NCBI GenBank assembly: GCA_038248915.1
Contig: JBBRXB010000004.1
Coordinates: 13,271-77,270 of the forward strand
Direction of reading: 5' to 3'
DNA: 64,000 bases
Origin: Candidatus Limnocylindrales bacterium
GTDB lineage: Bacteria > Chloroflexota > Limnocylindria > Limnocylindrales > CSP1-4
In this document: positions 1 to 64,000 of the stretch, in pieces
Position numbering within the stretch: the first letter of the stretch is position 1
Layout of the letters: each line of letters opens with the position of its first letter
The notes under the pieces: generated by a model
Database searches by the model: none
Seen by the model: only the letters and a program-made list of their open reading frames with translations
What the model was told of the DNA's origin: nothing
Made by a program: the position numbers and the translations under genes

Positions 1-881
1 CGGACCCGCCCAGCCTCGCCATCGGCCGGGCCGCCTATTCGATGATCTGCGCGCCCGACGGCGGGATCATCGACGACCTCATCGTCTATCGCCTCGCCGA
101 GTCCCGGTTCCTCATCGTCGCCAATGCCGGCAATGCCGCCGTGGTGTCCGATGCCCTGGCCGAACGCCTGGCCGGATTCCGGGCAGTCCTCGACGATCGC
201 TCGCTGGCGACTGGTCTGATCGCCATCCAAGGTCCGCTCGCGGTCGAGGTCCTCGCGTCGCTGACCGACGTCGATCTGGGCGCGCTCCGCTACTACGCGG
301 CAGCCGAGGGGACCGTGGCCGGCATCGACGGGCTGGTCGCCCGGACGGGCTACACCGGCGAGGACGGTTTCGAGGTCTTCGTCGATACCGCCCATGCCCC
401 GGCGCTGTGGGCAAGCCTCCTCGCCCCGGTCCAGGCGGCGGGCGGGCTGCCGATCGGCCTGGGCGCGCGCGACACGCTGCGGCTCGAGGCCGGGATGCCG
501 CTCTACGGCAACGAGCTCGACCTCGGGACCAACCCATACGAGGCCGGGCTCGGTCGCGTCGTGAAGCTCGGCAAGTCGGGCGAGTTCGTCGGGCGCGCCG
601 CCCTCGAGGAGGTCGCTGCGGACGGCCCGAAGCGCCGGCTGGTCGGGCTCGTCATCGAGGGACGCGGGATCGCCCGTCACGGCTATCCGGTCTGGTCCGG
701 CGACCGACGGACGGGCGTGGTCACGAGCGGGACCCAGTCGCCGACCCTTGGCATCCCGATCGCGATGGCCTACGTCGCACCCGACGACGCCGAGCCGGGT
801 ACCGTTCTCGATATCGAGATCAGGGAAGCGCGTGTACCGGCACGGGTCGTCACCCTGCCGTTCTACAAGAGGAGCAGCTGA
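1..881 (+). CDS. gcvT: Glycine cleavage system T protein (aminomethyltransferase); 5' end outside window
   Basis: Track ORF 42..881 stays open to the window edge. Has GcvT-like motifs [12 protein letters not shown] and [21 protein letters not shown]. Followed directly by gcvH and gcvP. Confidence 0.9.
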
Positions 882-885
882 ACCG

Positions 886-1266
886 ATGGTTCCGACCGAC
901 CTGCACTACACGTCCGATCATGAATGGGTCCGGGTCGAGGGCGACCAGGCGACCATCGGCATCACGGCCTACGCGGCCGACCAGCTGGGCGACATCGTCT
1001 TCGTCGAGCTGCCCGACCCCGGACGGACCCTCGCGCAGTTCGCGGCGTTCGGGGTCGTCGAGTCGGTCAAGGCGGTCAGCGACCTGTTCGCACCCGTCAG
1101 CGGCGATGTCACCGAGGCGAACGGCGCGCTCGCGGCCGATCCGGAGCTGGTCAACAGCGACCCGTATGGCGCGGGCTGGATGATCCGGGTCGGGCTGACC
1201 GATCCGGCGCAGCTCGACGGCCTGCTCGACGCGACCGCCTACGACGCCCTCGTCGCCGCCGGCTGA
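886..1266 (+). CDS. gcvH: Glycine cleavage system H protein (lipoyl carrier)
   Basis: ATG at 886 inside track ORF 748..1266. Has [14 protein letters not shown] and the lipoyl-lysine motif VESVKAVSD. 126 aa. Confidence 0.9.
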
Positions 1267-1273
1267 GCGAACG

Positions 1274-2659
1274 GTGCCGTACGGTCCCCATACCGCCGAC
1301 GATCGCGGGCGGATGCTCGCAGCGCTCGGCCTGACCTCGGTCGATCAGCTCTTCGAGGACATCCCGGTCGAGCTCCGCGCCTCGTCGCTCGACCTGCCCG
1401 AGCCGGAGCCGGAGCTCGAGCTGGCGGCGCGCCTGAGCGGCCTGGCGGCCCGCAACCGGACCGACCTCGCGTCGTTCCTGGGGGCCGGCGCCTATCGTCA
1501 CTGGAGCCCGCCGGCGGTCGACCAGCTCCTGCTCCGAGGCGAGTGGTACACGGCCTACACGCCGTATCAACCTGAGATCAGCCAGGGCACCCTGCAGAGC
1601 ATCTACGAGTACGAATCGCTGCTGGCCGAGCTGGTCGACCTCGACGTCGTGTCCGCCTCGCACTACGACGGCGCGGCCGCCACCGCCGAGGCCGCACTCA
1701 TGACCTGCCGGGCGACGCGACGCGAGCGGGTCCTCATCTCGCGCGGCGTCCACCCGCACTACAGGGCGACCACGCGGACGTACTTCGAGGGCGGGCTGCA
1801 GCTCGACGAGATCCCGCTGGTGACCGAGGGCGAGGCGGCAGGCACCACGGACCTGGCCGCGCTCGAGCGGATGCTGGCTGACCCCGACCAGCCGGTGGCC
1901 GGGGTCATCGCCGCTCAGCCGGACTTCCTCGGCCTGCTCGAGTCGATGCCGGAGATCGGCCGGCTCGCGCACGCGGCGGGCGCCCTGTTCGTGGCGGTCA
2001 TCGAGCCGGTCAGCCTGGCCGTCCTCGCACCGCCCGGCAGCTACGGGGCGGACATCGCGGCGGGCGAAGGACAGCCCCTCGGGATCGCCCCGCAGTACGG
2101 CGGCCCGTATCTCGGGATCCTGGCCTCGACCGACGCGCTCGTCCGGCAGATCCCCGGCCGGCTGGTCGGGATGACGACCGACCTCGACGGCAAGCGCGCC
2201 TTCGTGATGACCATGCGCGCGCGAGAGCAGGACATTCGGCGCGACAAGGCGGCCAGCAACATCTGCACCAACCAGGCCCTGCTGGCCCTGGCCGCGTCGA
2301 TCTACCTGGCGACCATCGGGCCGCACGGGCTGCGCGACGTGGCGGCGCTCGGTGCCAGCCGGGCGACGGAACTGGAGGCGGCGCTGCTGGCCGCCGGCGC
2401 CGAGCGTCTCCACCCGGGGCCGTATCTCAACGAGTTCGTCATCCGGGTCCCGGGCGCGCGGACGGTCCATCGCCGGCTCCTCGACGAGGGCATCCTGGCC
2501 GGCCTCGTGCTGGCCGATGCCGAGCCCGACGACCCGAGCCTGGCCGACGGTCTGCTGGTGTGCGCCACGGAGGTCACGACCTCGACCGAGATCACGGCCT
2601 TCGCCGTCGCCCTGGCCGCGGTCCTTGGCCACACGGACATCCCGGTGGCGGCCCGATGA
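1274..2659 (+). CDS. gcvPA: Glycine dehydrogenase (decarboxylating) subunit 1
   Basis: GTG start, 461 aa. AYTPYQPEISQG motif typical of the N-terminal half of a split P protein. Operon context. Confidence 0.9.
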   Translation: MPYGPHTADDRGRMLAALGLTSVDQLFEDIPVELRASSLDLPEPEPELELAARLSGLAARNRTDLASFLGAGAYRHWSPPAVDQLLLRGEWYTAYTPYQPEISQGTLQSIYEYESLLAELVDLDVVSASHYDGAAATAEAALMTCRATRRERVLISRGVHPHYRATTRTYFEGGLQLDEIPLVTEGEAAGTTDLAALERMLADPDQPVAGVIAAQPDFLGLLESMPEIGRLAHAAGALFVAVIEPVSLAVLAPPGSYGADIAAGEGQPLGIAPQYGGPYLGILASTDALVRQIPGRLVGMTTDLDGKRAFVMTMRAREQDIRRDKAASNICTNQALLALAASIYLATIGPHGLRDVAALGASRATELEAALLAAGAERLHPGPYLNEFVIRVPGARTVHRRLLDEGILAGLVLADAEPDDPSLADGLLVCATEVTTSTEITAFAVALAAVLGHTDIPVAAR

Positions 2660-4155
2660 GCGTTGTCGGCGACAAGCTCCAACCGACGCTGTTCGAACGC
2701 GGCCGTCCGGGTCGTGGCGGGGGCAAGATCCCGCACCCCCCGAAGGATGCCCTGGATCGCGTGCCGGCCGACGCCCGACGGGTCGTCCCGCCGGCCCTGC
2801 CCGAAATGAACGAGCCCGACGTCGTCCGCCACTACGTCAACCTGTCCCAGCTCAACTACGCGGTCGACACCGGGTTCTACCCGCTCGGCTCGTGCACCAT
2901 GAAGTTCAACCCCAAGCTCAACGAGTGGGCCGCCCGGCTGCCTGGTTTTGCCAACCTCCACCCGATGGCGCCCGACGAGGTCGCCCAGGGCACGCTCCAG
3001 CTGCTGTGGGAGCTCGAGCATGCGCTGGCCGAGATCTCGGGGATGCAGGCGGTGACGCTCCAGCCGGCCGCCGGCGCGCAAGGCGAGCTGACCGGCATCC
3101 TGATGATCCGCGCGCATCACCGGGCGACCGGTCAGGCCGGCCGCGACGAGGTGCTCGTCCCGGACTCCAGCCACGGCACCAACCCCGCGACGGCGACGAT
3201 GGCCGGCTATCGCACGATCACCATCCCGTCGGCCCCGGATGGCGGAGTCGATGTCGAGGCCTTCCGGGCCGCGCTCGGACCGAAGACGGCAGCGGTGATG
3301 ATCACCAACCCGTCGACCCTTGGTCTGTTCGAGACGCGGATCGGCGAGCTGCTCGAGGCCGTCCACGAAGCCGGCGCGCTGGCCTATATGGACGGGGCCA
3401 ACCTCAACGCCATCCTGGGCCGGTTCAAGCCCGGTGAGGCCGGCTTCGATGTCATGCATTTCAATGTGCACAAGACGTTCTCCACGCCGCACGGCGGCGG
3501 GGGGCCGGGCGCCGGCCCGGTCGGGGTCGGGGAACGGCTCATCCCGTACCTGCCCGCGCCGCGGGTCCTGCGCGACGACGATGGCACGTTCCGGCTCGAA
3601 CGCCCCGGGGAACGGCCGACCTCGATCGGACGGTTGCGTGCGTTCGTCGGCAACACCGGTGTCCTGGTCCGCGCGTACGCGTACATCCGGGCGCATGGCG
3701 CCAGCGGGCTGCGCGAGGTCAGCGACGATGCGGTGCTGGCCGCCAACTACCTGCGCTCTCGCCTGGCCGACACCTACGACATCCCGTTCGACCGCACCTG
3801 CAAGCACGAGTTCGTGGCGTCCGCCGCGACGATCAAGCGGCGGACCGGCGTCCGGACGTTGGACATCGCCAAGCGGCTCATCGATTACGGCTATCACCCG
3901 CCGACGATCTACTTCCCGCTGACGGTCGAGGAGGCGATGCTCATCGAGCCGACCGAGACCGAATCGGTCGAGACGCTCGACGCCTTCGCCGACGCGCTCA
4001 TCGCCATCGCGGCCGAGGCGGATTCGACGCCGGACCTGATCACGAGCGCTCCCCACGACGCTCCCGTCCGACGCCTCGACGAGACCACCGCGGCGCGTCA
4101 GCCGAACCTTCGCTGGCGTCCGATGACGGGCGCCGAGACCCCCTGCCCGGATTGA
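2656..4155 (+). CDS. gcvPB: Glycine dehydrogenase (decarboxylating) subunit 2
   Basis: ATG 2656 overlaps the gcvPA stop (ATGA). PLP-lysine region HFNVHKTFSTPHGGGGPG. Internal start within track ORF 2560..4155. Confidence 0.9.
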   Translation: MSVVGDKLQPTLFERGRPGRGGGKIPHPPKDALDRVPADARRVVPPALPEMNEPDVVRHYVNLSQLNYAVDTGFYPLGSCTMKFNPKLNEWAARLPGFANLHPMAPDEVAQGTLQLLWELEHALAEISGMQAVTLQPAAGAQGELTGILMIRAHHRATGQAGRDEVLVPDSSHGTNPATATMAGYRTITIPSAPDGGVDVEAFRAALGPKTAAVMITNPSTLGLFETRIGELLEAVHEAGALAYMDGANLNAILGRFKPGEAGFDVMHFNVHKTFSTPHGGGGPGAGPVGVGERLIPYLPAPRVLRDDDGTFRLERPGERPTSIGRLRAFVGNTGVLVRAYAYIRAHGASGLREVSDDAVLAANYLRSRLADTYDIPFDRTCKHEFVASAATIKRRTGVRTLDIAKRLIDYGYHPPTIYFPLTVEEAMLIEPTETESVETLDAFADALIAIAAEADSTPDLITSAPHDAPVRRLDETTAARQPNLRWRPMTGAETPCPD

Positions 4156-4199
4156 TTCGTGCGGACGTGGCGCCAAGCGAACGCTCGTTAGGTTGTTAG

Positions 4200-4228
4200 T
4201 TGACAGTCGCACGGGCGCTGTGGATAGT
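4200..4228 (+). promoter_or_regulatory. Candidate sigma70-type promoter for the first peptide ABC operon
   Basis: TTGACA (4200-4205), 17-nt spacer, GATAGT (4223-4228). Lies about 170 nt upstream of the ATG at 4398. Confidence 0.3.
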
Positions 4229-4397
4229 ACCGGCAGCGCACCGACCCGATCCGTGCTGCCGCTGCTGTTCGCCTATCGTCCCTGTTTGAGCGGGAGGCTC
4301 GACCTGGAGGCTGGGTGAACATCGCGACGTTGAACTGCGGGGATCGGGCCGCGGTAGCGGGAGTCATCGGGTACGTCACCCGTTCGAAGGAGAATCC

Positions 4398-6179
4398 ATG
4401 CAGAAACGATTGTTTGGCATCCTGGCCAGCATCGCCGTCATCGTGGCGGCGTGCGGCGGTGCCACCACCACGTCGCCGCCGCAGGCATCCACTGCGCCGG
4501 GCTCGTCCACGACGCCAGTCGAGTCGGCGGCCCCGAGCGCGGCCGACTTGGCAGCTGATCAGACCCTGCACATCGGGCTCGACGGTGAGCCCCCGACGTT
4601 GGACCCCAACAAGGCGCAGGATTCGACATCGATCGCGGTCCTCCACGCCCTCCACCGGGGCCTGCTCTACCTCGACGCCAAGGGTCAGGTCGTGCCCGCG
4701 CTCGCGACGGCGCTCCCGACGGTATCGGCCGACTCGAAGACCTTGACCTTCACGCTGAAGGATGGGCTGAAGTACAGCAACGGCGACCCGATCGTCGCCG
4801 GTGATTTCGTCTACAGCATCCAGCGGACGCTCGACCCGCGGCTCGCTGCCCCGTACGCGTACGTCCTGTGCGAGATCCAGGGTGCTGATTTGCTCCTGGG
4901 CGCGGCCCTCGGCTGCGGCAGCAAGACGGCCCCGACCGCGGATGCCGACATCGCGGCGGCCCTCGCCAAGCTCGGCGTTGCGGCGCCGGACGACAAGACC
5001 GTCGTCATCACGCTGGCCCGCCCGGCGACCTACTTCACGAGCGTGCTCGCGCTGTGGATCGCGGTCCCGGTCCAGAAGAAGTGGATCACCAGCGCGAATG
5101 CGACCGAGGCCGCCAACTACGTGAGCTCCGGCCCGTTCATCATGACCGACTGGAAGCACAACAGTTCCATCGTCCTCAAGCCGAACCCGAATTGGTCCGG
5201 CGACGTCAAGCCGACCCTGACTGAGATCGACATGGCGATCACCCAGGAGCCAGCCCAACAGCAGGCGGCCTTCGAGAATGGTGAGATCGCCATGGTCGCG
5301 ACCCCGAGCGAGGACATCCAGCGCGTCAAGGCCGATCCGGTCCTTGGTCCGCAGGTCCAGGAGATCCCGACGACCGCGATCACCTATTACGACTATAACA
5401 ACGGTGTCGACCCGAAGACCCTCAAGCCGTTCGCGAAGTGCGCTAGCCCGAAGGCCTGCCCGACGACCAACAAGGACTTCCGGATCGCGCTCACCCAGGC
5501 GATCGACAAGACGGCCTTCATCAATGCCACCTTCGCTGGCGTCGGCGCACCGGCCAACAGCTTCGTGATGCCGGGCATCGCGGGTTACCAGAAGGATCTG
5601 GACCCGTATCCGTTCGACCTTGCCTCGGCGAAGACCCACATGGCGACTGCCTTGGCGGCCCTCGGCGTGCCCGACGCCGCTTCGCTCGGCAAGCTGAAGT
5701 TCGGCTTCAACACCGGTGGCGGCCACGAGCCGCGCGTCGCGTTCCTGGCCGAGGCCTGGCGACAGGCGTTCGGTCTCCAGACCGAGCAGATCGGTAGCGA
5801 GTTCAGCGTCTTCCTCACGCAGCGGACAGCCGGTCTCTACGACATCGCTCGCGACGGCTGGGGCGCCGACTATCCGCATGCGCAGAACCAGCTCGGTCTG
5901 TTCGTCTGCGGCGGCGGCAACAACGACATCCAGTACTGCAACCCGGATTTCGACAAGCTGATGGCCCAGGCCGCTGGCGAGCCGGATCAAACGAAGCAGA
6001 CGGACCTGTACGAGCAGGCCCAGACGATCCTGTTCAACGACGCGTCGATGCTGCCGCTACGCTTCGGCCTCACCACCTATGAGATCGCGCCATACCTTGG
6101 CGGCATCACGATCTCCATCAACGATTCGCGGCTGCCCGGCGACGCGCAGTACGAGACGATGTTCATCAAGAAGCAGTAA
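4398..6179 (+). CDS. Peptide/nickel ABC transporter substrate-binding lipoprotein (family 5, OppA/DppA-like)
   Basis: 593 aa. Lipoprotein signal MQKRLFGILASIAVIVAACGG. GGAG-type RBS. First gene of an SBP, 2 permeases, 2 ATPases operon. Confidence 0.85.
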   Translation: MQKRLFGILASIAVIVAACGGATTTSPPQASTAPGSSTTPVESAAPSAADLAADQTLHIGLDGEPPTLDPNKAQDSTSIAVLHALHRGLLYLDAKGQVVPALATALPTVSADSKTLTFTLKDGLKYSNGDPIVAGDFVYSIQRTLDPRLAAPYAYVLCEIQGADLLLGAALGCGSKTAPTADADIAAALAKLGVAAPDDKTVVITLARPATYFTSVLALWIAVPVQKKWITSANATEAANYVSSGPFIMTDWKHNSSIVLKPNPNWSGDVKPTLTEIDMAITQEPAQQQAAFENGEIAMVATPSEDIQRVKADPVLGPQVQEIPTTAITYYDYNNGVDPKTLKPFAKCASPKACPTTNKDFRIALTQAIDKTAFINATFAGVGAPANSFVMPGIAGYQKDLDPYPFDLASAKTHMATALAALGVPDAASLGKLKFGFNTGGGHEPRVAFLAEAWRQAFGLQTEQIGSEFSVFLTQRTAGLYDIARDGWGADYPHAQNQLGLFVCGGGNNDIQYCNPDFDKLMAQAAGEPDQTKQTDLYEQAQTILFNDASMLPLRFGLTTYEIAPYLGGITISINDSRLPGDAQYETMFIKKQ

Positions 6180-6197
6180 TCGCCGACGGCGATCTGT

Positions 6198-6231
6198 GCC
6201 GGTGGGTCGGCCGCGAGGCCGGCCCACCGGG
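6198..6231 (+). terminator. GC-rich stem-loop after the SBP gene (intercistronic attenuator or mRNA stabiliser)
   Basis: GCCGGTGGGTCGGCC-gcga-GGCCGGCCCACCGG: near-perfect stem of about 14 bp. No T-tract. Confidence 0.35.
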
Positions 6232-6274
6232 CCATCCCACCAATGCGCAGAACCCGTCTTAGCAGAGAGATACC

Positions 6275-7192
6275 GTGATCGCCTATATCGGTCGACGCCT
6301 CCTCTGGATCATCCCGGTCTTGTTCACGGTCTCGGTCATCACGTTCTTTCTGATGCACTCGGTTCCCGGCGGGCCATGGGACCGCGAAAAGCATCTACCG
6401 CAGGGCACGCAGGATCGACTCAATGCCCAGTACGGGCTGGATCAGCCGATCTACGTCCAGTACGCCCGCTGGGCCGGGGCGTTCATCCAAGGTGACCTTG
6501 GGCCTTCCTATCGCTTCCAGGATCGAACGGTCAACGACATCGTCGCTGACGGCATCTGGACGACGGTGCAGCTCGGTGTCATGGCGTTTCTGCTTGCCGT
6601 AGCGGTCGGCATCCCGCTCGGGATCTTCGCGGCGCTGGGCCACAACAAGGCGCCCGACTACATCGCAACCAGCATCTCGATCATCGGCATCGCCACGCCC
6701 GTCTTCGTGCTTGGCATCCTGATGACCGTGTTCTTCGCGGTCCAATTAGGCTGGTTCCCGACCGGTGGCTGGAAGGGTCCGCAATACTGGGTTCTGCCGA
6801 CGATCGCCCTGGCCGGGTTCCCCATCGCGATCATCGCGCGATACACCCGGGCCTCGATGCTCGAGGTGACCCGCAAGGACTACATCCGGACGGCGCAGAG
6901 CAAGGGCCTTCGTGACCAGGCGGTCGTGTCGCGCCACATGATCCGGAACGCGCTCATCCCGGTCGTGACCATCCTCGGGCCGACCCTGGCCTTCCTGGTC
7001 ACCGGTTCGTTCATCATCGAGCGGATCTTCGGGATCCCGGGCGTCGGACAGTACTACATCACCGCGATCGGTACGAGGGATTACAGCCTGCTGATGGCGA
7101 TGACGATGCTCTACGCCTTTGCCGTGGCATTCCTCAACGTCGTGGTCGATGTGCTGTATGCCTACATCGACCCCAGGATCCGGTACAGCTAG
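6275..7192 (+). CDS. Peptide ABC transporter permease (OppB/DppB-like)
   Basis: 305 aa, multiple hydrophobic helices. N-terminus IAYIGRRLLWIIPVLF is typical of the family. Operon position. Confidence 0.85.
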   Translation: MIAYIGRRLLWIIPVLFTVSVITFFLMHSVPGGPWDREKHLPQGTQDRLNAQYGLDQPIYVQYARWAGAFIQGDLGPSYRFQDRTVNDIVADGIWTTVQLGVMAFLLAVAVGIPLGIFAALGHNKAPDYIATSISIIGIATPVFVLGILMTVFFAVQLGWFPTGGWKGPQYWVLPTIALAGFPIAIIARYTRASMLEVTRKDYIRTAQSKGLRDQAVVSRHMIRNALIPVVTILGPTLAFLVTGSFIIERIFGIPGVGQYYITAIGTRDYSLLMAMTMLYAFAVAFLNVVVDVLYAYIDPRIRYS

Positions 7193-7204
7193 GAGACGCG
7201 CGAG

Positions 7205-8149
7205 ATGGCGACGAACACGACGGTCGTCCCGGCCCGGCTCGCCAAGCCGAAAGCTGCCGCCGGACCGTGGCGCGAGGCCTTCGGCCGGCTCGTCAGGAAC
7301 AAGCTGGCGGTGCTCGGCCTTATCCTGGTGTCGCTGCTGCTGTTCTGCGGGATCTTCGGTCCGCTGATCGCGCCCTGGCCGTACCAGGATCAGGATCTCC
7401 AGGCGATCTTCGCCAACGGCAACCGGCCATTGCCGCCGCTCTCCCCGAACCACATCCTCGGCACCGACCAGCTTGGTCGCGACCTGCTCAGCCGTCTGCT
7501 TGACGGGGCGCGGATCAGCGTCACGGTCGCCTTCGTCGTCCAGTTCGTGATCATCTTCATCGGCGTGCCGGTCGGCGCGTTCTCGGGATGGTTCGGCGGT
7601 CGGACAGACAATTTCATGATGCGACTCACTGACGTCTTCTATGCGTTCCCGGACCTCCTGTTCATCATCCTGCTGTCGGTCGCCTTTCGCGAGACCGTCT
7701 TCGGTCAGGCACTGGACGGGCTCTTGCTCGTGTTCGTGGCCATCGGCCTTGTCGGCTGGGTCACCGTGGCGCGGCTGACGCGTGGCCAGATGCTGGCGCT
7801 CAAGGAGACAGAGTTCGTCGAGGCGGCCAAGGCCATCGGCGTCTCGGATCGCAAGATCGTGATGCGCCACCTGCTGCCCAACGGCATGGGTCCGATCATC
7901 GTTGCCATCACGCTCGGCGTGCCGGTGGCCATCCTGGCTGAGGCGACGCTGGCCTATATCGGGATCGGCGTCCAGCCGCCACGCGCGTCGTGGGGCAGCC
8001 TCATCGCCGAGGGCCAGAAGTACATCCGCTCCGAGCCGCACCTGGTGATCTTTCCGGCGATCTTCATCGCGCTCGCGTTGATCGGCTTTACCTTCCTCGG
8101 TGACGGTCTGCGCGACGCGCTCGACCCGAAGCTCAAGGGAAAGCAATAG
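7205..8149 (+). CDS. Peptide ABC transporter permease (OppC/DppC-like)
   Basis: 314 aa. HILGTDQLGRDLLSRL motif typical of OppC/DppC N-terminal region. Operon position. Confidence 0.85.
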   Translation: MATNTTVVPARLAKPKAAAGPWREAFGRLVRNKLAVLGLILVSLLLFCGIFGPLIAPWPYQDQDLQAIFANGNRPLPPLSPNHILGTDQLGRDLLSRLLDGARISVTVAFVVQFVIIFIGVPVGAFSGWFGGRTDNFMMRLTDVFYAFPDLLFIILLSVAFRETVFGQALDGLLLVFVAIGLVGWVTVARLTRGQMLALKETEFVEAAKAIGVSDRKIVMRHLLPNGMGPIIVAITLGVPVAILAEATLAYIGIGVQPPRASWGSLIAEGQKYIRSEPHLVIFPAIFIALALIGFTFLGDGLRDALDPKLKGKQ

Positions 8150-9255
<1,106 letters not shown>

Positions 9256-9259
<4 letters not shown>

Positions 9260-10557
9260 CCGCGACCGCGTCACGCGGCGATGCCCCGGCGCAGCCGGCC
9301 CTGCCCGCTCACGACGAGGGCAACATCGTCGAGGTCAACGACCTCAAGGTCCATTTCCCGATCCGGGCCGGCATCTTCAAGACGGTCAGGGGCTCGGTCA
9401 AGGCGGTCGACGGGGTGACCCTCGAGGTCCGTCGAGGCGAGACCCTCGGGCTGGTGGGCGAATCCGGCTGCGGCAAGAGCACGATCGGCCGGGCGATGAT
9501 CCGGCTGCGCGAGGCCACGAGCGGCACGGTGCGGTTCGATGGGGTCGACCTGTTCAGCCTCAAGACCGACGAGTTGCGCAAGTACCGGCGTCGGATGCAG
9601 ATCATCTTCCAGGACCCGTACGGCTCGCTCGATCCGCGAATGACCGTCGGCTCGATCGTCAGCGAGCCGATCGAGACCCATCACCTGGCCGACGGCCGGG
9701 CCAAGGACGACCGGGTCGCCGAGCTGCTCGAGCTGGTCGGCCTCGACCCGCAATACATCAAGCGGTACCCGCACGAGTTCTCGGGCGGGCAGCGTCAGCG
9801 GATCGGGGTCGCCCGGGCGCTCGCCGTGGAGCCGGAGTTCATCGTCTGCGACGAGCCGATCTCCGCGCTCGACGTGTCCATCCAGGCGCAGGTCCTGAAC
9901 CTGCTGACCGACCTCCGCAAGCGGCTCGGTCTGACCTACCTGTTCGTCGCGCACGACCTGTCCGTGGTCAAGCACATCAGCGATCGTGTCGCGGTCATGT
10001 ACCTCGGCCGGATCGTCGAGATCGGACCGCCCGAGACGCTCTATGCGGGGCCCGGCCATCCGTACACGCGGGCCCTCCTGTCGGCCGTGCCGATCCCGGA
10101 TCCGGTCGCCGAGCGGATGCGCAAGCGGGTCATCCTGAAAGGCGACGTCCCGAGCCCGGTCAACCCGCCGCCCGGCTGCCGGTTCCATACCCGCTGCTGG
10201 CTGTACGAGCGCCTCGGCCAGCCGGAGAATTGCCGGACGATCGACCCGGAGCTCAAGACGGTGGCCGAGATCGCCGATCACCAGGCGGCCTGCCATTACG
10301 CCGACGAGGCGCTCAAGACCGATGTCGGCGTGGCCCATTTCGGCGCCACGCCGCTGGTTCGGCGCGGGACGCCGGCCGCCGCCCTGGCCTCGCTCGAGAA
10401 GACCGGTCGGCTCGACCTAGCCGATCGCACGCCGCTGGGTCCCCCGGCCTTCCCGGACGATGCCGAGCACCCGGGCAGGACGCGCGCGACGGATGGATTC
10501 GCGACCGAGGCCCCCGACCAGACCGACACGCCGACCGACCTGCAGAGCCCGTTCTGA
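9256..10557 (+). CDS. Peptide ABC transporter ATP-binding protein (OppF/DppF-like) with an extended C-terminal tail
   Basis: ATG 9256 overlaps the upstream stop (ATGA). Has [28 protein letters not shown]. About 100 low-complexity residues after the conserved C-terminal domain. Confidence 0.85.
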
Positions 10558-10687
10558 GGCGGCAACGGGTCGCTCCGATGGAAATGCGTCCGTGGAAGTC
10601 CCACGGTATCCTGTCCCGCGTTCGGGTCATCCGCCACCCTTCCACGCTGTCGGTGCTGGTGGTGGCCCACAAGGAGGAGGAGGATCA

Positions 10688-12412
10688 ATGATTCGAGTGC
10701 GCATCGGTGCGCTCTTCGCCGTGGCGACGATCGTCGCAACGGCATGCGGAGGAGCCACCACCAGTACGGCCCCGTCGACCGCGACCGCCCCGTCCACGGC
10801 ACCCGGTTCGACGGCGCCGTCCGAGGCCCCGTCGGCGTCAGCCGCGTCAGGCACCCCCAAGGCAGGCGGCGTCCTCGTCGTCGCCATCCCGAGTGACATC
10901 AAATGGACCGACTCGGCCCTGATCGATGACGCCAGCTCGTCCTACGTGCTTCAGAATGTCATGGAGACCCTGGTCACCCTCAAGCCCGGGACCGGCAGCG
11001 ACATCATCGGCGGACTCGCCGAGAGCTGGACGATCAGCCCCGACGGCCTGACCTACACGTTCAAGCTGCGGACCGGCGTCAAGTTCCAGGACGGGACCGA
11101 CTTCGATGCCGCCGCCGTGAAGTTCAACTACGATCGCTGGACCAGCATCCCGCAGACGTACAGCGACCTCGGCTACACGTACTACATCGACACGGTCCTG
11201 GGTCGCGGCGCCAAGAGCGACGTCGCGTCGACGGCCGCCCCCGATCCGACGACCTTCGTCCTGACCCTGAAGGCGCCGAACTCGGCGTTCCTGATCACCC
11301 AGACCCTGACCCCGTTCGGGATCGCCAGCCCGAAGGCTCTCAAGGACGGGGATGCCAGCGCCCCGGACTTCAAGAACAACAAGTACGCCCAGGGTGGGCC
11401 GCCGGCCGCGATCGGCACGGGCCCATTCGTCTACAAGGAGTGGGTCACTGGCGACCACGTCACGCTGACGAAGAATCCGACCTACTGGAACGCCGCCGCT
11501 GGCGGACCGTACGTCGATTCGATCACCTTCCGGCCGATCTCCGACCCGACGGCGACGCTCAACGCGCTGCAGTCGGGCGACATCGACCTCGCCCAGACGT
11601 TCGCCCCGGTGGACGTTCCGACGGTCAAGGCCGACACGAAGCTCCAGTTCTACGACCGCGGCAGCGCCTGCAACGTCGGCGTCCTGGCGATGAACCAGAC
11701 CCACAAGCCATTCGACAACCTGAAGATCCGTCAGGCGGTCGCCTACGCGATCAACCGTAAGGCGATCGTCGACGCCTACTTCGGTGACACCGGTGTCGTG
11801 CTCAAGAACTGGACCCCGCCGGGGACCATCTTCTCCAACGACCTGGCCGTCCCGGACTACAACCCGGACATGGCCAAGCAACTCATCACCGAGAGCGGTG
11901 TGACCGACCTGTCGTTCGATATGTGGTACCCGTCGTCGGTCAGCCGGCCGTACATGCCCGATCCCAAGGGCGAGTTCCAGGCCATCCAGACCGATCTCGA
12001 AGCGGTCGGCTTCAAGCCGAACCCCAAGACGGCACCCTGGAACCCGGATTACCTCGCGGCCGAGACCAAGGGGAGCTACCCTGCCTGGCTCATCGGCTGG
12101 AACTGCGACTGGCTCGGCATCGACAACTTCCTGAAGACCGCGTTCTTCGGGTACCAGAACGGGGTACCGAACCCCGAATACGCGTACAAGAACGACGCCA
12201 TGAACCAGGCGATGCTCGACGCCCTGGCCGCGTCGGACCCTGCGACCCAGCAGTCGAAGTGGACCGAGGCCCAGAACGACATCCTCGCCGACATGCCGTC
12301 CGTACCCATCGTGTCCGGCAAGACGCCGGCGGCCGCCCAGGTTTACGTGAAGGGCCTCATCCCCTCGCCTACGCTCCTGGAGCTGTTCACCGACGTGTGG
12401 CTCGACAAGTAG
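10688..12412 (+). CDS. Peptide/nickel ABC transporter substrate-binding lipoprotein (second paralogue)
   Basis: ATG 10688 preceded by AAGGAGGAGGAGG. Signal MIRVRIGALFAVATIVATACGG. Internal start in track ORF 10460..12412. Confidence 0.85.
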   Translation: MIRVRIGALFAVATIVATACGGATTSTAPSTATAPSTAPGSTAPSEAPSASAASGTPKAGGVLVVAIPSDIKWTDSALIDDASSSYVLQNVMETLVTLKPGTGSDIIGGLAESWTISPDGLTYTFKLRTGVKFQDGTDFDAAAVKFNYDRWTSIPQTYSDLGYTYYIDTVLGRGAKSDVASTAAPDPTTFVLTLKAPNSAFLITQTLTPFGIASPKALKDGDASAPDFKNNKYAQGGPPAAIGTGPFVYKEWVTGDHVTLTKNPTYWNAAAGGPYVDSITFRPISDPTATLNALQSGDIDLAQTFAPVDVPTVKADTKLQFYDRGSACNVGVLAMNQTHKPFDNLKIRQAVAYAINRKAIVDAYFGDTGVVLKNWTPPGTIFSNDLAVPDYNPDMAKQLITESGVTDLSFDMWYPSSVSRPYMPDPKGEFQAIQTDLEAVGFKPNPKTAPWNPDYLAAETKGSYPAWLIGWNCDWLGIDNFLKTAFFGYQNGVPNPEYAYKNDAMNQAMLDALAASDPATQQSKWTEAQNDILADMPSVPIVSGKTPAAAQVYVKGLIPSPTLLELFTDVWLDK

Positions 12413-12461
12413 TCGTGCGGGCCGGCGTCTCGCCGGTCCCCGGTCAGACCGTATAGCGTTG

Positions 12462-12492
12462 GATCCCCCGGCGGCGCCCGCCCCGGGGGATC
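12462..12492 (+). terminator. Stem-loop after the second SBP gene
   Basis: GATCCCCCGG (12462-12471) pairs with CCGGGGGATC (12483-12492). 10-bp perfect stem. Confidence 0.35.
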
Positions 12493-12528
12493 GCACTCAT
12501 CCGTACCGGACGAGGCGCGATCTGCGAC

Positions 12529-13533
12529 ATGCTTCGATTCATCGTTCGTCGCCTGCTCGGGGTGATCCCGGTCCTCTTCGGCCTGTCGATCCTCCTGTTC
12601 GCGTTCATCCACCTGCTGCCGGGTGATCCCGCGACGGCGATCCTGGGCCAGCATGCCACCGCCGAACGGGTCGCGGCCATGCGCGAGTACCTGGGCCTGA
12701 ACGACCCGCTCTGGCAGCAGTACCTCGCCTACCTCGACCGGATCCTCCATGGCGACCTGGGGGCCAGCATCATCAACAACCAGCCGGTCCTCCACGAGTT
12801 CCTGGTCCGCTTCCCGGCGACCATCGAGCTGACCGTTGCCGCGATGATCTTCGCGGCCGGCGTCGGTATCCCCCTCGGCCGGTTCGCGGCGCGGCACGCC
12901 CAGCACTGGCCGGACGGCGGCGTCACGATCGTGTCGCTGCTCGGCATCAGCATCCCGGTCTTCGTGCTCGGGCTGACCCTGCAGTACATCTTTGCCGTCC
13001 AGTTCGACCTGCTGCCGGCGTCGGGTCGGATCGACCCTCGGGCGGGTCTCGAGTTCCGGACCAACTTCGTCCTGATCGACTCGATCCTGATGGGCAGCCC
13101 GTCGCTCTTCATCGACGGGCTGAGCCATCTCATCCTGCCGGCCATCGCCCTGGGCTCGATCCCGCTCGCGATCATCACCCGGATCACTCGCGCGTCGGTC
13201 CTTGACGTCACCAACGAAGACTACGTCCGGACCGCCCGAGCGAAGGGCCTGGCCGAGCGCCGGATCAACTCGCGTCACATCATGCGCAACGCCTGGCTCC
13301 CAGTCGTGACCGTCCTCGGACTGCAGATCGGCGGCCTGCTCGGCGGGGCGGTCATCACGGAGACCGTCTTCGGCTGGGGCGGCGTCGGCACGTTCGCCGT
13401 CGATGCCATCTTCAACCGCGACTATTTCGTGATCCAGAATACGATCCTGATCTTCGCGGTCATCTTCCTGATGGTGAACCTGCTGGTCGACATCCTGTAT
13501 GCCGTCCTCAACCCACGGATCCGGTACGCCTAG
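12529..13533 (+). CDS. Peptide ABC transporter permease (OppB-like, second operon)
   Basis: 334 aa. MLRFIVRRLLGVIPVLFGLS N-terminus. Polytopic. Confidence 0.85.
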   Translation: MLRFIVRRLLGVIPVLFGLSILLFAFIHLLPGDPATAILGQHATAERVAAMREYLGLNDPLWQQYLAYLDRILHGDLGASIINNQPVLHEFLVRFPATIELTVAAMIFAAGVGIPLGRFAARHAQHWPDGGVTIVSLLGISIPVFVLGLTLQYIFAVQFDLLPASGRIDPRAGLEFRTNFVLIDSILMGSPSLFIDGLSHLILPAIALGSIPLAIITRITRASVLDVTNEDYVRTARAKGLAERRINSRHIMRNAWLPVVTVLGLQIGGLLGGAVITETVFGWGGVGTFAVDAIFNRDYFVIQNTILIFAVIFLMVNLLVDILYAVLNPRIRYA

Positions 13534-14423
13534 ATGGCTGCCCCGGCCGTTCCCGTCGGCCAGCCGATCGAGCGCCGCGCCAGTCGCGGCCTGTGGGGCG
13601 ATGCCGCCCGGCGCCTCATGCGGAACCGGCCCGCGCTGGTCGGCCTGGTGTTCATCGGCATCTTCGTCGCGGCCGCCATCCTCGCCCCGTTCATCGCCCC
13701 GTTCGGGCCGCTCGAGGGCGGGCTCGCCCAGCGGCTGCAGCCGCCGTCGACTGTGCACGTGATGGGCACCGACGCCCAGGGCCGCGACGAGTACAGCCGC
13801 GTACTCTTCGGCGCCCAGGTCAGCCTGATCGCCGGCATCGCCTCGGTCATCATGGGTGTCACGATCGGTGGCTCTATCGGAGCGCTGGCCGGCGGCGTGG
13901 GCGGCAAGCTCGACGCGGTCCTGATGCGGTTCGTCGACGCGATGCTGGCCGTCCCCGGGATCCTGCTCGCGATCGGGATCGTGGCGTTCCTTGGCCGGGG
14001 GCTACCACAGATCATGTTCGCCGTGGCCGTGGTCAACGTTCCGATCTTCGCCCGGATCCTGCGTGGCAGCCTGCTGTCGCTGCGTGAATCTGACTACGTC
14101 ACGGCGGCCCGCTCGATCGGCGCGAGCGGACCGCGGGTCCTGGTCCGGCACATGCTCCCGAACTCATTGTCGCCACTGATCGTCGCGGCGACTCTGGCGC
14201 TCGCGACGGCCATCATCGACGTCGCGGGCCTCGGGTTCCTCGGCCTCGGACCGCCCGATCCGCGGACGCCCGAGTGGGGCACGATGCTGACCGACGCGAC
14301 GAAATTCATCCGCCAGGCGCCGTGGTTGTTGTTCTTCCCGGGCGCGGCCATCGTCATCAGCGCGATCGGGTTCAATCTGCTCGGCGATGGTCTGCGCGAA
14401 TCGCTCGATCCGCGGATGCGCCG

Positions 14424-14427
<4 letters not shown>
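13534..14427 (+). CDS. Peptide ABC transporter permease (OppC-like, second operon)
   Basis: 297 aa. Starts immediately after the upstream stop. HVMGTDAQGRDEYSRVL motif. Confidence 0.85.
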
Positions 14428-16836
<2,409 letters not shown>

Positions 16837-16846
16837 CGGCCATCGG

Positions 16847-18688
16847 TCAGCCAGCCGGCTTCGCCGGTGGGTGCAGGAAGCCGCCGAACCACGAGGCGAA
16901 GGTCGGGAACGTGCTCGTCCGTCCGAGATGGCGCGGGTTGTCGGCATCCCACTGGACCGCGAAGCTGGCCAGGACATCGCCCGCGTCGAGACGTGATCCG
17001 TCGTCGAAGAGGACACCACGGCGCAGGGTGCAGGTCCAGATCGTGAGCGCGCCGTTCGGCGCGCATCGTTCCGCGAGCGACGGCACGACCCCCGCGCTCC
17101 CGCGGTCGTAGGTGTACAGACTGTCGACCACCTGCGAGCAGACGAGCATCGCTATACGATCGGTCTCGTCGGCGCAGTACAGGCCGGCCGGTTCCGCGCT
17201 CGTCAACCACACGAATTGGCGGCGGTCGCCGGGCGTCATCGTCGCGAACCGCTCGAGGCCCAGCGGGGATGCGCCGGCGCCCTCGACGTCGGCGAGGTAG
17301 GCCGTCGACGAGCCGGTCCGGGCGACCGGGATCATCGGGACGTGCGCCCGGATGAGGTCGTTGACCTTGCCATAGGCCGCATCGCGCTTGGGCCCACTGG
17401 CCGTCCCGTTCCCGGCGGCGAGGGCCCTGCCGATGTCGGCGAACGGCGTGCCAAAGGCCTTGCTGGCCCGCGGCCCGAAGGTCGGATCGAGGAACGCACT
17501 GACATCGGGATAGGTCGCGGTCTGGCCGTCGAGGTAGATGCCCGGCATCGTGCCGGCATCGATGGCGGCGAGATAGGTGTCGTCCGGCTCCACGACGAGG
17601 GTCGCCTGGATCCCGAGATTCGCGAGCAGCTGGGCCTGGAGCTCCGTGGCGACGCCGGCCGGATCGGGCAGGTAGGGCCGTGCTGCGGCCGCGTAGTGGA
17701 TGGTCGTCTGGAGGCCCTTCGGGTAGCCGGCCGCGGCCAGCGTCTCGCGGGCCAGGGCCGGATCAAAGGTGTACCAGTCCGCGCCGCTGCAAGCGTGTGG
17801 GATGGCGCACGGAGCGTACTTGGAGGCCAGCTCCGAGCCCGGCGGGAAGAACGCGTCGACCAGCTTCTGGCGGTCGATCCCGAGGGCCAGCGCCTGGCGG
17901 ATCTTCTCGTTGCCAAAGGGCCCGATCGTATCGGTGAAGCCGAGATAGAAGACGTTCAGACCCGGGCGCACGGCAGGCACGAGGCTGACGTCGCCGTCGA
18001 TCGTCGCGGCCCCGGTCGGATCGATGTCGTCGATGCCATCGACCGTGCCCGCCTCGAGCTCGTTCACGCGCTTGGCCGATCCGTCGCTCCAGCGGACGAT
18101 GAGGCGCTCGTTGCGGGCGCTCGTGGCCCAGTAGCTGTCGTACCGGGCGAGGCTGATCTCCGTCCCGCGATCCCAGCCCTCGACCTTGTACGGCCCGGTC
18201 CCGTTGACCTCGGTGACGATCGCCTGCGGGTCGGCCGTGCCTGGCTGGACGTGGTGGGTCAACCACGCGGAATCGTTGATGCCGAAGGCCGGCGAGGCGA
18301 TCTTCGACAGGAACGCCACATCCGGCCGGCACAGCTCGAAGACGACGGTCCTGGCATCCTTGGCCCGGATCCGCTTGAGCTCGCCCCTGTAGGCGGCGTG
18401 GGCTGCGTCCGGCGGCTTGGCCTGACCGCACGGCGCGTCGCCATCGGACGGATAGCTGGCCGGGGCGAAGGCGCCGGCGTTCGGTATCGGGGTCGTTCGT
18501 GGCGGGGTCGGGGAGGGGACCGTCTCGACGATCGGTGGGACCGTCGTGTTGCAGGCGGCCAGCACGAACGCGAGGACCAGCAGGCGGCTGGCGACATTCC
18601 CGGTCCCGCGAGCGGCTGACAAGGCTCCCAGGTGCTCCTGCTGCGCGCGTGACGGCCCCCGGCACCCGCGTCGCCCGGCAGGGAGCAT
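16847..18688 (-). CDS. Orphan family-5 (peptide/nickel) ABC substrate-binding lipoprotein
   Basis: ATG at 18688 inside track ORF 16847..18883. Signal ..VASRLLVLAFVLAACNT. Convergent with the second Opp-like operon. Confidence 0.8.
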   Translation of the reverse strand: MLPAGRRGCRGPSRAQQEHLGALSAARGTGNVASRLLVLAFVLAACNTTVPPIVETVPSPTPPRTTPIPNAGAFAPASYPSDGDAPCGQAKPPDAAHAAYRGELKRIRAKDARTVVFELCRPDVAFLSKIASPAFGINDSAWLTHHVQPGTADPQAIVTEVNGTGPYKVEGWDRGTEISLARYDSYWATSARNERLIVRWSDGSAKRVNELEAGTVDGIDDIDPTGAATIDGDVSLVPAVRPGLNVFYLGFTDTIGPFGNEKIRQALALGIDRQKLVDAFFPPGSELASKYAPCAIPHACSGADWYTFDPALARETLAAAGYPKGLQTTIHYAAAARPYLPDPAGVATELQAQLLANLGIQATLVVEPDDTYLAAIDAGTMPGIYLDGQTATYPDVSAFLDPTFGPRASKAFGTPFADIGRALAAGNGTASGPKRDAAYGKVNDLIRAHVPMIPVARTGSSTAYLADVEGAGASPLGLERFATMTPGDRRQFVWLTSAEPAGLYCADETDRIAMLVCSQVVDSLYTYDRGSAGVVPSLAERCAPNGALTIWTCTLRRGVLFDDGSRLDAGDVLASFAVQWDADNPRHLGRTSTFPTFASWFGGFLHPPAKPAG

Positions 18689-18793
18689 CACGAGCGTCCG
18701 GAGCCTAGCATCGGCCGGGCGCGGACGTCGAAGCGACACGGCGTGGGCCGGGCTGCCGTTCCTCCCGAGCGTCCCGTGACGAGGGCTTCGCGT

Positions 18794-19804
18794 ATGCTCC
18801 GGAGCGTGCAGACGCTGACCATCGCGCTCGCCCAGATCGCTCCCAAGCTGGGCGCGCTCGAGACCAACCTGGCGACCCATCACCGCCTCCTCGACGAGGC
18901 GCGGACGAAGGGCGCGGACCTGGTCGTCTTCCCGGAGCTGGGTCTGACCGGCTACCAGCTCCAGGATCTCGCCTCGGAGCTCGCGATGCGGCTGGACGAT
19001 CCGCGGCTGGCGAGGCTGGCCGGCGCGACCCGGGGCCTGTCGGCGGTCGTGTCATTCGTCGAGGAATCGGCCGACCACCGCCTGTTCATCGCGGCGGCAC
19101 TGCTCGAGGACGGCGAGATCCGTCACGTCCACCGGAAGCTCTTCCTGCCGACATACGGCCTGTTCGACGAGCGACGGTTCTTCGCCGCCGGTGACGTGCT
19201 GCGGGCCGTCCCGTCGCGGCTGGGGATCGGCATCGGGATCGGCGTATGCGAGGACTTCTGGCATCTGCCCGTCCCGCAGCTGCTGGCCCTCGACGGCGCG
19301 CAGATCCTCATCAACGTGTCGTCGTCGCCAGGTCGTGACCTGGCCGCCAGCAACGAGGTCGGGCTCGGCACGGCGACCTCTTGGCGGATCCTGATGCGGA
19401 CCTATGCCCAGCTGACCACCTCGTTCGTCGTCTTCTGCAACCGCGTGGGCGTGGACGAGTCGATCTCGTTCTGGGGTGGCTCAGAGGTCATCGGACCGAG
19501 CGGCCAGGCCGTCTTCAGCGCCCCGCTCTACGACGAGGGGCTGTTCACGGTGGCCATCGCCCCGGCCGACATCCGGCGCGAGCGGATCGCGCTGCCACTG
19601 CTGCGTGATGAGCGCCCGGAGCTCAACGTCCGTGAACTGCAACGGATCGTCGCCGAGCGCTCCGGGCTCGCCGGCGACTCGACCAGCGACGCAGCTGCCG
19701 AGCTCGGGCTCGATGTCGCGCCGGCGGAGCCGCCGTCCGAACCCATCGGTTTCCGGACCCGTCGTGCAGGCACCGCCCGCCCGGTCGTCGATCGCGGCGC
19801 CTGA
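18794..19804 (+). CDS. Carbon-nitrogen hydrolase (nitrilase superfamily); probable glutaminase partner of NadE
   Basis: ATG 18794. Catalytic-triad context FPELGLTGY (Glu) and GVCEDFWH (Cys). Ends 2 nt before nadE. Confidence 0.8.
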   Translation: MLRSVQTLTIALAQIAPKLGALETNLATHHRLLDEARTKGADLVVFPELGLTGYQLQDLASELAMRLDDPRLARLAGATRGLSAVVSFVEESADHRLFIAAALLEDGEIRHVHRKLFLPTYGLFDERRFFAAGDVLRAVPSRLGIGIGIGVCEDFWHLPVPQLLALDGAQILINVSSSPGRDLAASNEVGLGTATSWRILMRTYAQLTTSFVVFCNRVGVDESISFWGGSEVIGPSGQAVFSAPLYDEGLFTVAIAPADIRRERIALPLLRDERPELNVRELQRIVAERSGLAGDSTSDAAAELGLDVAPAEPPSEPIGFRTRRAGTARPVVDRGA

Positions 19805-19806
19805 CC

Positions 19807-20706
19807 GTGGACGAGATCGCCACGGATGCGCCGTTCGAGCTGCCTCCGGAGCTCGCCATCGACACCGCTGTCGCGCGCCGCGTCATCGCCGAGTTCATCC
19901 GCGGCCAGCTCGAGCAGGCGGGCTTCGAGCGGGCGGTCCTCGGGCTGTCGGGCGGCATCGATTCGGCGGTCGTCGCCCATCTCACGGCGGAGGCGATCGG
20001 CCCGGAGCGCCTCCTGTCGGTTATGCTGCCATATCGCCACTCATCGCCCGCCTCGCGCGTGGACGCCGAGTCGGTCATCGCCGGGCTGGGCTGCGCCAGC
20101 GACCTGGTCGAGATCAGCGCGATGGTCGACGGCTATTTCGGGACGGGTGAGATAGCCGGGGCGAGCGGCTCCGAAGGGCTCGCCGCCAGCCCGCTGCGCC
20201 GGGGCAACTTCGCCGCCCGGATGCGGATGGCCGCGTTGTACGACCGGTCCGTGACGTGGGGCGGTCTCGTCGTGGGGACGAGCAACAAGACCGAATCCCT
20301 CATCGGCTATACGACGCTGTTCGGCGATTCGGCCTGCGCGTTCAACCCGATCGGCGACCTGTACAAGAGCCAGATCCGCCAGCTGGCCGTCGCGCTCGGC
20401 GTCCCCGACGCGGTCATCCGCAAGGCGCCCTCGGCGGATCTGTGGCCGGGCCAGACCGACGAGACCGAGGGGGGCTTTTCGTACCCGGTCCTCGACCGCC
20501 TGCTGTTCTGGCGGGTCGACAAACGACGATCGATCGAGGAGATGGCAGAGCTCGGCTTCGAGTCGGCGATGGTGGAGCGCGTCGACCGGATGATCGCCGG
20601 GGCCGAGTTCAAGCGCCAGGTGCCGCCGATCGCCAAGCTCGGGCCGCGGACGGCCGGGGTGGACTACCTCTATCCAAGGCGCCGGCCGGGGTCCTCGCGC
20701 GGGTGA
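19807..20706 (+). CDS. nadE: NAD+ synthetase, synthetase domain only
   Basis: GTG start. PP-loop GLSGGIDSAV. GTSNKTE and SADLWPGQTDE motifs. Confidence 0.9.
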   Translation: MDEIATDAPFELPPELAIDTAVARRVIAEFIRGQLEQAGFERAVLGLSGGIDSAVVAHLTAEAIGPERLLSVMLPYRHSSPASRVDAESVIAGLGCASDLVEISAMVDGYFGTGEIAGASGSEGLAASPLRRGNFAARMRMAALYDRSVTWGGLVVGTSNKTESLIGYTTLFGDSACAFNPIGDLYKSQIRQLAVALGVPDAVIRKAPSADLWPGQTDETEGGFSYPVLDRLLFWRVDKRRSIEEMAELGFESAMVERVDRMIAGAEFKRQVPPIAKLGPRTAGVDYLYPRRRPGSSRG

Positions 20707-21578
20707 CGGAGGCCGAGGCCGCGACAGGGCGGGGGACCCTCTACGTGGTCGCCACGCCGATCGGCAACCTGGCGGACATCACGCTGCGAGCGCTCGAGGT
20801 CCTGCGTGTCGTCACGCTCATCGCGGCCGAGGACACCCGGCACACGCGCCGGATGCTCGATCGGCACGGGATCGAGACCCGCATGACGAGCTATCACGCC
20901 CAGAGCGGGCCCGGCCGGGAGACCGCCCTGCTGGAGCATCTCCGTGGCGGTGCGGACCTCGCGCTGGTGACCGATGCCGGGACGCCGGTCGTCAGCGACC
21001 CGGGCGCGGAGCTGGTCGCGGCCTGGGCGGCCGAGGGCGGGAGCGTCGTCCCGTTGCCCGGGGCGTCGGCCGTGCTGGCGGCGGTCGTGGCGTCCGGCGT
21101 CGCGGGGCCGCGCTGGGCGTTCGAGGGGTTCCTGCCCCGGACCGGCGGCGAGCGGGCCGAACGGCTCGGGCGCATCGCGGACGACGACCGCGGAACCGTG
21201 CTGTTCGAGGCGCCGGGCCGGGTCGCCGCCACGTTGCGCGACCTGGCCGGGGCCTGCGGTCCGGACCGGTCCGCGGCCGTCTGTCGCGAACTGACCAAGG
21301 TCCACGAGACGATCGTTCGCGGCACGCTCGGCGAGCTCACGGCGGCCGCAGCCGACGGCACGATCCCGGCACGTGGCGAGTTCGTGCTCGTTGTCGGGTC
21401 TTGGCCGCACGGCCGACCGGTCTCGGCGGAAGATGCCGCCACTACGCTGGATGCCGCGCGCGCCCAGGTCGAGGCGCTTGTGACGGCCGGTGTCGCGCGC
21501 GGCGAGGCCGCTCGACGCGTGGCGGCGGCCACCGGCCTGCCGCGTCGGCGCCTCTACGGACTCGACTCGGCTCGCTAG
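20703..21578 (+). CDS. rsmI: 16S rRNA (cytidine1402-2'-O)-methyltransferase
   Basis: GTG 20703 overlaps the nadE stop. GTLYVVATPIGNLADITLRALEVL and AEDTRHT motifs are typical of RsmI. Confidence 0.85.
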   Translation: MTEAEAATGRGTLYVVATPIGNLADITLRALEVLRVVTLIAAEDTRHTRRMLDRHGIETRMTSYHAQSGPGRETALLEHLRGGADLALVTDAGTPVVSDPGAELVAAWAAEGGSVVPLPGASAVLAAVVASGVAGPRWAFEGFLPRTGGERAERLGRIADDDRGTVLFEAPGRVAATLRDLAGACGPDRSAAVCRELTKVHETIVRGTLGELTAAAADGTIPARGEFVLVVGSWPHGRPVSAEDAATTLDAARAQVEALVTAGVARGEAARRVAAATGLPRRRLYGLDSAR

Positions 21579-21587
21579 GATGGCGGC

Positions 21588-22715
21588 ATGACCGCCCCGA
21601 CCACCCCTCGCTCCGGTCTCCCGATCCTCGGCCAGCTGTCGCGATTGGCGGCCGTATCGCTCGTCGTGACCGTCGTCCTGAGCCTCCTGGCGATCGTGCT
21701 CGACTTCGGCCTGCATGCCAGCGAGACGATCCTGTTCGTCGTCTCGGCCGCGGCGATCCTTGGCCTGGCGTGGGTGGTAGGCCTGTCGACCGAGCGGCTC
21801 GGGTCGATGACGGGACCGCAGGTCGGCGGCATCCTCAACGCGACGTTTGGCAACATCGCCGAGCTGATCATCGGGTTCTTCGCCCTGCAGGCAGGTCTGA
21901 TCGAGGTCGTCAAGGCGTCGCTGACCGGCTCCATCATCGGCAACCTGCTGCTCGTCATGGGCCTCAGTGCGTTGATCGGGGGCCTGAAGAACGGTCCGCA
22001 GCACTTCAGTCCCAAGATCGCCGTCTCGAACGCCGCGCTGCTCGTTCTCGCGCTCATCGGCCTGTTCGTACCCGCCATCTTCGCGTTGACGACGCTCGAT
22101 CGGGCGCCGGGCTCCATCACGGAGGAGTCGGTCCTGGTGTCGATCGTGCTGATCATCGGCTACGTGCTGTCGCTGATCTATCAGTTCACCCACCCGGACG
22201 TGACGCTGAGCAATGCTGGCGAAGCCGAAGAGCATGCTGGACCGGCGTGGAGCGGCCGGGTCGCCATCGTGGTCCTGCTCGGGGCGGCAGCCCTGCTGGC
22301 CGTCCTGTCGGAGATCCTCGTGGCATCGATCGAGCCATTCATCGCGAGCTTCGGCCTGTCGTTCTTCTTCGTGGGCGTGGTCATCATCCCGACCATCGGC
22401 AACCTGGCCGAGCATCTGGTGTCGGTCCAGCTGGCGGCCAAGAACAAGATGGAGTTCGCCCTCGCGGTGACCTTCGGGTCCAGCCTCCAGATCGCCCTGT
22501 TCGTGGCGCCGGTGCTGGTCCTCCTCGGGGTGTTGCTCGGACAGGACATGAACCTCGTGTTCACGCCGCTCGAGATCGCCGCGGTGGCCGCCGCCGTCGG
22601 GATCAGCTCCCTGATCGCCATCGACGGTGAGACGAACTGGCTGGAAGGGGCGCTCCTGACGCTCGTCTACGCGATCCTCGCGATCTCGTTCTTCGAGTTC
22701 GTCCCGACCCCGTAG
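21588..22715 (+). CDS. CaCA-family cation (Ca2+)/H+ antiporter
   Basis: 375 aa, polytopic. Two alpha-repeat signatures: GNIAELIIG and GNLAEHLVS. Confidence 0.85.
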   Translation: MTAPTTPRSGLPILGQLSRLAAVSLVVTVVLSLLAIVLDFGLHASETILFVVSAAAILGLAWVVGLSTERLGSMTGPQVGGILNATFGNIAELIIGFFALQAGLIEVVKASLTGSIIGNLLLVMGLSALIGGLKNGPQHFSPKIAVSNAALLVLALIGLFVPAIFALTTLDRAPGSITEESVLVSIVLIIGYVLSLIYQFTHPDVTLSNAGEAEEHAGPAWSGRVAIVVLLGAAALLAVLSEILVASIEPFIASFGLSFFFVGVVIIPTIGNLAEHLVSVQLAAKNKMEFALAVTFGSSLQIALFVAPVLVLLGVLLGQDMNLVFTPLEIAAVAAAVGISSLIAIDGETNWLEGALLTLVYAILAISFFEFVPTP

Positions 22716-22785
22716 GTCGCGCCAGGCGTGAGGGGCGACGGCGCGGAGGGGACGCGCCGCCGCCATGGGAACTTCGGTGCGGTGC

Positions 22786-23144
22786 TCAGGCCGCGGCTGT
22801 GGCGGCCTCCGCCTCGGCGTCGTCGACGACGAGCGCCTCGTCCTCGTCATCCTCGTCGTCGTCCGACGTGCCCGGGTCGAACGCCGACTCGGGGATGGGC
22901 TCCGAGGCCGGGATCTCGCCGAGCGCCTGCGCCTGGTCCGCCAGCGAATCGGCGGCCTGCTGGGCCTCGTAGTCCTTCTTGCGCCGGCCAGACAGCATCT
23001 CGACGTGCCCGGCGACGATCTCGGTCTTCCAGTGCCGGGCGCCCTTGTCATCGTCCCACGAGCGGGTCTGGAGGCGGCCCTCGACGGCCACCTGCTGGCC
23101 CTTGCCCAGATAGCGGCCGGCGATCTCGGCCAGGCGGTCCCAGG
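22786..23144 (-). pseudogene. ssb: ssb paralogue, 3' piece (codons 60-177 of the reconstructed gene)
   Basis: Minus strand reads [50 protein letters not shown] followed by an acidic tail. SSB-like sequence stops at CCCAGG (23139-23144). The rest of track ORF 22786..23235 is not SSB-like. Confidence 0.8.
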
Positions 23145-23167
23145 TCTGACGTATACTTGGTCGTATT
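23139..23167. repeat. attL of the 12.3-kb element
   Basis: CCCAGG-tctgacgtat-ACTTGGTCGTATT. The 13-mer is the exact reverse complement of 35442-35454. Confidence 0.75.
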
Positions 23168-23196
23168 CGTCGATCCGTCAACGGAGCGAACCGAAC

Positions 23197-24462
23197 ATGA
23201 CCGCCTACGGCTACATCCGCAAGTCCGTCGTCCACGACCCGGCTCGCATGCTCTCACCCGAGATGCAAGAGGCCGCCATCAGGAAGCTCGCTGCGGCGAA
23301 CGGCGACGACGACGTGGTAATCCTCAGCGACCTCGATGTTTCGGGCCGCAAGGGCCGTTCTAGGCGCCCCGGATGGGACGAGTTGCTGCGCGCGGTCGAG
23401 GACGGCGAGTGCAAGAGCGTGTATGCGTACTCGTTGAGCCGGTTCGCCCGCAGCGTCTCGCAACTGGCCGACTTCTTCGAGTTGAGCGAGCGCCAAGGCG
23501 TCAAGGTTCGCGTCGACCGTGACCACATCGATACGTCGACCGCGACCGGGAAGCTCATAGGCAACGTCCTCGCGTCACTCGCGCAGTTCGAGGCCGATGT
23601 AGCGAGCGAGCGAGTCAAGGACGCCTTCGCGGCGAAGCGTCAGCGCGACCCCGAATGGCGCGGACCAGGAAACAGCGCATACGGCGACGAAGCGGGCGAA
23701 GACCCGCTGGTCGTGGTCGCGGCCTTCCGCGACGCGGGCAGTTTCGACGGGGCGGCGCGACTCCTCAACACGCGCGGTGTTCCAAGTCGGTTCTCGAACG
23801 GCCATCTTTGGTCCGGGAGCGTCGTGCGCGGCGTCGTCAAGCGTCACGCTCCGGATGAAGTAGGCCCGATGGTTCGTCGCGGCTCACCAGCCGGGCGCCG
23901 TTCGTTCCGCTTCTCCGGACTCGTCGAGTGCAGTACGTGTCATAAGACGCTCACCGGGTCGCGCGACACCCGGCGTGGCGACGTCCGGTATGCGTGCTCC
24001 CGAGCACGCGTGATCCCGCACGTTCGCGGTTGGGTGAACGAGTCGAAGCTGCTCCCGGTCATTGCCGCCGAAGTCGGCCACGCCGCCGTGGCGATGAAGC
24101 GACTCCAGAAGGGGAGTGCCGAGGACGACGCCGCCCTGGCCACGCTCGCCGCGAAGCGAGCGCGCGTCATCGACACGTACACGGACGGTCTCATCGACAA
24201 GGCCGAGCGCGACCGACGTCTCGCCGACATCGCCGTCGCGGAGTCGAAGCTCTCGACGCGACGATGGATCAAGCGCATCTCGCTCCCGCCCGACATCGAG
24301 ACGGGCGATCCGGCCAAGGTGAACACCTACCTCCGGAGGCTGTTCGAGCGCGTGACGGTCGACATGAGTCAGCCCGCGACGTTCGGCCCGTCGAAGTGGC
24401 TGCCGACGCTCGACTTCGAATGGCGCGACCCGTCGATGCGCGTCGAGGAGGACACCGCCTGA
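23197..24462 (+). CDS. Large serine recombinase (integrase of the 12.3-kb element)
   Basis: ATG 23197 with GGAG 10 nt upstream. Catalytic-Ser motif [27 protein letters not shown]. Cys-rich zinc ribbon [17 protein letters not shown] and a coiled-coil tail. 421 aa. Confidence 0.9.
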
Positions 24463-24482
24463 CTGTCGCCATGTAGCGACAG
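24463..24482 (+). terminator. Short hairpin after the LSR gene
   Basis: CTGTCGC-catgta-GCGACAG starts right after the TGA. No T-tract. Confidence 0.25.
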
Positions 24483-24594
24483 CACTTCATCCGGAGGGGG
24501 TTACCACCGGCCGGCGGCTTCGTTAGGTTCAACCTCGTCAGTCGTTGACGTCGCAAGGAACGACGCCGACTCGACGGGAAAGGACCCCACCGCA

Positions 24595-24978
24595 ATGACG
24601 ACCGAGAAGAAGGCCGCCCCGAAGACGTCGAAGACGGGCAACCTCGTCTTCGCCTCCGGTGCTTGTCACCACCGCAACGCCGATGGGAAGCCCGACTGCA
24701 AGAAGGCTATCTGGCTACGCGCCAGCGGCAAGCCGGTCGGCAACCTCTGTGAGACCCACGAACGCGCTTGGCGCGTCGCGGCCAGGGCTCGCTACGACGC
24801 CCGCCAGGTCGCGAAGCCCGCTGAAGTTCCCGTCGCGAAGGACGCGAAACCGCGGTCAAGCGCGAAGCCCCCGCGCGGCAAGGTTATCCCGCTGATGGCG
24901 GACGAGGCCCCGTTGGATCCGATGGAGCGCGAGATGGCAGCCGTCAAAGCGATGAAGGTCCGAAGGGTCGAAGGCTGA
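24595..24978 (+). CDS. Small basic Cys/His-containing protein, function unknown
   Basis: 127 aa. ACHHRNADGKPDCKK..LCETHERAW. High third-position GC. Sits just downstream of the LSR gene. Confidence 0.55.
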   Translation: MTTEKKAAPKTSKTGNLVFASGACHHRNADGKPDCKKAIWLRASGKPVGNLCETHERAWRVAARARYDARQVAKPAEVPVAKDAKPRSSAKPPRGKVIPLMADEAPLDPMEREMAAVKAMKVRRVEG

Positions 24979-25018
24979 CACGCTCGGCGGGGCGACGCGC
25001 AGCTCGACGGGCTCGACT

Positions 25019-25327
25019 CTACGGAGTCGGGCCCGCTTTCATGTTTGCGCGGGCGGCGTGCGCCGACCGACGGACCGCGTAGTGGTGGTCGAGAATAGCG
25101 CGGAAGCGACGCGGGTAGTCCACGCCTACATCCGGACCGGAGAAGGCCTTGTAGCTCCAGATCTTCCATTCCCTGATGTAGACCTTCTCGTTGTCCGTCC
25201 AGATGTCGTACCAGGAGCACGCCGAGCAGTTGTTCACGTCATGCGGGTGGTCCGTCGGGAGCGACTCCCATTCGGTGGGGTCGTCGTCTTCAAAAGGGCG
25301 GCCGAGGTTGACAGGAATGGTGGGCAT
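25019..25327 (-). CDS. Hypothetical protein
   Basis: ATG 25327 inside track ORF 25019..26002. 102 aa: MPTIPVNLGRPFEDDDPTEWESL..CSACSWYDIW. Only this 3' part of the long ORF has coding-like codon bias. Confidence 0.5.
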   Translation of the reverse strand: MPTIPVNLGRPFEDDDPTEWESLPTDHPHDVNNCSACSWYDIWTDNEKVYIREWKIWSYKAFSGPDVGVDYPRRFRAILDHHYAVRRSAHAARANMKAGPTP

Positions 25328-25662
25328 GCCCCCATGGTAACGGTCGCGGGGCCGTCCTCGTGACCGCCAGAGCCATTCTCCGGCCCGCTTGCGTGCGGGA
25401 CGACGCGATACGCGATAGGCGGGGAGGGGAGTCGCCGCGGCCGTTCTAGCGCCAGACAGCCGTTCACCGCGAGCCTCCTCCCCGGGTACGGGCCGGAGCG
25501 ACAACGATGGAGGTCGCGGTGATCGGTAGAAGCACGCCGGAACTGCGTCGAAACGCCGCCACGCCGATTGACTCGGACGAAGTTGCTGACTCCAACGCTG
25601 CCGTCCGCGGATGCGGGCGGTCCAGCGAGGAGAATGTCGCGCATCCTTCGGATACTGTCGAA

Positions 25663-25965
25663 CTACGCGAACCCGTCTCCGTACTGCTCGACGAGCCTGT
25701 TGAGGACCGCGCCGCGGTTGACGTACGGGTTGTCGGCCAGGACGATCAGCGCGCAAGCGACGTGCGTCCACCAGCTCGCTTCGGGCGGTCGCCCCATGCC
25801 TTGCCCGAACGTCCCCGTGCCCGGGACTCCGGCGATGGACCCGGCCTGCGCGGCTCGTGTCGTCGCGTGCCCAGTGGCCGCCGCCGGGTCGGTGTCGAAT
25901 GACCACGCCGAGTCCGCGACCATCGAGGCCGCGAACACCGCCGGGTCGACCGTGATGTCGGTCAA
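25663..25965 (-). CDS. Hypothetical protein
   Basis: 100 aa. TTG start overlaps the upstream stop. Very high third-position GC in this frame. Confidence 0.5.
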   Translation of the reverse strand: MTDITVDPAVFAASMVADSAWSFDTDPAAATGHATTRAAQAGSIAGVPGTGTFGQGMGRPPEASWWTHVACALIVLADNPYVNRGAVLNRLVEQYGDGFA

Positions 25966-26939
25966 GCCGGCACCGACGTGATCGCGTGACGGTTGTCACC
26001 ACCGGTCGCGAGACCGGGCTTCACCCCTTCGGGCTCGGCGTAGGCCGTGCCAGTTGACCGGGCGATGTCGAACGCCGCCATCTTGGCCGCCGCCGAGGCC
26101 CGGGAAGCCTCCTCCGGATGGCCGTTGCCGATGGACCCGTCGAGCGCGATGCCGAGCCCGGACGACGAGAGGACGGCGAACCGCTTCACGTCGAAGGTCG
26201 CCATCGAAGACGCGATCTCGTCCTCGACGATCTTGGCCGCTTGCCGGTTCGGGTCGGACGCTTCGAGCGCGGCCGTGACGTCAGCCTCGATGGCCGTCGT
26301 GTACCGCGCTCCCTTGTCCTTCGCGACCTCCAGAAGAAACGCCGCCCGAGCGGGTTGCCCGGCCTCCAACATCGCGGACGCTTGCTCGACGAAGGAGTCG
26401 CCATCGACTCTCGACGCGACGAGCCGAGCCCGCTCCAACTCGTCGGCCATCCGGGCCGCCGGATCGCGCTCGGTCTCGGTCTTCGCGAGGAGCGCGTTCC
26501 GCGCCTTCAGACCTTCCGTGACCGCATCGTTGAGGAGGCCGCGGGCCTTGACATCGGCCTCGCGGATCTCGGCGACGAGACGCGCCCGCTCCCGCTCGGC
26601 GAAGAGGGGAGTGATCCGCCCCTCGGCGGCTTCGACGTTGACGAGCCGAAGCTCGGCCTCGCGCTTGGCGATGCCTTCCGTGACCGCATCCAGCGCGGCC
26701 TTGAACTTGTCCTTGCTCATGTTGCCTCCGTTCAAGTTGAGCCGCTTCAATGCGGCGATTTGACCGTCGATGGCCGTGCGCCCCGCGGGCGACACGCCCG
26801 GGAGCTTCGCTTCGAGGAGCGCGACCTCCAAGTCGCGTGCCTCCGTAGGTGACAACCCGCGTTGCCACGATGACTTCGCGGGTGTTGATGCGCGGTAGGC
26901 TTCAAGTCGATGCCCGCCGACGCGGTTGGTGTGGCTCAT
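25962..26939 (-). CDS. Alpha-helical/coiled-coil hypothetical protein
   Basis: ATG 26939 preceded by AGGAGGG. An alternative internal start at 26720 (MSKDKF) also has GGAGG. Ala/Glu/Arg-rich heptad-like sequence. Confidence 0.6.
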   Translation of the reverse strand: MSHTNRVGGHRLEAYRASTPAKSSWQRGLSPTEARDLEVALLEAKLPGVSPAGRTAIDGQIAALKRLNLNGGNMSKDKFKAALDAVTEGIAKREAELRLVNVEAAEGRITPLFAERERARLVAEIREADVKARGLLNDAVTEGLKARNALLAKTETERDPAARMADELERARLVASRVDGDSFVEQASAMLEAGQPARAAFLLEVAKDKGARYTTAIEADVTAALEASDPNRQAAKIVEDEIASSMATFDVKRFAVLSSSGLGIALDGSIGNGHPEEASRASAAAKMAAFDIARSTGTAYAEPEGVKPGLATGGDNRHAITSVPA

Positions 26940-26997
26940 TTGCCCTCCTGGTTGATCGCGTCGTTGGACCGCCCGACGCTGCGGCGGTTGAGTTCCT

Positions 26998-27576
26998 TCA
27001 TGTGGTGGGGCTCCAACGCCCGGTCGCGGACGAGCCGGTGCCGTCGACGGTCCAGCGGAAGATCCCCTTGGCCGTGACAAGCTCGGGGACCGCGCCGGTG
27101 TAGGTGTCGCCGCGACGAGCGGAGCGGAGCATCGCGATGGCCGACTTGGCCTCCGTGAACGACTCCATCACCTCGGCGGCGTCGAGCTGGAACGCTTCGA
27201 GCGCGGCCAGCTTCTCCTCGACCTCGGTCAAGTCGGCCGCTCCCGGAGGCGCGACCCGATGGATGGACTCGACCATCCGCCTGATGGCCTCGACCCGCGC
27301 GGTCTTGGCCGCGGGCGACAGGGACGGGAGGTCCGCTTGAAGCCCGACCAGCAGCCCGCGGAGGAGGTCCTCATCCGTCCCTGAAGGCTCCCCGGCGGTC
27401 ACCACGGGCGGCGAAGCGGGCGGGATGACGTGCCCGTTCCGAATGTGGCGTCGCAACGCTTGCGACGACACGGCGAACGCGCCAGCAACTCGTTGAGCTG
27501 GGCGTCCCGTGTTGACCTCGGCATCGATGAGCCGTGACTGCGGATGTGAACAAATGGAGCAGACGTTCGCGCTCAC
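26998..27576 (-). CDS. HTH protein resembling actinophage small-terminase/regulator N-termini
   Basis: GTG 27576 preceded by AGGAGG. N-terminus CSICSHPQSRLIDAEVNTGRPAQRVAGAFAVSSQALRRHIRNGH (CxxC + HTH). Confidence 0.6.
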   Translation of the reverse strand: MSANVCSICSHPQSRLIDAEVNTGRPAQRVAGAFAVSSQALRRHIRNGHVIPPASPPVVTAGEPSGTDEDLLRGLLVGLQADLPSLSPAAKTARVEAIRRMVESIHRVAPPGAADLTEVEEKLAALEAFQLDAAEVMESFTEAKSAIAMLRSARRGDTYTGAVPELVTAKGIFRWTVDGTGSSATGRWSPTT

Positions 27577-27995
27577 TAGACCTCCTGTTGAACCCCGCTC
27601 ACGCGGGTGTGTGTTGAGTTGAGACCGGCCGCTCGGACGCGACCTACGTTCGGTGCGCCCGGTGTGTTCGCGCACGTTGGTGATCGCGCCTCTTCGAACG
27701 AGGGGCGTCCGGTACGGATGCACGCCTCGCGACACTTGCGCGCGTTTGTGGCTTGCGCTACCATGCGAAGCGTGGGAGTGTATACCTCGTTGAGCGTCAC
27801 GGTCATAGTTGTGCCGTCCCTCCTCTCGACGTCCGTCATCTCTCGTCCTTCGTAGGCCTATCCCATCGACGAGTGGACCAATGGTCTCCTATACGTTGGA
27901 ACACTGGTCCATTCGTCACGGTGCGTTCGCTCACGCCTTTGCGGCGTGTGCGACCGGACCGCATTCCGACGCGAGGTCTACGAGAGGTCCTCGCG

Positions 27996-29840
27996 TCAGT
28001 CCATCGGTCCATTCGTCACCTCCGGTGCGTCCGATGCGTCGTCTTCGGCGGAGCGAAGTCGGATGTCGTCGCGCCAATAGCGCCACTCGAAGCTCCGGCC
28101 GACCTTCACCTTCTCGTCGCTTCGACGAAGGAGCGTGAGCCGCATCAACTCGGCGATGCGCTTGCGGCCGTCGCCGATGCCCCACAAGACTTCGAGTTGA
28201 GCCGACGACATGCCGTCGCCGTCGCGCGGCACCCCATCGACCCACGAGAGAAGCGCCGCGTTCCGCTCGTTGGAGGAGTCCACGACCGAGTAGACGTGAC
28301 TCGCCGTGTTGTACTCGACGAGCATCGAGGTCGTTTCGAGGATCCGGCCGCGAACCGTGAGCCATCGTCGCGAGTCGAGGGGGTCCGCCGGGTTGTGGTA
28401 GGTCAGCTCGGCTTGCACGTCGCACGCCGCCGCGATGGCCCCCGAGCCTCGCGTCGCCTCACCGGCGATGCCGCCGCCCTTGCGCGTGTGGTGAACGAGG
28501 ATCACCGCCGCGTCGCGGTCAGCGAGCGCGTGTCGGATCGTCTCGACCGCGGCGGTCGTCTCGCCCGCGTCGTTCTCGTTCTCGATGCCCGCCCAGACGG
28601 CGAGCGTGTCGATGATGACGACGGCCCCGTCGTGGTTCGACACCCACCGCGACGCCGCAGCGAGGGAGTCCGCCAGACCCCAGCCCGCGCGCACGGCATC
28701 CGACCGTTGGACGACCTCCATCGCCGAGAGGCCGAATGCCTTGGTCTTGGTGACGACCGGGACGCCGTATTCCTCGGTCATCAGCAGGAGAGGCGTCCCG
28801 GGACGGACATCGAACTCGCCCAGGAACTTCTCGCCCGTCTCGGCGCATCGCGCCAGATGTCCCAGGAGGGTTGACTTGCCGCCCTTCGGCGGACCGGCGA
28901 CGACCGTCACGCCGCCGGAGTAGGCGACCGGGTAGGCGACCCACGGCACGGTGCTCGGCGTCTCGGCCACGATTTGGGCGATGGGCTTTACCACCTTGCC
29001 GACGTTGGACTCGGGGACGTCGACGTTTCCCGCGAGCACCCACTCGCGCCAGTCCTTCCCGGTCCCCGTGAGCGAGTCGTAGTCGGGCGGCACGATGCGC
29101 GCGGCGAACAGGCCCGCCGTCATCGCGTTCTCCATCGCCTTGGCCGCGCCCTTCTGCCCGGCGTCATCTGCGTCGTAGGCGACGAATACGCTCTCGACGC
29201 CGCGACGCGCCATCGAGCGGAAGTCGCTCACACTCGGCACACCCGACGCAGATCCGGCGGAGTACGCCATCTCGTAGCCGATGCCCCGCAGAGCGATGGC
29301 GTCCGACTCGCCTTCGGTGAGGAGGATGTCGACCGGCATCGCGTCGTCAAGCGGCCAGATGGCCGGGTTGGGTGAGCCGGCGGGCGACCAGCGCCGCTCG
29401 GACGAGCCCGCTTGGCGATGCTTGGCGACGCCCAGACCCGGGAAGTCGTGCGACACCCAACCATCCGCCGTCGCCGAAAGAGGGAAGTCGTCGAGGAACG
29501 CTCGTTCCACGCCGCAATAGGCGGCGTACCACCCGAGCGGGTCGGCCTTCGCGTCGGCCGGGATGGGCTTCGCCGTTGCGGACCGGCGCTTGGTCCGTGT
29601 GATGCGGATGGGCGTCGCCTCGGCGGCTTCGAGGTTCTCGACGACTTGGCGGTAACCCGCGCCACACACCGGGTTGAGGCACTTCACGAGCGTCTTGCCG
29701 GTCTTCTCCGTGATGTGGAGTGAGTCCGAGCCACCGTGAACCGGACACTCGGCGTGAACGTCACGCCGCCCGCTCGTCGAGTCATTCCAACGCGCAATAT
29801 CGAGTCGCTCTGCAAGCCAGTCGAAGTCGTGGTCGCTCAT
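27996..29840 (-). CDS. Primase-helicase fusion (zinc finger + Toprim + RepA/DnaB-like P-loop ATPase)
   Basis: Zinc finger ECPVHGGSDSLHI..CLNPVCG. Toprim LLTEGESDAIAL..AYDADDAGQKG. Walker A GPPKGGKST, VVIIDTLAVW, LVHHTRKGG. Start at ATG 29840 is uncertain; the track ORF extends to 30152. Confidence 0.85.
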   Translation of the reverse strand: MSDHDFDWLAERLDIARWNDSTSGRRDVHAECPVHGGSDSLHITEKTGKTLVKCLNPVCGAGYRQVVENLEAAEATPIRITRTKRRSATAKPIPADAKADPLGWYAAYCGVERAFLDDFPLSATADGWVSHDFPGLGVAKHRQAGSSERRWSPAGSPNPAIWPLDDAMPVDILLTEGESDAIALRGIGYEMAYSAGSASGVPSVSDFRSMARRGVESVFVAYDADDAGQKGAAKAMENAMTAGLFAARIVPPDYDSLTGTGKDWREWVLAGNVDVPESNVGKVVKPIAQIVAETPSTVPWVAYPVAYSGGVTVVAGPPKGGKSTLLGHLARCAETGEKFLGEFDVRPGTPLLLMTEEYGVPVVTKTKAFGLSAMEVVQRSDAVRAGWGLADSLAAASRWVSNHDGAVVIIDTLAVWAGIENENDAGETTAAVETIRHALADRDAAVILVHHTRKGGGIAGEATRGSGAIAAACDVQAELTYHNPADPLDSRRWLTVRGRILETTSMLVEYNTASHVYSVVDSSNERNAALLSWVDGVPRDGDGMSSAQLEVLWGIGDGRKRIAELMRLTLLRRSDEKVKVGRSFEWRYWRDDIRLRSAEDDASDAPEVTNGPMD

Positions 29841-29991
29841 CAGCCCATTCACTTTCAGCAGCCCGATACGCGGTAGGTAGGGACGGCGGGCGGGCTGAGG
29901 ACCCGCCGCCCCGTAGAGGACCCGTCCGAGTTCGCGGGTTCGGACGGCGTGAACATACGCGACCCGCCGGATCGCGCGTGTCGCTGGCCGG

Positions 29992-30216
29992 TCATAGCCC
30001 GGTCCCGCAGTTGGGGCAGACCGCGCCCTCGGTGAGCGACACGGCGTGAAGGTCGCATCCGTGCCGGGCGCAGACATCGCGACCGTCGAGGACGGGCTCG
30101 GTACACGGCTCGATGGACCCGCGCGGGCCGCGCGCCGGGTCGGCCCGTTCATCGGGGCTGTTCGGCCAGCCGACGCCGGTGTGGACGTAGCCAGTGCAAG
30201 CGAGACGGTCCATCAA
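29992..30216 (-). CDS. Small Cys-rich (zinc-ribbon-like) protein
   Basis: 74 aa. Start overlaps the XRE gene stop. High third-position GC. C-terminal CPNCG. Confidence 0.5.
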   Translation of the reverse strand: MMDRLACTGYVHTGVGWPNSPDERADPARGPRGSIEPCTEPVLDGRDVCARHGCDLHAVSLTEGAVCPNCGTGL

Positions 30217-30545
30217 GCCGTCTTCTGGGCGGCGCTCGCCGCCTTCTTCCGCGCGGCGTAGATGACCGCCAGGTCGGCCTCACCTTCGGAGGCCATCTTG
30301 GCTCGACTCGCGGCGATGCCCTCGATGGCTTCGAGGATCTTGATGACGTTCTTCGCCTTGATGTTCACGGCGCGCGCGCGGCGCTCGACCATCGAGACGT
30401 AGCCCTGCGTGACGAACAGCTTTTGGGCCAACTCTGCTTGGCTGACCGCGTTGACCTTCCGGTATGCGGTGACCTCGGCGAGATCGTAGACCGGACCGTA
30501 AGCAGCTTCGCCGACGGGCTGCGGTCGGGTGATGTTGTTGCTCAT
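30213..30545 (-). CDS. XRE/Cro-CI-type HTH transcriptional regulator
   Basis: 110 aa. HTH VSQAELAQKLFVTQGYVSMVER. First gene of the minus-strand replication module. Confidence 0.8.
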   Translation of the reverse strand: MSNNITRPQPVGEAAYGPVYDLAEVTAYRKVNAVSQAELAQKLFVTQGYVSMVERRARAVNIKAKNVIKILEAIEGIAASRAKMASEGEADLAVIYAARKKAASAAQKTA

Positions 30546-30552
30546 GATGTGA

Positions 30553-30592
30553 TAATACGTCTACACATATACCACGGCGAATGTAGGTATTA
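30553..30592. promoter_or_regulatory. Candidate operator (imperfect inverted repeat) in an A/T-rich divergent promoter region
   Basis: TAATACGTCTACA (30553-30565) and TGTAGGTATTA (30582-30592). On the minus strand a TATTAT hexamer lies 6 nt before the XRE ATG, suggesting a leaderless transcript. On the plus strand there is a TGtGATAAT extended -10. Confidence 0.4.
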
Positions 30593-30842
30593 CATCGAGA
30601 GCCCGCAAGACGGTCACGGACGCCGCTTGCGCGTGATCGCGCGTCGTCGAGTCGCCTCAGGCCGGACGGGCCGGAGAACGAGCCGGAGAGTCACGGGCGC
30701 GATAGGTCGAACCGTCCGCGTAAGTCGCAGCTAAGCGCTGATGCCTACTCTCCGAGATGGGCCGCGCTCCGCGCCCGGAAGGTCGATCTCGGGCTCGCCC
30801 GACCAGCCCGTTCCGGGGCGTCGCGGCCCTTATGCTTGAGGC

Positions 30843-31871
30843 ATGGCAGGGAAGGAGTCGTTGGTCCGGGCTAGCCGGGCCAAGAACGACGAGTTCTACA
30901 CCCAGTTGGTCGACGTCGAGGCCGAACTACGGCTCTACCGCGACCAGTTCCGCGGCAGGGTCGTGCTCTGCAACTGCGACGACCCGTATGAGTCTGCCTT
31001 CTTCAAGTATTTCGCGATGAACTTCAATCATCTCGGCCTGAAGAAGCTCATCACTACGAGCTACAGCGGGAGCCCGATCACCGGCGAGCAACTCCGGTTG
31101 CTGGACGTAGCCGGGATGCCCGACAACGCCCCCGAGAAGCCAGCCTACCGGGTCGAGATCAGCGAAGTTCCGGACGCCAACGAGGACGGGGCTACCGACC
31201 TACAGGACGTCGAGTACCTGCTGAAGCACGAGCGCAACGTCGTCAGCCTCTTGGCGGAGGGCGGAGACTTTCGCTCCGCTGAGTGCGTCGCTTCGTTAGA
31301 CGAGGCCGACATCGTTGTCACGAACCCACCGTTCTCGCTGTTTCGCGAGTACGTTGGCCAACTCGTGGGGCATGGCAAGCAGTTCCTCATCCTCGGCAAC
31401 CTCAACGCCATCACGTACAAGGAAATCTACTCACTCATAAGGGACGGACAGCTCTGGCTCGGTCACCGGACCGGCGGGGAAAAGTGGTTCCGCGTGCCCG
31501 ACGACTACGGCCACACGACCGACAAGGGGAAGATCAAAGTGGAGGCCGGGGTGAGGTACCTAGCCATGAAGAACATGGCGTGGTTCACCAACCTGGACAC
31601 CACAAAGCGTCATGAGGCCATGACGCTGTACAGGCACTACACGCCTGACGAGTACCCGACCTACACGAACTATCCGGCCATCGAGGTCGCCAAGGTTTCG
31701 GACATCCCGATGGACTACAGCGGGGCCATGGGCGTCCCGATCACCTTCCTGGACAAGTACAACCCGGAGCAGTTCGAGATCCTGGGGTTCCGCAAAGGCG
31801 ATGACGGCAAGGACCTCTCGATCAAGGGGAAGAGCTTGTACTTCCGAATCCTCATCCGGGCCCGTCCATGA
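30843..31871 (+). CDS. N6-adenine DNA methyltransferase (EcoRI-methylase-like family)
   Basis: 342 aa. N-terminal KNDEFYT. Catalytic motif IV VVTNPPFSLF. Confidence 0.8.
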   Translation: MAGKESLVRASRAKNDEFYTQLVDVEAELRLYRDQFRGRVVLCNCDDPYESAFFKYFAMNFNHLGLKKLITTSYSGSPITGEQLRLLDVAGMPDNAPEKPAYRVEISEVPDANEDGATDLQDVEYLLKHERNVVSLLAEGGDFRSAECVASLDEADIVVTNPPFSLFREYVGQLVGHGKQFLILGNLNAITYKEIYSLIRDGQLWLGHRTGGEKWFRVPDDYGHTTDKGKIKVEAGVRYLAMKNMAWFTNLDTTKRHEAMTLYRHYTPDEYPTYTNYPAIEVAKVSDIPMDYSGAMGVPITFLDKYNPEQFEILGFRKGDDGKDLSIKGKSLYFRILIRARP

Positions 31872-32962
31872 AGATCGACCTGAAGGCGATCACGGTCCGT
31901 GAGGTCGCCGAGGGCTATGGCGACAACGACGAGGAAGGTGTCGTCGGATACGCCGGGCGGCTCGACATCCGGCCCAAGTACCAGCGGGAGTTCGTCTACG
32001 ACGAGAAGAAGCGGAACGCCGTTATCGACACCATTCGCAAGGGCTTCCCGCTCAACGTCATGTACTGGGTGGTCACGGACGAAGGCACCTTCGAGGTGAT
32101 GGACGGCCAGCAGCGGACCATCTCCTTCTGCCAGTACGTGAACGGCGACTTCTCGGTCCCGGTAGACGGCCACCCGATGGCGTTCCACAACTTGTCGAAG
32201 ACGCTCCAGGACCAGATCCTCGACTACACCCTGATGGTCTACCACTGCTCCGGCAGTGACCAGGAGAAGCTCGACTGGTTCCGCATCATCAACATCGCGG
32301 GCGAACGCCTCACCGAGCAGGAGCTGCGAAACGCGGTCTACACAGGACCGTGGCTCTCCCACGCCAAGACGATCTTCTCCAAGTCCAACTGCGCGGCGTA
32401 CCTCCTCGGCAACAAGTACGTCAGCGGCTCGCCAATCCGGCAGGAGTACCTGGAGACCGCTATCTCGTGGCTATCGGGCGGGAAGGTCGAGCAGTACATG
32501 TCGGCCCATCAGCACGACCCGAACGCCAACGAGCTGTGGGCCTACTTCCAAGCGGCGATCGCGTGGGTGACGCTGACCTTCACCACGTACCGCAGCGAGT
32601 TGAAGGGCATCGACTGGGGCACCCTCTACAACCAGTTCAAGGACGGTCTCTTCGACACCGACCAGCTGGAAGGTGAGATCAAGGTGCTGATGATCGACGA
32701 CGACGTCACGCGCAAGAAGGGCGCCTACCAGTACGTCCTGACCCACGACGAGAAGTACCTCGCGATCCGCCAGTTCACGTCAGGGATGAGACGCGCTGCG
32801 TACGAGCGACAGGGCGGAATCTGCCCCGTCTGCAAGAAGCACTATGAGATTGAGGCGATGGAGGCCGACCACATCACGCCGTGGTCGAAGGGCGGACGGA
32901 CCAGCGCGGAGAACTGCCAGATGCTGTGTCTCGAGGACAACCGGCGCAAAGGTGCGGTCTAG
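31868..32962 (+). CDS. DUF262 (ParB/GmrSD N-terminal-like) + HNH endonuclease fusion
   Basis: ATG overlaps the methyltransferase stop (ATGA). DUF262 hallmark VMDGQQRT. C-terminal HNH CPVCKK..EADHITPWSKGGRTSAENCQMLCLEDNRRKG. Confidence 0.8.
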   Translation: MKIDLKAITVREVAEGYGDNDEEGVVGYAGRLDIRPKYQREFVYDEKKRNAVIDTIRKGFPLNVMYWVVTDEGTFEVMDGQQRTISFCQYVNGDFSVPVDGHPMAFHNLSKTLQDQILDYTLMVYHCSGSDQEKLDWFRIINIAGERLTEQELRNAVYTGPWLSHAKTIFSKSNCAAYLLGNKYVSGSPIRQEYLETAISWLSGGKVEQYMSAHQHDPNANELWAYFQAAIAWVTLTFTTYRSELKGIDWGTLYNQFKDGLFDTDQLEGEIKVLMIDDDVTRKKGAYQYVLTHDEKYLAIRQFTSGMRRAAYERQGGICPVCKKHYEIEAMEADHITPWSKGGRTSAENCQMLCLEDNRRKGAV

Positions 32963-32976
32963 GCTGAACTGAGCGT

Positions 32977-32986
32977 CCCCCCCCCC
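32977..32986. repeat. C10 homopolymer
   Basis: Ten consecutive C starting 15 nt after the HNH gene stop. A C6 run follows at 33018-33023. Confidence 0.9.
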
Positions 32987-33183
32987 GGCCTCGGCGAGCG
33001 CGTCGTCGGAAGAGCGGCCCCCCGCGCTCCGCCCCGGAGGAACGATCTCGGGCATGGCCTGACCAGCCCACTCCGGGGGCGACGCGGTCCAAGGAGTCGA
33101 GCAAGGGTCGCCGCCCGAACCGCACGGAACGGACGTAGGACTCCGTGTTCATGCCGTTCCCGCTCCTCCCAGCGCCAACTCGC

Positions 33184-33213
33184 TTGACGACCGCGGCCGC
33201 GCCATGCTATATC
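33184..33213 (+). promoter_or_regulatory. Candidate promoter of the three-gene cassette
   Basis: TTGACG (33184-33189), 18-nt spacer, TATATC (33208-33213). Confidence 0.3.
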
Positions 33214-33349
33214 GAGCTCATCAATCCGTCACGCCACCATACCGGCGGCGACGGCCAACATGGCAAGACCGCGCGGTCGTGCGTGTGGACGATATGCGGG
33301 TCGAACATGAGCTGGCACGGCCCGCAGATGGAACGGAGTAGTGGAGTCC

Positions 33350-33964
33350 ATGAGTGAACCGGAACCGAGCAAGGAGTCGGTCGCCGACATCCTTGCCGAA
33401 GCCATTGCCGCCGTGAATGCGGCCGGTGTCCCAGCCGAGCTGAAGGAGGCGGCCTTCTCAAAGGCGGTCGATGTCATCATGGCGAGGCGTACGGCCGAGA
33501 CGGCCGGCAGCATGGGGACGGCGGGCGTTGCCCATGCCCCGGCCGTCACGCCCGGCGCGACGGCGCTCACCGAGGGGGACGTGGTCGGACTCATCGCCGC
33601 TCGGCTCCGCCTCGACCGCGAGGTGGTCGGCGAGGTGTTCGATGAGACGGACGGGAAGCTCGACGTCATCGTGCCGCCGCGCAAACTGGCCGCGGGCAAG
33701 GCTCCCGCCGTAAAGCAGCTTGCCCTCCTTGTGGCCTCAGCCCGGCAGGCTGCGGGCATCGAGGAGTGGACGGACGCCGACGACATCCGCCAGTTCGTGG
33801 AGGAGTTCAAGAGGTACGACCAGGCCAACTTCGCATCGACACTCAAGCAGATGGACGACATCTTCCGTATCAAGCAGACGGGACGCAAGATCACCGTCAG
33901 GTTGGGGCGGCCCGGTTGGGACCGGGCGGCCGAGCTGGTCACCACGCTCGCGGGGGAGGGATAA
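33350..33964 (+). CDS. Cassette protein 1, unknown function (C-terminal winged-helix-like module)
   Basis: ATG 33350 with GGAG 11 nt upstream; the track ORF begins at 33341. 204 aa. C-terminus ..KQMDDIFRIKQTGRKITVRLGRPGWDRAAELV. Confidence 0.6.
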   Translation: MSEPEPSKESVADILAEAIAAVNAAGVPAELKEAAFSKAVDVIMARRTAETAGSMGTAGVAHAPAVTPGATALTEGDVVGLIAARLRLDREVVGEVFDETDGKLDVIVPPRKLAAGKAPAVKQLALLVASARQAAGIEEWTDADDIRQFVEEFKRYDQANFASTLKQMDDIFRIKQTGRKITVRLGRPGWDRAAELVTTLAGEG

Positions 33965-33966
33965 CC

Positions 33967-34629
33967 ATGACGGACGAGACGAAGGCTACGGCCTCGGTCG
34001 TCGCCGAGCCCGACGATGACGACGCCGAGCTTGAGGCGATGGGCGCGATCACGAAGGCGCTCAAGCCGCTGACGCCGGCTACGCGGCAGCGCGTCATCGG
34101 TTGGGCTGCCGGCAAGTACGGCGCGGCTATCGCGTCAGCAGCGACCGGACTTCCTGGTCTTGCAGTCGGCGGACTCGGCGGCCGGGCCGCTTCGGAGTTG
34201 CCCGTCGCGGCCAAGAAGCGGCGCAAGACGGTCCGAAAGAACGGCGTCGGGGCCGTCGCGCCTGCGGTCGGCAACAAGCCGAAGGGAGCGCCGGGTCACG
34301 ACAAGACCCTGAACCTCCACCCGGCGGACAGGCAGTCGTTCAAAGACTTCGTGGGCGAGAAGAAGCCGCGGGACAACTTCGTGGAGCACAACGTCGTGGC
34401 GGTCTACTGGCTGGGGCAGACTGCCGAGATCACGGACGTGACGACGGACATGGTCTTCACGTGCTATCGGGGCGTGTCGTGGAAGCTCCCGGGCGATCTT
34501 CGGAACAGCCTCGCCAAGACGGCCCACGACAAAGGCTGGCTGGACACGAAGGACTCCGACGACATCAAGATCACACCATCAGGGCTGAACTTCGTTGAAC
34601 GTGACCTCCCGCCGAAGACCAAGGCGTAG
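33967..34629 (+). CDS. Cassette protein 2, unknown function (acidic N-terminus, basic KKRRK linker, C-terminal winged-helix-like module)
   Basis: ATG 33967, 2 nt after the upstream TAA. 220 aa. C-terminus NSLAKTAHDKGWLD..IKITPSGLNFVERDL. Confidence 0.65.
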   Translation: MTDETKATASVVAEPDDDDAELEAMGAITKALKPLTPATRQRVIGWAAGKYGAAIASAATGLPGLAVGGLGGRAASELPVAAKKRRKTVRKNGVGAVAPAVGNKPKGAPGHDKTLNLHPADRQSFKDFVGEKKPRDNFVEHNVVAVYWLGQTAEITDVTTDMVFTCYRGVSWKLPGDLRNSLAKTAHDKGWLDTKDSDDIKITPSGLNFVERDLPPKTKA

Positions 34630-35443
34630 GCGCCCTGCGGTCGCCATCGCGGCGGCCGCCCCGACCACGCCGACGATCACTCCGGCGACCGCGCTCGTTG
34701 CGGTCCCGCCGTCGCTGCGCGACCCCTTGATCGCCGCGCTCAACGAAATCGCCACGAACTTCGCCGCTCACAAGTGGGAGCCGTCCGAGTTGAACGGGGG
34801 CAAGCTCTGCGAGACGGCCTACACCATCCTCCGAAGCCATGTGGACGGGACATGGGCCGCCAAGCCGAACAAACCGCGTGACTTCGTGACCGCGTGTCGC
34901 GACTTCGAGAACGCGGACAAGACGAAGTTCCCGCAGTCTGTTCGGGTCACGACTCCACGCTTGCTGATGGCGCTCTACGAGATCCGCAACAACCGCGGCG
35001 TTGGCCACGCCGGTGGCGACGTAGACGCCAACCACATGGACGCCACTCTCGTGTTGACCGGGGCGAAGTGGGTCGTCGCGGAGTTGATCCGCATCTTCCA
35101 CGGCGTGACTACGGCGGAGGCGACGGCCATAGTTGACGCACTTGTCGAGCGGGTCGTCCCGACCATCTGGACCATTGGTGCAACCCGTCGGGTGCTAGCA
35201 ACCGGCCTGTCGATGAAGGACAAGACCCTGCTCTTGCTCTACGCGTCGGCGGATTGGGTCAGCGAAGCGGACCTCGTCGGCGCCATCGAGCACTCGAACG
35301 CCTCCGTCTACCGACGAGATGTACTCGCGACGGCCCACAAGGACCGGCTCATCGAGTACGAAGCCACGAACCGCCGGGCGCACATCAGCCCGCTGGGTGT
35401 GGACTACGTGGAGAAGCGACTCGGGGCGCACCTCGTCGCCTAA
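34595..35443 (+). CDS. Cassette protein 3: HEPN-like (Abi_C/AbiJ-type RNxxGxxH motif) N-domain + winged-helix C-domain
   Basis: LMALYEIRNNRGVGHAGG (motif at 34985-35008). C-terminus VLATAHKDRLIEY..AHISPLGVDYVEKRL parallels cassette protein 2. Start uncertain (TTG 34595, GTG 34601 or a later TTG). The TAA stop overlaps the attR 13-mer. Confidence 0.6.
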   Translation: MNVTSRRRPRRRRPAVAIAAAAPTTPTITPATALVAVPPSLRDPLIAALNEIATNFAAHKWEPSELNGGKLCETAYTILRSHVDGTWAAKPNKPRDFVTACRDFENADKTKFPQSVRVTTPRLLMALYEIRNNRGVGHAGGDVDANHMDATLVLTGAKWVVAELIRIFHGVTTAEATAIVDALVERVVPTIWTIGATRRVLATGLSMKDKTLLLLYASADWVSEADLVGAIEHSNASVYRRDVLATAHKDRLIEYEATNRRAHISPLGVDYVEKRLGAHLVA

Positions 35444-35470
35444 TACGACCAAGTGGACGCGAAACCCAGG
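35442..35470. repeat. attR of the 12.3-kb element
   Basis: AATACGACCAAGT-ggacgcgaaa-CCCAGG. Mirror image of attL: 13-mer, 10-nt spacer, core. Confidence 0.75.
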
Positions 35471-35561
35471 CGACGACGGGATGGTACTCCGAGCGCTCCT
35501 TGCCGCCACCGATGAACTCATTGCTCGCCACGGTGAACGTCGTCATTGACTCAGTTACCCC
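35465..35561 (-). pseudogene. ssb: ssb paralogue, middle piece (codons 29-60)
   Basis: Minus strand reads G-VTESMTTFTVASNEFIGGGKERSEYHPVVAW. Bounded by ACCCC (35557-35561) and CCCAGG (35465-35470). An in-frame TGA lies just upstream at 35571-35573. Confidence 0.75.
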
Positions 35562-36847
35562 ATCGGTACATCATGTCGGCGTGAGACGAGCCGTCGCGTA
35601 TCTCCGCAAGTCGAGGGTTGACCCGGGCACGCGTGACGCGTCATGGGAGACCCAGGAGGCCAAGGTTCGCGCCTTGGCCGCCCGCCACGGGGACACCGAC
35701 CTTGAGCTAATGAGTGATTGGGGTCGGTCTGGACGGGGAGAGAAGACCCGTCTACGACCCGAGTATCGGCGCCTCCGGGGGATGATCGAGGCAGATGAGG
35801 TATCCGTCCTCTACAGCTACAGTCTGAGCCGGCTGGCGCGGTCACTCACAGAGTACGCATCGCTCGCCGAGTTGTGCCGGGAGCACGGTGTCCAGGTTCG
35901 GCTCGACAAAGAGGGGGAATTCGACTACGGCTCAGCGTCCGGTCGATTCACGGTCGGCATCTTGGCGTTGCTTGCCCAAATGGAAGCTGAATTGGCGCAG
36001 GAGCGCGCACGCGACACCGTCCAGGCGCGGCGTGCCCGCGGCGATCACATTGGGTCAGCCGGCTACGGGAAACGCCTCCACAACGGAACGTTAGAGGATG
36101 ATCCGCGCGAGAGCGTCGAAGTCGTGGCGGCTGCGTATCGGGAGGCCGGAGGATTCGCCGGGGCCGCCCGCATCTTGAACACCAAAGAGGTGCGTTCGAA
36201 GTTCGGCAAGAAGTGGAGCGGGACCACGGTCCGCCGCGTCCTAACCACCGCGGCGCCTCAGGAGTTGGCGGGACGGCCCGTGGAGGCCCGTGTCAAGCAG
36301 CGCGGCACGTTCACGCTGTCACGCATTCTCCGTTGTCCCTGCGGGCAGATCATGACCGGGCGACACGGCCGCGGCTCCCGCAAATACGGACTCTACGGCC
36401 CCTACGCGAGCTACCAATGCTACCGGGGCCGATACGAGTCGAACCACCCGCGGCCATACATGGTCAGCGAACGCGAGATCTTGCCGTGGGTTGTGGCCGA
36501 GGCCGACCGACTCCGCGTACCACATCACAAGTTCGATTCCGACGCCGATCCGGATCGGCGGACGGCTCTGGAAGAACGACGCAGACGCGTTATCGACAAC
36601 TACGAGGACGGTGTGATCGAGAAGTCCGAACGCGATGCAAAGCTCGCGGCGATCATCACCGAGCTGGAAGGTCTCGCGGCCGCCGAGCGTGCCGACGTCA
36701 TCCCGCCAACGATCGATTGGACGTGGGAGCCGGCCATCATCAACGAGGTATTGCGAGCGCTCTGGAACGTTGTGGAACTCGGGCCCGACCTCCGCCCAGT
36801 CCGCGCGACCTGGTTGGTGCCGGAGTGGCGAGCGTGAGACCCACCCC
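35557..36847. mobile_element. 1.29-kb insertion consisting only of a large serine recombinase gene
   Basis: Identical ACCCC at 35557-35561 and 36843-36847, in the same codon phase of ssb. 1286 bp between equivalent positions. The LSR ORF fills 35581-36837. Confidence 0.65.
35581..36837 (+). CDS. Large serine recombinase (second paralogue)
   Basis: GTG 35581 is the first start inside the insertion. VAYLRKSR catalytic Ser, YSYSLSRLARS, GSASGRF. Zinc ribbon CPCGQIMTG..YQCYRGR. 418 aa. Colinear with the first LSR by eye. Confidence 0.85.
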   Translation: MRRAVAYLRKSRVDPGTRDASWETQEAKVRALAARHGDTDLELMSDWGRSGRGEKTRLRPEYRRLRGMIEADEVSVLYSYSLSRLARSLTEYASLAELCREHGVQVRLDKEGEFDYGSASGRFTVGILALLAQMEAELAQERARDTVQARRARGDHIGSAGYGKRLHNGTLEDDPRESVEVVAAAYREAGGFAGAARILNTKEVRSKFGKKWSGTTVRRVLTTAAPQELAGRPVEARVKQRGTFTLSRILRCPCGQIMTGRHGRGSRKYGLYGPYASYQCYRGRYESNHPRPYMVSEREILPWVVAEADRLRVPHHKFDSDADPDRRTALEERRRRVIDNYEDGVIEKSERDAKLAAIITELEGLAAAERADVIPPTIDWTWEPAIINEVLRALWNVVELGPDLRPVRATWLVPEWRA

Positions 36848-36931
36848 GATGGGTGTATAATGCCACTCTATCTGCCCGCGTCGCGCGACCCATCTGATGG
36901 GACTAACCGTCGGACCAGCGATTGGACCCAC
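36843..36931 (-). pseudogene. ssb: ssb paralogue, 5' piece (codons 1-29)
   Basis: GTG 36931, then MGPIAGPTVSPIRWVARRGQIEWHYTPIG-V. The ..YTPxG matches the SSB beta1-beta2 region. The N-terminal similarity is weak. Confidence 0.6.
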
Positions 36932-36963
36932 GCGGTCAACGGAACAAAGCTCGGTCAGGTCGT

Positions 36964-37012
36964 GACCCGGTTTCTTTAGGCGAACTGTGTTCGCCCGCGA
37001 GAAAGCCGGGTC
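36964..37012. promoter_or_regulatory. Nested imperfect palindrome between the ssb start and the divergent small gene
   Basis: GACCCGG-TTTCT-..-GGCGAAC-tgt-GTTCGCC-..-AGAAA-GCCGGGTC. Ends 5 nt before the ATG at 37018. Confidence 0.4.
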
Positions 37013-37017
37013 TCTTC

Positions 37018-37266
37018 ATGAATCGAGAACCTAAACACGTTCGGGACCTACAGCGGCAAGGCGGGAGGGAGGGGGCGAGGCGACGTTGGGGCTCGCACGT
37101 GCCTCAAACGGTCAGGATGGGTGATCTCAGCTCCGAGCAGCGGCGTCTGGTCGTCGCCCTCATCGAGGCAGCACGCGCCTCGCGAGCAGAGGCCGCCTCG
37201 GCGACCATTGAGACGGCCGAGACGGCCGAGACGGAGGGTCACGGCAATGACCGCCCGACAGACTGA
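37018..37266 (+). CDS. Small hypothetical protein
   Basis: 82 aa: MNREPKHV..GDLSSEQRRLVVALIEAARASR. Contains a 9-bp tandem repeat (gagacggcc) encoding ETAETAETE. Start uncertain. Confidence 0.45.
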   Translation: MNREPKHVRDLQRQGGREGARRRWGSHVPQTVRMGDLSSEQRRLVVALIEAARASRAEAASATIETAETAETEGHGNDRPTD

Positions 37267-37531
37267 GGCTAGCAGACAGCACGTCGGTCGCTTCGAGCAG
37301 ACCTGCCCGGCTTGCGGGATCTCGGAAGGCGCTGGTTCGTATTGCACGTCCTGCCTGTGCCCGATTTCCGCGGTTCACTGGCACGCCGCGATCCGCTCGG
37401 CTAGGCAGATTGCCACTACTGAGTGGATGACGGCTCACAGACCAAGGATTCGCCGAGAGCCGGGGCCTACAGCCCACAAGCCTCGGACTCGCACGCCTGC
37501 GATCCCGCGCCGCCAGAGGCATCGTCGATGA
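37247..37531 (+). CDS. Small zinc-ribbon protein
   Basis: 94 aa. CPACG..CTSCLC. Overlaps both neighbours (operon-like). Confidence 0.45.
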   Translation: MTARQTEASRQHVGRFEQTCPACGISEGAGSYCTSCLCPISAVHWHAAIRSARQIATTEWMTAHRPRIRREPGPTAHKPRTRTPAIPRRQRHRR

Positions 37532-37785
37532 GCATCAAATTGATCAGCCGTGCCTGGGAGGTGAACGGGATCAGCATGGCCGCGAAATTGCTCCTGATTG
37601 CTCTGGCGGACCACGCCCACGACGACGGCGGGAGCTGCTACCCGTCCTCCCAAAGGTTGGCAAATCGTCTCGGTTGCTCACGGCGGCACATCTGGACCCT
37701 ACTCCAAGAGCTCGAGCGGGCCGGCCTCGTGGCCAGACGTTCGGGAGGCCATCGCTCGACCAACCAGTACACCTTGCGGCTTTGA
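37528..37785 (+). CDS. Helix-turn-helix protein (HTH_36/DnaD-like; replication or regulatory)
   Basis: ATG overlaps the upstream TGA. 85 aa. AKLLLIALADHAHDDGGSCYPSSQRLANRLGCSRRHIWTLLQELERAGLV. Confidence 0.65.
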   Translation: MSIKLISRAWEVNGISMAAKLLLIALADHAHDDGGSCYPSSQRLANRLGCSRRHIWTLLQELERAGLVARRSGGHRSTNQYTLRL

Positions 37786-37795
37786 AACGCCGAGC

Positions 37796-37897
37796 TGTCA
37801 CGTGACAACAAGGTGACAGTAGGAACGGCAGTTCCTGCCGCTACCAAACGACAGTTCCTACTCACTGGGAGCCCCGGTTCCCACCCTTAGTAGGAAT
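37796..37897. repeat. Iteron-like repeat cluster plus 12-bp palindrome (candidate origin or operator array)
   Basis: TGTCACGTGACA (37796-37807). AGTAGGAAC (37818-37826) and its complement GTTCCTACT (37854-37862). AGTAGGAAT (37889-37897). CAGTTCCT twice (37829-37836, 37852-37859). Confidence 0.5.
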
Positions 37898-38257
37898 GTG
37901 AGTGCCCGCCAACCAATAGAACCGCAAATGAACCGTTATTAGCCGTCGGGTCCGGTTCCGGAGTCTTGGGACTCCGTCACCGGATGAATGGTCGGAGGAT
38001 GAACTGGAAATCCTCGGGATTCGACGGACCTTGGAACAGCAGACCTCGAATCGTCTAGGGGCATGGTGTCATGACCCAGCCGATCGTACCGAGAACACAT
38101 TCTCAACCTCGTCGTCGTAGTGGTTGATAACCTCGATCGCGACCCCGCCCGCTATTGGCTCGGCGCCGATCCGCTCCGGGGTTGTCATCCGGCCTCGAGT
38201 CGCATCCTCAAGCTCCGACCACGCATCTGAGGGGGCTACACTGACTGGCCACGGAGG

Positions 38258-39295
38258 GTGTGCGACGTGTGGACGTGTCCGCAATGCCACTCGATCAACG
38301 TCGAGAAAACCGCGAGATGTTATTCGTGTCATCTGCCGCGAGGATCTGCACCGGGTGACATAACGACGGAGACGCGGCCCGTGCCTCAAGCGGCCGCGAC
38401 GATCCCGACCACCGACTCCGCTCCACCAAGACCTGGACACGCCCCGCTGAGCATCTCCGTCGAGGGCCTGGATCCGAGTAAGGTCGTTGCGAGCGGCGAC
38501 ATTGTCCTCCTTCTCCGCGACGCACTGCTTCGGTTTGAACGTTGGGTGGACGCCGAGCCACGGGTGCTATACGGAACAGTTGTTGTCGGGATCGCCGTTG
38601 CCGTTCTAGTCGTGCTCGGGTTCCCAGCCGGGACAATGCTCGGCCTGCTAATCCTCGGCGTCGCTGTGGGTGCCGGCTTTGGCTTGTACCGGATCTACGG
38701 ACCGGCCTTCGAGGCGGGGCGGCGCCCGAGGATTGAGCCACCTGCGACTGGTGGAAACCACATGCCGCCGACTCCTGCTGGTGACACCGGTTCATCTCCG
38801 GTAGCAGCATCCACAATGAGCCGATCACGTGCGGACGAGGATATAAGGGCGAAGTTGGCCCGGCAATCCATATCACAAGGGTCCCTGATGACTAGTCAAG
38901 CCGATGGTCCGACGACTCTTATCCGGACATATCCGGGCAAGAGTAATTCCGACGCGGTCAGATTGTTCCAAGCGGATGCCCAGGTGCTAGCTCGTTCTGG
39001 TTACGAGCCAACGAGCCAGAGCTGGGCCGAGGATCAACACGGCCCAAGCCTCGGTTCGGTTGTCATGTGGGGCGCCTTCGCGGCGTCAAAGCGCCGAGGC
39101 GGTGGCACGTTGACCGTGACGTATAAGCGCTTGCAGCAAGGGTCAGACGCGGCCGTTGCTCCGGCCGACCCCGCCCCTCCAGCAGCAACATCGATCCCCG
39201 ACCAGATCCGCGCCCTCGGTGAACTCCGCGACCAGGGACTCATCACTCCAGAGGAGTTCGAGGCAAAGAAGGTTGAGTTACTGGGTCGGATGTAG
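38258..39295 (+). CDS. Membrane protein with N-terminal zinc finger and C-terminal SHOCT domain
   Basis: 345 aa. WTCPQCHSINVEKTARCYSC. Two hydrophobic helices. C-terminal IRALGELRDQGLITPEEFEAKKVELLGRM. Confidence 0.65.
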   Translation: MCDVWTCPQCHSINVEKTARCYSCHLPRGSAPGDITTETRPVPQAAATIPTTDSAPPRPGHAPLSISVEGLDPSKVVASGDIVLLLRDALLRFERWVDAEPRVLYGTVVVGIAVAVLVVLGFPAGTMLGLLILGVAVGAGFGLYRIYGPAFEAGRRPRIEPPATGGNHMPPTPAGDTGSSPVAASTMSRSRADEDIRAKLARQSISQGSLMTSQADGPTTLIRTYPGKSNSDAVRLFQADAQVLARSGYEPTSQSWAEDQHGPSLGSVVMWGAFAASKRRGGGTLTVTYKRLQQGSDAAVAPADPAPPAATSIPDQIRALGELRDQGLITPEEFEAKKVELLGRM

Positions 39296-39363
39296 GTACG
39301 CCCGTCATCATCTTAGGCATATGGCCCGCTGTTTAGGATCGGGTCGCGGCGAATATTCGCCAG

Positions 39364-40410
39364 TTATCGGCAGTCGGACACATACGCAGATAGCTTTCCG
39401 AGGAACGCAGTCGTTTTGGACTGCATCTCCTGCCAATCCTGCGTCGCCGCCATGTTTCCAGGCGTCGCGCCGCCCGGGTAAATGTACGACGTGAATTCGT
39501 CGCGCCATCCGACCGCCAGCGGTTTGTCCGCGGAATATGCGTCCTTCAGGCACCGGAAAGCATTCTTGCTAATGAATGATAGGTGTACTTGGATCTGGTT
39601 CACTGTCTGGCCAAAAATCAGTCGGGCCGTTGCCTTTGCGGCGCTAACTTCTGCGGGCGTCGCGCCAGGGTAGTCCACGGGAAGACCCCAAAGATCGCGA
39701 GCCGTCCGGGCGATCATGCCGTACGTCAACCGGACAGAATCGAGGTAACGGACCGCCGCACGATACGAACTGCTCGCCGGCCCCACCCCGCCCCCGCCGG
39801 TCGATCCGGAAGCCCTGGTTGGACGAGGCGTCGCCCGAGGTGGAGCCGTCGCGAACGGCAGCAGAGAGCCGACTGGCTGGGCAGCCCCTTTCGGCACCTG
39901 CGCAAGAGCGACTGTAACGTCGATGCTCGATGCCAACTCGTTCGTTTTTTCAGATAGGGCGAGTACGTCGGGCAGTATCTGGAACAGCAGCACCGCACTT
40001 CCTCGTATGGTCGGATCCGTAGACGCGGCAAACGCGGCGTCAAGGGCCTTGCTGGCAGACGAACGCACTGACGTCATTCGAATCACAAGGTCCGATGCCG
40101 CCGGGCAACGGGCGAGCGTCGCTTCAAGTCCCGCGTATGCGTTCAGGGTTTCCGAGGTACGTCGGAGCGCCGTGATGGTCGTCGCGGAGTCGAACGACTT
40201 GGCGACCACGAGGCGCCTTATCGCGGCGACGTTGTCCGCGAACCGTTGAGCGAAAGCCCCAACTCCTGTCACGCCTGCTACGCATGGTTCCGGAGTGGGT
40301 CGGGGCAGAACGATGGCGTTAGGCGTCGGAGGCGCGATGTTCTCTTGGCCCGCGCACGCTGCGACGAGCAGCGCGATGAGAAAGAAGGCGGGTCGAGCGC
40401 GGGCAGGCAT
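39364..40410 (-). CDS. Hypothetical lipoprotein
   Basis: 348 aa. Signal MPARARPAFFLIALLVAACAG. Confidence 0.65.
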   Translation of the reverse strand: MPARARPAFFLIALLVAACAGQENIAPPTPNAIVLPRPTPEPCVAGVTGVGAFAQRFADNVAAIRRLVVAKSFDSATTITALRRTSETLNAYAGLEATLARCPAASDLVIRMTSVRSSASKALDAAFAASTDPTIRGSAVLLFQILPDVLALSEKTNELASSIDVTVALAQVPKGAAQPVGSLLPFATAPPRATPRPTRASGSTGGGGVGPASSSYRAAVRYLDSVRLTYGMIARTARDLWGLPVDYPGATPAEVSAAKATARLIFGQTVNQIQVHLSFISKNAFRCLKDAYSADKPLAVGWRDEFTSYIYPGGATPGNMAATQDWQEMQSKTTAFLGKLSAYVSDCR

Positions 40411-40931
40411 CGCGGGTCCCTCTGGTTCGTCGGCACAGAGGCTACCAGCCGAATCGCCACCCGTCCTACATCATTGACTCCAATTCGACTCGAATGTCGC
40501 TTTGGGGAGGGGGCTACCCGCTCCGATCGACTGATACGTGATCTGGTACGAGGCGTCTCGAAGCAGGTGCTCAAATGAGTGGTACGCGGAAGAGGTACGC
40601 GGTGCCAGTTTGAAGATGAGTCCGTGCATGCCTTCGGCATGAATGGTCCTCCGCCGTACTGTGTCGTACCAGATTAGGGCGGCCCGCATCACTCGGCTTC
40701 GATCCGTCCGCGTTCGGCTTTTCGTGACCCAGGGGGTACCAAGTAGGTTCCGGTAATGCCGACTACCGGAACCCTAGCGCGATTGGGCCGCCTGGTACGC
40801 CAAGGTGATCAGACGGACCAGATTCCGACCGCGCACACGCATGTTGCTGCGGCCTCACTGACCGGGCCGTACCAGTGTGCGGGCTGCCTTTCCGAAGCTG
40901 ACCGGGTGGACCGCCGAGGCATCGCTGACCG

Positions 40932-41453
40932 ATGCGTCCATCCCGGCGGGGCCTCCCGATGGATTGCCTGACTCGCGAGGTCGCGGCCGACTTCGACGGA
41001 CCGACCATCGTCTGCCCGAGGTGTGCGATTCGGATCGCGGTCTCGACTCCGAGCGGCTGGACGATTCGCAGCCCGCGCGATGTGTACGACCATCTCAGCG
41101 CCGACATGGGCGCACTAGAGACGGAACAATTCCGCGTCCTGATCCTCAACACCAAGAACAAGGTTCTCCGCGTCGTGACTGCCTACTCGGGCAATGTGAG
41201 CGCGTCCCTAGTGCGCGTAGGGGAGCTCTTCCGCGAGGCGGTTCGAGACAATGCAACCGCGGTCGCGCTGGTCCACAACCATCCGTCCGGCGACCCAACT
41301 CCCTCACCCGACGACATGCACCTCACGGCGGAGGCGCTGGCAGCAGGCCGCCTTCTCGACATTGACCTGCTCGACCACGTCGTCATCACGGCCGACGCGT
41401 ACGTATCGCTCCGAGATCGGGGCGTGGTGTTTGACCGCGCCGATGTCCGGTGA
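40932..41453 (+). CDS. RadC-like JAB/MPN domain protein
   Basis: JAMM motif ALVHNHPSGDPTPSPDD. Start uncertain (alternative ATG at 40959). Confidence 0.8.
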   Translation: MRPSRRGLPMDCLTREVAADFDGPTIVCPRCAIRIAVSTPSGWTIRSPRDVYDHLSADMGALETEQFRVLILNTKNKVLRVVTAYSGNVSASLVRVGELFREAVRDNATAVALVHNHPSGDPTPSPDDMHLTAEALAAGRLLDIDLLDHVVITADAYVSLRDRGVVFDRADVR

Positions 41454-41522
41454 CCACTCCCGCTCGGCCGTGGCACTCATGCGATAGAGCCGGGGCGACG
41501 CCATCGGCCCGCCGGCGCACTG

Positions 41523-42650
41523 ATGACGACCTCGCGGCGGCCACGCGTGCGTGCTACGGCGCCCGCCCGCCGACCTGGATCGGTTTGGGGCCGTGCTTTC
41601 AGCCGCTCATGTCTCGCGGCTACCGGCACGTCGCACGGGCCGAGGAGCAGCCCCATCGCTAAGAGCGTCGGCTCTCGGTCGTTGCACGGTCACCCTCGAC
41701 TGTCGCGCCGGCCGTCGGCTGTCGCGTCCGACCGCCCCGATGCGCTCGATGCCCTCGCGTCCACGATCGTTCGGCGCGGTGACTCGCCCGAGACGCGTCG
41801 CGCCTACCGGCGAGATCTCGCGACATTCCTCGGGTGGCTCGCGGCAACAGGACAATCTTGGAATGCCGTAACCGCTACGGAGCTCGACGAGTACCGAGAG
41901 TGGCTGGCAACGCGGTACGCCAGGACCACGACGAACCGGCGACTCGTTGTCGTCCGAGGCATGTTCGCGGAGGCGAGGCGGCGCGGCCTGCTTCTCGACG
42001 ACCCCGCTGCAGGCCTCCGGAGCATAAGGGGCCGCGACGATCGCGACGGCGGCGCATTGACGCGCGGGCAGGCTCGCGACGTCCTGGATGCCATCGCTGG
42101 CGACCTGCGGCGATCGTCGCATCGACTCCTCGCCCAGCGGGACCTCGCTGTCGTTTCGCTGCTGGTGCGGACCGGTATCCGCCGGTCGGAGCTGACGGGC
42201 CTCCGCGTATCGAGCGTCGGCATGGCGCTGGGTCACCACATTTTGAGCATTACCGGCAAAGGCAACGTCGTCCGAACCGTCAAGGTCCCACCGGACGTGT
42301 CGCGCCTGATCGAGATATGGCTCGTGGCGTCCAAGGAAGTCGGTGTTGAGCTGACCGGCGATGACCCACTCTTTGTAGAAGTCCGCAAGGGCGGCCACAT
42401 CCCTGGCGATCGCCCGCGCTCGGACCGGGCGATTTACGCCATCGTCGAACGTCGGCTGCGTGCCGCCGGAGTCGAGCGCCTTGGACCGCACGGCATGCGC
42501 GCAACCTTCGTGACGCTCGCCCTCGAAGGTGGAGCGCCACTCCACTTGGTTCAGCGGGCCGCTGGGCATGCTGACCCAAGGACGACCGAGCGCTACTGGC
42601 GACGCAAAGATGGTCTCGATGACAACGCGGTCGATTACCTCAAGCTCTAA
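41523..42650 (+). CDS. Tyrosine recombinase (XerC/D / phage-integrase family)
   Basis: SAM-like N-domain RAYRRDLATFLGWL. Catalytic residues in RTGIRRSEL, HGMRATF, AGHADPRTTERYW. The true start is probably downstream of 41523 (for example TTG 41682). Confidence 0.8.
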   Translation: MTTSRRPRVRATAPARRPGSVWGRAFSRSCLAATGTSHGPRSSPIAKSVGSRSLHGHPRLSRRPSAVASDRPDALDALASTIVRRGDSPETRRAYRRDLATFLGWLAATGQSWNAVTATELDEYREWLATRYARTTTNRRLVVVRGMFAEARRRGLLLDDPAAGLRSIRGRDDRDGGALTRGQARDVLDAIAGDLRRSSHRLLAQRDLAVVSLLVRTGIRRSELTGLRVSSVGMALGHHILSITGKGNVVRTVKVPPDVSRLIEIWLVASKEVGVELTGDDPLFVEVRKGGHIPGDRPRSDRAIYAIVERRLRAAGVERLGPHGMRATFVTLALEGGAPLHLVQRAAGHADPRTTERYWRRKDGLDDNAVDYLKL

Positions 42651-42792
42651 CCCCATCGCCCGGCCCGAGCAATCTTGCGTTGGCCTGGCTCGGCGGTTCG
42701 GGGCGTTGCTCGCCCTTGCATGCGGCTCCTGGGCGTGGCGGACCGGGTATGATCCTTCATGGTGCCCCGGCCTGTGACACCATGCCCGTAGC

Positions 42793-44436
42793 GTGCAGAC
42801 GAACGTCCTCTACTACGGCGACAACCTCGGCATCCTCCGGGAACACATCCCGGACGGGTCGGTTGACCTTGTGTACCTCGACCCCCCGTTCAACTCGAAC
42901 GCCGACTACAACGTCATCTTTAAGGACGAGTCGGGCCGCCAATCGGATGCCCAGCTGCTCGCATTCGAGGACACGTGGCATTGGGGACCCGGGACGGCAG
43001 CCCACTTCAACTACCTGACCAACACCTCGCTCCACCATGGGCGCGTGCCGGAGGCGGTCTCCTCGATCATTGGGGCGCTCCGGCAAGGCATCGGGACGAA
43101 CCAGATGCTCGCCTACCTCGTGGAGATGACGGTCCGGCTTGTTGAGCTCCACCGGGTCTTGAAGCCGACCGGCTCACTGTGGCTCCATTGCGATCCGACC
43201 GCTAGCCATTACCTGAAGCTCGTACTCGACGCGATCATCGGCCCGGAGAATTTCCGAAACGAGATCGTCTGGAAGCGAACCTCTGCCCACAGCGATAGCA
43301 AGCGGGCCGGGCGCATTCACGACGTCCTACTGTTCTACGGCAGGTCGGCGAGGACGGTCTGGAACAAGGTTTACCAGCCGTATGACGAGGAGTACGTCGA
43401 GCGGTACTACCGCTACAAAGACCCCGATGGGCGGCGGTACGCGTCGGGGGACGTAGCGGCCGCTGGCGCGGGACCAGCTCGTGTCTTCCGTGGCGAGCTC
43501 CGCGAGCCGCCTCCCGGCTCGCACTGGCGCTTCAGCCAGCAGAAGCTCGACCAATACATCGCGGAGGGGCGAATCTATTTCACACCCAACGGTTTCCCTC
43601 GATTGAAGCGGTACCTGGACCAGATGGAAGGAACGCCGCTGCAGGACCTCTGGGCCGACAAAGGCGTCCAGCCCGTCGTCTCGTGGTCCAGCGAGGGCCT
43701 CGGGTACCCGACGCAGAAGCCGGTCGCGCTCCTCGAACGCATCATCGCGGCGAGCTCGAACCCCGGCGAAGTCGTACTAGACCCATTCTGCGGCTGCGGG
43801 ACGGCGCTGATCGCGGCGCAGAAGCATGGCCGCCGATGGATCGGGATCGACGTCACCCACCTGTCCATCGCAGTGATGCGGGCGCGACTCCGCGACTCAT
43901 TTCCGGAACTCGGGGACGTTCCGGTTCTCGGAACGCCAACCGAGGTCGAAGGCGCGAAGATGCTGGCGGCCGAGTCCCTCGACGGACGATACGAGTTCCA
44001 GTACTGGGCGCTCTCGCTGATCGACGCCCAGCCCATCGGCGACAAGAAGAAGGGCGCTGACGCCGGGATCGACGGTCGCCTGACGTTCACCGACATCGGG
44101 AGCAAGGTCCGGCCGGTGCTCGTCTCGGTCAAGAGCGGGCACGTCAACGTCTCACAGGTCCGCGACCTCATCGGGACGATGCAGCGCGAAGACGCGCCCA
44201 TCGGCGTCTTCCTGACATTGGAGGACCCGTCGAAGCCGATGCTGGCCGAGGCCGCGTCTGCCGGGGTCTTCCACTCGGACGTCTCCGGCATGGACTACTC
44301 CCGGGTCCAGATCCTCACTGTGGAGGAGCTCCTCGTGGGCCGCCGCCCGGTCCTTCCGCTATTGGTCCTCCCGACCTACCAGCAGGCCCCGAGGATCGAG
44401 CAAGAGTCACCTGGACAAGAGAAGCTGTTCGGCTAA
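42793..44436 (+). CDS. Beta-class N6A/N4C DNA methyltransferase fused to a C-terminal Mrr-like (PD-(D/E)xK) nuclease-fold domain
   Basis: GTG start. Motif IV VYLDPPFNSN precedes motif I DPFCGCGTALIAAQ. C-terminal GADAGIDG..VLVSVKSG. Confidence 0.8.
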   Translation: MQTNVLYYGDNLGILREHIPDGSVDLVYLDPPFNSNADYNVIFKDESGRQSDAQLLAFEDTWHWGPGTAAHFNYLTNTSLHHGRVPEAVSSIIGALRQGIGTNQMLAYLVEMTVRLVELHRVLKPTGSLWLHCDPTASHYLKLVLDAIIGPENFRNEIVWKRTSAHSDSKRAGRIHDVLLFYGRSARTVWNKVYQPYDEEYVERYYRYKDPDGRRYASGDVAAAGAGPARVFRGELREPPPGSHWRFSQQKLDQYIAEGRIYFTPNGFPRLKRYLDQMEGTPLQDLWADKGVQPVVSWSSEGLGYPTQKPVALLERIIAASSNPGEVVLDPFCGCGTALIAAQKHGRRWIGIDVTHLSIAVMRARLRDSFPELGDVPVLGTPTEVEGAKMLAAESLDGRYEFQYWALSLIDAQPIGDKKKGADAGIDGRLTFTDIGSKVRPVLVSVKSGHVNVSQVRDLIGTMQREDAPIGVFLTLEDPSKPMLAEAASAGVFHSDVSGMDYSRVQILTVEELLVGRRPVLPLLVLPTYQQAPRIEQESPGQEKLFG

Positions 44437-44454
44437 GAGAGTCGGCGTGTCCCA

Positions 44455-44628
44455 ATGAATCAACCGCACCGCCAAGAACCTGCCGACCAGCGCGGTCGTC
44501 GCCTCTGCGAGCGGCTGCGCGCCGAGTGGATCGCCGGGGCCGAGGAGGAGTGGCGCCGGCGGTCCGGGCGGCCGATGACGGCGGAGGAGCTGGAGCGGGT
44601 TCTGCGCCGTTTTCCAGGGGATCTATGA
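44455..44628 (+). CDS. Possible small protein (57 aa)
   Basis: ATG 44455, 19 nt after the methyltransferase stop. MNQPHRQEP..RLRAEWIAGAEEEWRRRSGRPMTAEELERVLRRF. Below the ORF-track size cutoff. Confidence 0.3.
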   Translation: MNQPHRQEPADQRGRRLCERLRAEWIAGAEEEWRRRSGRPMTAEELERVLRRFPGDL

Positions 44629-44708
44629 CCAAGAACTGTGCGGGCTGAGCTATCGACGCCCGTCAATTCGAGATTCACTTCGTCCTCAGTGCGGACGAGG
44701 CTCGTCGT

Positions 44709-45362
44709 ATGGCGCTCGAGGCCCACGAGTCGATTCCGGACTTGATCTATGCAGGCGATGGCGCCTACTTCCTTCTCGAAGCCCTGGCGGAGGACCTCGA
44801 TCGGTGGGCCGAAGACATGGACGAACGGCAGGTCGTTCGTCGGGAACCACATCAGATGTTGCTTGCCATGAACGTCGAAGGATCGAGTGAAGCTGAGTGG
44901 CATGCGATTCGCGAGCGGACCCTCACATTGGTCAGGCGATTGGCCACGTTGCCCGGCGATCCGACGATAGTTGGCGCGTGGGCTGATCTCGTCCTCGCAC
45001 TTTCTGCGCGCCAGCGTGGTGGACCTCAACTCTTTGAGTTACCGGTGCTCGGCGGCCGTCGAGGTGACGCACTCCCGTCGGAGTTGTTTGAAGAGTCGCG
45101 CACGTTGCAAGCAAGACTCGAATCGGCTGGTTTTCACTTGCCCGCACGGATCATTCGCGGAATCCACCGCAATCTAGACCAGGCCGCCGGCATCACTCTC
45201 GCCGCCGCCGCAGGTCCTGAAGAAGACATGAGAGTGGGGTCATCCGAGGCTCTGACGGCCATGAGATCGATGAGGCGAGGGACTGCGCATCCGAAGACGA
45301 TCAAGATCTGGAAGCAGATAGCCGACGAGTTCGAAAGTTGGCGTGCTATCTACTGGAAGTGA
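44709..45362 (+). CDS. Hypothetical protein
   Basis: 217 aa with protein-like composition. Preferred over the overlapping antisense ORF 44460..45029. Confidence 0.5.
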   Translation: MALEAHESIPDLIYAGDGAYFLLEALAEDLDRWAEDMDERQVVRREPHQMLLAMNVEGSSEAEWHAIRERTLTLVRRLATLPGDPTIVGAWADLVLALSARQRGGPQLFELPVLGGRRGDALPSELFEESRTLQARLESAGFHLPARIIRGIHRNLDQAAGITLAAAAGPEEDMRVGSSEALTAMRSMRRGTAHPKTIKIWKQIADEFESWRAIYWK

Positions 45363-45672
45363 CAGCTCGCGCGGTCGGCTGGCCAGTGAGGACTGTTTCG
45401 AACAAACTGCGCCACTGAACGTCGTGACGCTCTTGTCTGAGGCGAGGCTGCTGGCAGCATCGCTGAAACCAACAGCGGTACCAATAGAGACGGACGGCCC
45501 CGGTCACAACGGCCGCACATCGGCCTCGTTCGTGCGTGAAACGACCGTCAACGGACCCCCGCGGACGCTCCGGTCTGCCAGCTACTGACGCCATCCGTGC
45601 GTCCGACCGTAGGGCATTTGTAACAGGACCCGTGGGGTCTTCGACCGTGCAGGTGGCCCGGCGACCCTACGA

Positions 45673-46098
45673 TTGAGCGCCTGTTTCGCTCACGGATGGA
45701 CTCGAATGCCTTCGATCACCAAGCTTTCTCGCATCGCCCGGCTGGCGACTCTGCCAGAGACCCGTCGGGCCGTCAGCGCCGCCGCGCGTTCCGATGACCT
45801 TCGCGATTTCGCGCGTCGCGCGTCCACGGATCGGCGGGGGTTGGTCCGTGACCTGCGGGATCCCGCCAATGCGCGTGAGTTGCTACGGGCCGCGTTCCGT
45901 CATCCGGCCGGCCGTGAACTCGGCGCCGCCAGCCTTATCTTTCTGCCGGGTCGATATCTCCCGGTCGGCTGGGCAGTGACATGGGCAGGCAGCAAGATCG
46001 CGGGTCGCTACATCGACCGGCCGACCGAGGTGCTCGATCCCACGACGTTCGGTGCTAAGAGTCAGCGACGAAATGTGACCCCCGACAACCCTCGTTGA
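45673..46098 (+). CDS. Hypothetical protein
   Basis: 141 aa. Alternative start MPSITKL at 45706. Confidence 0.4.
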   Translation: MSACFAHGWTRMPSITKLSRIARLATLPETRRAVSAAARSDDLRDFARRASTDRRGLVRDLRDPANARELLRAAFRHPAGRELGAASLIFLPGRYLPVGWAVTWAGSKIAGRYIDRPTEVLDPTTFGAKSQRRNVTPDNPR

Positions 46099-46411
46099 GG
46101 CCATCCGGACCTTGCCCCATTCGGATCAACACGCGGGCTGAAAGGGCAGGCTGCGCGACATGGGCGCGGTCGTCGAGCTGACGGACGAGGAGGGGGGCTT
46201 GTCGAGCACCTCTCTTCGATCCCCCGTCCACCGTGGTCAGAGCGACGGGAACTTTCGCTCACGCGGTAGTTCATGGCGCACTTCATAATGCCGCCTATGG
46301 CATTGCGAGTCTCCCCAAGTTGCGGCGCAGAACGCTTTGAGGCGCTTCGATCTTGCGAAAAGTGCAGGTTCGACTTCAAATCGATCAGCTCCACAGACGC
46401 CTGAATATTCG

Positions 46412-46684
46412 ATGGCACCGCCTGCGGATTGCGCCAGTTGCGGTTCCGTCCTCCCTACAGGAGCGCGGTTCTGCGCGGCGTGTGGTTCAAGGGTCGACGG
46501 CGACCTACCTCCCGTCGAGATATCGTCCGGCCACAGCGCAGTGTCAGCGACCCCGACGGCTACCGCCTCCAACCACTCTGGTGCGGGCTCCCAGGCCCAG
46601 GTCGCCTGTCCGAACGGCCACACTGACAGCGTGAGAAGGTGTCGGGGCTCCACTCTGCGGGCTTTTCGTCCACGGAGAGCATGA
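46412..46684 (+). CDS. Zinc-ribbon protein; possibly the frameshifted N-terminal part of the next ORF
   Basis: CASCGSVLPTGARFCAACGSRV. The 3' end overlaps ORF 46639..47178 in another frame. Confidence 0.4.
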   Translation: MAPPADCASCGSVLPTGARFCAACGSRVDGDLPPVEISSGHSAVSATPTATASNHSGAGSQAQVACPNGHTDSVRRCRGSTLRAFRPRRA

Positions 46685-47178
46685 CCCCGGCTCGCTGGGG
46701 CACCGCCTTCGCCTTCGGGTCCGCTGGCGCGACTCCCATCATCGGGAGGACCCCGCCGACTACGGCGAACTCACAAACCCAGACACCGCTTAGCGCCCAC
46801 CTTGGGCCACCGCCCCCGCCAGTGTTGCGCGGGCCAACGATAGGGAAGGTCGAGCGATGGACGGCGATCGCGGTGTTGATTGCAGTAACACTCCTGTTCT
46901 CGGTGGCGGCGCGCCCGAGCGTCACCGTCCTGGGGCTACTCGTCACTGCCCTGATTGCCCTCATCGCCGTCCTGATCTGGGGAACGCGGTCCAGGAGGAA
47001 GTCCGAGGCACGGTTTCACTCGGACTTCGCATGGTGGGGGCAGTTGATGGAGGCTTGGGATCAGACGTACTACTGCCAGCGAGATGATCTCGTCTTCATA
47101 CCGGACAGGCACCTGGCTGCACCCTCAACAGAGCTGCTCGGACTCCTTCGCATGGCTGCCCCACGCGCTCTGGACTGA
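46639..47178 (+). CDS. Membrane protein (two TM helices), start uncertain
   Basis: WTAIAVLIAVTLLFSVAA and VLGLLVTALIALIAVLIWG. Pro/Thr-rich linker upstream. Confidence 0.4.
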   Translation: MSGLHSAGFSSTESMTPARWGTAFAFGSAGATPIIGRTPPTTANSQTQTPLSAHLGPPPPPVLRGPTIGKVERWTAIAVLIAVTLLFSVAARPSVTVLGLLVTALIALIAVLIWGTRSRRKSEARFHSDFAWWGQLMEAWDQTYYCQRDDLVFIPDRHLAAPSTELLGLLRMAAPRALD

Positions 47179-47339
47179 TAACCATTTCGCCGGCTTATGC
47201 CGATCGGTGGGTGGCTTTCGCTCCCCGGAGTGCGGCGTAGGCCGTCATCGAGACATGCGTCACTGTAGGCTTGGCTCGCGCGGACGGACTAAAGCAGACT
47301 GAGGCGGAACCCGACTACCCCAGGGCGTGGGATGCCCGC

Positions 47340-48010
47340 AATCCCGACCGATGCTCTACATCGACGTGGGGCAGAACCCGACCACCGTGCACCAGCCGCT
47401 CTAGTTTCGCCACGACCGTAGGCGGGTGGAGCCTGCAGGGTCGTCTCAGATGTGCGCCCGTGAGCCCCCGGACTCGAGGCTTTTGCCGTATCTCCCTTGT
47501 ACGTTTGTCCCACCGGGAGCGTGGCCGGACGAGGCGTCCGGGCAAGAGCGATCCGGGCGACGCGTTCGCGATCGCGCGGGTGACCCTGGCTGAACCGGAC
47601 CTGCCCCCGGTGCGCCTGGCCGACCGGACCCGCGACCTGCAGCTCCTTGCCACCGCGCGGGATGCGGTCGTGGTCACCCAGACCCAGGCCCGCAATCGGC
47701 TCCACGCCCACCTCCTCGTTCTGGTGCCGGGATACGGGTCGACTGTCGCCCACCTGGTCACGGGACCCGAGCTTGCCCGTGCCCGCCGGCTGCTGCGGGG
47801 ACACCGGGGGATCGCGACCGACCTTGCCCGCGCCGAGCTCGCCGAGGTCATCCGGCTCAGGCGGAGGGCGGATGCCCTCGAGCGCCAGATCCGCTTTCTC
47901 GTGGGCGACGACCCGCTGCTCGTGATCCGGGGCTGCGGACACCTCTCGGCCGCGGCCCTCCGGGGTGAGTCGGGCGAGGTGTCCCGGTTCCCCTCGTCCG
48001 ACGCGTTCGC
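47340..48010 (+). pseudogene. Degraded IS110-family transposase
   Basis: MLYIDVGQ.. then an in-frame stop. Then GKSDPGDAFAIARV and ..RNRLHAHLLVLVPG.. in track ORF 47271..48287. The C-terminus is replaced by IS256-like sequence. Confidence 0.6.
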
Positions 48011-48039
48011 GAGACCGCGTTCCTGCGCTTGCTGGTCGG

Positions 48040-48300
48040 GCGCGCCTGGCCGGCGTCCGGCTGGTCATCTCCGATGCCCACCTCGGCATCCGGGCAACCG
48101 TCAGCTCGACCTTCGTCGGGGCCGCCTGGCAGCACTCATCGGTCCACAGTGGGGCGGGACCGTTGGTCCCCATCTCGCACCGAGCGGAGAGCGCCTTGGC
48201 AGCGGCGATCGGCTGAGATCCTCCGGCAGACCCGCGCCTCCGCTCGGGAGGCGAGCCTATACCGGCCCGAGGGAGACGTGCCTTTGAGCACCGGACGATG
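48040..48300 (+). pseudogene. IS256-family transposase fragment (central part, frameshifted)
   Basis: GVRLVISDAHLGIRATVSSTFVGAAWQ in track ORF 47965..48216. The continuation is scattered over other frames. Confidence 0.55.
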
Positions 48301-48332
48301 AGCGTCCCGGGTGGGCTGCGCCGAGCGGCGAG

Positions 48333-49562
48333 ATGAGGTGTCGCAGCTTGGAGGGCAGCATCGTGGAGGTCTTCATCGGACTCGACTGGGGCGAGCAGCA
48401 TCACCAGGTTCACGCACTCGACGGCGGCGGTGCGACCCGGCTCTCGCTTCGCGTGCCGCACGACCGGTCCGGGCTTGAACGCTTGCGGGCTGCGCTGGCG
48501 ACGCTTGGCGACCCGGCCGAGGTCGGCGTCGCGATCGAGCGACGTGAGGGATTGCTCGTCGATCACCTACTCGCGTGGGGCCACCCGGTCTACCCGGTCA
48601 ACCCAAAGGTCGCGGCACGGGCCCGCGAGGGATACCGCGCCGCTCCGGTCAAGAGCGACGCTCTCGACGCGTTCGCCCTGGCCGACCTGCTCCGTCGTCA
48701 GGCCGCCGCATGGCGACCGCTCCGGCCGTCCAGCCCGACCCACGCGGAGCTCCAGGCCCTCGTCCGTGATCGGGAGCGGTTCGTCATCGAGCACCGTCGG
48801 CTGCAGCATCAGCTCCGCGCCGTCCTCGAGACCTACTACCCGGCCGCGACGAAGCTGTTCAGCGGACTTGACCGATCGATCACGATCGCCTTCCTGCGAC
48901 GGTATCCGGCACCGGCCGAGGCCGAGCGCCTGACTGTGCACCGCCTGGCGCGCTTCCTCGCCCGTCAGGGCTATACGGGTCGCACGGCACCACAGGTCCT
49001 CATCGAACGCATTCGAACACACGCCGGCACACCCAACAGTGGCGTCGATGTCGCCCGCGCCCGGGCGATGCTTGCCCTGGTCGACCTCCTCGAGCAGGTC
49101 GGCCGCGTCCTCGACGAGTACGCGACGGCGATCGCCGGCGTCCTCGAGCGTCATCCCGACACCGCGCTGTTCGCGAGCTTTCCGGGCACCGGCCTCGTGA
49201 CGACCGCCACGCTGCTTGCCGAGATCGGCGAGGACAGAACCCGCTTCCCCTCGCCTGGCAGTCTCTTGGCCGAGGCCGGTCTGGCGCCGGTCACACGCCA
49301 GTCTGGCTCGTCACGCCGGGTCAGCTTCCGCTACGCGGCGAACCACCATCTCCGGGCGATCTGGGGCCAGTGGATGCTGACCGCCATCCGGATCTCGCCC
49401 TGGACGCGCGCGGCCTACGACGCGGCGCGAGCTCGTGGTCAGACGCACAGCCGCGCGATCCGCTCGGTTGGCGCGCGCTGGGGTCGGATCCTGTGGCGCT
49501 GCTGGCTGGACCGCCAGACCTACGATCCGGCGCTCGATCGTCGGGTGGCGATGGCCGCCTGA
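48333..49562 (+). CDS. IS110-family transposase (apparently intact)
   Basis: 409 aa. VFIGLDWGEQHH, KSDALDAFALADLLR. C-terminal DDE-less IS110-type domain. The IS ends were not determined. Confidence 0.85.
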   Translation: MRCRSLEGSIVEVFIGLDWGEQHHQVHALDGGGATRLSLRVPHDRSGLERLRAALATLGDPAEVGVAIERREGLLVDHLLAWGHPVYPVNPKVAARAREGYRAAPVKSDALDAFALADLLRRQAAAWRPLRPSSPTHAELQALVRDRERFVIEHRRLQHQLRAVLETYYPAATKLFSGLDRSITIAFLRRYPAPAEAERLTVHRLARFLARQGYTGRTAPQVLIERIRTHAGTPNSGVDVARARAMLALVDLLEQVGRVLDEYATAIAGVLERHPDTALFASFPGTGLVTTATLLAEIGEDRTRFPSPGSLLAEAGLAPVTRQSGSSRRVSFRYAANHHLRAIWGQWMLTAIRISPWTRAAYDAARARGQTHSRAIRSVGARWGRILWRCWLDRQTYDPALDRRVAMAA

Positions 49563-49589
49563 CACCTGGAGGTTGACAGAGGGAGTCTG

Positions 49590-49720
49590 TCGGGTCCACT
49601 TCACGCAATGACGTCGGCTTTCATCAGCTCTTCGATCGCCCAGCGCAGGGCCTCGCGGGCCACGTCCGGCTCGCTCGAGCCGGGTGAGCAGTGCGATCCT
49701 CGTATCGGTCATCGCGACGG
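49590..49720 (-). pseudogene. IS256-family transposase N-terminal fragment
   Basis: Minus frame reads ..SEPDVAREALRWAIEELMKADVIA*. This resembles IS256 transposase N-termini. Confidence 0.4.
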
Positions 49721-49784
49721 TCTCCCTAACCCTGCTTGCAGGGGCAGGAAGTGACCATTTGAGCGAAGGTTGAGCCAATGTCGG

Positions 49785-50290
49785 CGTCCCAGATGTAGCA
49801 GTAGTAGACGTTGACGTAGACGCTCACGCGGCTGAAGCCGAACGTGAAGCCGCCCCGATCGAGGGCGCGTTTGGTGCCCTTCCATCCGCTGGTCCGCTCG
49901 TGTGCGACGCCGACCGCGACGAGGGCCGGGAGGAGCCGCTGCTCAACAGCCGCGTAGAGCGGCTTTATGGGGGCCTCCTTGCGTTCGTCCCGCTCGAATG
50001 CGATCCACGGGGCGCCCTGGCTCTCCGCAACGTCCGGAGGTCCATCACGAAGGCGTCGGACCGCGTCCGGAACAGGGCCGGCGACCCGGGCTCAGACTGG
50101 ACCGGCTGCGACAACGGAGTACCCGCTGAGGGTTACATCCTCCCGATCTGTGGTCTCGAAGCCTCCGCACGCGATCGCGAGGCGAGTCGTCGGGATACGG
50201 GATCGACGGGGATTCGTCGCACAGCCCGACACAGTGGAGGAGGACGGATTAGTGCGCCAAGGTCGTCAGCCGCCGGCCCCTTACGCGATA
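49785..50290 (-). pseudogene. Frameshifted fragment of an unidentified conserved gene (possibly transposase-associated)
   Basis: Minus strand reads ..RLAIACGGFETTDREDVTL.., then a stop and frame change, then ..GWKGTKRALDRGGFTFGFSRVSVYVNVYYCYIWDADIG. Truncated at about 49785. Confidence 0.3.
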
Positions 50291-50292
50291 CG

Positions 50293-51375
50293 TCAGGTCG
50301 TGAAACGACGCCCCTCGGCGCCGCCGCCGGCGTCAGCCAGGCTGTGCAGCCCGTCCACCCGACTAAGCGGTTCCAGCCCGTAGCGGAGGCGGCTCACGTT
50401 GAGCGCCGCGAACCGGGCGCGCCGTCTGGCCGTCGCGTCCGTTGCGCCTGCGACGTGCGGCGCCAGGATGATCCGATCGATACCGCGTAGCGGATGGTCG
50501 GGCCCTGCCGGTTCCCCTTCGACCACGTCGAGACCTGCCCCGAAAAGGTGCCCACTGCGGACGGCCTCGGCCAAGGCAAGTTCGTCGATCAGGCCCCCGC
50601 GGCTGACGTTGACGACAACCCCGCCGGGCCGGATCAGACCGATCCGGCGCGAGTCGAGGATGTCATGCGTCTCGTTGTTCAGGGGCACGTGAAGCGACAC
50701 GACATCGGCCTCCCCGAGCGCCTCGTCGAGCCGATCGAGGCCGCCGATCCAGGCCAGGTCGAAGCGTCGTACGAGATCTGGGTCCGGGCGCCGGTGGGCG
50801 ATTGCGATGACCCGCATGCTGAAGGCCACAGCCCGGCGAGCCAGCTGTCGGCCGCTGGCCCCGAGGCCGATGATCAGTAGCGTTCGACCCGCCAGCTGGC
50901 GTCCGGTCGGCTGGCCGACATGACCTACATCGATCGTGTGGTCGAATTCCTGGACGCTCCGTTCGACCATCATCGCGAGCAGGAGGGCGTGTTCCGCTAG
51001 TGATTGAGAACTCGTGAAGCCCGGCTGGTTGGCAACCGGGATGCCGTGCCGCGCTAGCGACGCCACGTCGACGTTGTCATACCCGACCGAGCCCAATTGC
51101 CAGAGCCGGACATGGCCCTCGGCCGCTTCCGCCAACGCCGCGGACGCCAGCATGGAAGTTTCCACCACGGCATCGATCGACCGATCGGCGACCTGGTCGA
51201 GGAGCGGACGGTCAGGGTCGGCCACCACGAAGTCATGCGCGCGCGACAGGGCCGCCTCAATTTCGCGGCCCCAAGGCTCCCAGTTCGGCGCTGCCCGCGA
51301 TCCGGTGAACAGAACACGGATCCGCGGCCGGGTGGCCGGTGTCATAGTCATGCCGCCGGGCCTCCGATGGGTCAT
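50293..51375 (-). CDS. D-isomer-specific 2-hydroxyacid dehydrogenase family, NAD-binding
   Basis: LLIIGLGASGRQLARR Rossmann motif. ILAPHVAGAT. The start may be an internal Met (MTMTPATRP). Confidence 0.8.
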   Translation of the reverse strand: MTHRRPGGMTMTPATRPRIRVLFTGSRAAPNWEPWGREIEAALSRAHDFVVADPDRPLLDQVADRSIDAVVETSMLASAALAEAAEGHVRLWQLGSVGYDNVDVASLARHGIPVANQPGFTSSQSLAEHALLLAMMVERSVQEFDHTIDVGHVGQPTGRQLAGRTLLIIGLGASGRQLARRAVAFSMRVIAIAHRRPDPDLVRRFDLAWIGGLDRLDEALGEADVVSLHVPLNNETHDILDSRRIGLIRPGGVVVNVSRGGLIDELALAEAVRSGHLFGAGLDVVEGEPAGPDHPLRGIDRIILAPHVAGATDATARRRARFAALNVSRLRYGLEPLSRVDGLHSLADAGGGAEGRRFTT

Positions 51376-51512
51376 GGTCGTTTGGCCGCCTGCCGAACGG
51401 TGTGACTAGCTCCCAGAGCGAAACAAGTATACGCTGGGCAAAAGTCGGGCCCGCACGTTGCCCGCCCGTGAGGGTGGGAAGGCGCGGACGGAGATCGGCT
51501 GGTCGGAGCTGT

Positions 51513-54455
51513 TCAGATGCCGAGGGTTTGGCGCACGGTCGAGATCAGCGCGGTCGCCTGCAGTTCCGAGGTCTGCTCGAGTTGCATGACGCAACTGAAG
51601 CCGTCGGCGACGACCGTGTCCTGACCGGCGCGCTCGGTCGCGCTGCGGACCTTCGGCAGCCACTGCTCCTCGGCGATCTGGCGCGAGATGGAGGCGTGCT
51701 CGGCGCGGTACCCGAACGACCCGGCGAGGCCGCAGCAGCCGGCGTCGAGGATCATCGCTGGTCGTCCGATGGCCCGCAGCAGCTCGCGGTCCGACTTGGG
51801 CGTACCGATCGCACGGCCGTGGCAGTGCGGCTGGACGACGAGCGGCGGCTCGGGCGTCCCATCCCTCGGCTGCCCGAGTCGATGGACCGCCACCAGGCGA
51901 GCGAACCCAGCCGACCCGACGAGGTGCTCGGCAGGGCTCCGCGCCAGCAAGGCGAGGACGGCTGCCCGCGGATCGTCCGGGAGCATGGCCGGCAGCTCGT
52001 CCCGGAAGGCCGCGAGGCAGGACGGTTCAGGAACGATGACCGGGATCCCTCGCGCGGTCCACGGCTCGAGGACGTCGAGGAGCTGACCCAGCGTGCGGCG
52101 CGCCCGGTCGAGCATCCCGCCGTCGTACAGCGTCCGGCCGCAGCAGGCCCAGCGCGACGGGACCGCGACGCGCTCGCCACTCGCTTCGAGGACGGCCACC
52201 AGGTCGTCGGCGACGCCGGGTTGAAAGGCATCGGTGAAGGTGTCAGGCCAGACGACGACGGTGGCGTCCGCGAGATCGCGGTGGGCCTTCGCGACTGGGC
52301 CGCGGCGGAATGGCCGGCGAGCGAACCGTGGCGCCGGGCGAGTTGTGGTGACACCGGCGACGGCGCGGATCGCGCGTCCGACGCCGGGCAGCCGGAGGGT
52401 CGTGTTCGGCAACCAGGTGACTCGTGACACGGCCCGTGCGGCCCACGGAAGCAAACCCAGTGCGAGCATTGATCGCGGTCGCCGACGGCCGTCGTAGTAA
52501 TGCGACAGGAATTCCGCCTTGTACGAGGCGATGTCGACTCGGGTCGGGCAATCGGTCAGGCAACCCTTGCAGGACAGGCACAAGTCGAGCGCGTCCTTGA
52601 CGTCCTCGTTGTGCCAGGTGGCCGGCGTCGTTTCTCCCTGGAACATCTCGACCAGGAGGCGGGCCCGACCACGGGTGGAGTGACGCTCGTCCCGGGTCGC
52701 GCGGTAGGACGGACACATCGTGCCGGCGTCGGTGCGCACGCAACGCCCCACCCCGACGCACCGCTCGGCCCCGGTCTGAAGGGCACCGGCGCCGGCACCG
52801 AAGATGTCGACCAGCCGTGGCGTGCCAGCCTGGATGTGGTCGGGGCCGAAACGGAGATTGCTGTCGAGCGGGAAGGCATCCACGCCCTTGCCTGGGTTCA
52901 TCCGGCCACGCGGGTCGAATGCGGCCTTGAATCTGCGGAACGCGCCGACCAGCGTCGGTCCGTACATCCGCTCGAGCAGCTCACCGCGCGCCTGGCCGTC
53001 GCCGTGCTCGCCGGACAGCGACCCACCGAGCGACACGACGAGGTCGGCCGCGCGCTCGATGAAGGAGCGGTAATCGCGCAGCCCGGCGGCGGTCGAGAAG
53101 TCGAATGGGTTGCGGGTGTGGGCGCAGCCCTGACCGAAGTGACCGTACAGCGACCCCGAATAGCCGAACTCGGCCCACAGCGCGGTGAGGGCGCGCAGAT
53201 AGCGGCCCAGCTGTTCCGGCGCAACTGCGGCGTCCTCCCAACCCTCGAAGTTGTGGGTCCCGTCGGCCGACAGGGCGGTGACGCCTAGCGCTGATTCGCG
53301 AATCAGCCACGTCCGCGCCTGGCGCTCGGGATCGTCGTAGCGGCGCGAGTCGACCCCGGGCGAGAGACTGGCAATGAACGCCACGGCCAGGGCGTCCGCG
53401 GCAGCCGGGTCGTCGGCTCCGAGTTCGGCGATGAGCCAGCCGCGTCCATCGGGCAGCAGCTCGAGATGCTCGACGTTGAGGGGTCGCTCGCGCATCTGCT
53501 CGACGAGCCGGCTGTCGAAGCCCTCGAGTGCCAGCAGCGGGTGCCGCAGGTGATCGGGGACCGAGTCGGCGGCGACGAAGATGTCGGGATAGCCCATGAC
53601 GACCAGGCGTCGATGTCTGGGTGATGGGATCAGGCGTACGGTCGCCTCGGTGACGATCCCGCAGGCGGACTCCGTTCCGACCACCGCCCGTGCTACATGG
53701 AAGCCGGATTCGGGCAACAGCTGGTCGAGGTTGTAGCCGCTCACCCGTCTGGGGATGTCGGGGAACCGCTCGCGGACCTCCACCGCATGCTCCCGGACGA
53801 TCGCCCCCAGTTCGTCGAGGAGGCCGGCAAGCGGACCGCCGGCCACCCTGGCCGCCTCGAGCGCCGCTGCGTCGAAGGCGCCGAGGTCCAGGGTCGTCCC
53901 GCCGTAGGTGACCAGGGTCAGGCGCTCGACATTGTCGACGGTCTTGCCGGCGAACAAGGCATGACTGCCGCACGAGTTATTGCCGATCATCCCGCCGAGC
54001 GTGCACCAGGCGTGGGTCGCCGGGTCCGGCCCGAAGGTCAGGCCGTGTTCCTCGGCCGCACGCCGGAGGTCGTCCAGGACGACGCCGGGCTGGACGCGAG
54101 CGATCCGGGCGACCGGATCGAGTTCGAGGATCCGGGTCATGTGCCGGCTGAGGTCGACCACGACCGCGACATTGCAGGCCTGGCCGGCCAGACTCGTCCC
54201 GGCGCCTCGGGCGACGACTGCCGCATCGGCATCGGCGCAGATCCGCAGCGTCGCCACGACGTCGTCGTGGTCGAGCGGGAGGACGACACCGAGCGGGACC
54301 TGGCGATAGTTGGATGCGTCGGCCGCGTACACGGAGCGTGTGCCGCTGTCGAACGCGACCGACCCGCGCAGCCCGGCCCGAAGCGCCGCCTCGAGATCGA
54401 GCCGACCGGGCTCGGTGACCGTCGACCGGTCGACCCGGCCGCCCTGCGCGGTCAT
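51513..54455 (-). CDS. FAD-linked oxidase fused to an Fe-S/CCG domain (GlcD + GlcF-like; lactate/glycolate-type dehydrogenase)
   Basis: ATG 54455, 2 nt after the upstream stop. FAD-PCMH ARGAGTSLAGQ. 4Fe-4S motifs CVGVGRCVR and CLSCKGCLTDCP. C-terminal CCG motifs (ACCGRT, GCCGLAGSFG). About 980 aa. Confidence 0.8.
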   Translation of the reverse strand: MTAQGGRVDRSTVTEPGRLDLEAALRAGLRGSVAFDSGTRSVYAADASNYRQVPLGVVLPLDHDDVVATLRICADADAAVVARGAGTSLAGQACNVAVVVDLSRHMTRILELDPVARIARVQPGVVLDDLRRAAEEHGLTFGPDPATHAWCTLGGMIGNNSCGSHALFAGKTVDNVERLTLVTYGGTTLDLGAFDAAALEAARVAGGPLAGLLDELGAIVREHAVEVRERFPDIPRRVSGYNLDQLLPESGFHVARAVVGTESACGIVTEATVRLIPSPRHRRLVVMGYPDIFVAADSVPDHLRHPLLALEGFDSRLVEQMRERPLNVEHLELLPDGRGWLIAELGADDPAAADALAVAFIASLSPGVDSRRYDDPERQARTWLIRESALGVTALSADGTHNFEGWEDAAVAPEQLGRYLRALTALWAEFGYSGSLYGHFGQGCAHTRNPFDFSTAAGLRDYRSFIERAADLVVSLGGSLSGEHGDGQARGELLERMYGPTLVGAFRRFKAAFDPRGRMNPGKGVDAFPLDSNLRFGPDHIQAGTPRLVDIFGAGAGALQTGAERCVGVGRCVRTDAGTMCPSYRATRDERHSTRGRARLLVEMFQGETTPATWHNEDVKDALDLCLSCKGCLTDCPTRVDIASYKAEFLSHYYDGRRRPRSMLALGLLPWAARAVSRVTWLPNTTLRLPGVGRAIRAVAGVTTTRPAPRFARRPFRRGPVAKAHRDLADATVVVWPDTFTDAFQPGVADDLVAVLEASGERVAVPSRWACCGRTLYDGGMLDRARRTLGQLLDVLEPWTARGIPVIVPEPSCLAAFRDELPAMLPDDPRAAVLALLARSPAEHLVGSAGFARLVAVHRLGQPRDGTPEPPLVVQPHCHGRAIGTPKSDRELLRAIGRPAMILDAGCCGLAGSFGYRAEHASISRQIAEEQWLPKVRSATERAGQDTVVADGFSCVMQLEQTSELQATALISTVRQTLGI

Positions 54456-54457
54456 GG

Positions 54458-55321
54458 TCACGGTGCGGCGATGAAGCGCTGTCGCTGCGAGCCCGGGCCC
54501 CCGATGCCGAGTTCGCCCACGTCGCCAGCGCGGAAATAGGGTTTGTCGGGTCGGCCCATCGCGACTCCGGGCGGCGTCCCCGTGTTGATCAGGTCGCCCG
54601 GCTTCAGGACTATGAACTGGCTCAGGTAGCGGACGATCTCTGCCACCCCGAAGACCATGGTCGGGGTCGAGCCGGTCTGCCGCCGCTCGCCGTTGACCTT
54701 GAGCCACATATCTAGGGAACCCGGGTCGCCGATCTCGTCGGGTGTCGCCAGCCAGGGGCCGGCGGGATTGAACGTCTCGCAGGACTTGCCCTTGGCCCAT
54801 TGTCCGCCGCGATCGAGCTGGAATTCGCGCTCCGAGACATCGTGACTGCCGAGGTATCCGGCAATCGGGGCCAGCGCCCCCTCGTCCGAGTCATGGTAGC
54901 GACAGGTCCGTCCGATGACGATCCCAAGTGCGACCTCCCAGTCCGTCTTCGTCGAGCGGCGCGGGATGTGGACGTCGTCATTCGGCCCGACGAGGATGTT
55001 GGTCGTCTTGAAGAAGACGATCGGTTCACCCGGGATGGCACTGCGGAATTCGGCAGCGTGATCGGCGTAGTTGAGCCCGATGCAGATGATCGTTCCGGGT
55101 CGGCCGGTGGGGGAGCCGATCCGTCCATCGGGCATGGCGATCGCGTCGGCGGTATGTGCGGCCGCGAACGCCTGGAGCCGCTCGAGGCCGTCCTGCGCGA
55201 AGAACGCCGGGCCGAAGTCATCAACTTCGTCCGCGATATCGATGACGCGCTCGTCGGACAGCAGGATGTGAGGCCGCTCTTCGCCGAGAGCACCGAGCCG
55301 AATGAGTCGCACGGATCGCAT
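54458..55321 (-). CDS. Fumarylacetoacetate hydrolase (FAH) family protein
   Basis: ATG 55321 inside track ORF 54458..55438. GLNYADHAAE and TGTPPGV motifs. Confidence 0.8.
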   Translation of the reverse strand: MRSVRLIRLGALGEERPHILLSDERVIDIADEVDDFGPAFFAQDGLERLQAFAAAHTADAIAMPDGRIGSPTGRPGTIICIGLNYADHAAEFRSAIPGEPIVFFKTTNILVGPNDDVHIPRRSTKTDWEVALGIVIGRTCRYHDSDEGALAPIAGYLGSHDVSEREFQLDRGGQWAKGKSCETFNPAGPWLATPDEIGDPGSLDMWLKVNGERRQTGSTPTMVFGVAEIVRYLSQFIVLKPGDLINTGTPPGVAMGRPDKPYFRAGDVGELGIGGPGSQRQRFIAAP

Positions 55322-55403
55322 TATGAACTCGCGGTTTACGCGCGCGGTGTCGGGCCAGGTGATCGGCTTCCTATCGCGGCGGCACGGGACGTAGCGGGTC
55401 CTC

Positions 55404-56888
55404 TCACGGTGCATCGTCGGACTCGAACAGGCCAGCACCAGGGAGTCCCTCCACGTAGATGGTCTTCGTCTGCGTATAGAACTCGACAGCCGACCGGCCC
55501 TGCTCTCGCGACCATGATGACGAGGCCTTCATCCCGCCGAACGGGAGGTGCGGTTCAGCTCCTGCTGTCTCGCCATTGATGTGGATGATCCCTGCCCGCG
55601 CGGCATGAGCGAAGGTGTCGGCGGCAGCGAGGTCGGACGTGAAGATTGCGGCGGACAGCCCGTACTCGACGCTATCATGGATTCGAATCGCCTCGTCCAA
55701 ATCACTAGCCGGCATCATGGCGAGGACCGGACCGAACACCTCCAAGCGAGCGATCGGCATGGATGAGTCGACGCCATCGAGGAGGACGGCGGGCGCGAAT
55801 GCACCATCGCCGGGCACCTCGCGGCGCTCGACGATCCTGGCCCCCGCGTCGAGAGCACGCTGGACCATTCCATCGATCCTGTCCCGCGCCGCTTCGTCGA
55901 TCACCGGGCCGAGGGTGGTGGTCGGAGCAAGCGGGTCGCCCGGGAGGAGACGGGCGACCCGCTGCGCAAGGGATGATCGGAGAGGGTCAATCGACGCCCC
56001 GATCGCGATGACCCGAGACGTCGCCGTGCACTTCTGGCCAGCTGAACTGAATGCACCGCGCGCGATCAGGTCGGCAGCCCGCTCGACGTCGGCGTCTTCG
56101 GCTACAACGACGGCATTCTTGCCGCCGAGCTCGAGCTGAACGCGAAGGTGGCCGGCGAGAGCGCGAGCCTGGAGTCGTCGGCCGACACCCTCCGAGCCCG
56201 TAAAGGAGAGCGCATCGACGCCGCCTGACCCGAGCCAGGCGTCTTCGACCACGTCACCCGAGGCAAGGATCAGATTGAGGACACCGGGCGGCAGGCCAGC
56301 ATCCAGGAGTGCCTCGACCAAGCGCATCGCGGTGAGCGGCGTGGCCGAGGCCGGCTTGAACACAACAGTGTTTCCGTACGCGAGCGCAGGCGCGATCTTC
56401 CACGCGGGGATCGCGATCGGGAAGTTCCATGGGGTGATGACCGCGACGACGCCGATAGGCTGGCGGAGCGTGCTGACCCGCGTCCCGAGCGTCACCGACG
56501 CGTAGACCTCGCCAATCGGCTCGCTGGTCTGGCCGGCAAAGTAGCGCAGTATCGACGCGGCGCGCCGCACTTCGCCAACCCCCTCGGCTAGGGTCTTGCC
56601 TTCCTCGCGCGTTAATTCCGCTCCGATCTTCTCGGCACGCTCGAACAACAGGGCCGCCGCCCTGAACAGGACCTCGCCCCGCGCGAGCGCCGGGGTCCGC
56701 GCCCAGCCAGGACGTGCCGCACGAGCCGCGGCGCTGGCCGAACGCGCTAGGGCCGCATCGGCTCCGGGAACCACCGCAACCAGGTCGGACGGCCGCGCCG
56801 GGTTGCGGTCCTCCGCGGCCATCGGTCCGTCGATCCAGGAGTCGCCGATCCGATGCCGTACGGCCACCACGCTCCCATCTCGGCTCAC
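55404..56888 (-). CDS. NAD(P)-dependent aldehyde dehydrogenase
   Basis: GTG 56888 with GGAGGG 8 nt upstream. LELGGKNA and catalytic-Cys region AGQKCTA. Confidence 0.85.
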   Translation of the reverse strand: MSRDGSVVAVRHRIGDSWIDGPMAAEDRNPARPSDLVAVVPGADAALARSASAAARAARPGWARTPALARGEVLFRAAALLFERAEKIGAELTREEGKTLAEGVGEVRRAASILRYFAGQTSEPIGEVYASVTLGTRVSTLRQPIGVVAVITPWNFPIAIPAWKIAPALAYGNTVVFKPASATPLTAMRLVEALLDAGLPPGVLNLILASGDVVEDAWLGSGGVDALSFTGSEGVGRRLQARALAGHLRVQLELGGKNAVVVAEDADVERAADLIARGAFSSAGQKCTATSRVIAIGASIDPLRSSLAQRVARLLPGDPLAPTTTLGPVIDEAARDRIDGMVQRALDAGARIVERREVPGDGAFAPAVLLDGVDSSMPIARLEVFGPVLAMMPASDLDEAIRIHDSVEYGLSAAIFTSDLAAADTFAHAARAGIIHINGETAGAEPHLPFGGMKASSSWSREQGRSAVEFYTQTKTIYVEGLPGAGLFESDDAP

Positions 56889-56904
56889 GTTCGGGGCCCT
56901 CCGT

Positions 56905-57720
56905 TCACCCGTGGGCAGTGCCGGAACCTGACCGCGCGGTGAGTTGGTCCGGCGTAGCCCCAGGAGTGACTGGCCCGAATCGCGGAGGCAGCCATCCAAT
57001 CACGGCCTCGAGGAACCCCGGCAGGTTGTCCTTATGGATATTGTGCCCGGCAGCAGGAACGATGATGACTGCGTCAGGCCCGAGGACCATCCTGAGCTCA
57101 TTTACGAGAGTAGGGCCGACCCAATCGCTTGATTCGGGCAGGATGCAAAGGGTCGGTACGAGCGGAACGACAGCTCCAAGGAGCGTGGTCAAATCCCAAG
57201 GTGCATTGCCGACGAAAATCTGTCGTGCTTGAGGCCAAGCCAACGACGCAAGCGCCCGCAGTCGCACCTTCGCATCATCGGGAGACGCTTGCGGGTTCGC
57301 CTCCAAGTACGCCGACATTTCTCGGGGCGTCGCCTCTACTTCATCGATTACGGAAGCCGCACGCTCGGCCGACGGCATGACAAGGACCGGATCTTCGAGC
57401 ACCAGATGCCGCGGCTCAAGCGCCTTTTCAGATGCGGCGAGCACTGCGAGCGTCCCACCGAGGGAGTGACCGATCAGCAGTTCCGGGCGCCGTGGGACCG
57501 TTTCCCGAATGTCGCCTACCAGCGTCCTGAGCGCGTACCCGACGTTGGGTTTTGGACTGTCCCCGTGGCCACGCAAGTCAGGCGCGATGCTGTAGTAGCC
57601 CAGTTTCCCAAGGGCCATGCCGGTCTGCACCCAACTCCCGGCGCTCCCGGTAATTCCGTGTAGAAGTACCGCCACACGCGTCGATGACGAGTCCCCCCAG
57701 GTCGTAACGTGCAGTTTCAC
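56905..57720 (-). CDS. Alpha/beta-fold hydrolase
   Basis: GTG 57720 with GGAAGGG upstream. Nucleophile elbow GHSLGG. 271 aa. A longer track ORF would run through the LacI operators. Confidence 0.7.
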   Translation of the reverse strand: MKLHVTTWGDSSSTRVAVLLHGITGSAGSWVQTGMALGKLGYYSIAPDLRGHGDSPKPNVGYALRTLVGDIRETVPRRPELLIGHSLGGTLAVLAASEKALEPRHLVLEDPVLVMPSAERAASVIDEVEATPREMSAYLEANPQASPDDAKVRLRALASLAWPQARQIFVGNAPWDLTTLLGAVVPLVPTLCILPESSDWVGPTLVNELRMVLGPDAVIIVPAAGHNIHKDNLPGFLEAVIGWLPPRFGPVTPGATPDQLTARSGSGTAHG

Positions 57721-57740
57721 GGCGCGGCCCTTCCAGAACA

Positions 57741-57755
57741 CAAAGCGATTTGCAT
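57741..57755. promoter_or_regulatory. LacI-family operator half/partial site
   Basis: CAAAGCGATTTGCAT is the reverse complement of most of the 57832-57849 site. Confidence 0.45.
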
Positions 57756-57831
57756 GCAAGCTACCACATGCCTGCGAGAGCAGGAAGCTGCCCAATACAA
57801 GAAGATTGACTAGCGCCGAATGGCTGGTAGT

Positions 57832-57849
57832 ATGCAAATCGCTTTGCAT
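57832..57849. promoter_or_regulatory. LacI-family operator (palindromic)
   Basis: ATGCAAA-tcgc-TTTGCAT, 15 nt upstream of the LacI-type regulator start. Confidence 0.55.
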
Positions 57850-57863
57850 CACGAGGTGGGATT

Positions 57864-58952
57864 GTGTCGGGTAGGCGCCGACCATTGATTGCGCACGTAG
57901 CGGCGGCCGCGGGAGTCTCTCCAACGACTGTTTCGCATGTGTACAGCGGGCGCCGCCCAGTACGCCGAGAAACCGCGGACGTCGTCAAGGCCGCGGCACA
58001 CAGGCTTGGCTATGTTCCCCACCATCCTGCCCAGAGTCTCGCCCGGGGCTCAAGCCGCACATTGGGCCTGGTGGTCGCGGATGTTTCGAGTTCGTATTTC
58101 GGTGAACTTGCCAAGGGGGTCGACGACGCCGCCCATGATCTGGGTTTCAGCGTCCTCTTGGCAAACACCAACTGGGACCGGGAGCGCGAGGCGAGCGCGA
58201 TTCGGCTACTGACGTCAGGGCACACGGACGGTCTGATCTACGGCGCTGGTGGACCGCTCTCGGTTCGGCGCCTGCGACGACTGATGCTTGGCTCGCCGAT
58301 CGTCGTCGTCGATGAGTCCATCCGGGGACTGAATGCAGATGAAGTCGTGAGCGACAATCGGGCCGGTGGACGACTAGTAGGCGAACACTTGGCCGCCCTT
58401 GGTCATGCTTCGGCCCTGTACCTCGGCGGGCCGGAAGGTCTTGCAACTTCCCGAGAGCGACTGGCTGGGTTCGAGGAGGGGTTCTCCGCGAGCGGTCGAC
58501 GCCCCGTACGAATTCGGGCGCGCTATGCGGACTACCGCCTGGAAGGCGCTCGAACTGCCGTAGATTCTGAAATGGCCGTCGGCTTAGATTGGACTGCGAT
58601 CTTCGCCGGAAACGACTTGATGGCGGTCGGTGCAATCGAAGCCCTGACACAAGGGGGGTACCGAACGCCTCAAGACGTGTCGGTCGCCGGATTCGATGAC
58701 ACGATCCTAGCCAGACATTTTCACCCCAGACTCACAACAGTCCGCCAGCACGCATACGAACTCGGACGGGTGGCCGCCGAGACGCTCGTGTCTCGGATTC
58801 TGCGCAAGGAGGTCCCGTCCTCTCGACGCGTCGTCCTCGGCGTCGAGTTGCTCATCGGGAAGTCAACAGGTCGCGCCGCCGACCCTTCGGGCCCAGGTAG
58901 CGCCGGTGAGAACAACCTCGACCGACCTGTCCTACCAGAGGCGGCAGAATGA
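57864..58952 (+). CDS. LacI-family transcriptional regulator
   Basis: GTG start. HTH IAHVAAAAGVSPTTVSHVYSG. Periplasmic-binding-fold effector domain. Confidence 0.85.
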   Translation: MSGRRRPLIAHVAAAAGVSPTTVSHVYSGRRPVRRETADVVKAAAHRLGYVPHHPAQSLARGSSRTLGLVVADVSSSYFGELAKGVDDAAHDLGFSVLLANTNWDREREASAIRLLTSGHTDGLIYGAGGPLSVRRLRRLMLGSPIVVVDESIRGLNADEVVSDNRAGGRLVGEHLAALGHASALYLGGPEGLATSRERLAGFEEGFSASGRRPVRIRARYADYRLEGARTAVDSEMAVGLDWTAIFAGNDLMAVGAIEALTQGGYRTPQDVSVAGFDDTILARHFHPRLTTVRQHAYELGRVAAETLVSRILRKEVPSSRRVVLGVELLIGKSTGRAADPSGPGSAGENNLDRPVLPEAAE

Positions 58953-59914
58953 CCGTCTACATCGGTGGCAGCCGGCTGTTGCGTGGCCTCAGCGACTCGG
59001 GATTTTGGAGGACCAAGGCCGTATGGCTCGTCCTGGCGGCCGTCTATCTCATCGGACTCAGCGTCGCCCCTGGCGTGGCACAGCCATCGGCCATTCCTTC
59101 GTTCCTACGGCTGGCCGCTCCCCTGCTGGCGGTTGCCCTAGGTCAGACCATCCTGATCATCGGACGGTCGTTCGACCTGTCAGTTGGGGGCGTCGTCGGT
59201 CTCGTTAACGTGCTGGCTGCCGGTGCTTTCGCGGTTCGGTTTGGGCCTATCGCCACGGTTGCACTGTGTTTGCTCGTCGGCGTGGCGGTCGGATTGATCA
59301 ACGGCGTGGCCGTTGTCTACGGTCGCGCATCGCCATTCGTCGTGACGCTTGGTACTGGTTTTTTCCTAACCGGCGCTGCTCTCGTCTATTCGGGCGGTGC
59401 GCCGACGGGCAGCTTGCCTGAAGCTATCGCCGCGCTGTCGTCGCAGACCTTACTTGGCATCCCGATCGACATCTACATCATCGGTCTCCTCTACATAGGT
59501 GCTTGGTTCGTTCTGAACCGAACATGGATCGGACGCCACATCTACGCGAGGGGAATCAGCAGCGAGGCAGCCCGGATCAGCGGCGTTAGCATCGGACTTG
59601 TCCAGGTTGGGTCATTCGTGTTTTGTGGCACCTGCGCGGCCCTGGGTGGCCTGTTTCTCGCGGGATTCGTAGGCCAAGGCTCGTTGGGGGCGGGTCAGGA
59701 TCTACTTCTCAACTCAATCGCGGCCGTCGTCGTTGGTGGAACCACATTTGAGGGCGGCGAAGGAGGTGTTGTTGGAACGATCGGAGGCGCGCTCCTATTC
59801 ACACTACTCGGGTCAGTCCTGATTGCGATCGGGCTTGGATCAGCCGGTACCGCGATTGCTACTGGGGTCGTACTGCTCGCAGCTGCGACGCTCTTCCGAG
59901 GCAGCGACTCATGA
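58949..59914 (+). CDS. Monosaccharide ABC transporter permease (RbsC/XylH-like)
   Basis: ATG overlaps the LacI stop. 321 aa, polytopic. Confidence 0.8.
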   Translation: MTVYIGGSRLLRGLSDSGFWRTKAVWLVLAAVYLIGLSVAPGVAQPSAIPSFLRLAAPLLAVALGQTILIIGRSFDLSVGGVVGLVNVLAAGAFAVRFGPIATVALCLLVGVAVGLINGVAVVYGRASPFVVTLGTGFFLTGAALVYSGGAPTGSLPEAIAALSSQTLLGIPIDIYIIGLLYIGAWFVLNRTWIGRHIYARGISSEAARISGVSIGLVQVGSFVFCGTCAALGGLFLAGFVGQGSLGAGQDLLLNSIAAVVVGGTTFEGGEGGVVGTIGGALLFTLLGSVLIAIGLGSAGTAIATGVVLLAAATLFRGSDS

Positions 59915-59936
59915 TGCTTCACTAAGGAGAATCCGA

Positions 59937-61172
59937 ATGACCGTCCCATATCGCCCAACGTCTCGACGGGTCAAGAGATCACCCTGGCTCGGATTGGCCG
60001 CCGCCGCTCTCGCCATCTCCGCATGTAGTTCCTCGGGCTCGGCGACGACGGTCCCGAGCACGGCAGCAACTAGCCTCGCAACCTCGACCTCGGCACCCCC
60101 GACCGAACCCGCGGCGAGCGCAGTCAGTAGCCCCTCCGCTGCGGCTGCCTCAATCGAGCTCTTTCCGGGCATGGCAAGTGCCGCCGCGGCAGACACGGTT
60201 GACACCACTCCTTGGAAGAAGGATTTGACGCGACCCAAGATCGGCTATGCGATAAACGGCTTGGTCAATAGTTTTCAGGTACAGCGTCTGGAATCTGCAA
60301 AGCTTGTCGCCGCCGAACTTGGTGCCGATTTCGTGGTCGCCAACGCCGACAACGACGCGAACAAGCAGGTCTCGGATGTCCAGGATCTCCTGGCCCAGGG
60401 CGTCGATGCGCTCATGATCTCGCCCATCAATCCCGACGCCCTAAAAGGAGTGCTTGGCCAAGCCAGCGCTGCCAAAGTGCCAGTGGTGGTGGAGGGACAG
60501 AACGTCGCGCCCAGCCCCGATGTGACGTCGCAGATATTCTATAGCAACGTCGCCTTCGGGAAAGTCGGCGGACAAGGCTTGTGCGATATTCTCGGAGGCC
60601 ATGGCAACGTGGTCATGCTCCGAGGGATTGCTGGCTACCAGGCCGAGAAGGATCGCTATGACGCCGCCAAGCAGGTCATGGAGGGTTGCGGTCTCAAGGT
60701 GATCGGTGAGGCCTACGGTGACTGGAGCTTCGCTGGTGGCCTCAAGGCCACGCAGACCCTCCTCCAGAAGTACCCGAACATCGATGGCGTGTGGTCAAGT
60801 GGGTCGGAGATGACTCGCGCAGCCATCCAGGTTTTCCAGCAGGCGAACCGGCCGCTGGTACCGATGACCGGAGAAAGCGAGAACGGATATCTGCAGATCT
60901 GGCAGTCATCAGGGCTAAAGGGCGTGGCGCCGATCTTCCCGACCTGGCAGACGCCGGAGGCGGTGAAGGTTGCGTTGAAGATCCTCCGCGGGGAGCCCGT
61001 TCTAGCTCAATACGACTTGCAGCTTCCGCCCATCACCAATGAGAATCTTGGTCAGTTCGTGAAGGCGGACCTTTCCAAGGACTGGTGGAGCGACGGATTC
61101 GTGGGAGCGGATGGGACCGTCACCTCATACCTGACGCCAGAACAAGTCAAGCAGATCTTTCCAGGCGGCTGA
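59937..61172 (+). CDS. Sugar ABC transporter substrate-binding lipoprotein (PBP1 type)
   Basis: ATG 59937 preceded by AAGGAGA. Signal ..LGLAAAALAISACSSSGS. Confidence 0.8.
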   Translation: MTVPYRPTSRRVKRSPWLGLAAAALAISACSSSGSATTVPSTAATSLATSTSAPPTEPAASAVSSPSAAAASIELFPGMASAAAADTVDTTPWKKDLTRPKIGYAINGLVNSFQVQRLESAKLVAAELGADFVVANADNDANKQVSDVQDLLAQGVDALMISPINPDALKGVLGQASAAKVPVVVEGQNVAPSPDVTSQIFYSNVAFGKVGGQGLCDILGGHGNVVMLRGIAGYQAEKDRYDAAKQVMEGCGLKVIGEAYGDWSFAGGLKATQTLLQKYPNIDGVWSSGSEMTRAAIQVFQQANRPLVPMTGESENGYLQIWQSSGLKGVAPIFPTWQTPEAVKVALKILRGEPVLAQYDLQLPPITNENLGQFVKADLSKDWWSDGFVGADGTVTSYLTPEQVKQIFPGG

Positions 61173-61181
61173 GTAGTCGCC

Positions 61182-62678
61182 GTGGTCGTACCACTCCTCG
61201 AGGTGAAGGACGTCACCAAGACGTTTGGAGGCACCAGGGCCGTGGACGGAGTGTCGATTGCGATTGCTGTCGGCCTCGTCCATGCCCTGGTAGGAGAAAA
61301 TGGGGCAGGCAAGTCCACACTACTGAGGATCCTTGGCGGAATCATCCGCCCAGATCGAGGCGAGATACGGCTCGACGGTACGCCGATCACCTTTCGAGGG
61401 CCTGCCGACGCGCAAGGCAATGGTGTGCAGATTGTGCACCAAGAACTGGCGCTCCTGCCAGAGCTGACCGTCGCCGAGAACGTGATGATAGGCGCGGTCC
61501 CAACTCGGCCCCCCGGACTCTTACGTCGACGCGATCTGTCGGATCATGCCCGTCAGGTCTTGACTCGACTCGGGCGCCATATCGACGTGAATCGCCGGAT
61601 CGAGGGGTTGTCGACTGCGGACCAGCAGATCATCGAGATCGCGCGCGCGCTCACGCGCAACGCGCGCGTGCTGATCCTCGACGAGCCTACCGCGGCGCTT
61701 GGTACCGCGGATACGCATCGGCTCCTGGACCTACTGAGAGAGCTCGCACAAACCGGCGTTGCGATCGTCTACGTCAGCCATCGGATCGGCGAGGTGCTGC
61801 GTATCGCCGATGAAGTAACGGTGCTAAAGGACGGCAGGCTTACTGCCGCCGCCATACCGGCGACGGGCCTCTCGGGAGATAGGCTGATCAGCTTGATGGT
61901 CGGCCGCCCGATCGAGGATCTGTTTCCACCTCGGAACCTCCAGCCGGACGTGACCGAGTCCGACACTTTCTTCTCCGTGGAGCACGTCGTCCTGCCACCG
62001 GCAGTGCGCGATGTCTCAGTGGTGGTACGAGCTGGAGAGATTCTGGGGATCTACGGGCTGGACGGGCAAGGGCAGAGCGAGTTCCTAGGATGTATTGGGG
62101 GCAGGCTCCGACCAACGGCCGGCAGGATAATGTTGGGCGGTCGGCTCGCTCCGATTGGGGATGCACGGCGTCTCATCCGGGCAGGTATCGGTTACCTGCC
62201 ACCCGACAGAAAACGCGAGGGGCTCCTGCTCCCAGCGAGCGGGATACACAACATCTCATTGCCTATCGCACGAGGGCGCCTCAGTCGACTTGGGGTTGTC
62301 AATCGACGGACCGAGCGAATTGTCACCACCGACGCGGCCGAAACGGCACGTGTTACCGGCAACCTCGGTGGTGCGGCCTCGAGCTTTAGTGGCGGGAACC
62401 AACAGAAACTGCTGCTTGCCAGATTGATCGCGTCAAATGTGGCCGTGCTCGCGCTTGACCAGCCGACGCGAGGCGTAGACGTTGGGGCCAAAGCCGAAAT
62501 CTATCGCCTGATCCGGGATTCGTGCGCAAAGGGTGTCGCCGCCGTCGTTGTCAGCCAGGAGATCGCCGAGCTCATTGGCTTGTGCGACCGAATCGTGGTC
62601 ATGCGCCAAGGTCGATTGGTCGGCGAGCTTCTCACCAACGGGATCGACGAGGAGACGGTCCTCAAGATGGCAGTTTGA
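61182..62678 (+). CDS. Sugar ABC transporter ATP-binding protein (duplicated ATPase, RbsA-like)
   Basis: GENGAGKST, ILDEPTAAL. Second half has FSGGNQQK and LALDQPTRGVD. Confidence 0.85.
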   Translation: MVVPLLEVKDVTKTFGGTRAVDGVSIAIAVGLVHALVGENGAGKSTLLRILGGIIRPDRGEIRLDGTPITFRGPADAQGNGVQIVHQELALLPELTVAENVMIGAVPTRPPGLLRRRDLSDHARQVLTRLGRHIDVNRRIEGLSTADQQIIEIARALTRNARVLILDEPTAALGTADTHRLLDLLRELAQTGVAIVYVSHRIGEVLRIADEVTVLKDGRLTAAAIPATGLSGDRLISLMVGRPIEDLFPPRNLQPDVTESDTFFSVEHVVLPPAVRDVSVVVRAGEILGIYGLDGQGQSEFLGCIGGRLRPTAGRIMLGGRLAPIGDARRLIRAGIGYLPPDRKREGLLLPASGIHNISLPIARGRLSRLGVVNRRTERIVTTDAAETARVTGNLGGAASSFSGGNQQKLLLARLIASNVAVLALDQPTRGVDVGAKAEIYRLIRDSCAKGVAAVVVSQEIAELIGLCDRIVVMRQGRLVGELLTNGIDEETVLKMAV

Positions 62679-63691
62679 TGATGGGGAACCGAATCCGATC
62701 TCTTCCATTCCCAGGCGTGGATCCGTTGGCCATCCCCGCTGGGGTATTTGTGTTGCTACTGATCGCGGCTGGCAGCGCGTCTTCGACAACGTACCTGACC
62801 CCAACCAACGCCGGCAACGTTCTCATCCAGATCACGCCACTTCTCATAGTGGCGATCGGTCAGACTCTGGTCATTTCGTCCGCGGGGATCGACCTGTCGG
62901 TGGGTTCAGTCGTAAGCCTCGCCTCGGTCGTGTTCGCATCTTTGTTCGCGCAGCTCGGTCTGCCCTTGGCGATCGCAGCCGCCCTGGCAGCATGCTTATC
63001 CGCCGGGATTGCGAACGGGCTCCTCGTCTCCCGTGGACTTGATCCGTTCCTTGCCACCCTTGCGACACTCTCAATAGTTCAGGGGGTCGCCTTCACAATC
63101 CTCGAAGTCCCGGGCGGATCGGTCCCGGCTGAGCTTGGCGCGCTGTCGGGTTTCATGGGAGGCGCTGTTCCGGTTGCTCTACCGCTATTGGTTGGTTTTG
63201 TCGGTCTGGCGGCTGTCTTGCTCCGCGGGACCAAGGTTGGACTGGATATCTTGAGCACGGGCAGCAACTCGGCGGTCGCCCGCCTACTCGGTGTGCCGGT
63301 GTCGCGTGCCCGCCTTATCGCGTACGGTCTTTCGGCCCTGTTCGCCGGGCTCGCCGGTATCTTCCTGACCTCCCGGACGCTCAGCGGGGATCCGCTCGCT
63401 GGCACGAGCTTCACCCTCGACTCGATTGCTGCCGTGGTGCTCGGTGGCACCGCTCTCACTGGGGGTCGCGCCACGATCCTTGGCACCTGCCTCGGCGCGC
63501 TGGCGATAGGCCTTTTGTCGAATGTCATGAACTACGCGCAGATCTCCACCTACTATCAAACTGGGTTCAAGGGCGCGCTTGTCATCGTTGCGGTCGTCGC
63601 GCCGCACGTCGCCGTCCAGATTCTCGATCGACTACGAGATGTCCGTGCGACGCGAAGGATCCTAGGTGCTGCATCCGAAGAGGCAGCCTGA
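62678..63691 (+). CDS. Monosaccharide ABC transporter permease (second)
   Basis: ATG overlaps the ATPase stop (TGATG). Polytopic. Confidence 0.8.
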   Translation: MMGNRIRSLPFPGVDPLAIPAGVFVLLLIAAGSASSTTYLTPTNAGNVLIQITPLLIVAIGQTLVISSAGIDLSVGSVVSLASVVFASLFAQLGLPLAIAAALAACLSAGIANGLLVSRGLDPFLATLATLSIVQGVAFTILEVPGGSVPAELGALSGFMGGAVPVALPLLVGFVGLAAVLLRGTKVGLDILSTGSNSAVARLLGVPVSRARLIAYGLSALFAGLAGIFLTSRTLSGDPLAGTSFTLDSIAAVVLGGTALTGGRATILGTCLGALAIGLLSNVMNYAQISTYYQTGFKGALVIVAVVAPHVAVQILDRLRDVRATRRILGAASEEAA

Positions 63692-63777
63692 TGAGGGGGT
63701 GCCTCCGAACGGTATTGGGCGATATCGACATATCCGGAGTGGGCCACACGCAACCCCATGAGCACCTTGTCGCCGAT

Positions 63778-64000
63778 TCATCGATCCAAGCACAGCGCTT
63801 GGCCACGAGTAGCGAGGCGACACTCGAGACCGCCGGCATCTACGAGCGCGATCGGCATCGGATCACAGAGCCGATCAATCTCCACAATCACTACTGGATT
63901 CGTCGGCATGTCTTCAATACGCACAACCTCGCTCTTGATGACCAATCGACGATGGTCGCTGAACTGGGGCTCTTCCGGGACCGTGGCGGCCACGCGATAG
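63778..64000 (-). CDS. 3' end of an unidentified gene running in from beyond the window
   Basis: Open minus frame ..VIKSEVVRIEDMPTNPVVIVEIDRLCDPMPIALVDAGGLECRL.. ending at TGA 63778. Only moderate codon bias. Confidence 0.3.
   Translation of the reverse strand, partial: YRVAATVPEEPQFSDHRRLVIKSEVVRIEDMPTNPVVIVEIDRLCDPMPIALVDAGGLECRLATRGQALCLDR

Follow-up and report, generated by a model that had tools for sequence, protein, structure and literature searches.

An ssb gene on the minus strand of this chromosome was, with a probability of about 0.85, hit by two integrative elements, E1 and E2, each of which would have entered through its own large serine recombinase and its own attB site. The E1 crossover lies at CCTGGG, in codons 50-51 of ssb, and that of E2 at ACGACGTTCA, in codons 26-28; the attB sites are some 70 bp apart, so that an ssb mini-fragment of about 80 bp was stranded between the elements. 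The two enzymes represent one family that diversified in Candidatus Limnocylindria (Chloroflexota), and whose subclades would each recognize a distinct short, highly conserved stretch in ssb, in radC or in a transposase gene. A third break, at codon 17/18, has taken away the start codon and promoter, and the ssb copy in this genome is dead. The process is ordinary serine-integrase biology acting on a new and unusually crowded target. The features of the window, that is, of the whole 64,000-nucleotide stretch that was analysed, are as follows.

22786-23144, minus strand: ssb fragment, codons about 50-168 and the stop codon
23139-23144: E1 core copy CCCAGG (CCTGGG in ssb orientation), recombinase-proximal junction
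23145-35464: element E1, 12,326 bp (12.3 kb) with one core copy included
23197-24462, plus strand: E1 large serine recombinase (P0121), 421 aa, with Pfam Resolvase and zinc-ribbon matches
27996-30152, minus strand: E1 Toprim and AAA_25 primase-helicase (replication module)
30843-32962, plus strand: E1 type II restriction-modification pair, comprising an EcoRI-type methylase (30843-31871) and a GmrSD_N/HNH endonuclease (31868-32962); Pfam, and PADLOC MTase_II 400 bits, REase_II 485 bits
35465-35543, minus strand: ssb fragment, codons 26-51, holding an E1 core copy (35465-35470) and an E2 core copy (35534-35543)
35544-45415: element E2, 9,882 bp (9.9 kb) with one core copy included
35581-36837, plus strand: E2 large serine recombinase, 418 aa, with Pfam Resolvase, Recombinase and zinc-ribbon matches
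36845-36931, minus strand: intergenic DNA within E2, 8 nt past the recombinase stop codon; not ssb
40932-44436, plus strand: E2 cargo (Pfam; PADLOC MTase_II), comprising RadC (40932-41453), a tyrosine recombinase (41523-42650) and a methylase-Mrr fusion (42793-44436)
45416-45451, minus strand: ssb fragment, codons 18-28 (SLASDKSVTTF), containing an E2 core copy (45416-45425)
45452-50292: unrelated DNA in place of the ssb 5' end
47271-48287 (partial) and 48333-49562 (complete): IS110-family transposase genes

The ssb fragments and their junctions

The assignment of the fragments relies on intact orthologues of 156-170 aa. The downstream fragment matches an intact SSB at 89% over 118 aa (tblastn) and runs on into conserved downstream chromosome, 10149-20513 of the uninterrupted locus L001 being syntenic with the window from 23144 down to 12962. 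The stranded fragment is 92% identical in nucleotide sequence to L001 10076-10154, and the upstream fragment, which also has a tblastn match, shares 32 of 36 nucleotides with L001 10050-10085. When E1 is excised in silico, colinear ssb is restored: joined over CCCAGG, the stranded and downstream fragments are in frame (EYHPVVAW before the junction, DRLAEIAG after it), and uninterrupted homologues, more than 80 of them and up to 93% identical, align colinearly with the product. At the E2 junction 35534-35543 joins 45416-45425, and the 10-mer core, TGAACGTCGT as it reads in the window, has only these two occurrences there, at 35534 and 45416. Intact alleles with both sites empty are present in L001-L003 and at 80 metagenome loci, the best 80 matches listed in a metagenome scan with the SSB alignment, every one of which is an intact ssb. 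The orthologues are strongly conserved and the attB DNA is nearly invariant in 84 intact ssb genes; the closest intact relative of the window fragments is at most 86% identical at the DNA level.

These alignments decide against a different partition of the gene. The first-pass annotation had recognized a minus-strand ssb interrupted by two separate insertions, each with its own serine recombinase and an in-phase crossover, and this much is upheld; the two hits are indeed close, although at about 70 bp rather than the 95 bp or so first given. It had, however, divided the gene into in-phase pieces A (36931-36845), B (from 35558 downward) and C (22786-23139), with a 1.3-kb recombinase-only insert between A and B whose excision would yield a 177-codon ssb. 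The coordinates and translations of the pieces and both shared cores were read correctly, the A+B+C product scores 78.0 bits against the Pfam SSB profile (PF00436) with both junctions spanned, and ACCCC does occur at both supposed breakpoints. Yet 77.0 bits come from B and C without A, which adds 1 bit and alone has no Pfam match, and piece A resembles no orthologue N-terminus, that terminus being MNKVLLTGRLTRDPEMRSLASGKNV. ACCCC, taken for a crossover core, is a chance 5-mer with 55 occurrences in the window, and two 20-nt windows picked at random have some 5-mer in common in about 32% of cases. The real upstream fragment, with its 10-bp core, sits instead at 45416-45451, and the recombinase-proximal arm of E2 is found again in L044 and L045. 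The three-piece gene thus has practically no chance of being correct. Piece C is ssb, as is piece B from 35543 downward, whereas the first five codons of B (VTESM, 35558-35544) are element sequence; CCCAGG is a genuine serine-integrase crossover, and the uninterrupted alleles that were to be looked for in related genomes do exist for the B-C join. No 177-codon reading frame exists.

The upstream fragment at 45416-45451 rules out E2 as a 1.3-kb recombinase-only element, the elements being bounded instead at 23145-35464 and 35544-45415. Shared 5-mer or 6-mer cores were rejected as stand-alone evidence, chance sharing being frequent.

The recombinase family and its targets

The sequences show the fragments, the junctions, the att arms, and the recombinase family with its recurrence; that both insertions were catalysed by the recombinases encoded beside the junctions is inferred, as is the order of events. 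The two genes begin 40-50 nt from the junction and read inward, the E1 ATG lying 52 nt from the core; an integrase gene beside attP is the usual arrangement. The proteins are 37% identical to each other and carry the PF00239 resolvase domain (103 bits in E1 and 88 bits in E2; cut-off 23.3), with Ser10 of Y-x-R-K-S nearly invariant in an alignment of 22 sequences, and a family profile matches the catalytic domains of Bxb1-type and TP901-1 integrases. A C-terminal recombinase and zinc-ribbon region is present with weak scores: E2 reaches 21.4 bits with PF07508 (cut-off 21.1) and 21.8 bits with PF13408 (cut-off 25.3), and E1 has a match to PF13408 only, at 21.8 bits. C245, C248, C267 and H275 are invariant in the family alignment, and profile residues 233-398 match the SPbeta, A118 and phiC31 integrases with E values of 1e-6 to 2e-3.

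The attachment sites are of the kind expected, with the integrase beside an attP of about 50 bp that has inverted arms and a short core, and with no long target duplication. The E1 attP, rebuilt as AATACGACCAAGT-10-CCTGGG-10-ACTTGGTCGTATT (52 bp), has perfect 13-bp inverted repeats 10 nt either side of the 6-bp core, symmetric about TG. The same CCTGGG breakpoint occurs in five related loci (L021 retains TGGG only), where it adjoins a conserved arm, TACGACyAAnTATACG. In E2 the arms are weakly symmetric, with a partial match (AACTGnG) only. L044 and L045 have a conserved counterpart of the recombinase-proximal one, GGTAACTnnGTCAAT, while the distal one, GTGryGCAGTT, is shared with L004.

A truncated ssb directly adjoins relatives of these recombinases in 15 other loci, nearly all relatives being in metagenome-assembled Candidatus Limnocylindria genomes. 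In ssb they use four target regions, all inside a stretch of about 250 bp, and they use radC as well; each target class has its own recombinase subclade. In L044 the E2 site alone is occupied and ssb is continuous over the E1 site, while one other contig, L045, has the double insertion of the window. In L004 ssb stays intact: the insert closes with 190 bp that duplicate the ssb promoter and codons 1-28 and reach precisely to the E2 core. The ssb 3' end is duplicated there in like manner.

In gene content E1 and E2 are best described as small integrative islands. Pfam and PHROGs reveal replication, regulation and restriction-modification genes only, on which grounds both were rejected as prophages, and neither element has conjugation genes. 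The E1 backbone is common to the E1-like elements of L005, L008, L009 and L021, and no relatives of its primase-helicase were found in viral contigs; E2, with a tyrosine recombinase inside it, may be composite. The split gene is invisible to automatic annotation, since the gene caller's E2 recombinase (P0241) begins at 35512 and runs across the stranded ssb fragment.

The missing 5' end of ssb

Codons 1-17 were not found in the window by tblastn (word size 2) or blastn-short (word size 7), which matched only codons 18-28. This gap, to the right of E2, was counted against the two-element reading, as were the weak symmetry of the E2 attP arms, the possibly composite make-up of E2, and the failure to find an excised attP form or a directionality factor. 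At 45452 itself there is neither a recognizable site nor a recombinase, and no third serine recombinase was found within the window. Comparison of 45452-50300 with the fetched loci by tblastx gave compositional noise only, tRNA and Rfam scans of the window gave no hits, and the one contig that an exact-protein look-up for DNA beyond the window yielded, a Logan contig of 10.9 kb, has no ssb.

A mis-joined contig, for instance at the IS110 copies, could make the 5' loss or even the insertions artefactual. In favour of this, the contig (208,571 bp) was assembled from a metagenome and has two IS110-family copies at 47271-49562, and the break has no recognizable site or recombinase to account for it. 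Repeat-mediated mis-joining, however, fails to explain a break that is 1.8 kb away from the nearest IS copy, and the att arms are conserved over independent assemblies, with both the E1 and the E2 junction types recurring in independent NCBI, ENA and JGI assemblies. An assembly error is accordingly considered unlikely.

Even lower is the standing of regulated excision that would rebuild a working ssb, as with skin, SPbeta and the nifD elements or with active lysogeny at comK. Such a programme would suit the exact, in-phase junctions, the intact recombinase genes, the well-preserved ssb fragments flanking elements at many loci, and the strong conservation of the orthologues. In the window, however, codons 1-17 and the promoter are absent, and excision of both elements therefore cannot rebuild ssb, contrary to the first-pass proposal that recombination would restore an uninterrupted reading frame: removal in silico leaves 151 codons, from codon 18 to the end, lacking a start codon. 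The rebuilt product covers PF00436 profile positions 20-104 only (81.9 bits), whereas the intact orthologue P0001 has a complete OB fold (positions 1-104, 115.9 bits). Moreover, a scan of viral contigs with rebuilt E1-type and E2-type attP patterns yielded no excised forms, no recombination directionality factor was recognized in the elements, and insertions such as that of L004, which bring a replacement end and keep ssb intact, follow the opposite strategy. Programmed excision is thus highly unlikely.

Relation to known systems and significance

The nearest known systems are those large serine integrases, from temperate phages or integrative elements, that target protein-coding genes: Bxb1 in groEL1, A118 in comK, SPbeta SprA in spsM, phiC31 and TP901-1. 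The E1 and E2 enzymes resemble these in their resolvase domain and zinc-ribbon and coiled-coil C-terminal region, in an integrase gene that adjoins an attP some 50 bp long and bearing inverted arms, and in conservative insertion into a conserved reading frame over a short core shared with attB. They differ in being short (418-421 aa), in C-terminal Pfam scores at or below threshold, in belonging to elements without virion genes in an uncultured soil Chloroflexota class, and in targeting ssb, with sister subclades at different positions of one gene.

Intervening elements such as skin in sigK, SPbeta in spsM, and the nifD, fdxN and hupL elements of heterocyst-forming cyanobacteria likewise carry recombinases and interrupt their gene in phase, and a single gene can hold several of them. 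In contrast to these, the window ssb cannot be rebuilt, and there is no sign of programmed excision or terminal differentiation. Classical tRNA-gene integrating elements supply a replacement end of their target, as does the L004 insert, whereas E1 and E2 have none and truly break ssb.

The first-pass view that ssb had not been described as a target does not hold, for a bioRxiv preprint (10.1101/2024.08.13.607808, citing Denapaite 2010) reports prophages at att_ssbB that disrupt ssbB in Streptococcus mitis and S. pneumoniae. E1 and E2, too, insert into and disrupt an ssb-family gene. The elements at att_ssbB, however, are complete prophages, and the gene that they enter is a known competence-specific paralogue, whereas E1 and E2 are small non-viral islands, and the Limnocylindria ssb has four target regions and double occupancy.

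The acidic C-terminal tract is present in the ssb group, which lacks the canonical ...(I/L/P)PF tip: none of 78 intact orthologues has a PF end, their termini being ...AA, ...VA or similar; that of the window copy is ...AATAAA. With radC as a further target, it can be speculated, at rather long odds, that this recombinase radiation is aimed at genes that handle incoming or single-stranded DNA. If so, insertion would disable a recombination or transformation-type pathway otherwise able to delete the elements, and a conflict already suggested for prophages of pneumococci at comYC and ssbB, "chromosomal curing", would recur in an uncultured soil Chloroflexota class; elements with replacement ends, as in L004, would be the cooperative alternative.

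Two new serine integrases are defined here together with their attB and attP sequences, and a family with subclade-specific short sites offers a starting point for building orthogonal genome-integration tools and for studies of target change. The split ssb hidden in automatic annotation is a warning to annotators. Together, these loci demonstrate that a small, strongly conserved gene can serve as a crowded landing pad, at which double occupancy recurs and insertions either break the gene or restore it.

Three fragments of ssb and two elements

Insertion of two elements, E1 and E2, each with its own large serine recombinase, has broken ssb in the window into fragments that lie on the minus strand, most probably by the standard route through which large serine integrases enter a conserved ORF. 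The arrangement, in plus-strand positions, is as follows:

1-22785, chromosome
22786-23144, minus strand, ssb codons 50 to end (piece 4)
23145-35464, E1
35465-35543, minus strand, ssb codons 26-51 (piece 3)
35544-45415, E2
45416-45451, minus strand, ssb codons 18-28 (piece 2)
45452 onward, unrelated DNA

In silico removal of E1 (12,326 bp) and E2 (9,882 bp) yields an ORF whose codons, from 18 through the stop, line up colinearly with the orthologues. Left of ssb, the chromosome shows synteny with relatives in which the gene is intact (L001-L004), the shared genes encoding a Na/Ca exchanger, tetrapyrrole methylase, NAD synthase, a nitrilase-family hydrolase (CN_hydrolase) and peptide ABC. Piece 2 (minus strand, 45451-45416) was recovered by tblastn and short-word blastn with the 5' end of the orthologues; it encodes SLASDKSVTTF and is identical at 32/36 nt to the intact gene of L001.

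The first-pass annotation, which had joined minus-strand pieces A (36931-36845), B (35558-35466) and C (23139-22786) through shared ACCCC (A/B) and CCCAGG (B/C) motifs, was right in its core idea and wrong in its details. The three segments translate exactly as it reported, and both motifs are present where it placed them. The B/C junction (...EYHPVVAW/DRLAEIAG...) is perfectly colinear with ten aligned uninterrupted orthologues, and a protein search with the joined product returned thousands of SSBs, the best of them 78-93% identical and 144-220 aa long. The 177-aa product does match the Pfam SSB profile (PF00436; 78.0 bits, residues 23-109), with almost nothing contributed by piece A.

Pfam SSB matches of candidate assemblies (bits; profile positions)
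Piece A alone: no match; none
B+C: 77.0; 24-104
First-pass A+B+C: 78.0; 16-104
True pieces 2+3+4: 81.9; 20-104
Intact orthologue P0001: 115.9; 1-104

Piece A is not part of ssb: its MGPIAGPTVSPIRWVARRGQIEWHYTPIG has no counterpart in the ten aligned orthologues, which start MNKVLLTGRLTRDPEMRSLASGKNVTTFTVASNEF, and it lies inside the element, 8 nt past the stop codon that ends the second recombinase gene. The window (66.7% G+C) contains 55 copies of ACCCC, and some 5-mer is common to about one third of random 20-nt window pairs. Given the unmatched and element-internal position of piece A, and the frequency of ACCCC and of 5-mer sharing, the A/B junction is a chance reading. Piece B and piece 2 share the 10-mer ACGACGTTCA, whose plus-strand form TGAACGTCGT is found at 35534 and 45416 only in the whole window. 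The first five codons of piece B (VTESM) were also rejected as ssb, being element DNA; ssb homology in that piece begins at 35543.

The gene caller's version of the E2 recombinase (P0241, 441 aa) starts at an ATG at 35512 (window 35512-35580), on the strand opposite piece 3, so that automatic annotation masks the stranded ssb fragment. Directly ahead of the E2 core, at 35544-35546, the element supplies an ATG in the reading frame of ssb; in a relative, L044, the equivalent ATG gives rise to an annotated 136-aa SSB without its first 25 residues (6249-6659).

Recombinases, attachment sites and cargo

The serine recombinase genes occupy the left ends of the two elements and point toward the interior:

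23197-24462, E1 recombinase, 421 aa
35581-36837, E2 recombinase, 418 aa

Over their full length the two proteins share 37% identity. Both have a resolvase domain, with weak Pfam matches to the recombinase and zinc-ribbon domains, and C245, C248, C267 and H275 are invariant in a 22-sequence family alignment. Used as a profile, that alignment matches the catalytic domains of Bxb1-type and TP901-1 enzymes, and its positions 233-398 match the C-terminal regions of the SPbeta, A118 and phiC31 integrases.

From their sequence, the junctions look like serine-integrase att sites. Joining the ends of E1 rebuilds a 52-bp attP, AATACGACCAAGT-ATACGTCAGA-CCTGGG-TTTCGCGTCC-ACTTGGTCGTATT (continuous, AATACGACCAAGTATACGTCAGACCTGGGTTTCGCGTCCACTTGGTCGTATT), with perfect 13-bp inverted arms symmetrical about the TG of the core. 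The arms of the rebuilt E2 attP (GGGGTAACTGAGTCAATGACGACGTTCAGTGGCGCAGTTTGTTCG) are less symmetric (AACTGAG ... CGCAGTT), yet conserved in other loci. The corresponding attB sites comprise about 50 bp around ssb nt 149-154 for E1 and about 50 bp around nt 76-85 for E2, and this DNA is nearly invariant across 84 intact genes (GTCACGACGTTCAC and CCTGGGAC).

Besides several unknown proteins, the cargo of E1 includes a Toprim/AAA_25 primase-helicase and an HTH regulator, together with a type II restriction-modification pair that is complete. That of E2 includes a SHOCT-domain protein, RadC, a tyrosine recombinase and a methylase-Mrr fusion. Because the tyrosine recombinase gene lies inside E2 (41523-42650, between radC and the fusion gene), this element may be a composite of two. 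No virion or conjugation genes were detected in E1 or E2, nor were relatives of the elements found in viral contigs, and the most fitting name for both is small integrative islands, with a cargo of replication and defence genes.

The missing 5' end and replacement ends

Excision of the elements had been expected to restore an uninterrupted ssb; in this window it would not, as homology to the gene ends at 45451/45452, at codon 17/18, with an in-frame stop at 45506-45504 and no start codon beyond. The first codons of ssb read GTGAACAAGGTCCTSCTCACGGGNCGCCTCAC; neither the first 17 codons nor the promoter was found anywhere in the 64-kb window. Possible origins of the break at 45452 are an assembly mis-join, a deletion associated with an IS, or a third insertion with its far end beyond the window. 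No third serine recombinase was found in the window, and the DNA to the right of 45452 has no recognisable gene for 1.8 kb; two IS110-family transposase genes come next, followed by housekeeping genes:

47271-48287, IS110-family transposase, partial
48333-49562, IS110-family transposase, complete

Piece 2 carries G22D, at a position invariant in 14 aligned orthologues. At 46041-46054, 614 nt from the right end of E2, CACGACGTTCGGTG nearly repeats the E2 core region in inverted orientation; it may match by chance or be the relic of an att half-site. Farther right, 57000-64000, with LacI and sugar-ABC-transporter genes, is about 61% G+C, versus about 69-70% at 48-55 kb; the ABC-transporter protein encoded at 61182-62678 has an identical counterpart in a Logan contig (SRR19962012).

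In contrast to E1 and E2, the insertion in L004 keeps ssb whole by means of a replacement end. On either side of the intact gene there lies a partial copy of it:

4760-4949 / 6780-6970, repeat pair, 5' end
7166-7440 / 8245-8509, repeat pair, 3' end and terminator

The 5' copy (promoter and codons 1-28), a direct repeat of 190 bp, has 91% identity with the beginning of the intact gene and stops exactly at the E2 core ACGACGTTCA; the 3' copy (codons ~92 to end, and terminator) is 77% identical to the matching part. These copies imply that insertion at these sites in some cases supplies a replacement for the end of the gene, which suggests that ssb matters to the host.

Recurrence of ssb insertion in relatives

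When species-representative genomes were scanned with the recombinase alignment, 33 loci emerged; almost all are metagenome-assembled and come from Candidatus Limnocylindria or other Chloroflexota. Several have a recombinase adjoining a broken ssb:

Break at codon ~50-51: L005-L009, L021; recombinases 67-75% identical to that of E1
Break at codon ~43-46: L026, L030
Break at codon 84: L016, L022, L018 (L018 in opposite orientation)
Codons 1-30 kept: L027

In the codon ~50-51 class a conserved arm, TACGACyAAnTATACG, is followed by CCTGGG, and E1 backbone proteins are common to the E1-like elements in L005, L008, L009 and L021. Closer relatives of the E2 enzyme came from a protein search. In L044 (NCBI GCA_038914895.1; recombinase 80% identical), ssb from codon 24 onward directly adjoins the recombinase (arm GGTAACTACGTCAATG/ACAACGTTCACC) and runs unbroken through the E1 site, which leaves the E2 site as the only one occupied. 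The JGI metagenome contig L045 (recombinase 66% identical) has a double insertion as in the window, its ssb mini-fragment (codons 26-52) being flanked by an E2-type arm on one side and an E1-type distal arm, TGGGA/TTGACGCCTAATTGGTCGTACT, on the other. The target classes fall into separate subclades, one for each class, in a neighbour-joining tree. L026 contains a second, inverted ssb fragment (12811-12915, codons 50-86) 5.6 kb past the recombinase abutting codons 43-165, which suggests that att sites belonging to different elements took part in a rearrangement.

The best 80 metagenome ssb loci were all intact with no recombinase nearby, so the uninterrupted allele is common, occupancy not being measurable from best matches. 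All 78 of 78 intact orthologues (among L001-L004 and L048-L127) end in ...[AV]AA after an acidic tract, none having the canonical ...PF tip, which is compatible with a specialised SSB; the rpsF-rpsR context of ssb was seen in none of the loci examined.

The family also has other neighbours. Truncated radC lies directly beside sister-subclade recombinases (L031 2779-3039, L033 5683-5943, L046 9498-10040, L047 3534-4085), the remnants including the 3' part as well as the 5' part, in opposite orientations. An IS256-type transposase gene is adjacent in L017, L023, L025, L028 and L029, and lepA in L024 and L037.

Cyanobacterial nif genes and Bacillus sporulation genes are known cases in which one gene harbours several elements. 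A literature search found no description of a serine recombinase targeting ssb. For S. mitis and S. pneumoniae, prophages at att_ssbB are reported to disrupt ssbB, an effect discussed in connection with the blocking of transformation (bioRxiv 10.1101/2024.08.13.607808). New in the present case are the host lineage, the target, and the way in which four distinct target regions, served by sister recombinase subclades, crowd into a single 500-bp gene.

Follow-up and report, generated by a model that had tools for sequence, protein, structure and literature searches.

A predicted HEPN RNase and its putative winged-helix partner proteins from a Chloroflexota bacterium belong to a large family of putative conflict modules

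We analyzed a three-gene cassette within a stretch of 64,000 nucleotides (hereafter the window) from Candidatus Limnocylindrales bacterium, a member of the Chloroflexota, and we lean towards the view that it encodes a toxin or abortive-infection-type module centered on a HEPN RNase. Conflict modules of this self-contained kind would form a large family that has no name, and their constant component would be the protein that we refer to as P3 (about 255 amino acids in the family), in which a HEPN-type helical bundle with an R-N-x5-H motif resembling that of Abi_C proteins and SadR is predicted to be followed by a winged helix. The variable component would be one or two partner proteins encoded upstream; in the window these are P2 and its putative distant paralogue P1.

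In the mechanism that we propose, P3 would dimerize to form a metal-independent HEPN endoribonuclease, and the partner or partners would bind P3 and either silence it or guide its action. The hairpin of the partner is the probable site of contact with P3, while the winged helices and the basic tail would bind nucleic acid. A trigger, for which phage infection and the loss or titration of the partner are candidates, would then lead to RNA cleavage and growth arrest, and the module would thereby follow the logic of toxin-antitoxin or abortive-infection systems. RNase activity, toxicity, binding of the partner to P3, the trigger and an anti-phage effect are all predicted elements of this scheme.

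Organization of the cassette and its promoter

As proposed in a preliminary description of this DNA, the cassette consists of three open reading frames on one strand. P1 (positions 33350 to 33964, plus strand; ATG start, with an alternative GTG at 33341) encodes a protein of 204 amino acids and P2 (33967 to 34629, plus strand) one of 220 amino acids; P3, which starts at either a TTG at 34595 or a GTG at 34601 and ends at 35443 on the plus strand, encodes one of 280 to 282 amino acids. The spacing of these genes is indeed tight, with a gap of 2 nt between P1 and P2 and an overlap of 29 to 35 nt between the end of P2 and P3. All peptides quoted in the preliminary description, including LYEIRNNRGVGHAGGDVD, were found; P1 is rich in alanine (18%), and in P2 an acidic stretch is followed by KKRRK, both as previously noted. 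Since each of the three genes has a GC3 of 0.85 and homologues of its own, we regard them as genuine genes and not as chance reading frames.

A promoter-like block is located at positions 33184 to 33213 of the plus strand, about 135 nt 5' of the P1 start. This candidate promoter, already suspected from inspection of the DNA, comprises TTGACG as -35 element (33184 to 33189), an 18-nt spacer and TATATC preceded by TG as -10 element (33208 to 33213); a generic consensus scan missed it, since its -10 element ends in a C. The arrangement TTGACA-N17-TGnTATCTC is kept 5' of P1-type genes at three divergent loci (L007, L017 and L092), even though the P1 proteins of these loci share only about 40% identity.

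Fold and conserved motif of P3

The AlphaFold model of P3 (pLDDT 88.9) consists of an N-terminal helical bundle that resembles HEPN domains (amino acids ~39 to 183; nt 34709 to 35143) and a C-terminal winged helix (amino acids ~190 to 275; nt 35162 to 35419). When this model was compared with the PDB by Foldseek, HEPN proteins headed the list with matches that were all weak (E >= 0.05): 2hsb (probability 1.00, TMt 0.58), 1ufb and 1wol (TMt 0.63), and also the AbiV RNase (9bj6/9bj7), the HEPN domain of sacsin (3o10) and the HepT toxin (8xdj). The TMt values against HEPN structures ranged from 0.45 to 0.63, and other helical bundles were listed as well, all at E >= 0.05; a match between a helical bundle and a HEPN fold can be non-specific. 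At E <= 1e-3, Foldseek returned no structural match for the models of either P3 or P2, and its search of viral structures with P3 returned generic winged helix-turn-helix (wHTH) and HEPN-like matches only. The wHTH domains of MarR, IclR and ArsR proteins were among the matches of the P3 model, and P3 homologues gave weak Pfam matches to wHTH families.

The motif R131-N-N-R-G-V-G-H138 of P3 is encoded at positions 34985 to 35008 (plus strand). HEPN domains are characterized by Rx4-6H with a polar residue (N, D or H) behind the arginine (PMC3710099), and R131-N132-x5-H138 is an Rx6H version of precisely this arrangement. Conservation of the motif among homologues had been named as a test of the HEPN reading; we found R-N-x5-H in 120 of 120 close and in 96 of 102 distant full-length homologues, and also in an archaeal relative with 27% identity. 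In an alignment of 45 P3 sequences, the entire stretch LYE[IV]RNNRGVGH.GG is invariant. Nine of 45 homologues matched the Pfam model Abi_C (PF14355) directly on the motif, at 12 to 13 bits (E 0.016 to 0.17) and hence below the gathering score of 24 bits; P3 of the window itself yielded no match to this model at E <= 1 or E <= 10. The HEPN-like and Abi_C-like character initially suggested for P3 thus holds as far as computation goes, given the weak structural matches, the weak Abi_C matches and the conserved motif, and we consider P3 a predicted RNase effector with presumptive toxicity.

The partner proteins P2 and P1

P2 represents the canonical partner (subfamily F1/T1). Its AlphaFold model comprises an N-terminal helical hairpin (amino acids 17 to 51; nt 34015 to 34119), a disordered linker that contains the KKRRK patch (amino acids 57 to 104; nt 34135 to 34278) and a C-terminal winged helix (amino acids ~110 to 215; nt 34294 to 34611). 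Winged helices of linker histones, MarR, MntR and MCM8 were the Foldseek matches of P2, all at E > 1e-3, with weak matches to PadR in addition. Judged from the models, the partner is built from a helical hairpin, a basic (Lys/Arg-rich) disordered linker and a winged helix, in this order, and the N-terminal hairpin is the only element common to all partner subtypes. Neither P1 nor P2 matched a nucleotidyltransferase in Pfam or NCBIfam.

P1, the second and upstream partner (subfamily F4/T2), is an acidic protein (pI 5.0) for which we found 31 homologues. Its direct similarity to P2 and to P3 is not significant; profile comparisons connect it to P2 through two intermediate partner subfamilies (F4-F5, 97.9%; F5-F3, 97.1%; F3-F1, the subfamily of P2, 95.5%). 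By this sequence-profile route, P1 is a distant paralogue of P2 and not an independent third function. An hhalign probability of 96% was discarded as an artefact of one sequence (L059) that occurred in both alignments, and sets without shared sequences were used for the repeat.

The three proteins had been described as ending in a related winged-helix module. For P2 and P3 the AlphaFold models do place a winged helix at the C-terminus, and their sequence relation in this region is marginal, with a match over 23 to 26 columns (hhalign E 7e-4 to 3e-3, probability 11 to 26%) and a BLASTP E-value of 0.007. For P1, which is linked only transitively to P2, such a module is putative, and the description is confirmed in part.

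An unnamed family

Scans of P1, P2 and P3 against Pfam, PADLOC, NCBIfam and PHROG gave nothing at E <= 1, so that annotation drawn from these libraries would leave the proteins unnamed. No meaningful match in the PDB was obtained with sequence profiles of the three families. The earlier statement that no named defense system has this composition agrees with the finding that 0 families of PADLOC-DB v2.0.0 matched P1, P2 or P3 at E <= 1; the same database did match the methyltransferase (MTase) and restriction endonuclease (REase) encoded next to the cassette. Placement in a known non-defense family, proposed at the outset as a way to refute a defense role, was found for none of the three proteins. 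Our literature searches retrieved no description of the P3 family and no experiment on any of its members. A search for an RNA antitoxin with Rfam across positions 30000 to 38000, which include the cassette, produced only a sub-threshold chance match inside a recombinase gene.

The P3 family is large, uncharacterized and unnamed: more than 3286 homologues of P3 were found, and clustering at 50% identity yields at least 1361 clusters for the family. P3 occurs in 358 species genomes of a scanned collection of 185,579, sparsely distributed over many phyla that range from Actinomycetota and Chloroflexota to members of the candidate phyla radiation (CPR); a distant relative is haloarchaeal. By tblastn, 72,556 plasmids contained a single distant archaeal match and 50,697 phage records none, and no relatives were present in IMG/VR. 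For a toxin or a defense effector, the conservation of P3 is unusually high, an observation that counts against the reading that we favor.

Linkage and co-evolution of P3 with its partner

Among 82 loci with usable upstream sequence, at least 78 have a partner gene 5' of P3; in most loci a gene of the P2 type lies directly 5' of P3, and overlaps of 4 nt between partner and P3 are common. About a quarter of the loci carry two partners of some type. Co-occurrence of the complete trio elsewhere had been set as a test for the cassette; the trio does recur, and it is a minority architecture, since the exact order P1-type, P2-type, P3 was found at about five other loci (about six of about 80 when the window is counted). 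The core and evolutionary unit is the pair of partner and P3. Distances among partners correlate with those among P3 proteins (Mantel r 0.52, p 0.001), and the partner evolves much faster, with a mean identity of 27% versus 54% for P3. A variant of P3 with 381 amino acids (P0261), considered as a fusion of partner and P3, was dismissed because it has the appearance of a reading frame with a frameshift or a wrong annotation.

These loci have the layout of type II toxin-antitoxin systems, i.e., a small upstream gene, a tight or overlapping operon and joint inheritance. In three lineages the partner gene contains in-frame stop codons and P3 is intact: L092 (13 contigs; L008 has the same sequence and was counted once), L016 and L024. 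In these lineages the expectation that an antitoxin is indispensable whenever its toxin is intact does not hold, and the stop-bearing partners are awkward for a model with a strictly essential antitoxin. Every one of the stops falls after the N-terminal hairpin; with the hairpin retained, a truncated antitoxin is a possible explanation.

Genomic neighborhood

The restriction-modification (R-M) pair and the mobile-element setting previously reported for the window were both corroborated. The cassette lies inside a recombinase-bounded element, directly downstream and on the same strand of an EcoRI-like MTase and a DUF262-HNH protein, and an identical metagenome contig shows the same arrangement of R-M pair and cassette. 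The ties to the R-M pair and to the serine recombinase are not conserved among homologous loci, and across about 80 loci there is no conserved neighbor or third gene besides the partner or partners. The nearest neighbors are scattered and include integrases, Fic/SoFic, PIN, AbiEi, DarTG and MTases. A defense or addiction function had been deduced from location; in its favor, the window (R-M pair, recombinases), L089 (TIR/SEFIR, PLD-SNF2) and L094 (DndB, MTase, AAA_15/23) are defense-island contexts, whereas many other P3 loci lie amid housekeeping genes, so that neighborhoods are mixed, and the family is nearly absent from plasmids and absent from the phage collections searched. A defense role is putative.

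Comparison with known systems

Among characterized systems, HEPN RNases of the Abi_C/AbiJ type are among the closest to P3. In SadR, an Abi_C RNase from S. aureus with the motif RNEYGDAH, the substitutions R225A, N226A and H232A abolish RNase and defense activity (PMC13590631), and the spacing of R-N-x5-H in P3 equals that in RNEYGDAH. Further likenesses are the weak matches of the Abi_C HMM to the motif, the predicted HEPN-like helical bundle, the patchy distribution and occasional neighbors from R-M systems or defense islands. In contrast to these proteins, P3 of the window scores 0 bits with Abi_C and some homologues 12 to 13 bits (cut-off 24); its modeled bundle is N-terminal with a wHTH domain behind it, while that of AbiJ and SadR is C-terminal behind an AbiJ-NTD; and AbiJ and SadR are single proteins, whereas P3 is nearly always accompanied by one or two dedicated partner genes.

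A two-gene operon with a HEPN RNase toxin (predicted in the case of P3) and an autonomous, mobile and patchy distribution are also found in the type VII toxin-antitoxin system HepT/MntA and in RnlA/RnlB, and the P3 model shows weak similarity to the HepT toxin 8xdj and the HEPN-T proteins 2hsb, 1wol and 1ufb. Its partner, however, is neither an MNT nucleotidyltransferase nor RnlB-like; it has the hairpin, intrinsically disordered region (IDR) and winged helix without assignment to a family and is sometimes duplicated or truncated by a stop, and P3 bears a winged helix of its own. AbiV, a lactococcal two-component abortive-infection/type III toxin-antitoxin system, likewise has a small HEPN effector, and its chains 9bj5, 9bj6 and 9bj7 are among the weak structural matches of the P3 bundle. 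AbiV lacks the canonical histidine of Rx4-6H and is neutralized by RNA, whereas the partner of P3 is a protein and no Rfam family was matched at positions 30000 to 38000 around the cassette.

Alternative explanations

Several other readings deserve consideration. A tentative one, which we hold to be possible and clearly less probable than the module described above, sees a new, widespread anti-phage or abortive-infection system instead of a classical toxin-antitoxin pair: the partner, present as one or two diversifying paralogues with a linker-histone-like winged helix and a basic tail, would serve as a nucleic-acid-bound sensor or adaptor that licenses the highly conserved HEPN-wHTH RNase. 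Under this reading an intact P3 would not depend on the partner as its antitoxin, given that partners cut short by nonsense codons are found next to intact P3 genes. Rather unlikely, and slightly more so, is a plain addiction or stabilization system of mobile DNA with no dedicated anti-phage role, in which P3 would be the HEPN toxin and P2, alone or together with P1, would be a proteic antitoxin that also autoregulates the promoter via its winged helix. The antitoxin-first bicistronic order with short overlaps, a fast-evolving upstream partner that combines an IDR with a DNA-binding-type fold, a conserved promoter block in which an operator could lie, the recombinase-bounded element and the frequent presence of other toxin-antitoxin genes nearby (PIN, Fic, AbiEi, DarTG) all speak for such a system. 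The near-absence of the family from sequenced plasmids and phages does not, nor do the partner stop codons beside intact P3 in three lineages and the tandem partner paralogues in about a quarter of the loci, which are unusual for type II systems; moreover, this explanation differs from the module that we favor in biological role only and is not truly exclusive of it.

It is improbable, in our estimation, that P3 and its partners are non-enzymatic and serve integrated elements as regulators that bind DNA or as nucleoid-associated proteins, with the P3 bundle acting as a sensor of a ligand or protein in the manner of the non-catalytic HEPN domains of MtlR and sacsin. In favor of this reading, every globular C-terminal domain that was modeled is a winged helix, the partner resembles the globular domain of a linker histone with a basic tail, P3 is highly conserved, its HEPN assignments are sub-threshold, and many loci lie in housekeeping contexts. 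Non-catalytic HEPN domains, however, typically lose the Rx4-6H motif (PMC3710099), and P3 keeps its R, N and H almost without exception across phyla and in Archaea; no target gene or adjacent regulon is conserved, and the patchy distribution is easier to reconcile with selfish or conflict modules than with regulators. Least credible of all, to the point that we would be surprised to see it borne out, is a functional tie between the cassette, as a backup suicide effector, and the neighboring R-M pair, comparable to HEPN domains in R-M operons or to PrrC with EcoprrI. This idea draws on the fact that the cassette follows the R-M pair directly and in the same orientation, both in the window and in the identical metagenome contig, on MTase or REase neighbors at a few homologous loci, and on the precedent of HEPN genes of the AbiJ type that occur solo within R-M operons (Anantharaman et al., PMC3710099). 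Against it stand the gap of 380 nt between the R-M pair and the cassette, which contains the cassette's own conserved promoter, close homologues of the trio that have no R-M neighbor, and the lack of any recurrent R-M family neighbor in about 80 loci.

Significance

If P3 is an active RNase under the control of its partners, it would enlarge the repertoire of HEPN conflict systems by a family of considerable size and unusual conservation. The architecture of the partner, with its hairpin, basic IDR and winged helix and its occasional duplication, is previously undescribed. With only two or three small genes and an obvious predicted catalytic triad, the P3 family is a clean target for experiments, and the combination of a slowly evolving effector with fast-evolving partners could reveal how HEPN nucleases are restrained or triggered.

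Gene Organization and Candidate Promoter of the Cassette

The three genes of the cassette (33184–35443) are all encoded on the plus strand. P1 (33350–33964; alternative GTG start at 33341) and P2 (33967–34629) are predicted to encode partner proteins of 204 and 220 aa, respectively, and P3, the putative HEPN-like effector (280–282 aa), starts either with a TTG codon at 34595 or a GTG codon at 34601 and extends to 35443. All peptides quoted in the preliminary description are present in the sequence, and its claim of tight gene spacing holds: P1 and P2 are separated by 2 nt, and the first 29–35 nt of P3 lie within the 3′ end of P2. There is no further in-frame start codon for P3 downstream of these two, and we consider the overlap to be real since close relatives keep the Arg-rich N-terminal extension of P3 in the alignment. 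The GC3 value is 0.85 in each of the three genes, and P1 has an Ala content of 18%.

The candidate promoter noted before (33184–33213, plus strand; TTGACG, 18 nt, then (TG)nTATATC) was not called by a consensus promoter scanner, yet the same block (TTGACA-N17-TGnTATCTC) is found 5′ of P1-type genes in three divergent loci (L007, L017, and L092), the P1 proteins of which share only about 40% identity with that of the window. Judged by sequence comparison, this conservation is stronger evidence for the putative promoter than a consensus match. The block and a downstream ATC[AG]TCAA element (window, 33150–33250; L007, 8625–8740; L017, 1902–2017; L092, 8665–8785) are more conserved than the neighboring coding sequence. 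In the window copy, the 5′ leader (33215–33349) is longer by about 90 nt and contains several imperfect palindromes (e.g., 33263–33282).

The P3 Protein Family and Its HEPN-Like Motif

A word-seeded search recovered more than 3286 homologues of P3, every one of them labeled "hypothetical" and none carrying a Pfam domain. An exhaustive profile search yielded representatives of 1361 clusters at 50% identity, of which 962 matched at E ≤ 1e-10; most of the full-length ones are about 250–270 aa long. A species-level genome scan detected P3 in 358 genomes of the Chloroflexota, Actinomycetota, Pseudomonadota, Acidobacteriota, Planctomycetota, Cyanobacteria, Bacteroidota, Nitrospirota, Omnitrophota, Bdellovibrio, and several CPR/Patescibacteria lineages, with a steady 50–60% identity across phyla. 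The sole match in 72,556 plasmid records was a distant archaeal homologue on plasmid PL131 of Natronomonas pharaonis (WP_011324391.1; L090, 3914–4786), which has 27% identity to the HEPN-like domain over 143 aa; an ISH6-like transposase adjoins it. Neither IMG/VR nor a set of 50,697 phage genomes yielded any relatives.

The AlphaFold model of P3 (pLDDT 88.9) consists of a helical bundle (helices 39–57, 61–84, 97–106, 114–132, 147–169, and 173–183) followed by a winged helix (about residues 190–275). No Foldseek match in the PDB reached E ≤ 1e-3. Still, HEPN proteins predominate among the best matches of the bundle (TMt 0.45–0.63), namely 2hsb, 1ufb, 1wol, 3o10 (sacsin), 9bj5-7 (AbiV RNase), and 8xdj (HepT toxin), and the C-terminus matches MarR, IclR, and ArsR winged helices, again none at E ≤ 1e-3.

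The P3 alignment contains the invariant block LYE[IV]RNNRGVGH.GG[DE]V[DN].N.MDA, whose R-[polar]-x5-H core is present in 120 of 120 close homologues and in 96 of 102 full-length distant representatives; the archaeal homologue keeps it as YDIRNNRDSVH. This motif conforms to the HEPN rule, Rx4-6H with a polar residue after the Arg (PMC3710099). Its spacing is identical to that of RNEYGDAH in the Abi_C RNase SadR, in which the R225A, N226A, and H232A substitutions abolish RNase and defense activity (PMC13590631). In addition, Pfam Abi_C gave weak matches in 9 of 45 homologues (12–13 bits against a cut-off of 24), located exactly on the motif segment. Taken together, the model matches, the motif conservation, the SadR spacing, and the weak Abi_C matches make "HEPN-like, Abi_C-like," as already proposed, the best structural reading of P3. 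Membership in PF14355 was ruled out in view of the sub-threshold scores, the opposite domain order, and the partner dependence.

Partner Proteins and Cassette Architecture

A same-strand ORF of 180–210 aa ends at the start of P3, often with a 4-nt overlap. Among the 82 loci with usable upstream sequence, subfamily HMMs detected partners in at least 78, with one partner in about 58 loci and two in about 20. At the same loci, the partners share a mean pairwise identity of 27%, as compared to 54% for P3, and the distances of both proteins co-vary (Mantel r 0.52, p 0.001). The model of P2 shows an N-terminal two-helix hairpin (17–51), a disordered linker (57–104) containing KKRRK, and a C-terminal winged helix with weak matches to the linker-histone H1/H5, MarR/RovA, MntR, and MCM8 winged-helix domains.

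Direct comparison of P1 with P2 revealed no significant similarity, and an apparent score of 96% was discarded as an artefact of one sequence shared by both alignments. Disjoint subfamily profiles connect P2 (F1) to F3 (95.5%), F3 to F5 (97.1%), and F5 to P1 (F4; 97.9%). Because each link of this chain spans nearly the full length of the proteins, we regard P1 as a distant paralogue of P2. The related C-terminal winged helices ascribed to all three products thus stand as a predicted fold for P2 and P3, with only a marginal match of 23–26 columns between their C-termini (..IKITPSGLNFVE.. versus ..HISPLGVDYVE..), but P1 is tied in only transitively, through P2. F6, a short partner subfamily of about 140 aa, is essentially a winged helix alone, without hairpin or linker, and represents an extra, second upstream gene in four two-partner loci (L040, L050, L067, and L076).

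When about 65 loci were classified by C-terminal partner type (with L008 added from the subfamily-HMM survey), 42 had one P2-type partner with P3, seven had two, and four combined a P1-type partner with P3. The window arrangement (P1-type, P2-type, P3) was found in five: L007, L008 (= L092), L017, L051, and L065; L072, with a P1-type and an F2-type partner, was left out. These counts indicate that the three-gene cassette recurs, yet its core unit is a pair to which a paralogous second partner is optionally added.

Genomic Setting of the Cassette

In the window, a Type II-like R-M pair lies 5′ of the cassette: an EcoRI-family N6-adenine methylase (30843–31871; PF13651, 2e-130), whose gene overlaps by 4 nt that of a DUF262/GmrSD_N-HNH endonuclease (31868–32962; PADLOC REase_II, 3.6e-146). 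The HNH part of the latter also has weak Cas9/IscB HNH matches. The R-M pair and the cassette, together with a Toprim/AAA_25 primase-helicase-like gene (27996–30152) and an HTH_3 regulator (30213–30545), both on the minus strand, occupy a segment of about 11 kb flanked by two co-oriented genes for large serine recombinases (22765–24462 and 35581–36837). An identical 12.9-kb metagenome contig (L086) has the same gene order. A sub-threshold Rfam match to the Guanidine-II riboswitch inside the second recombinase gene (36232–36280; 22.8 bits, below the cut-off of 32; E 0.3) almost certainly arose by chance. Beyond the segment lie an HTH_36 protein gene and, as additional mobile and defense-type genes (41523–49562), a tyrosine integrase (41523–42650), an N6_N4 MTase fused to an Mrr-type nuclease domain (42793–44436), and two IS110-family transposase ORFs (47271–48287, the weaker match, and 48333–49562). 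The GC content is 0.60–0.66 across 31–47 kb, as compared to about 0.70 in the flanks. The R-M pair, recombinases, integrase, MTase-Mrr fusion, IS110 genes, and GC drop therefore make the mobile-element and defense-island setting real for this locus.

The same association does not hold as a family trait. Neither the R-M pair nor the serine recombinase accompanies close relatives of the window trio; hence, the cassette moves independently. When all ORFs up to 7 kb from P3 were clustered at about 80 loci, no conserved neighbor besides the partners emerged. Among 150 genes next to the module, taken at up to two per side from about 38 loci, a few encode integrases, Fic/SoFic, PIN, AbiEi, DarTG, a dGTPase, and MTases/REases, and many are housekeeping genes (aconitase, tRNA synthetase, RNase E, FtsW). 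Individual loci span clear defense islands (e.g., L094, with DndB, an MTase, and an AAA_15/23 ATPase, or L089, with TIR/SEFIR, a PLD-SNF2 helicase gene, and IS66) to plain housekeeping insertions (L087 and L092). In this region of L089 (6821–10777), an IS66 element (TnpB_IS66 and a DDE transposase) separates two partner-like segments just 5′ of an intact P3.

A Model for the Function of the P3 Module

The preliminary description is largely right in its observations, and its interpretation is partly supported. While HEPN RNase conflict modules are already known, no entry in Pfam, NCBIfam, PADLOC v2, or PHROGs covers the P3 family, its HEPN-then-winged-helix order, or the hairpin-linker-winged-helix partners, and we found no description of them in the literature open to search.

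With slightly better than even confidence, we infer that P3 is an effector with HEPN endoRNase activity, which would be restrained or directed by its partner(s); a trigger would then release RNA cleavage and growth arrest following a toxin-antitoxin or abortive-infection logic. For the basic linker and the winged helices, we propose a role in nucleic acid binding, the target being either an operator or a ligand that is sensed. Since the N-terminal hairpin is the only element common to all partner subtypes, it is the candidate P3-binding piece. Two features make a simple antitoxin model more difficult. The conservation of P3 is unusually high for a toxin, and in three lineages the partner gene carries in-frame stop codons next to an intact P3: a TGA after about 140 aa in L092 (9364–9951; = L008, 9412–10026), where the exact P3 is present in 13 contigs, one stop in L016 (about 1800–2460), and two in L024 (about 400–1110). 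These genes could be pseudogenes, be subject to readthrough, or encode functional truncated partners. Every stop lies after the hairpin, which, together with the conservation of P3, leaves room for partners that may act as sensors or adaptors, or for an antitoxin that may consist of the hairpin only.
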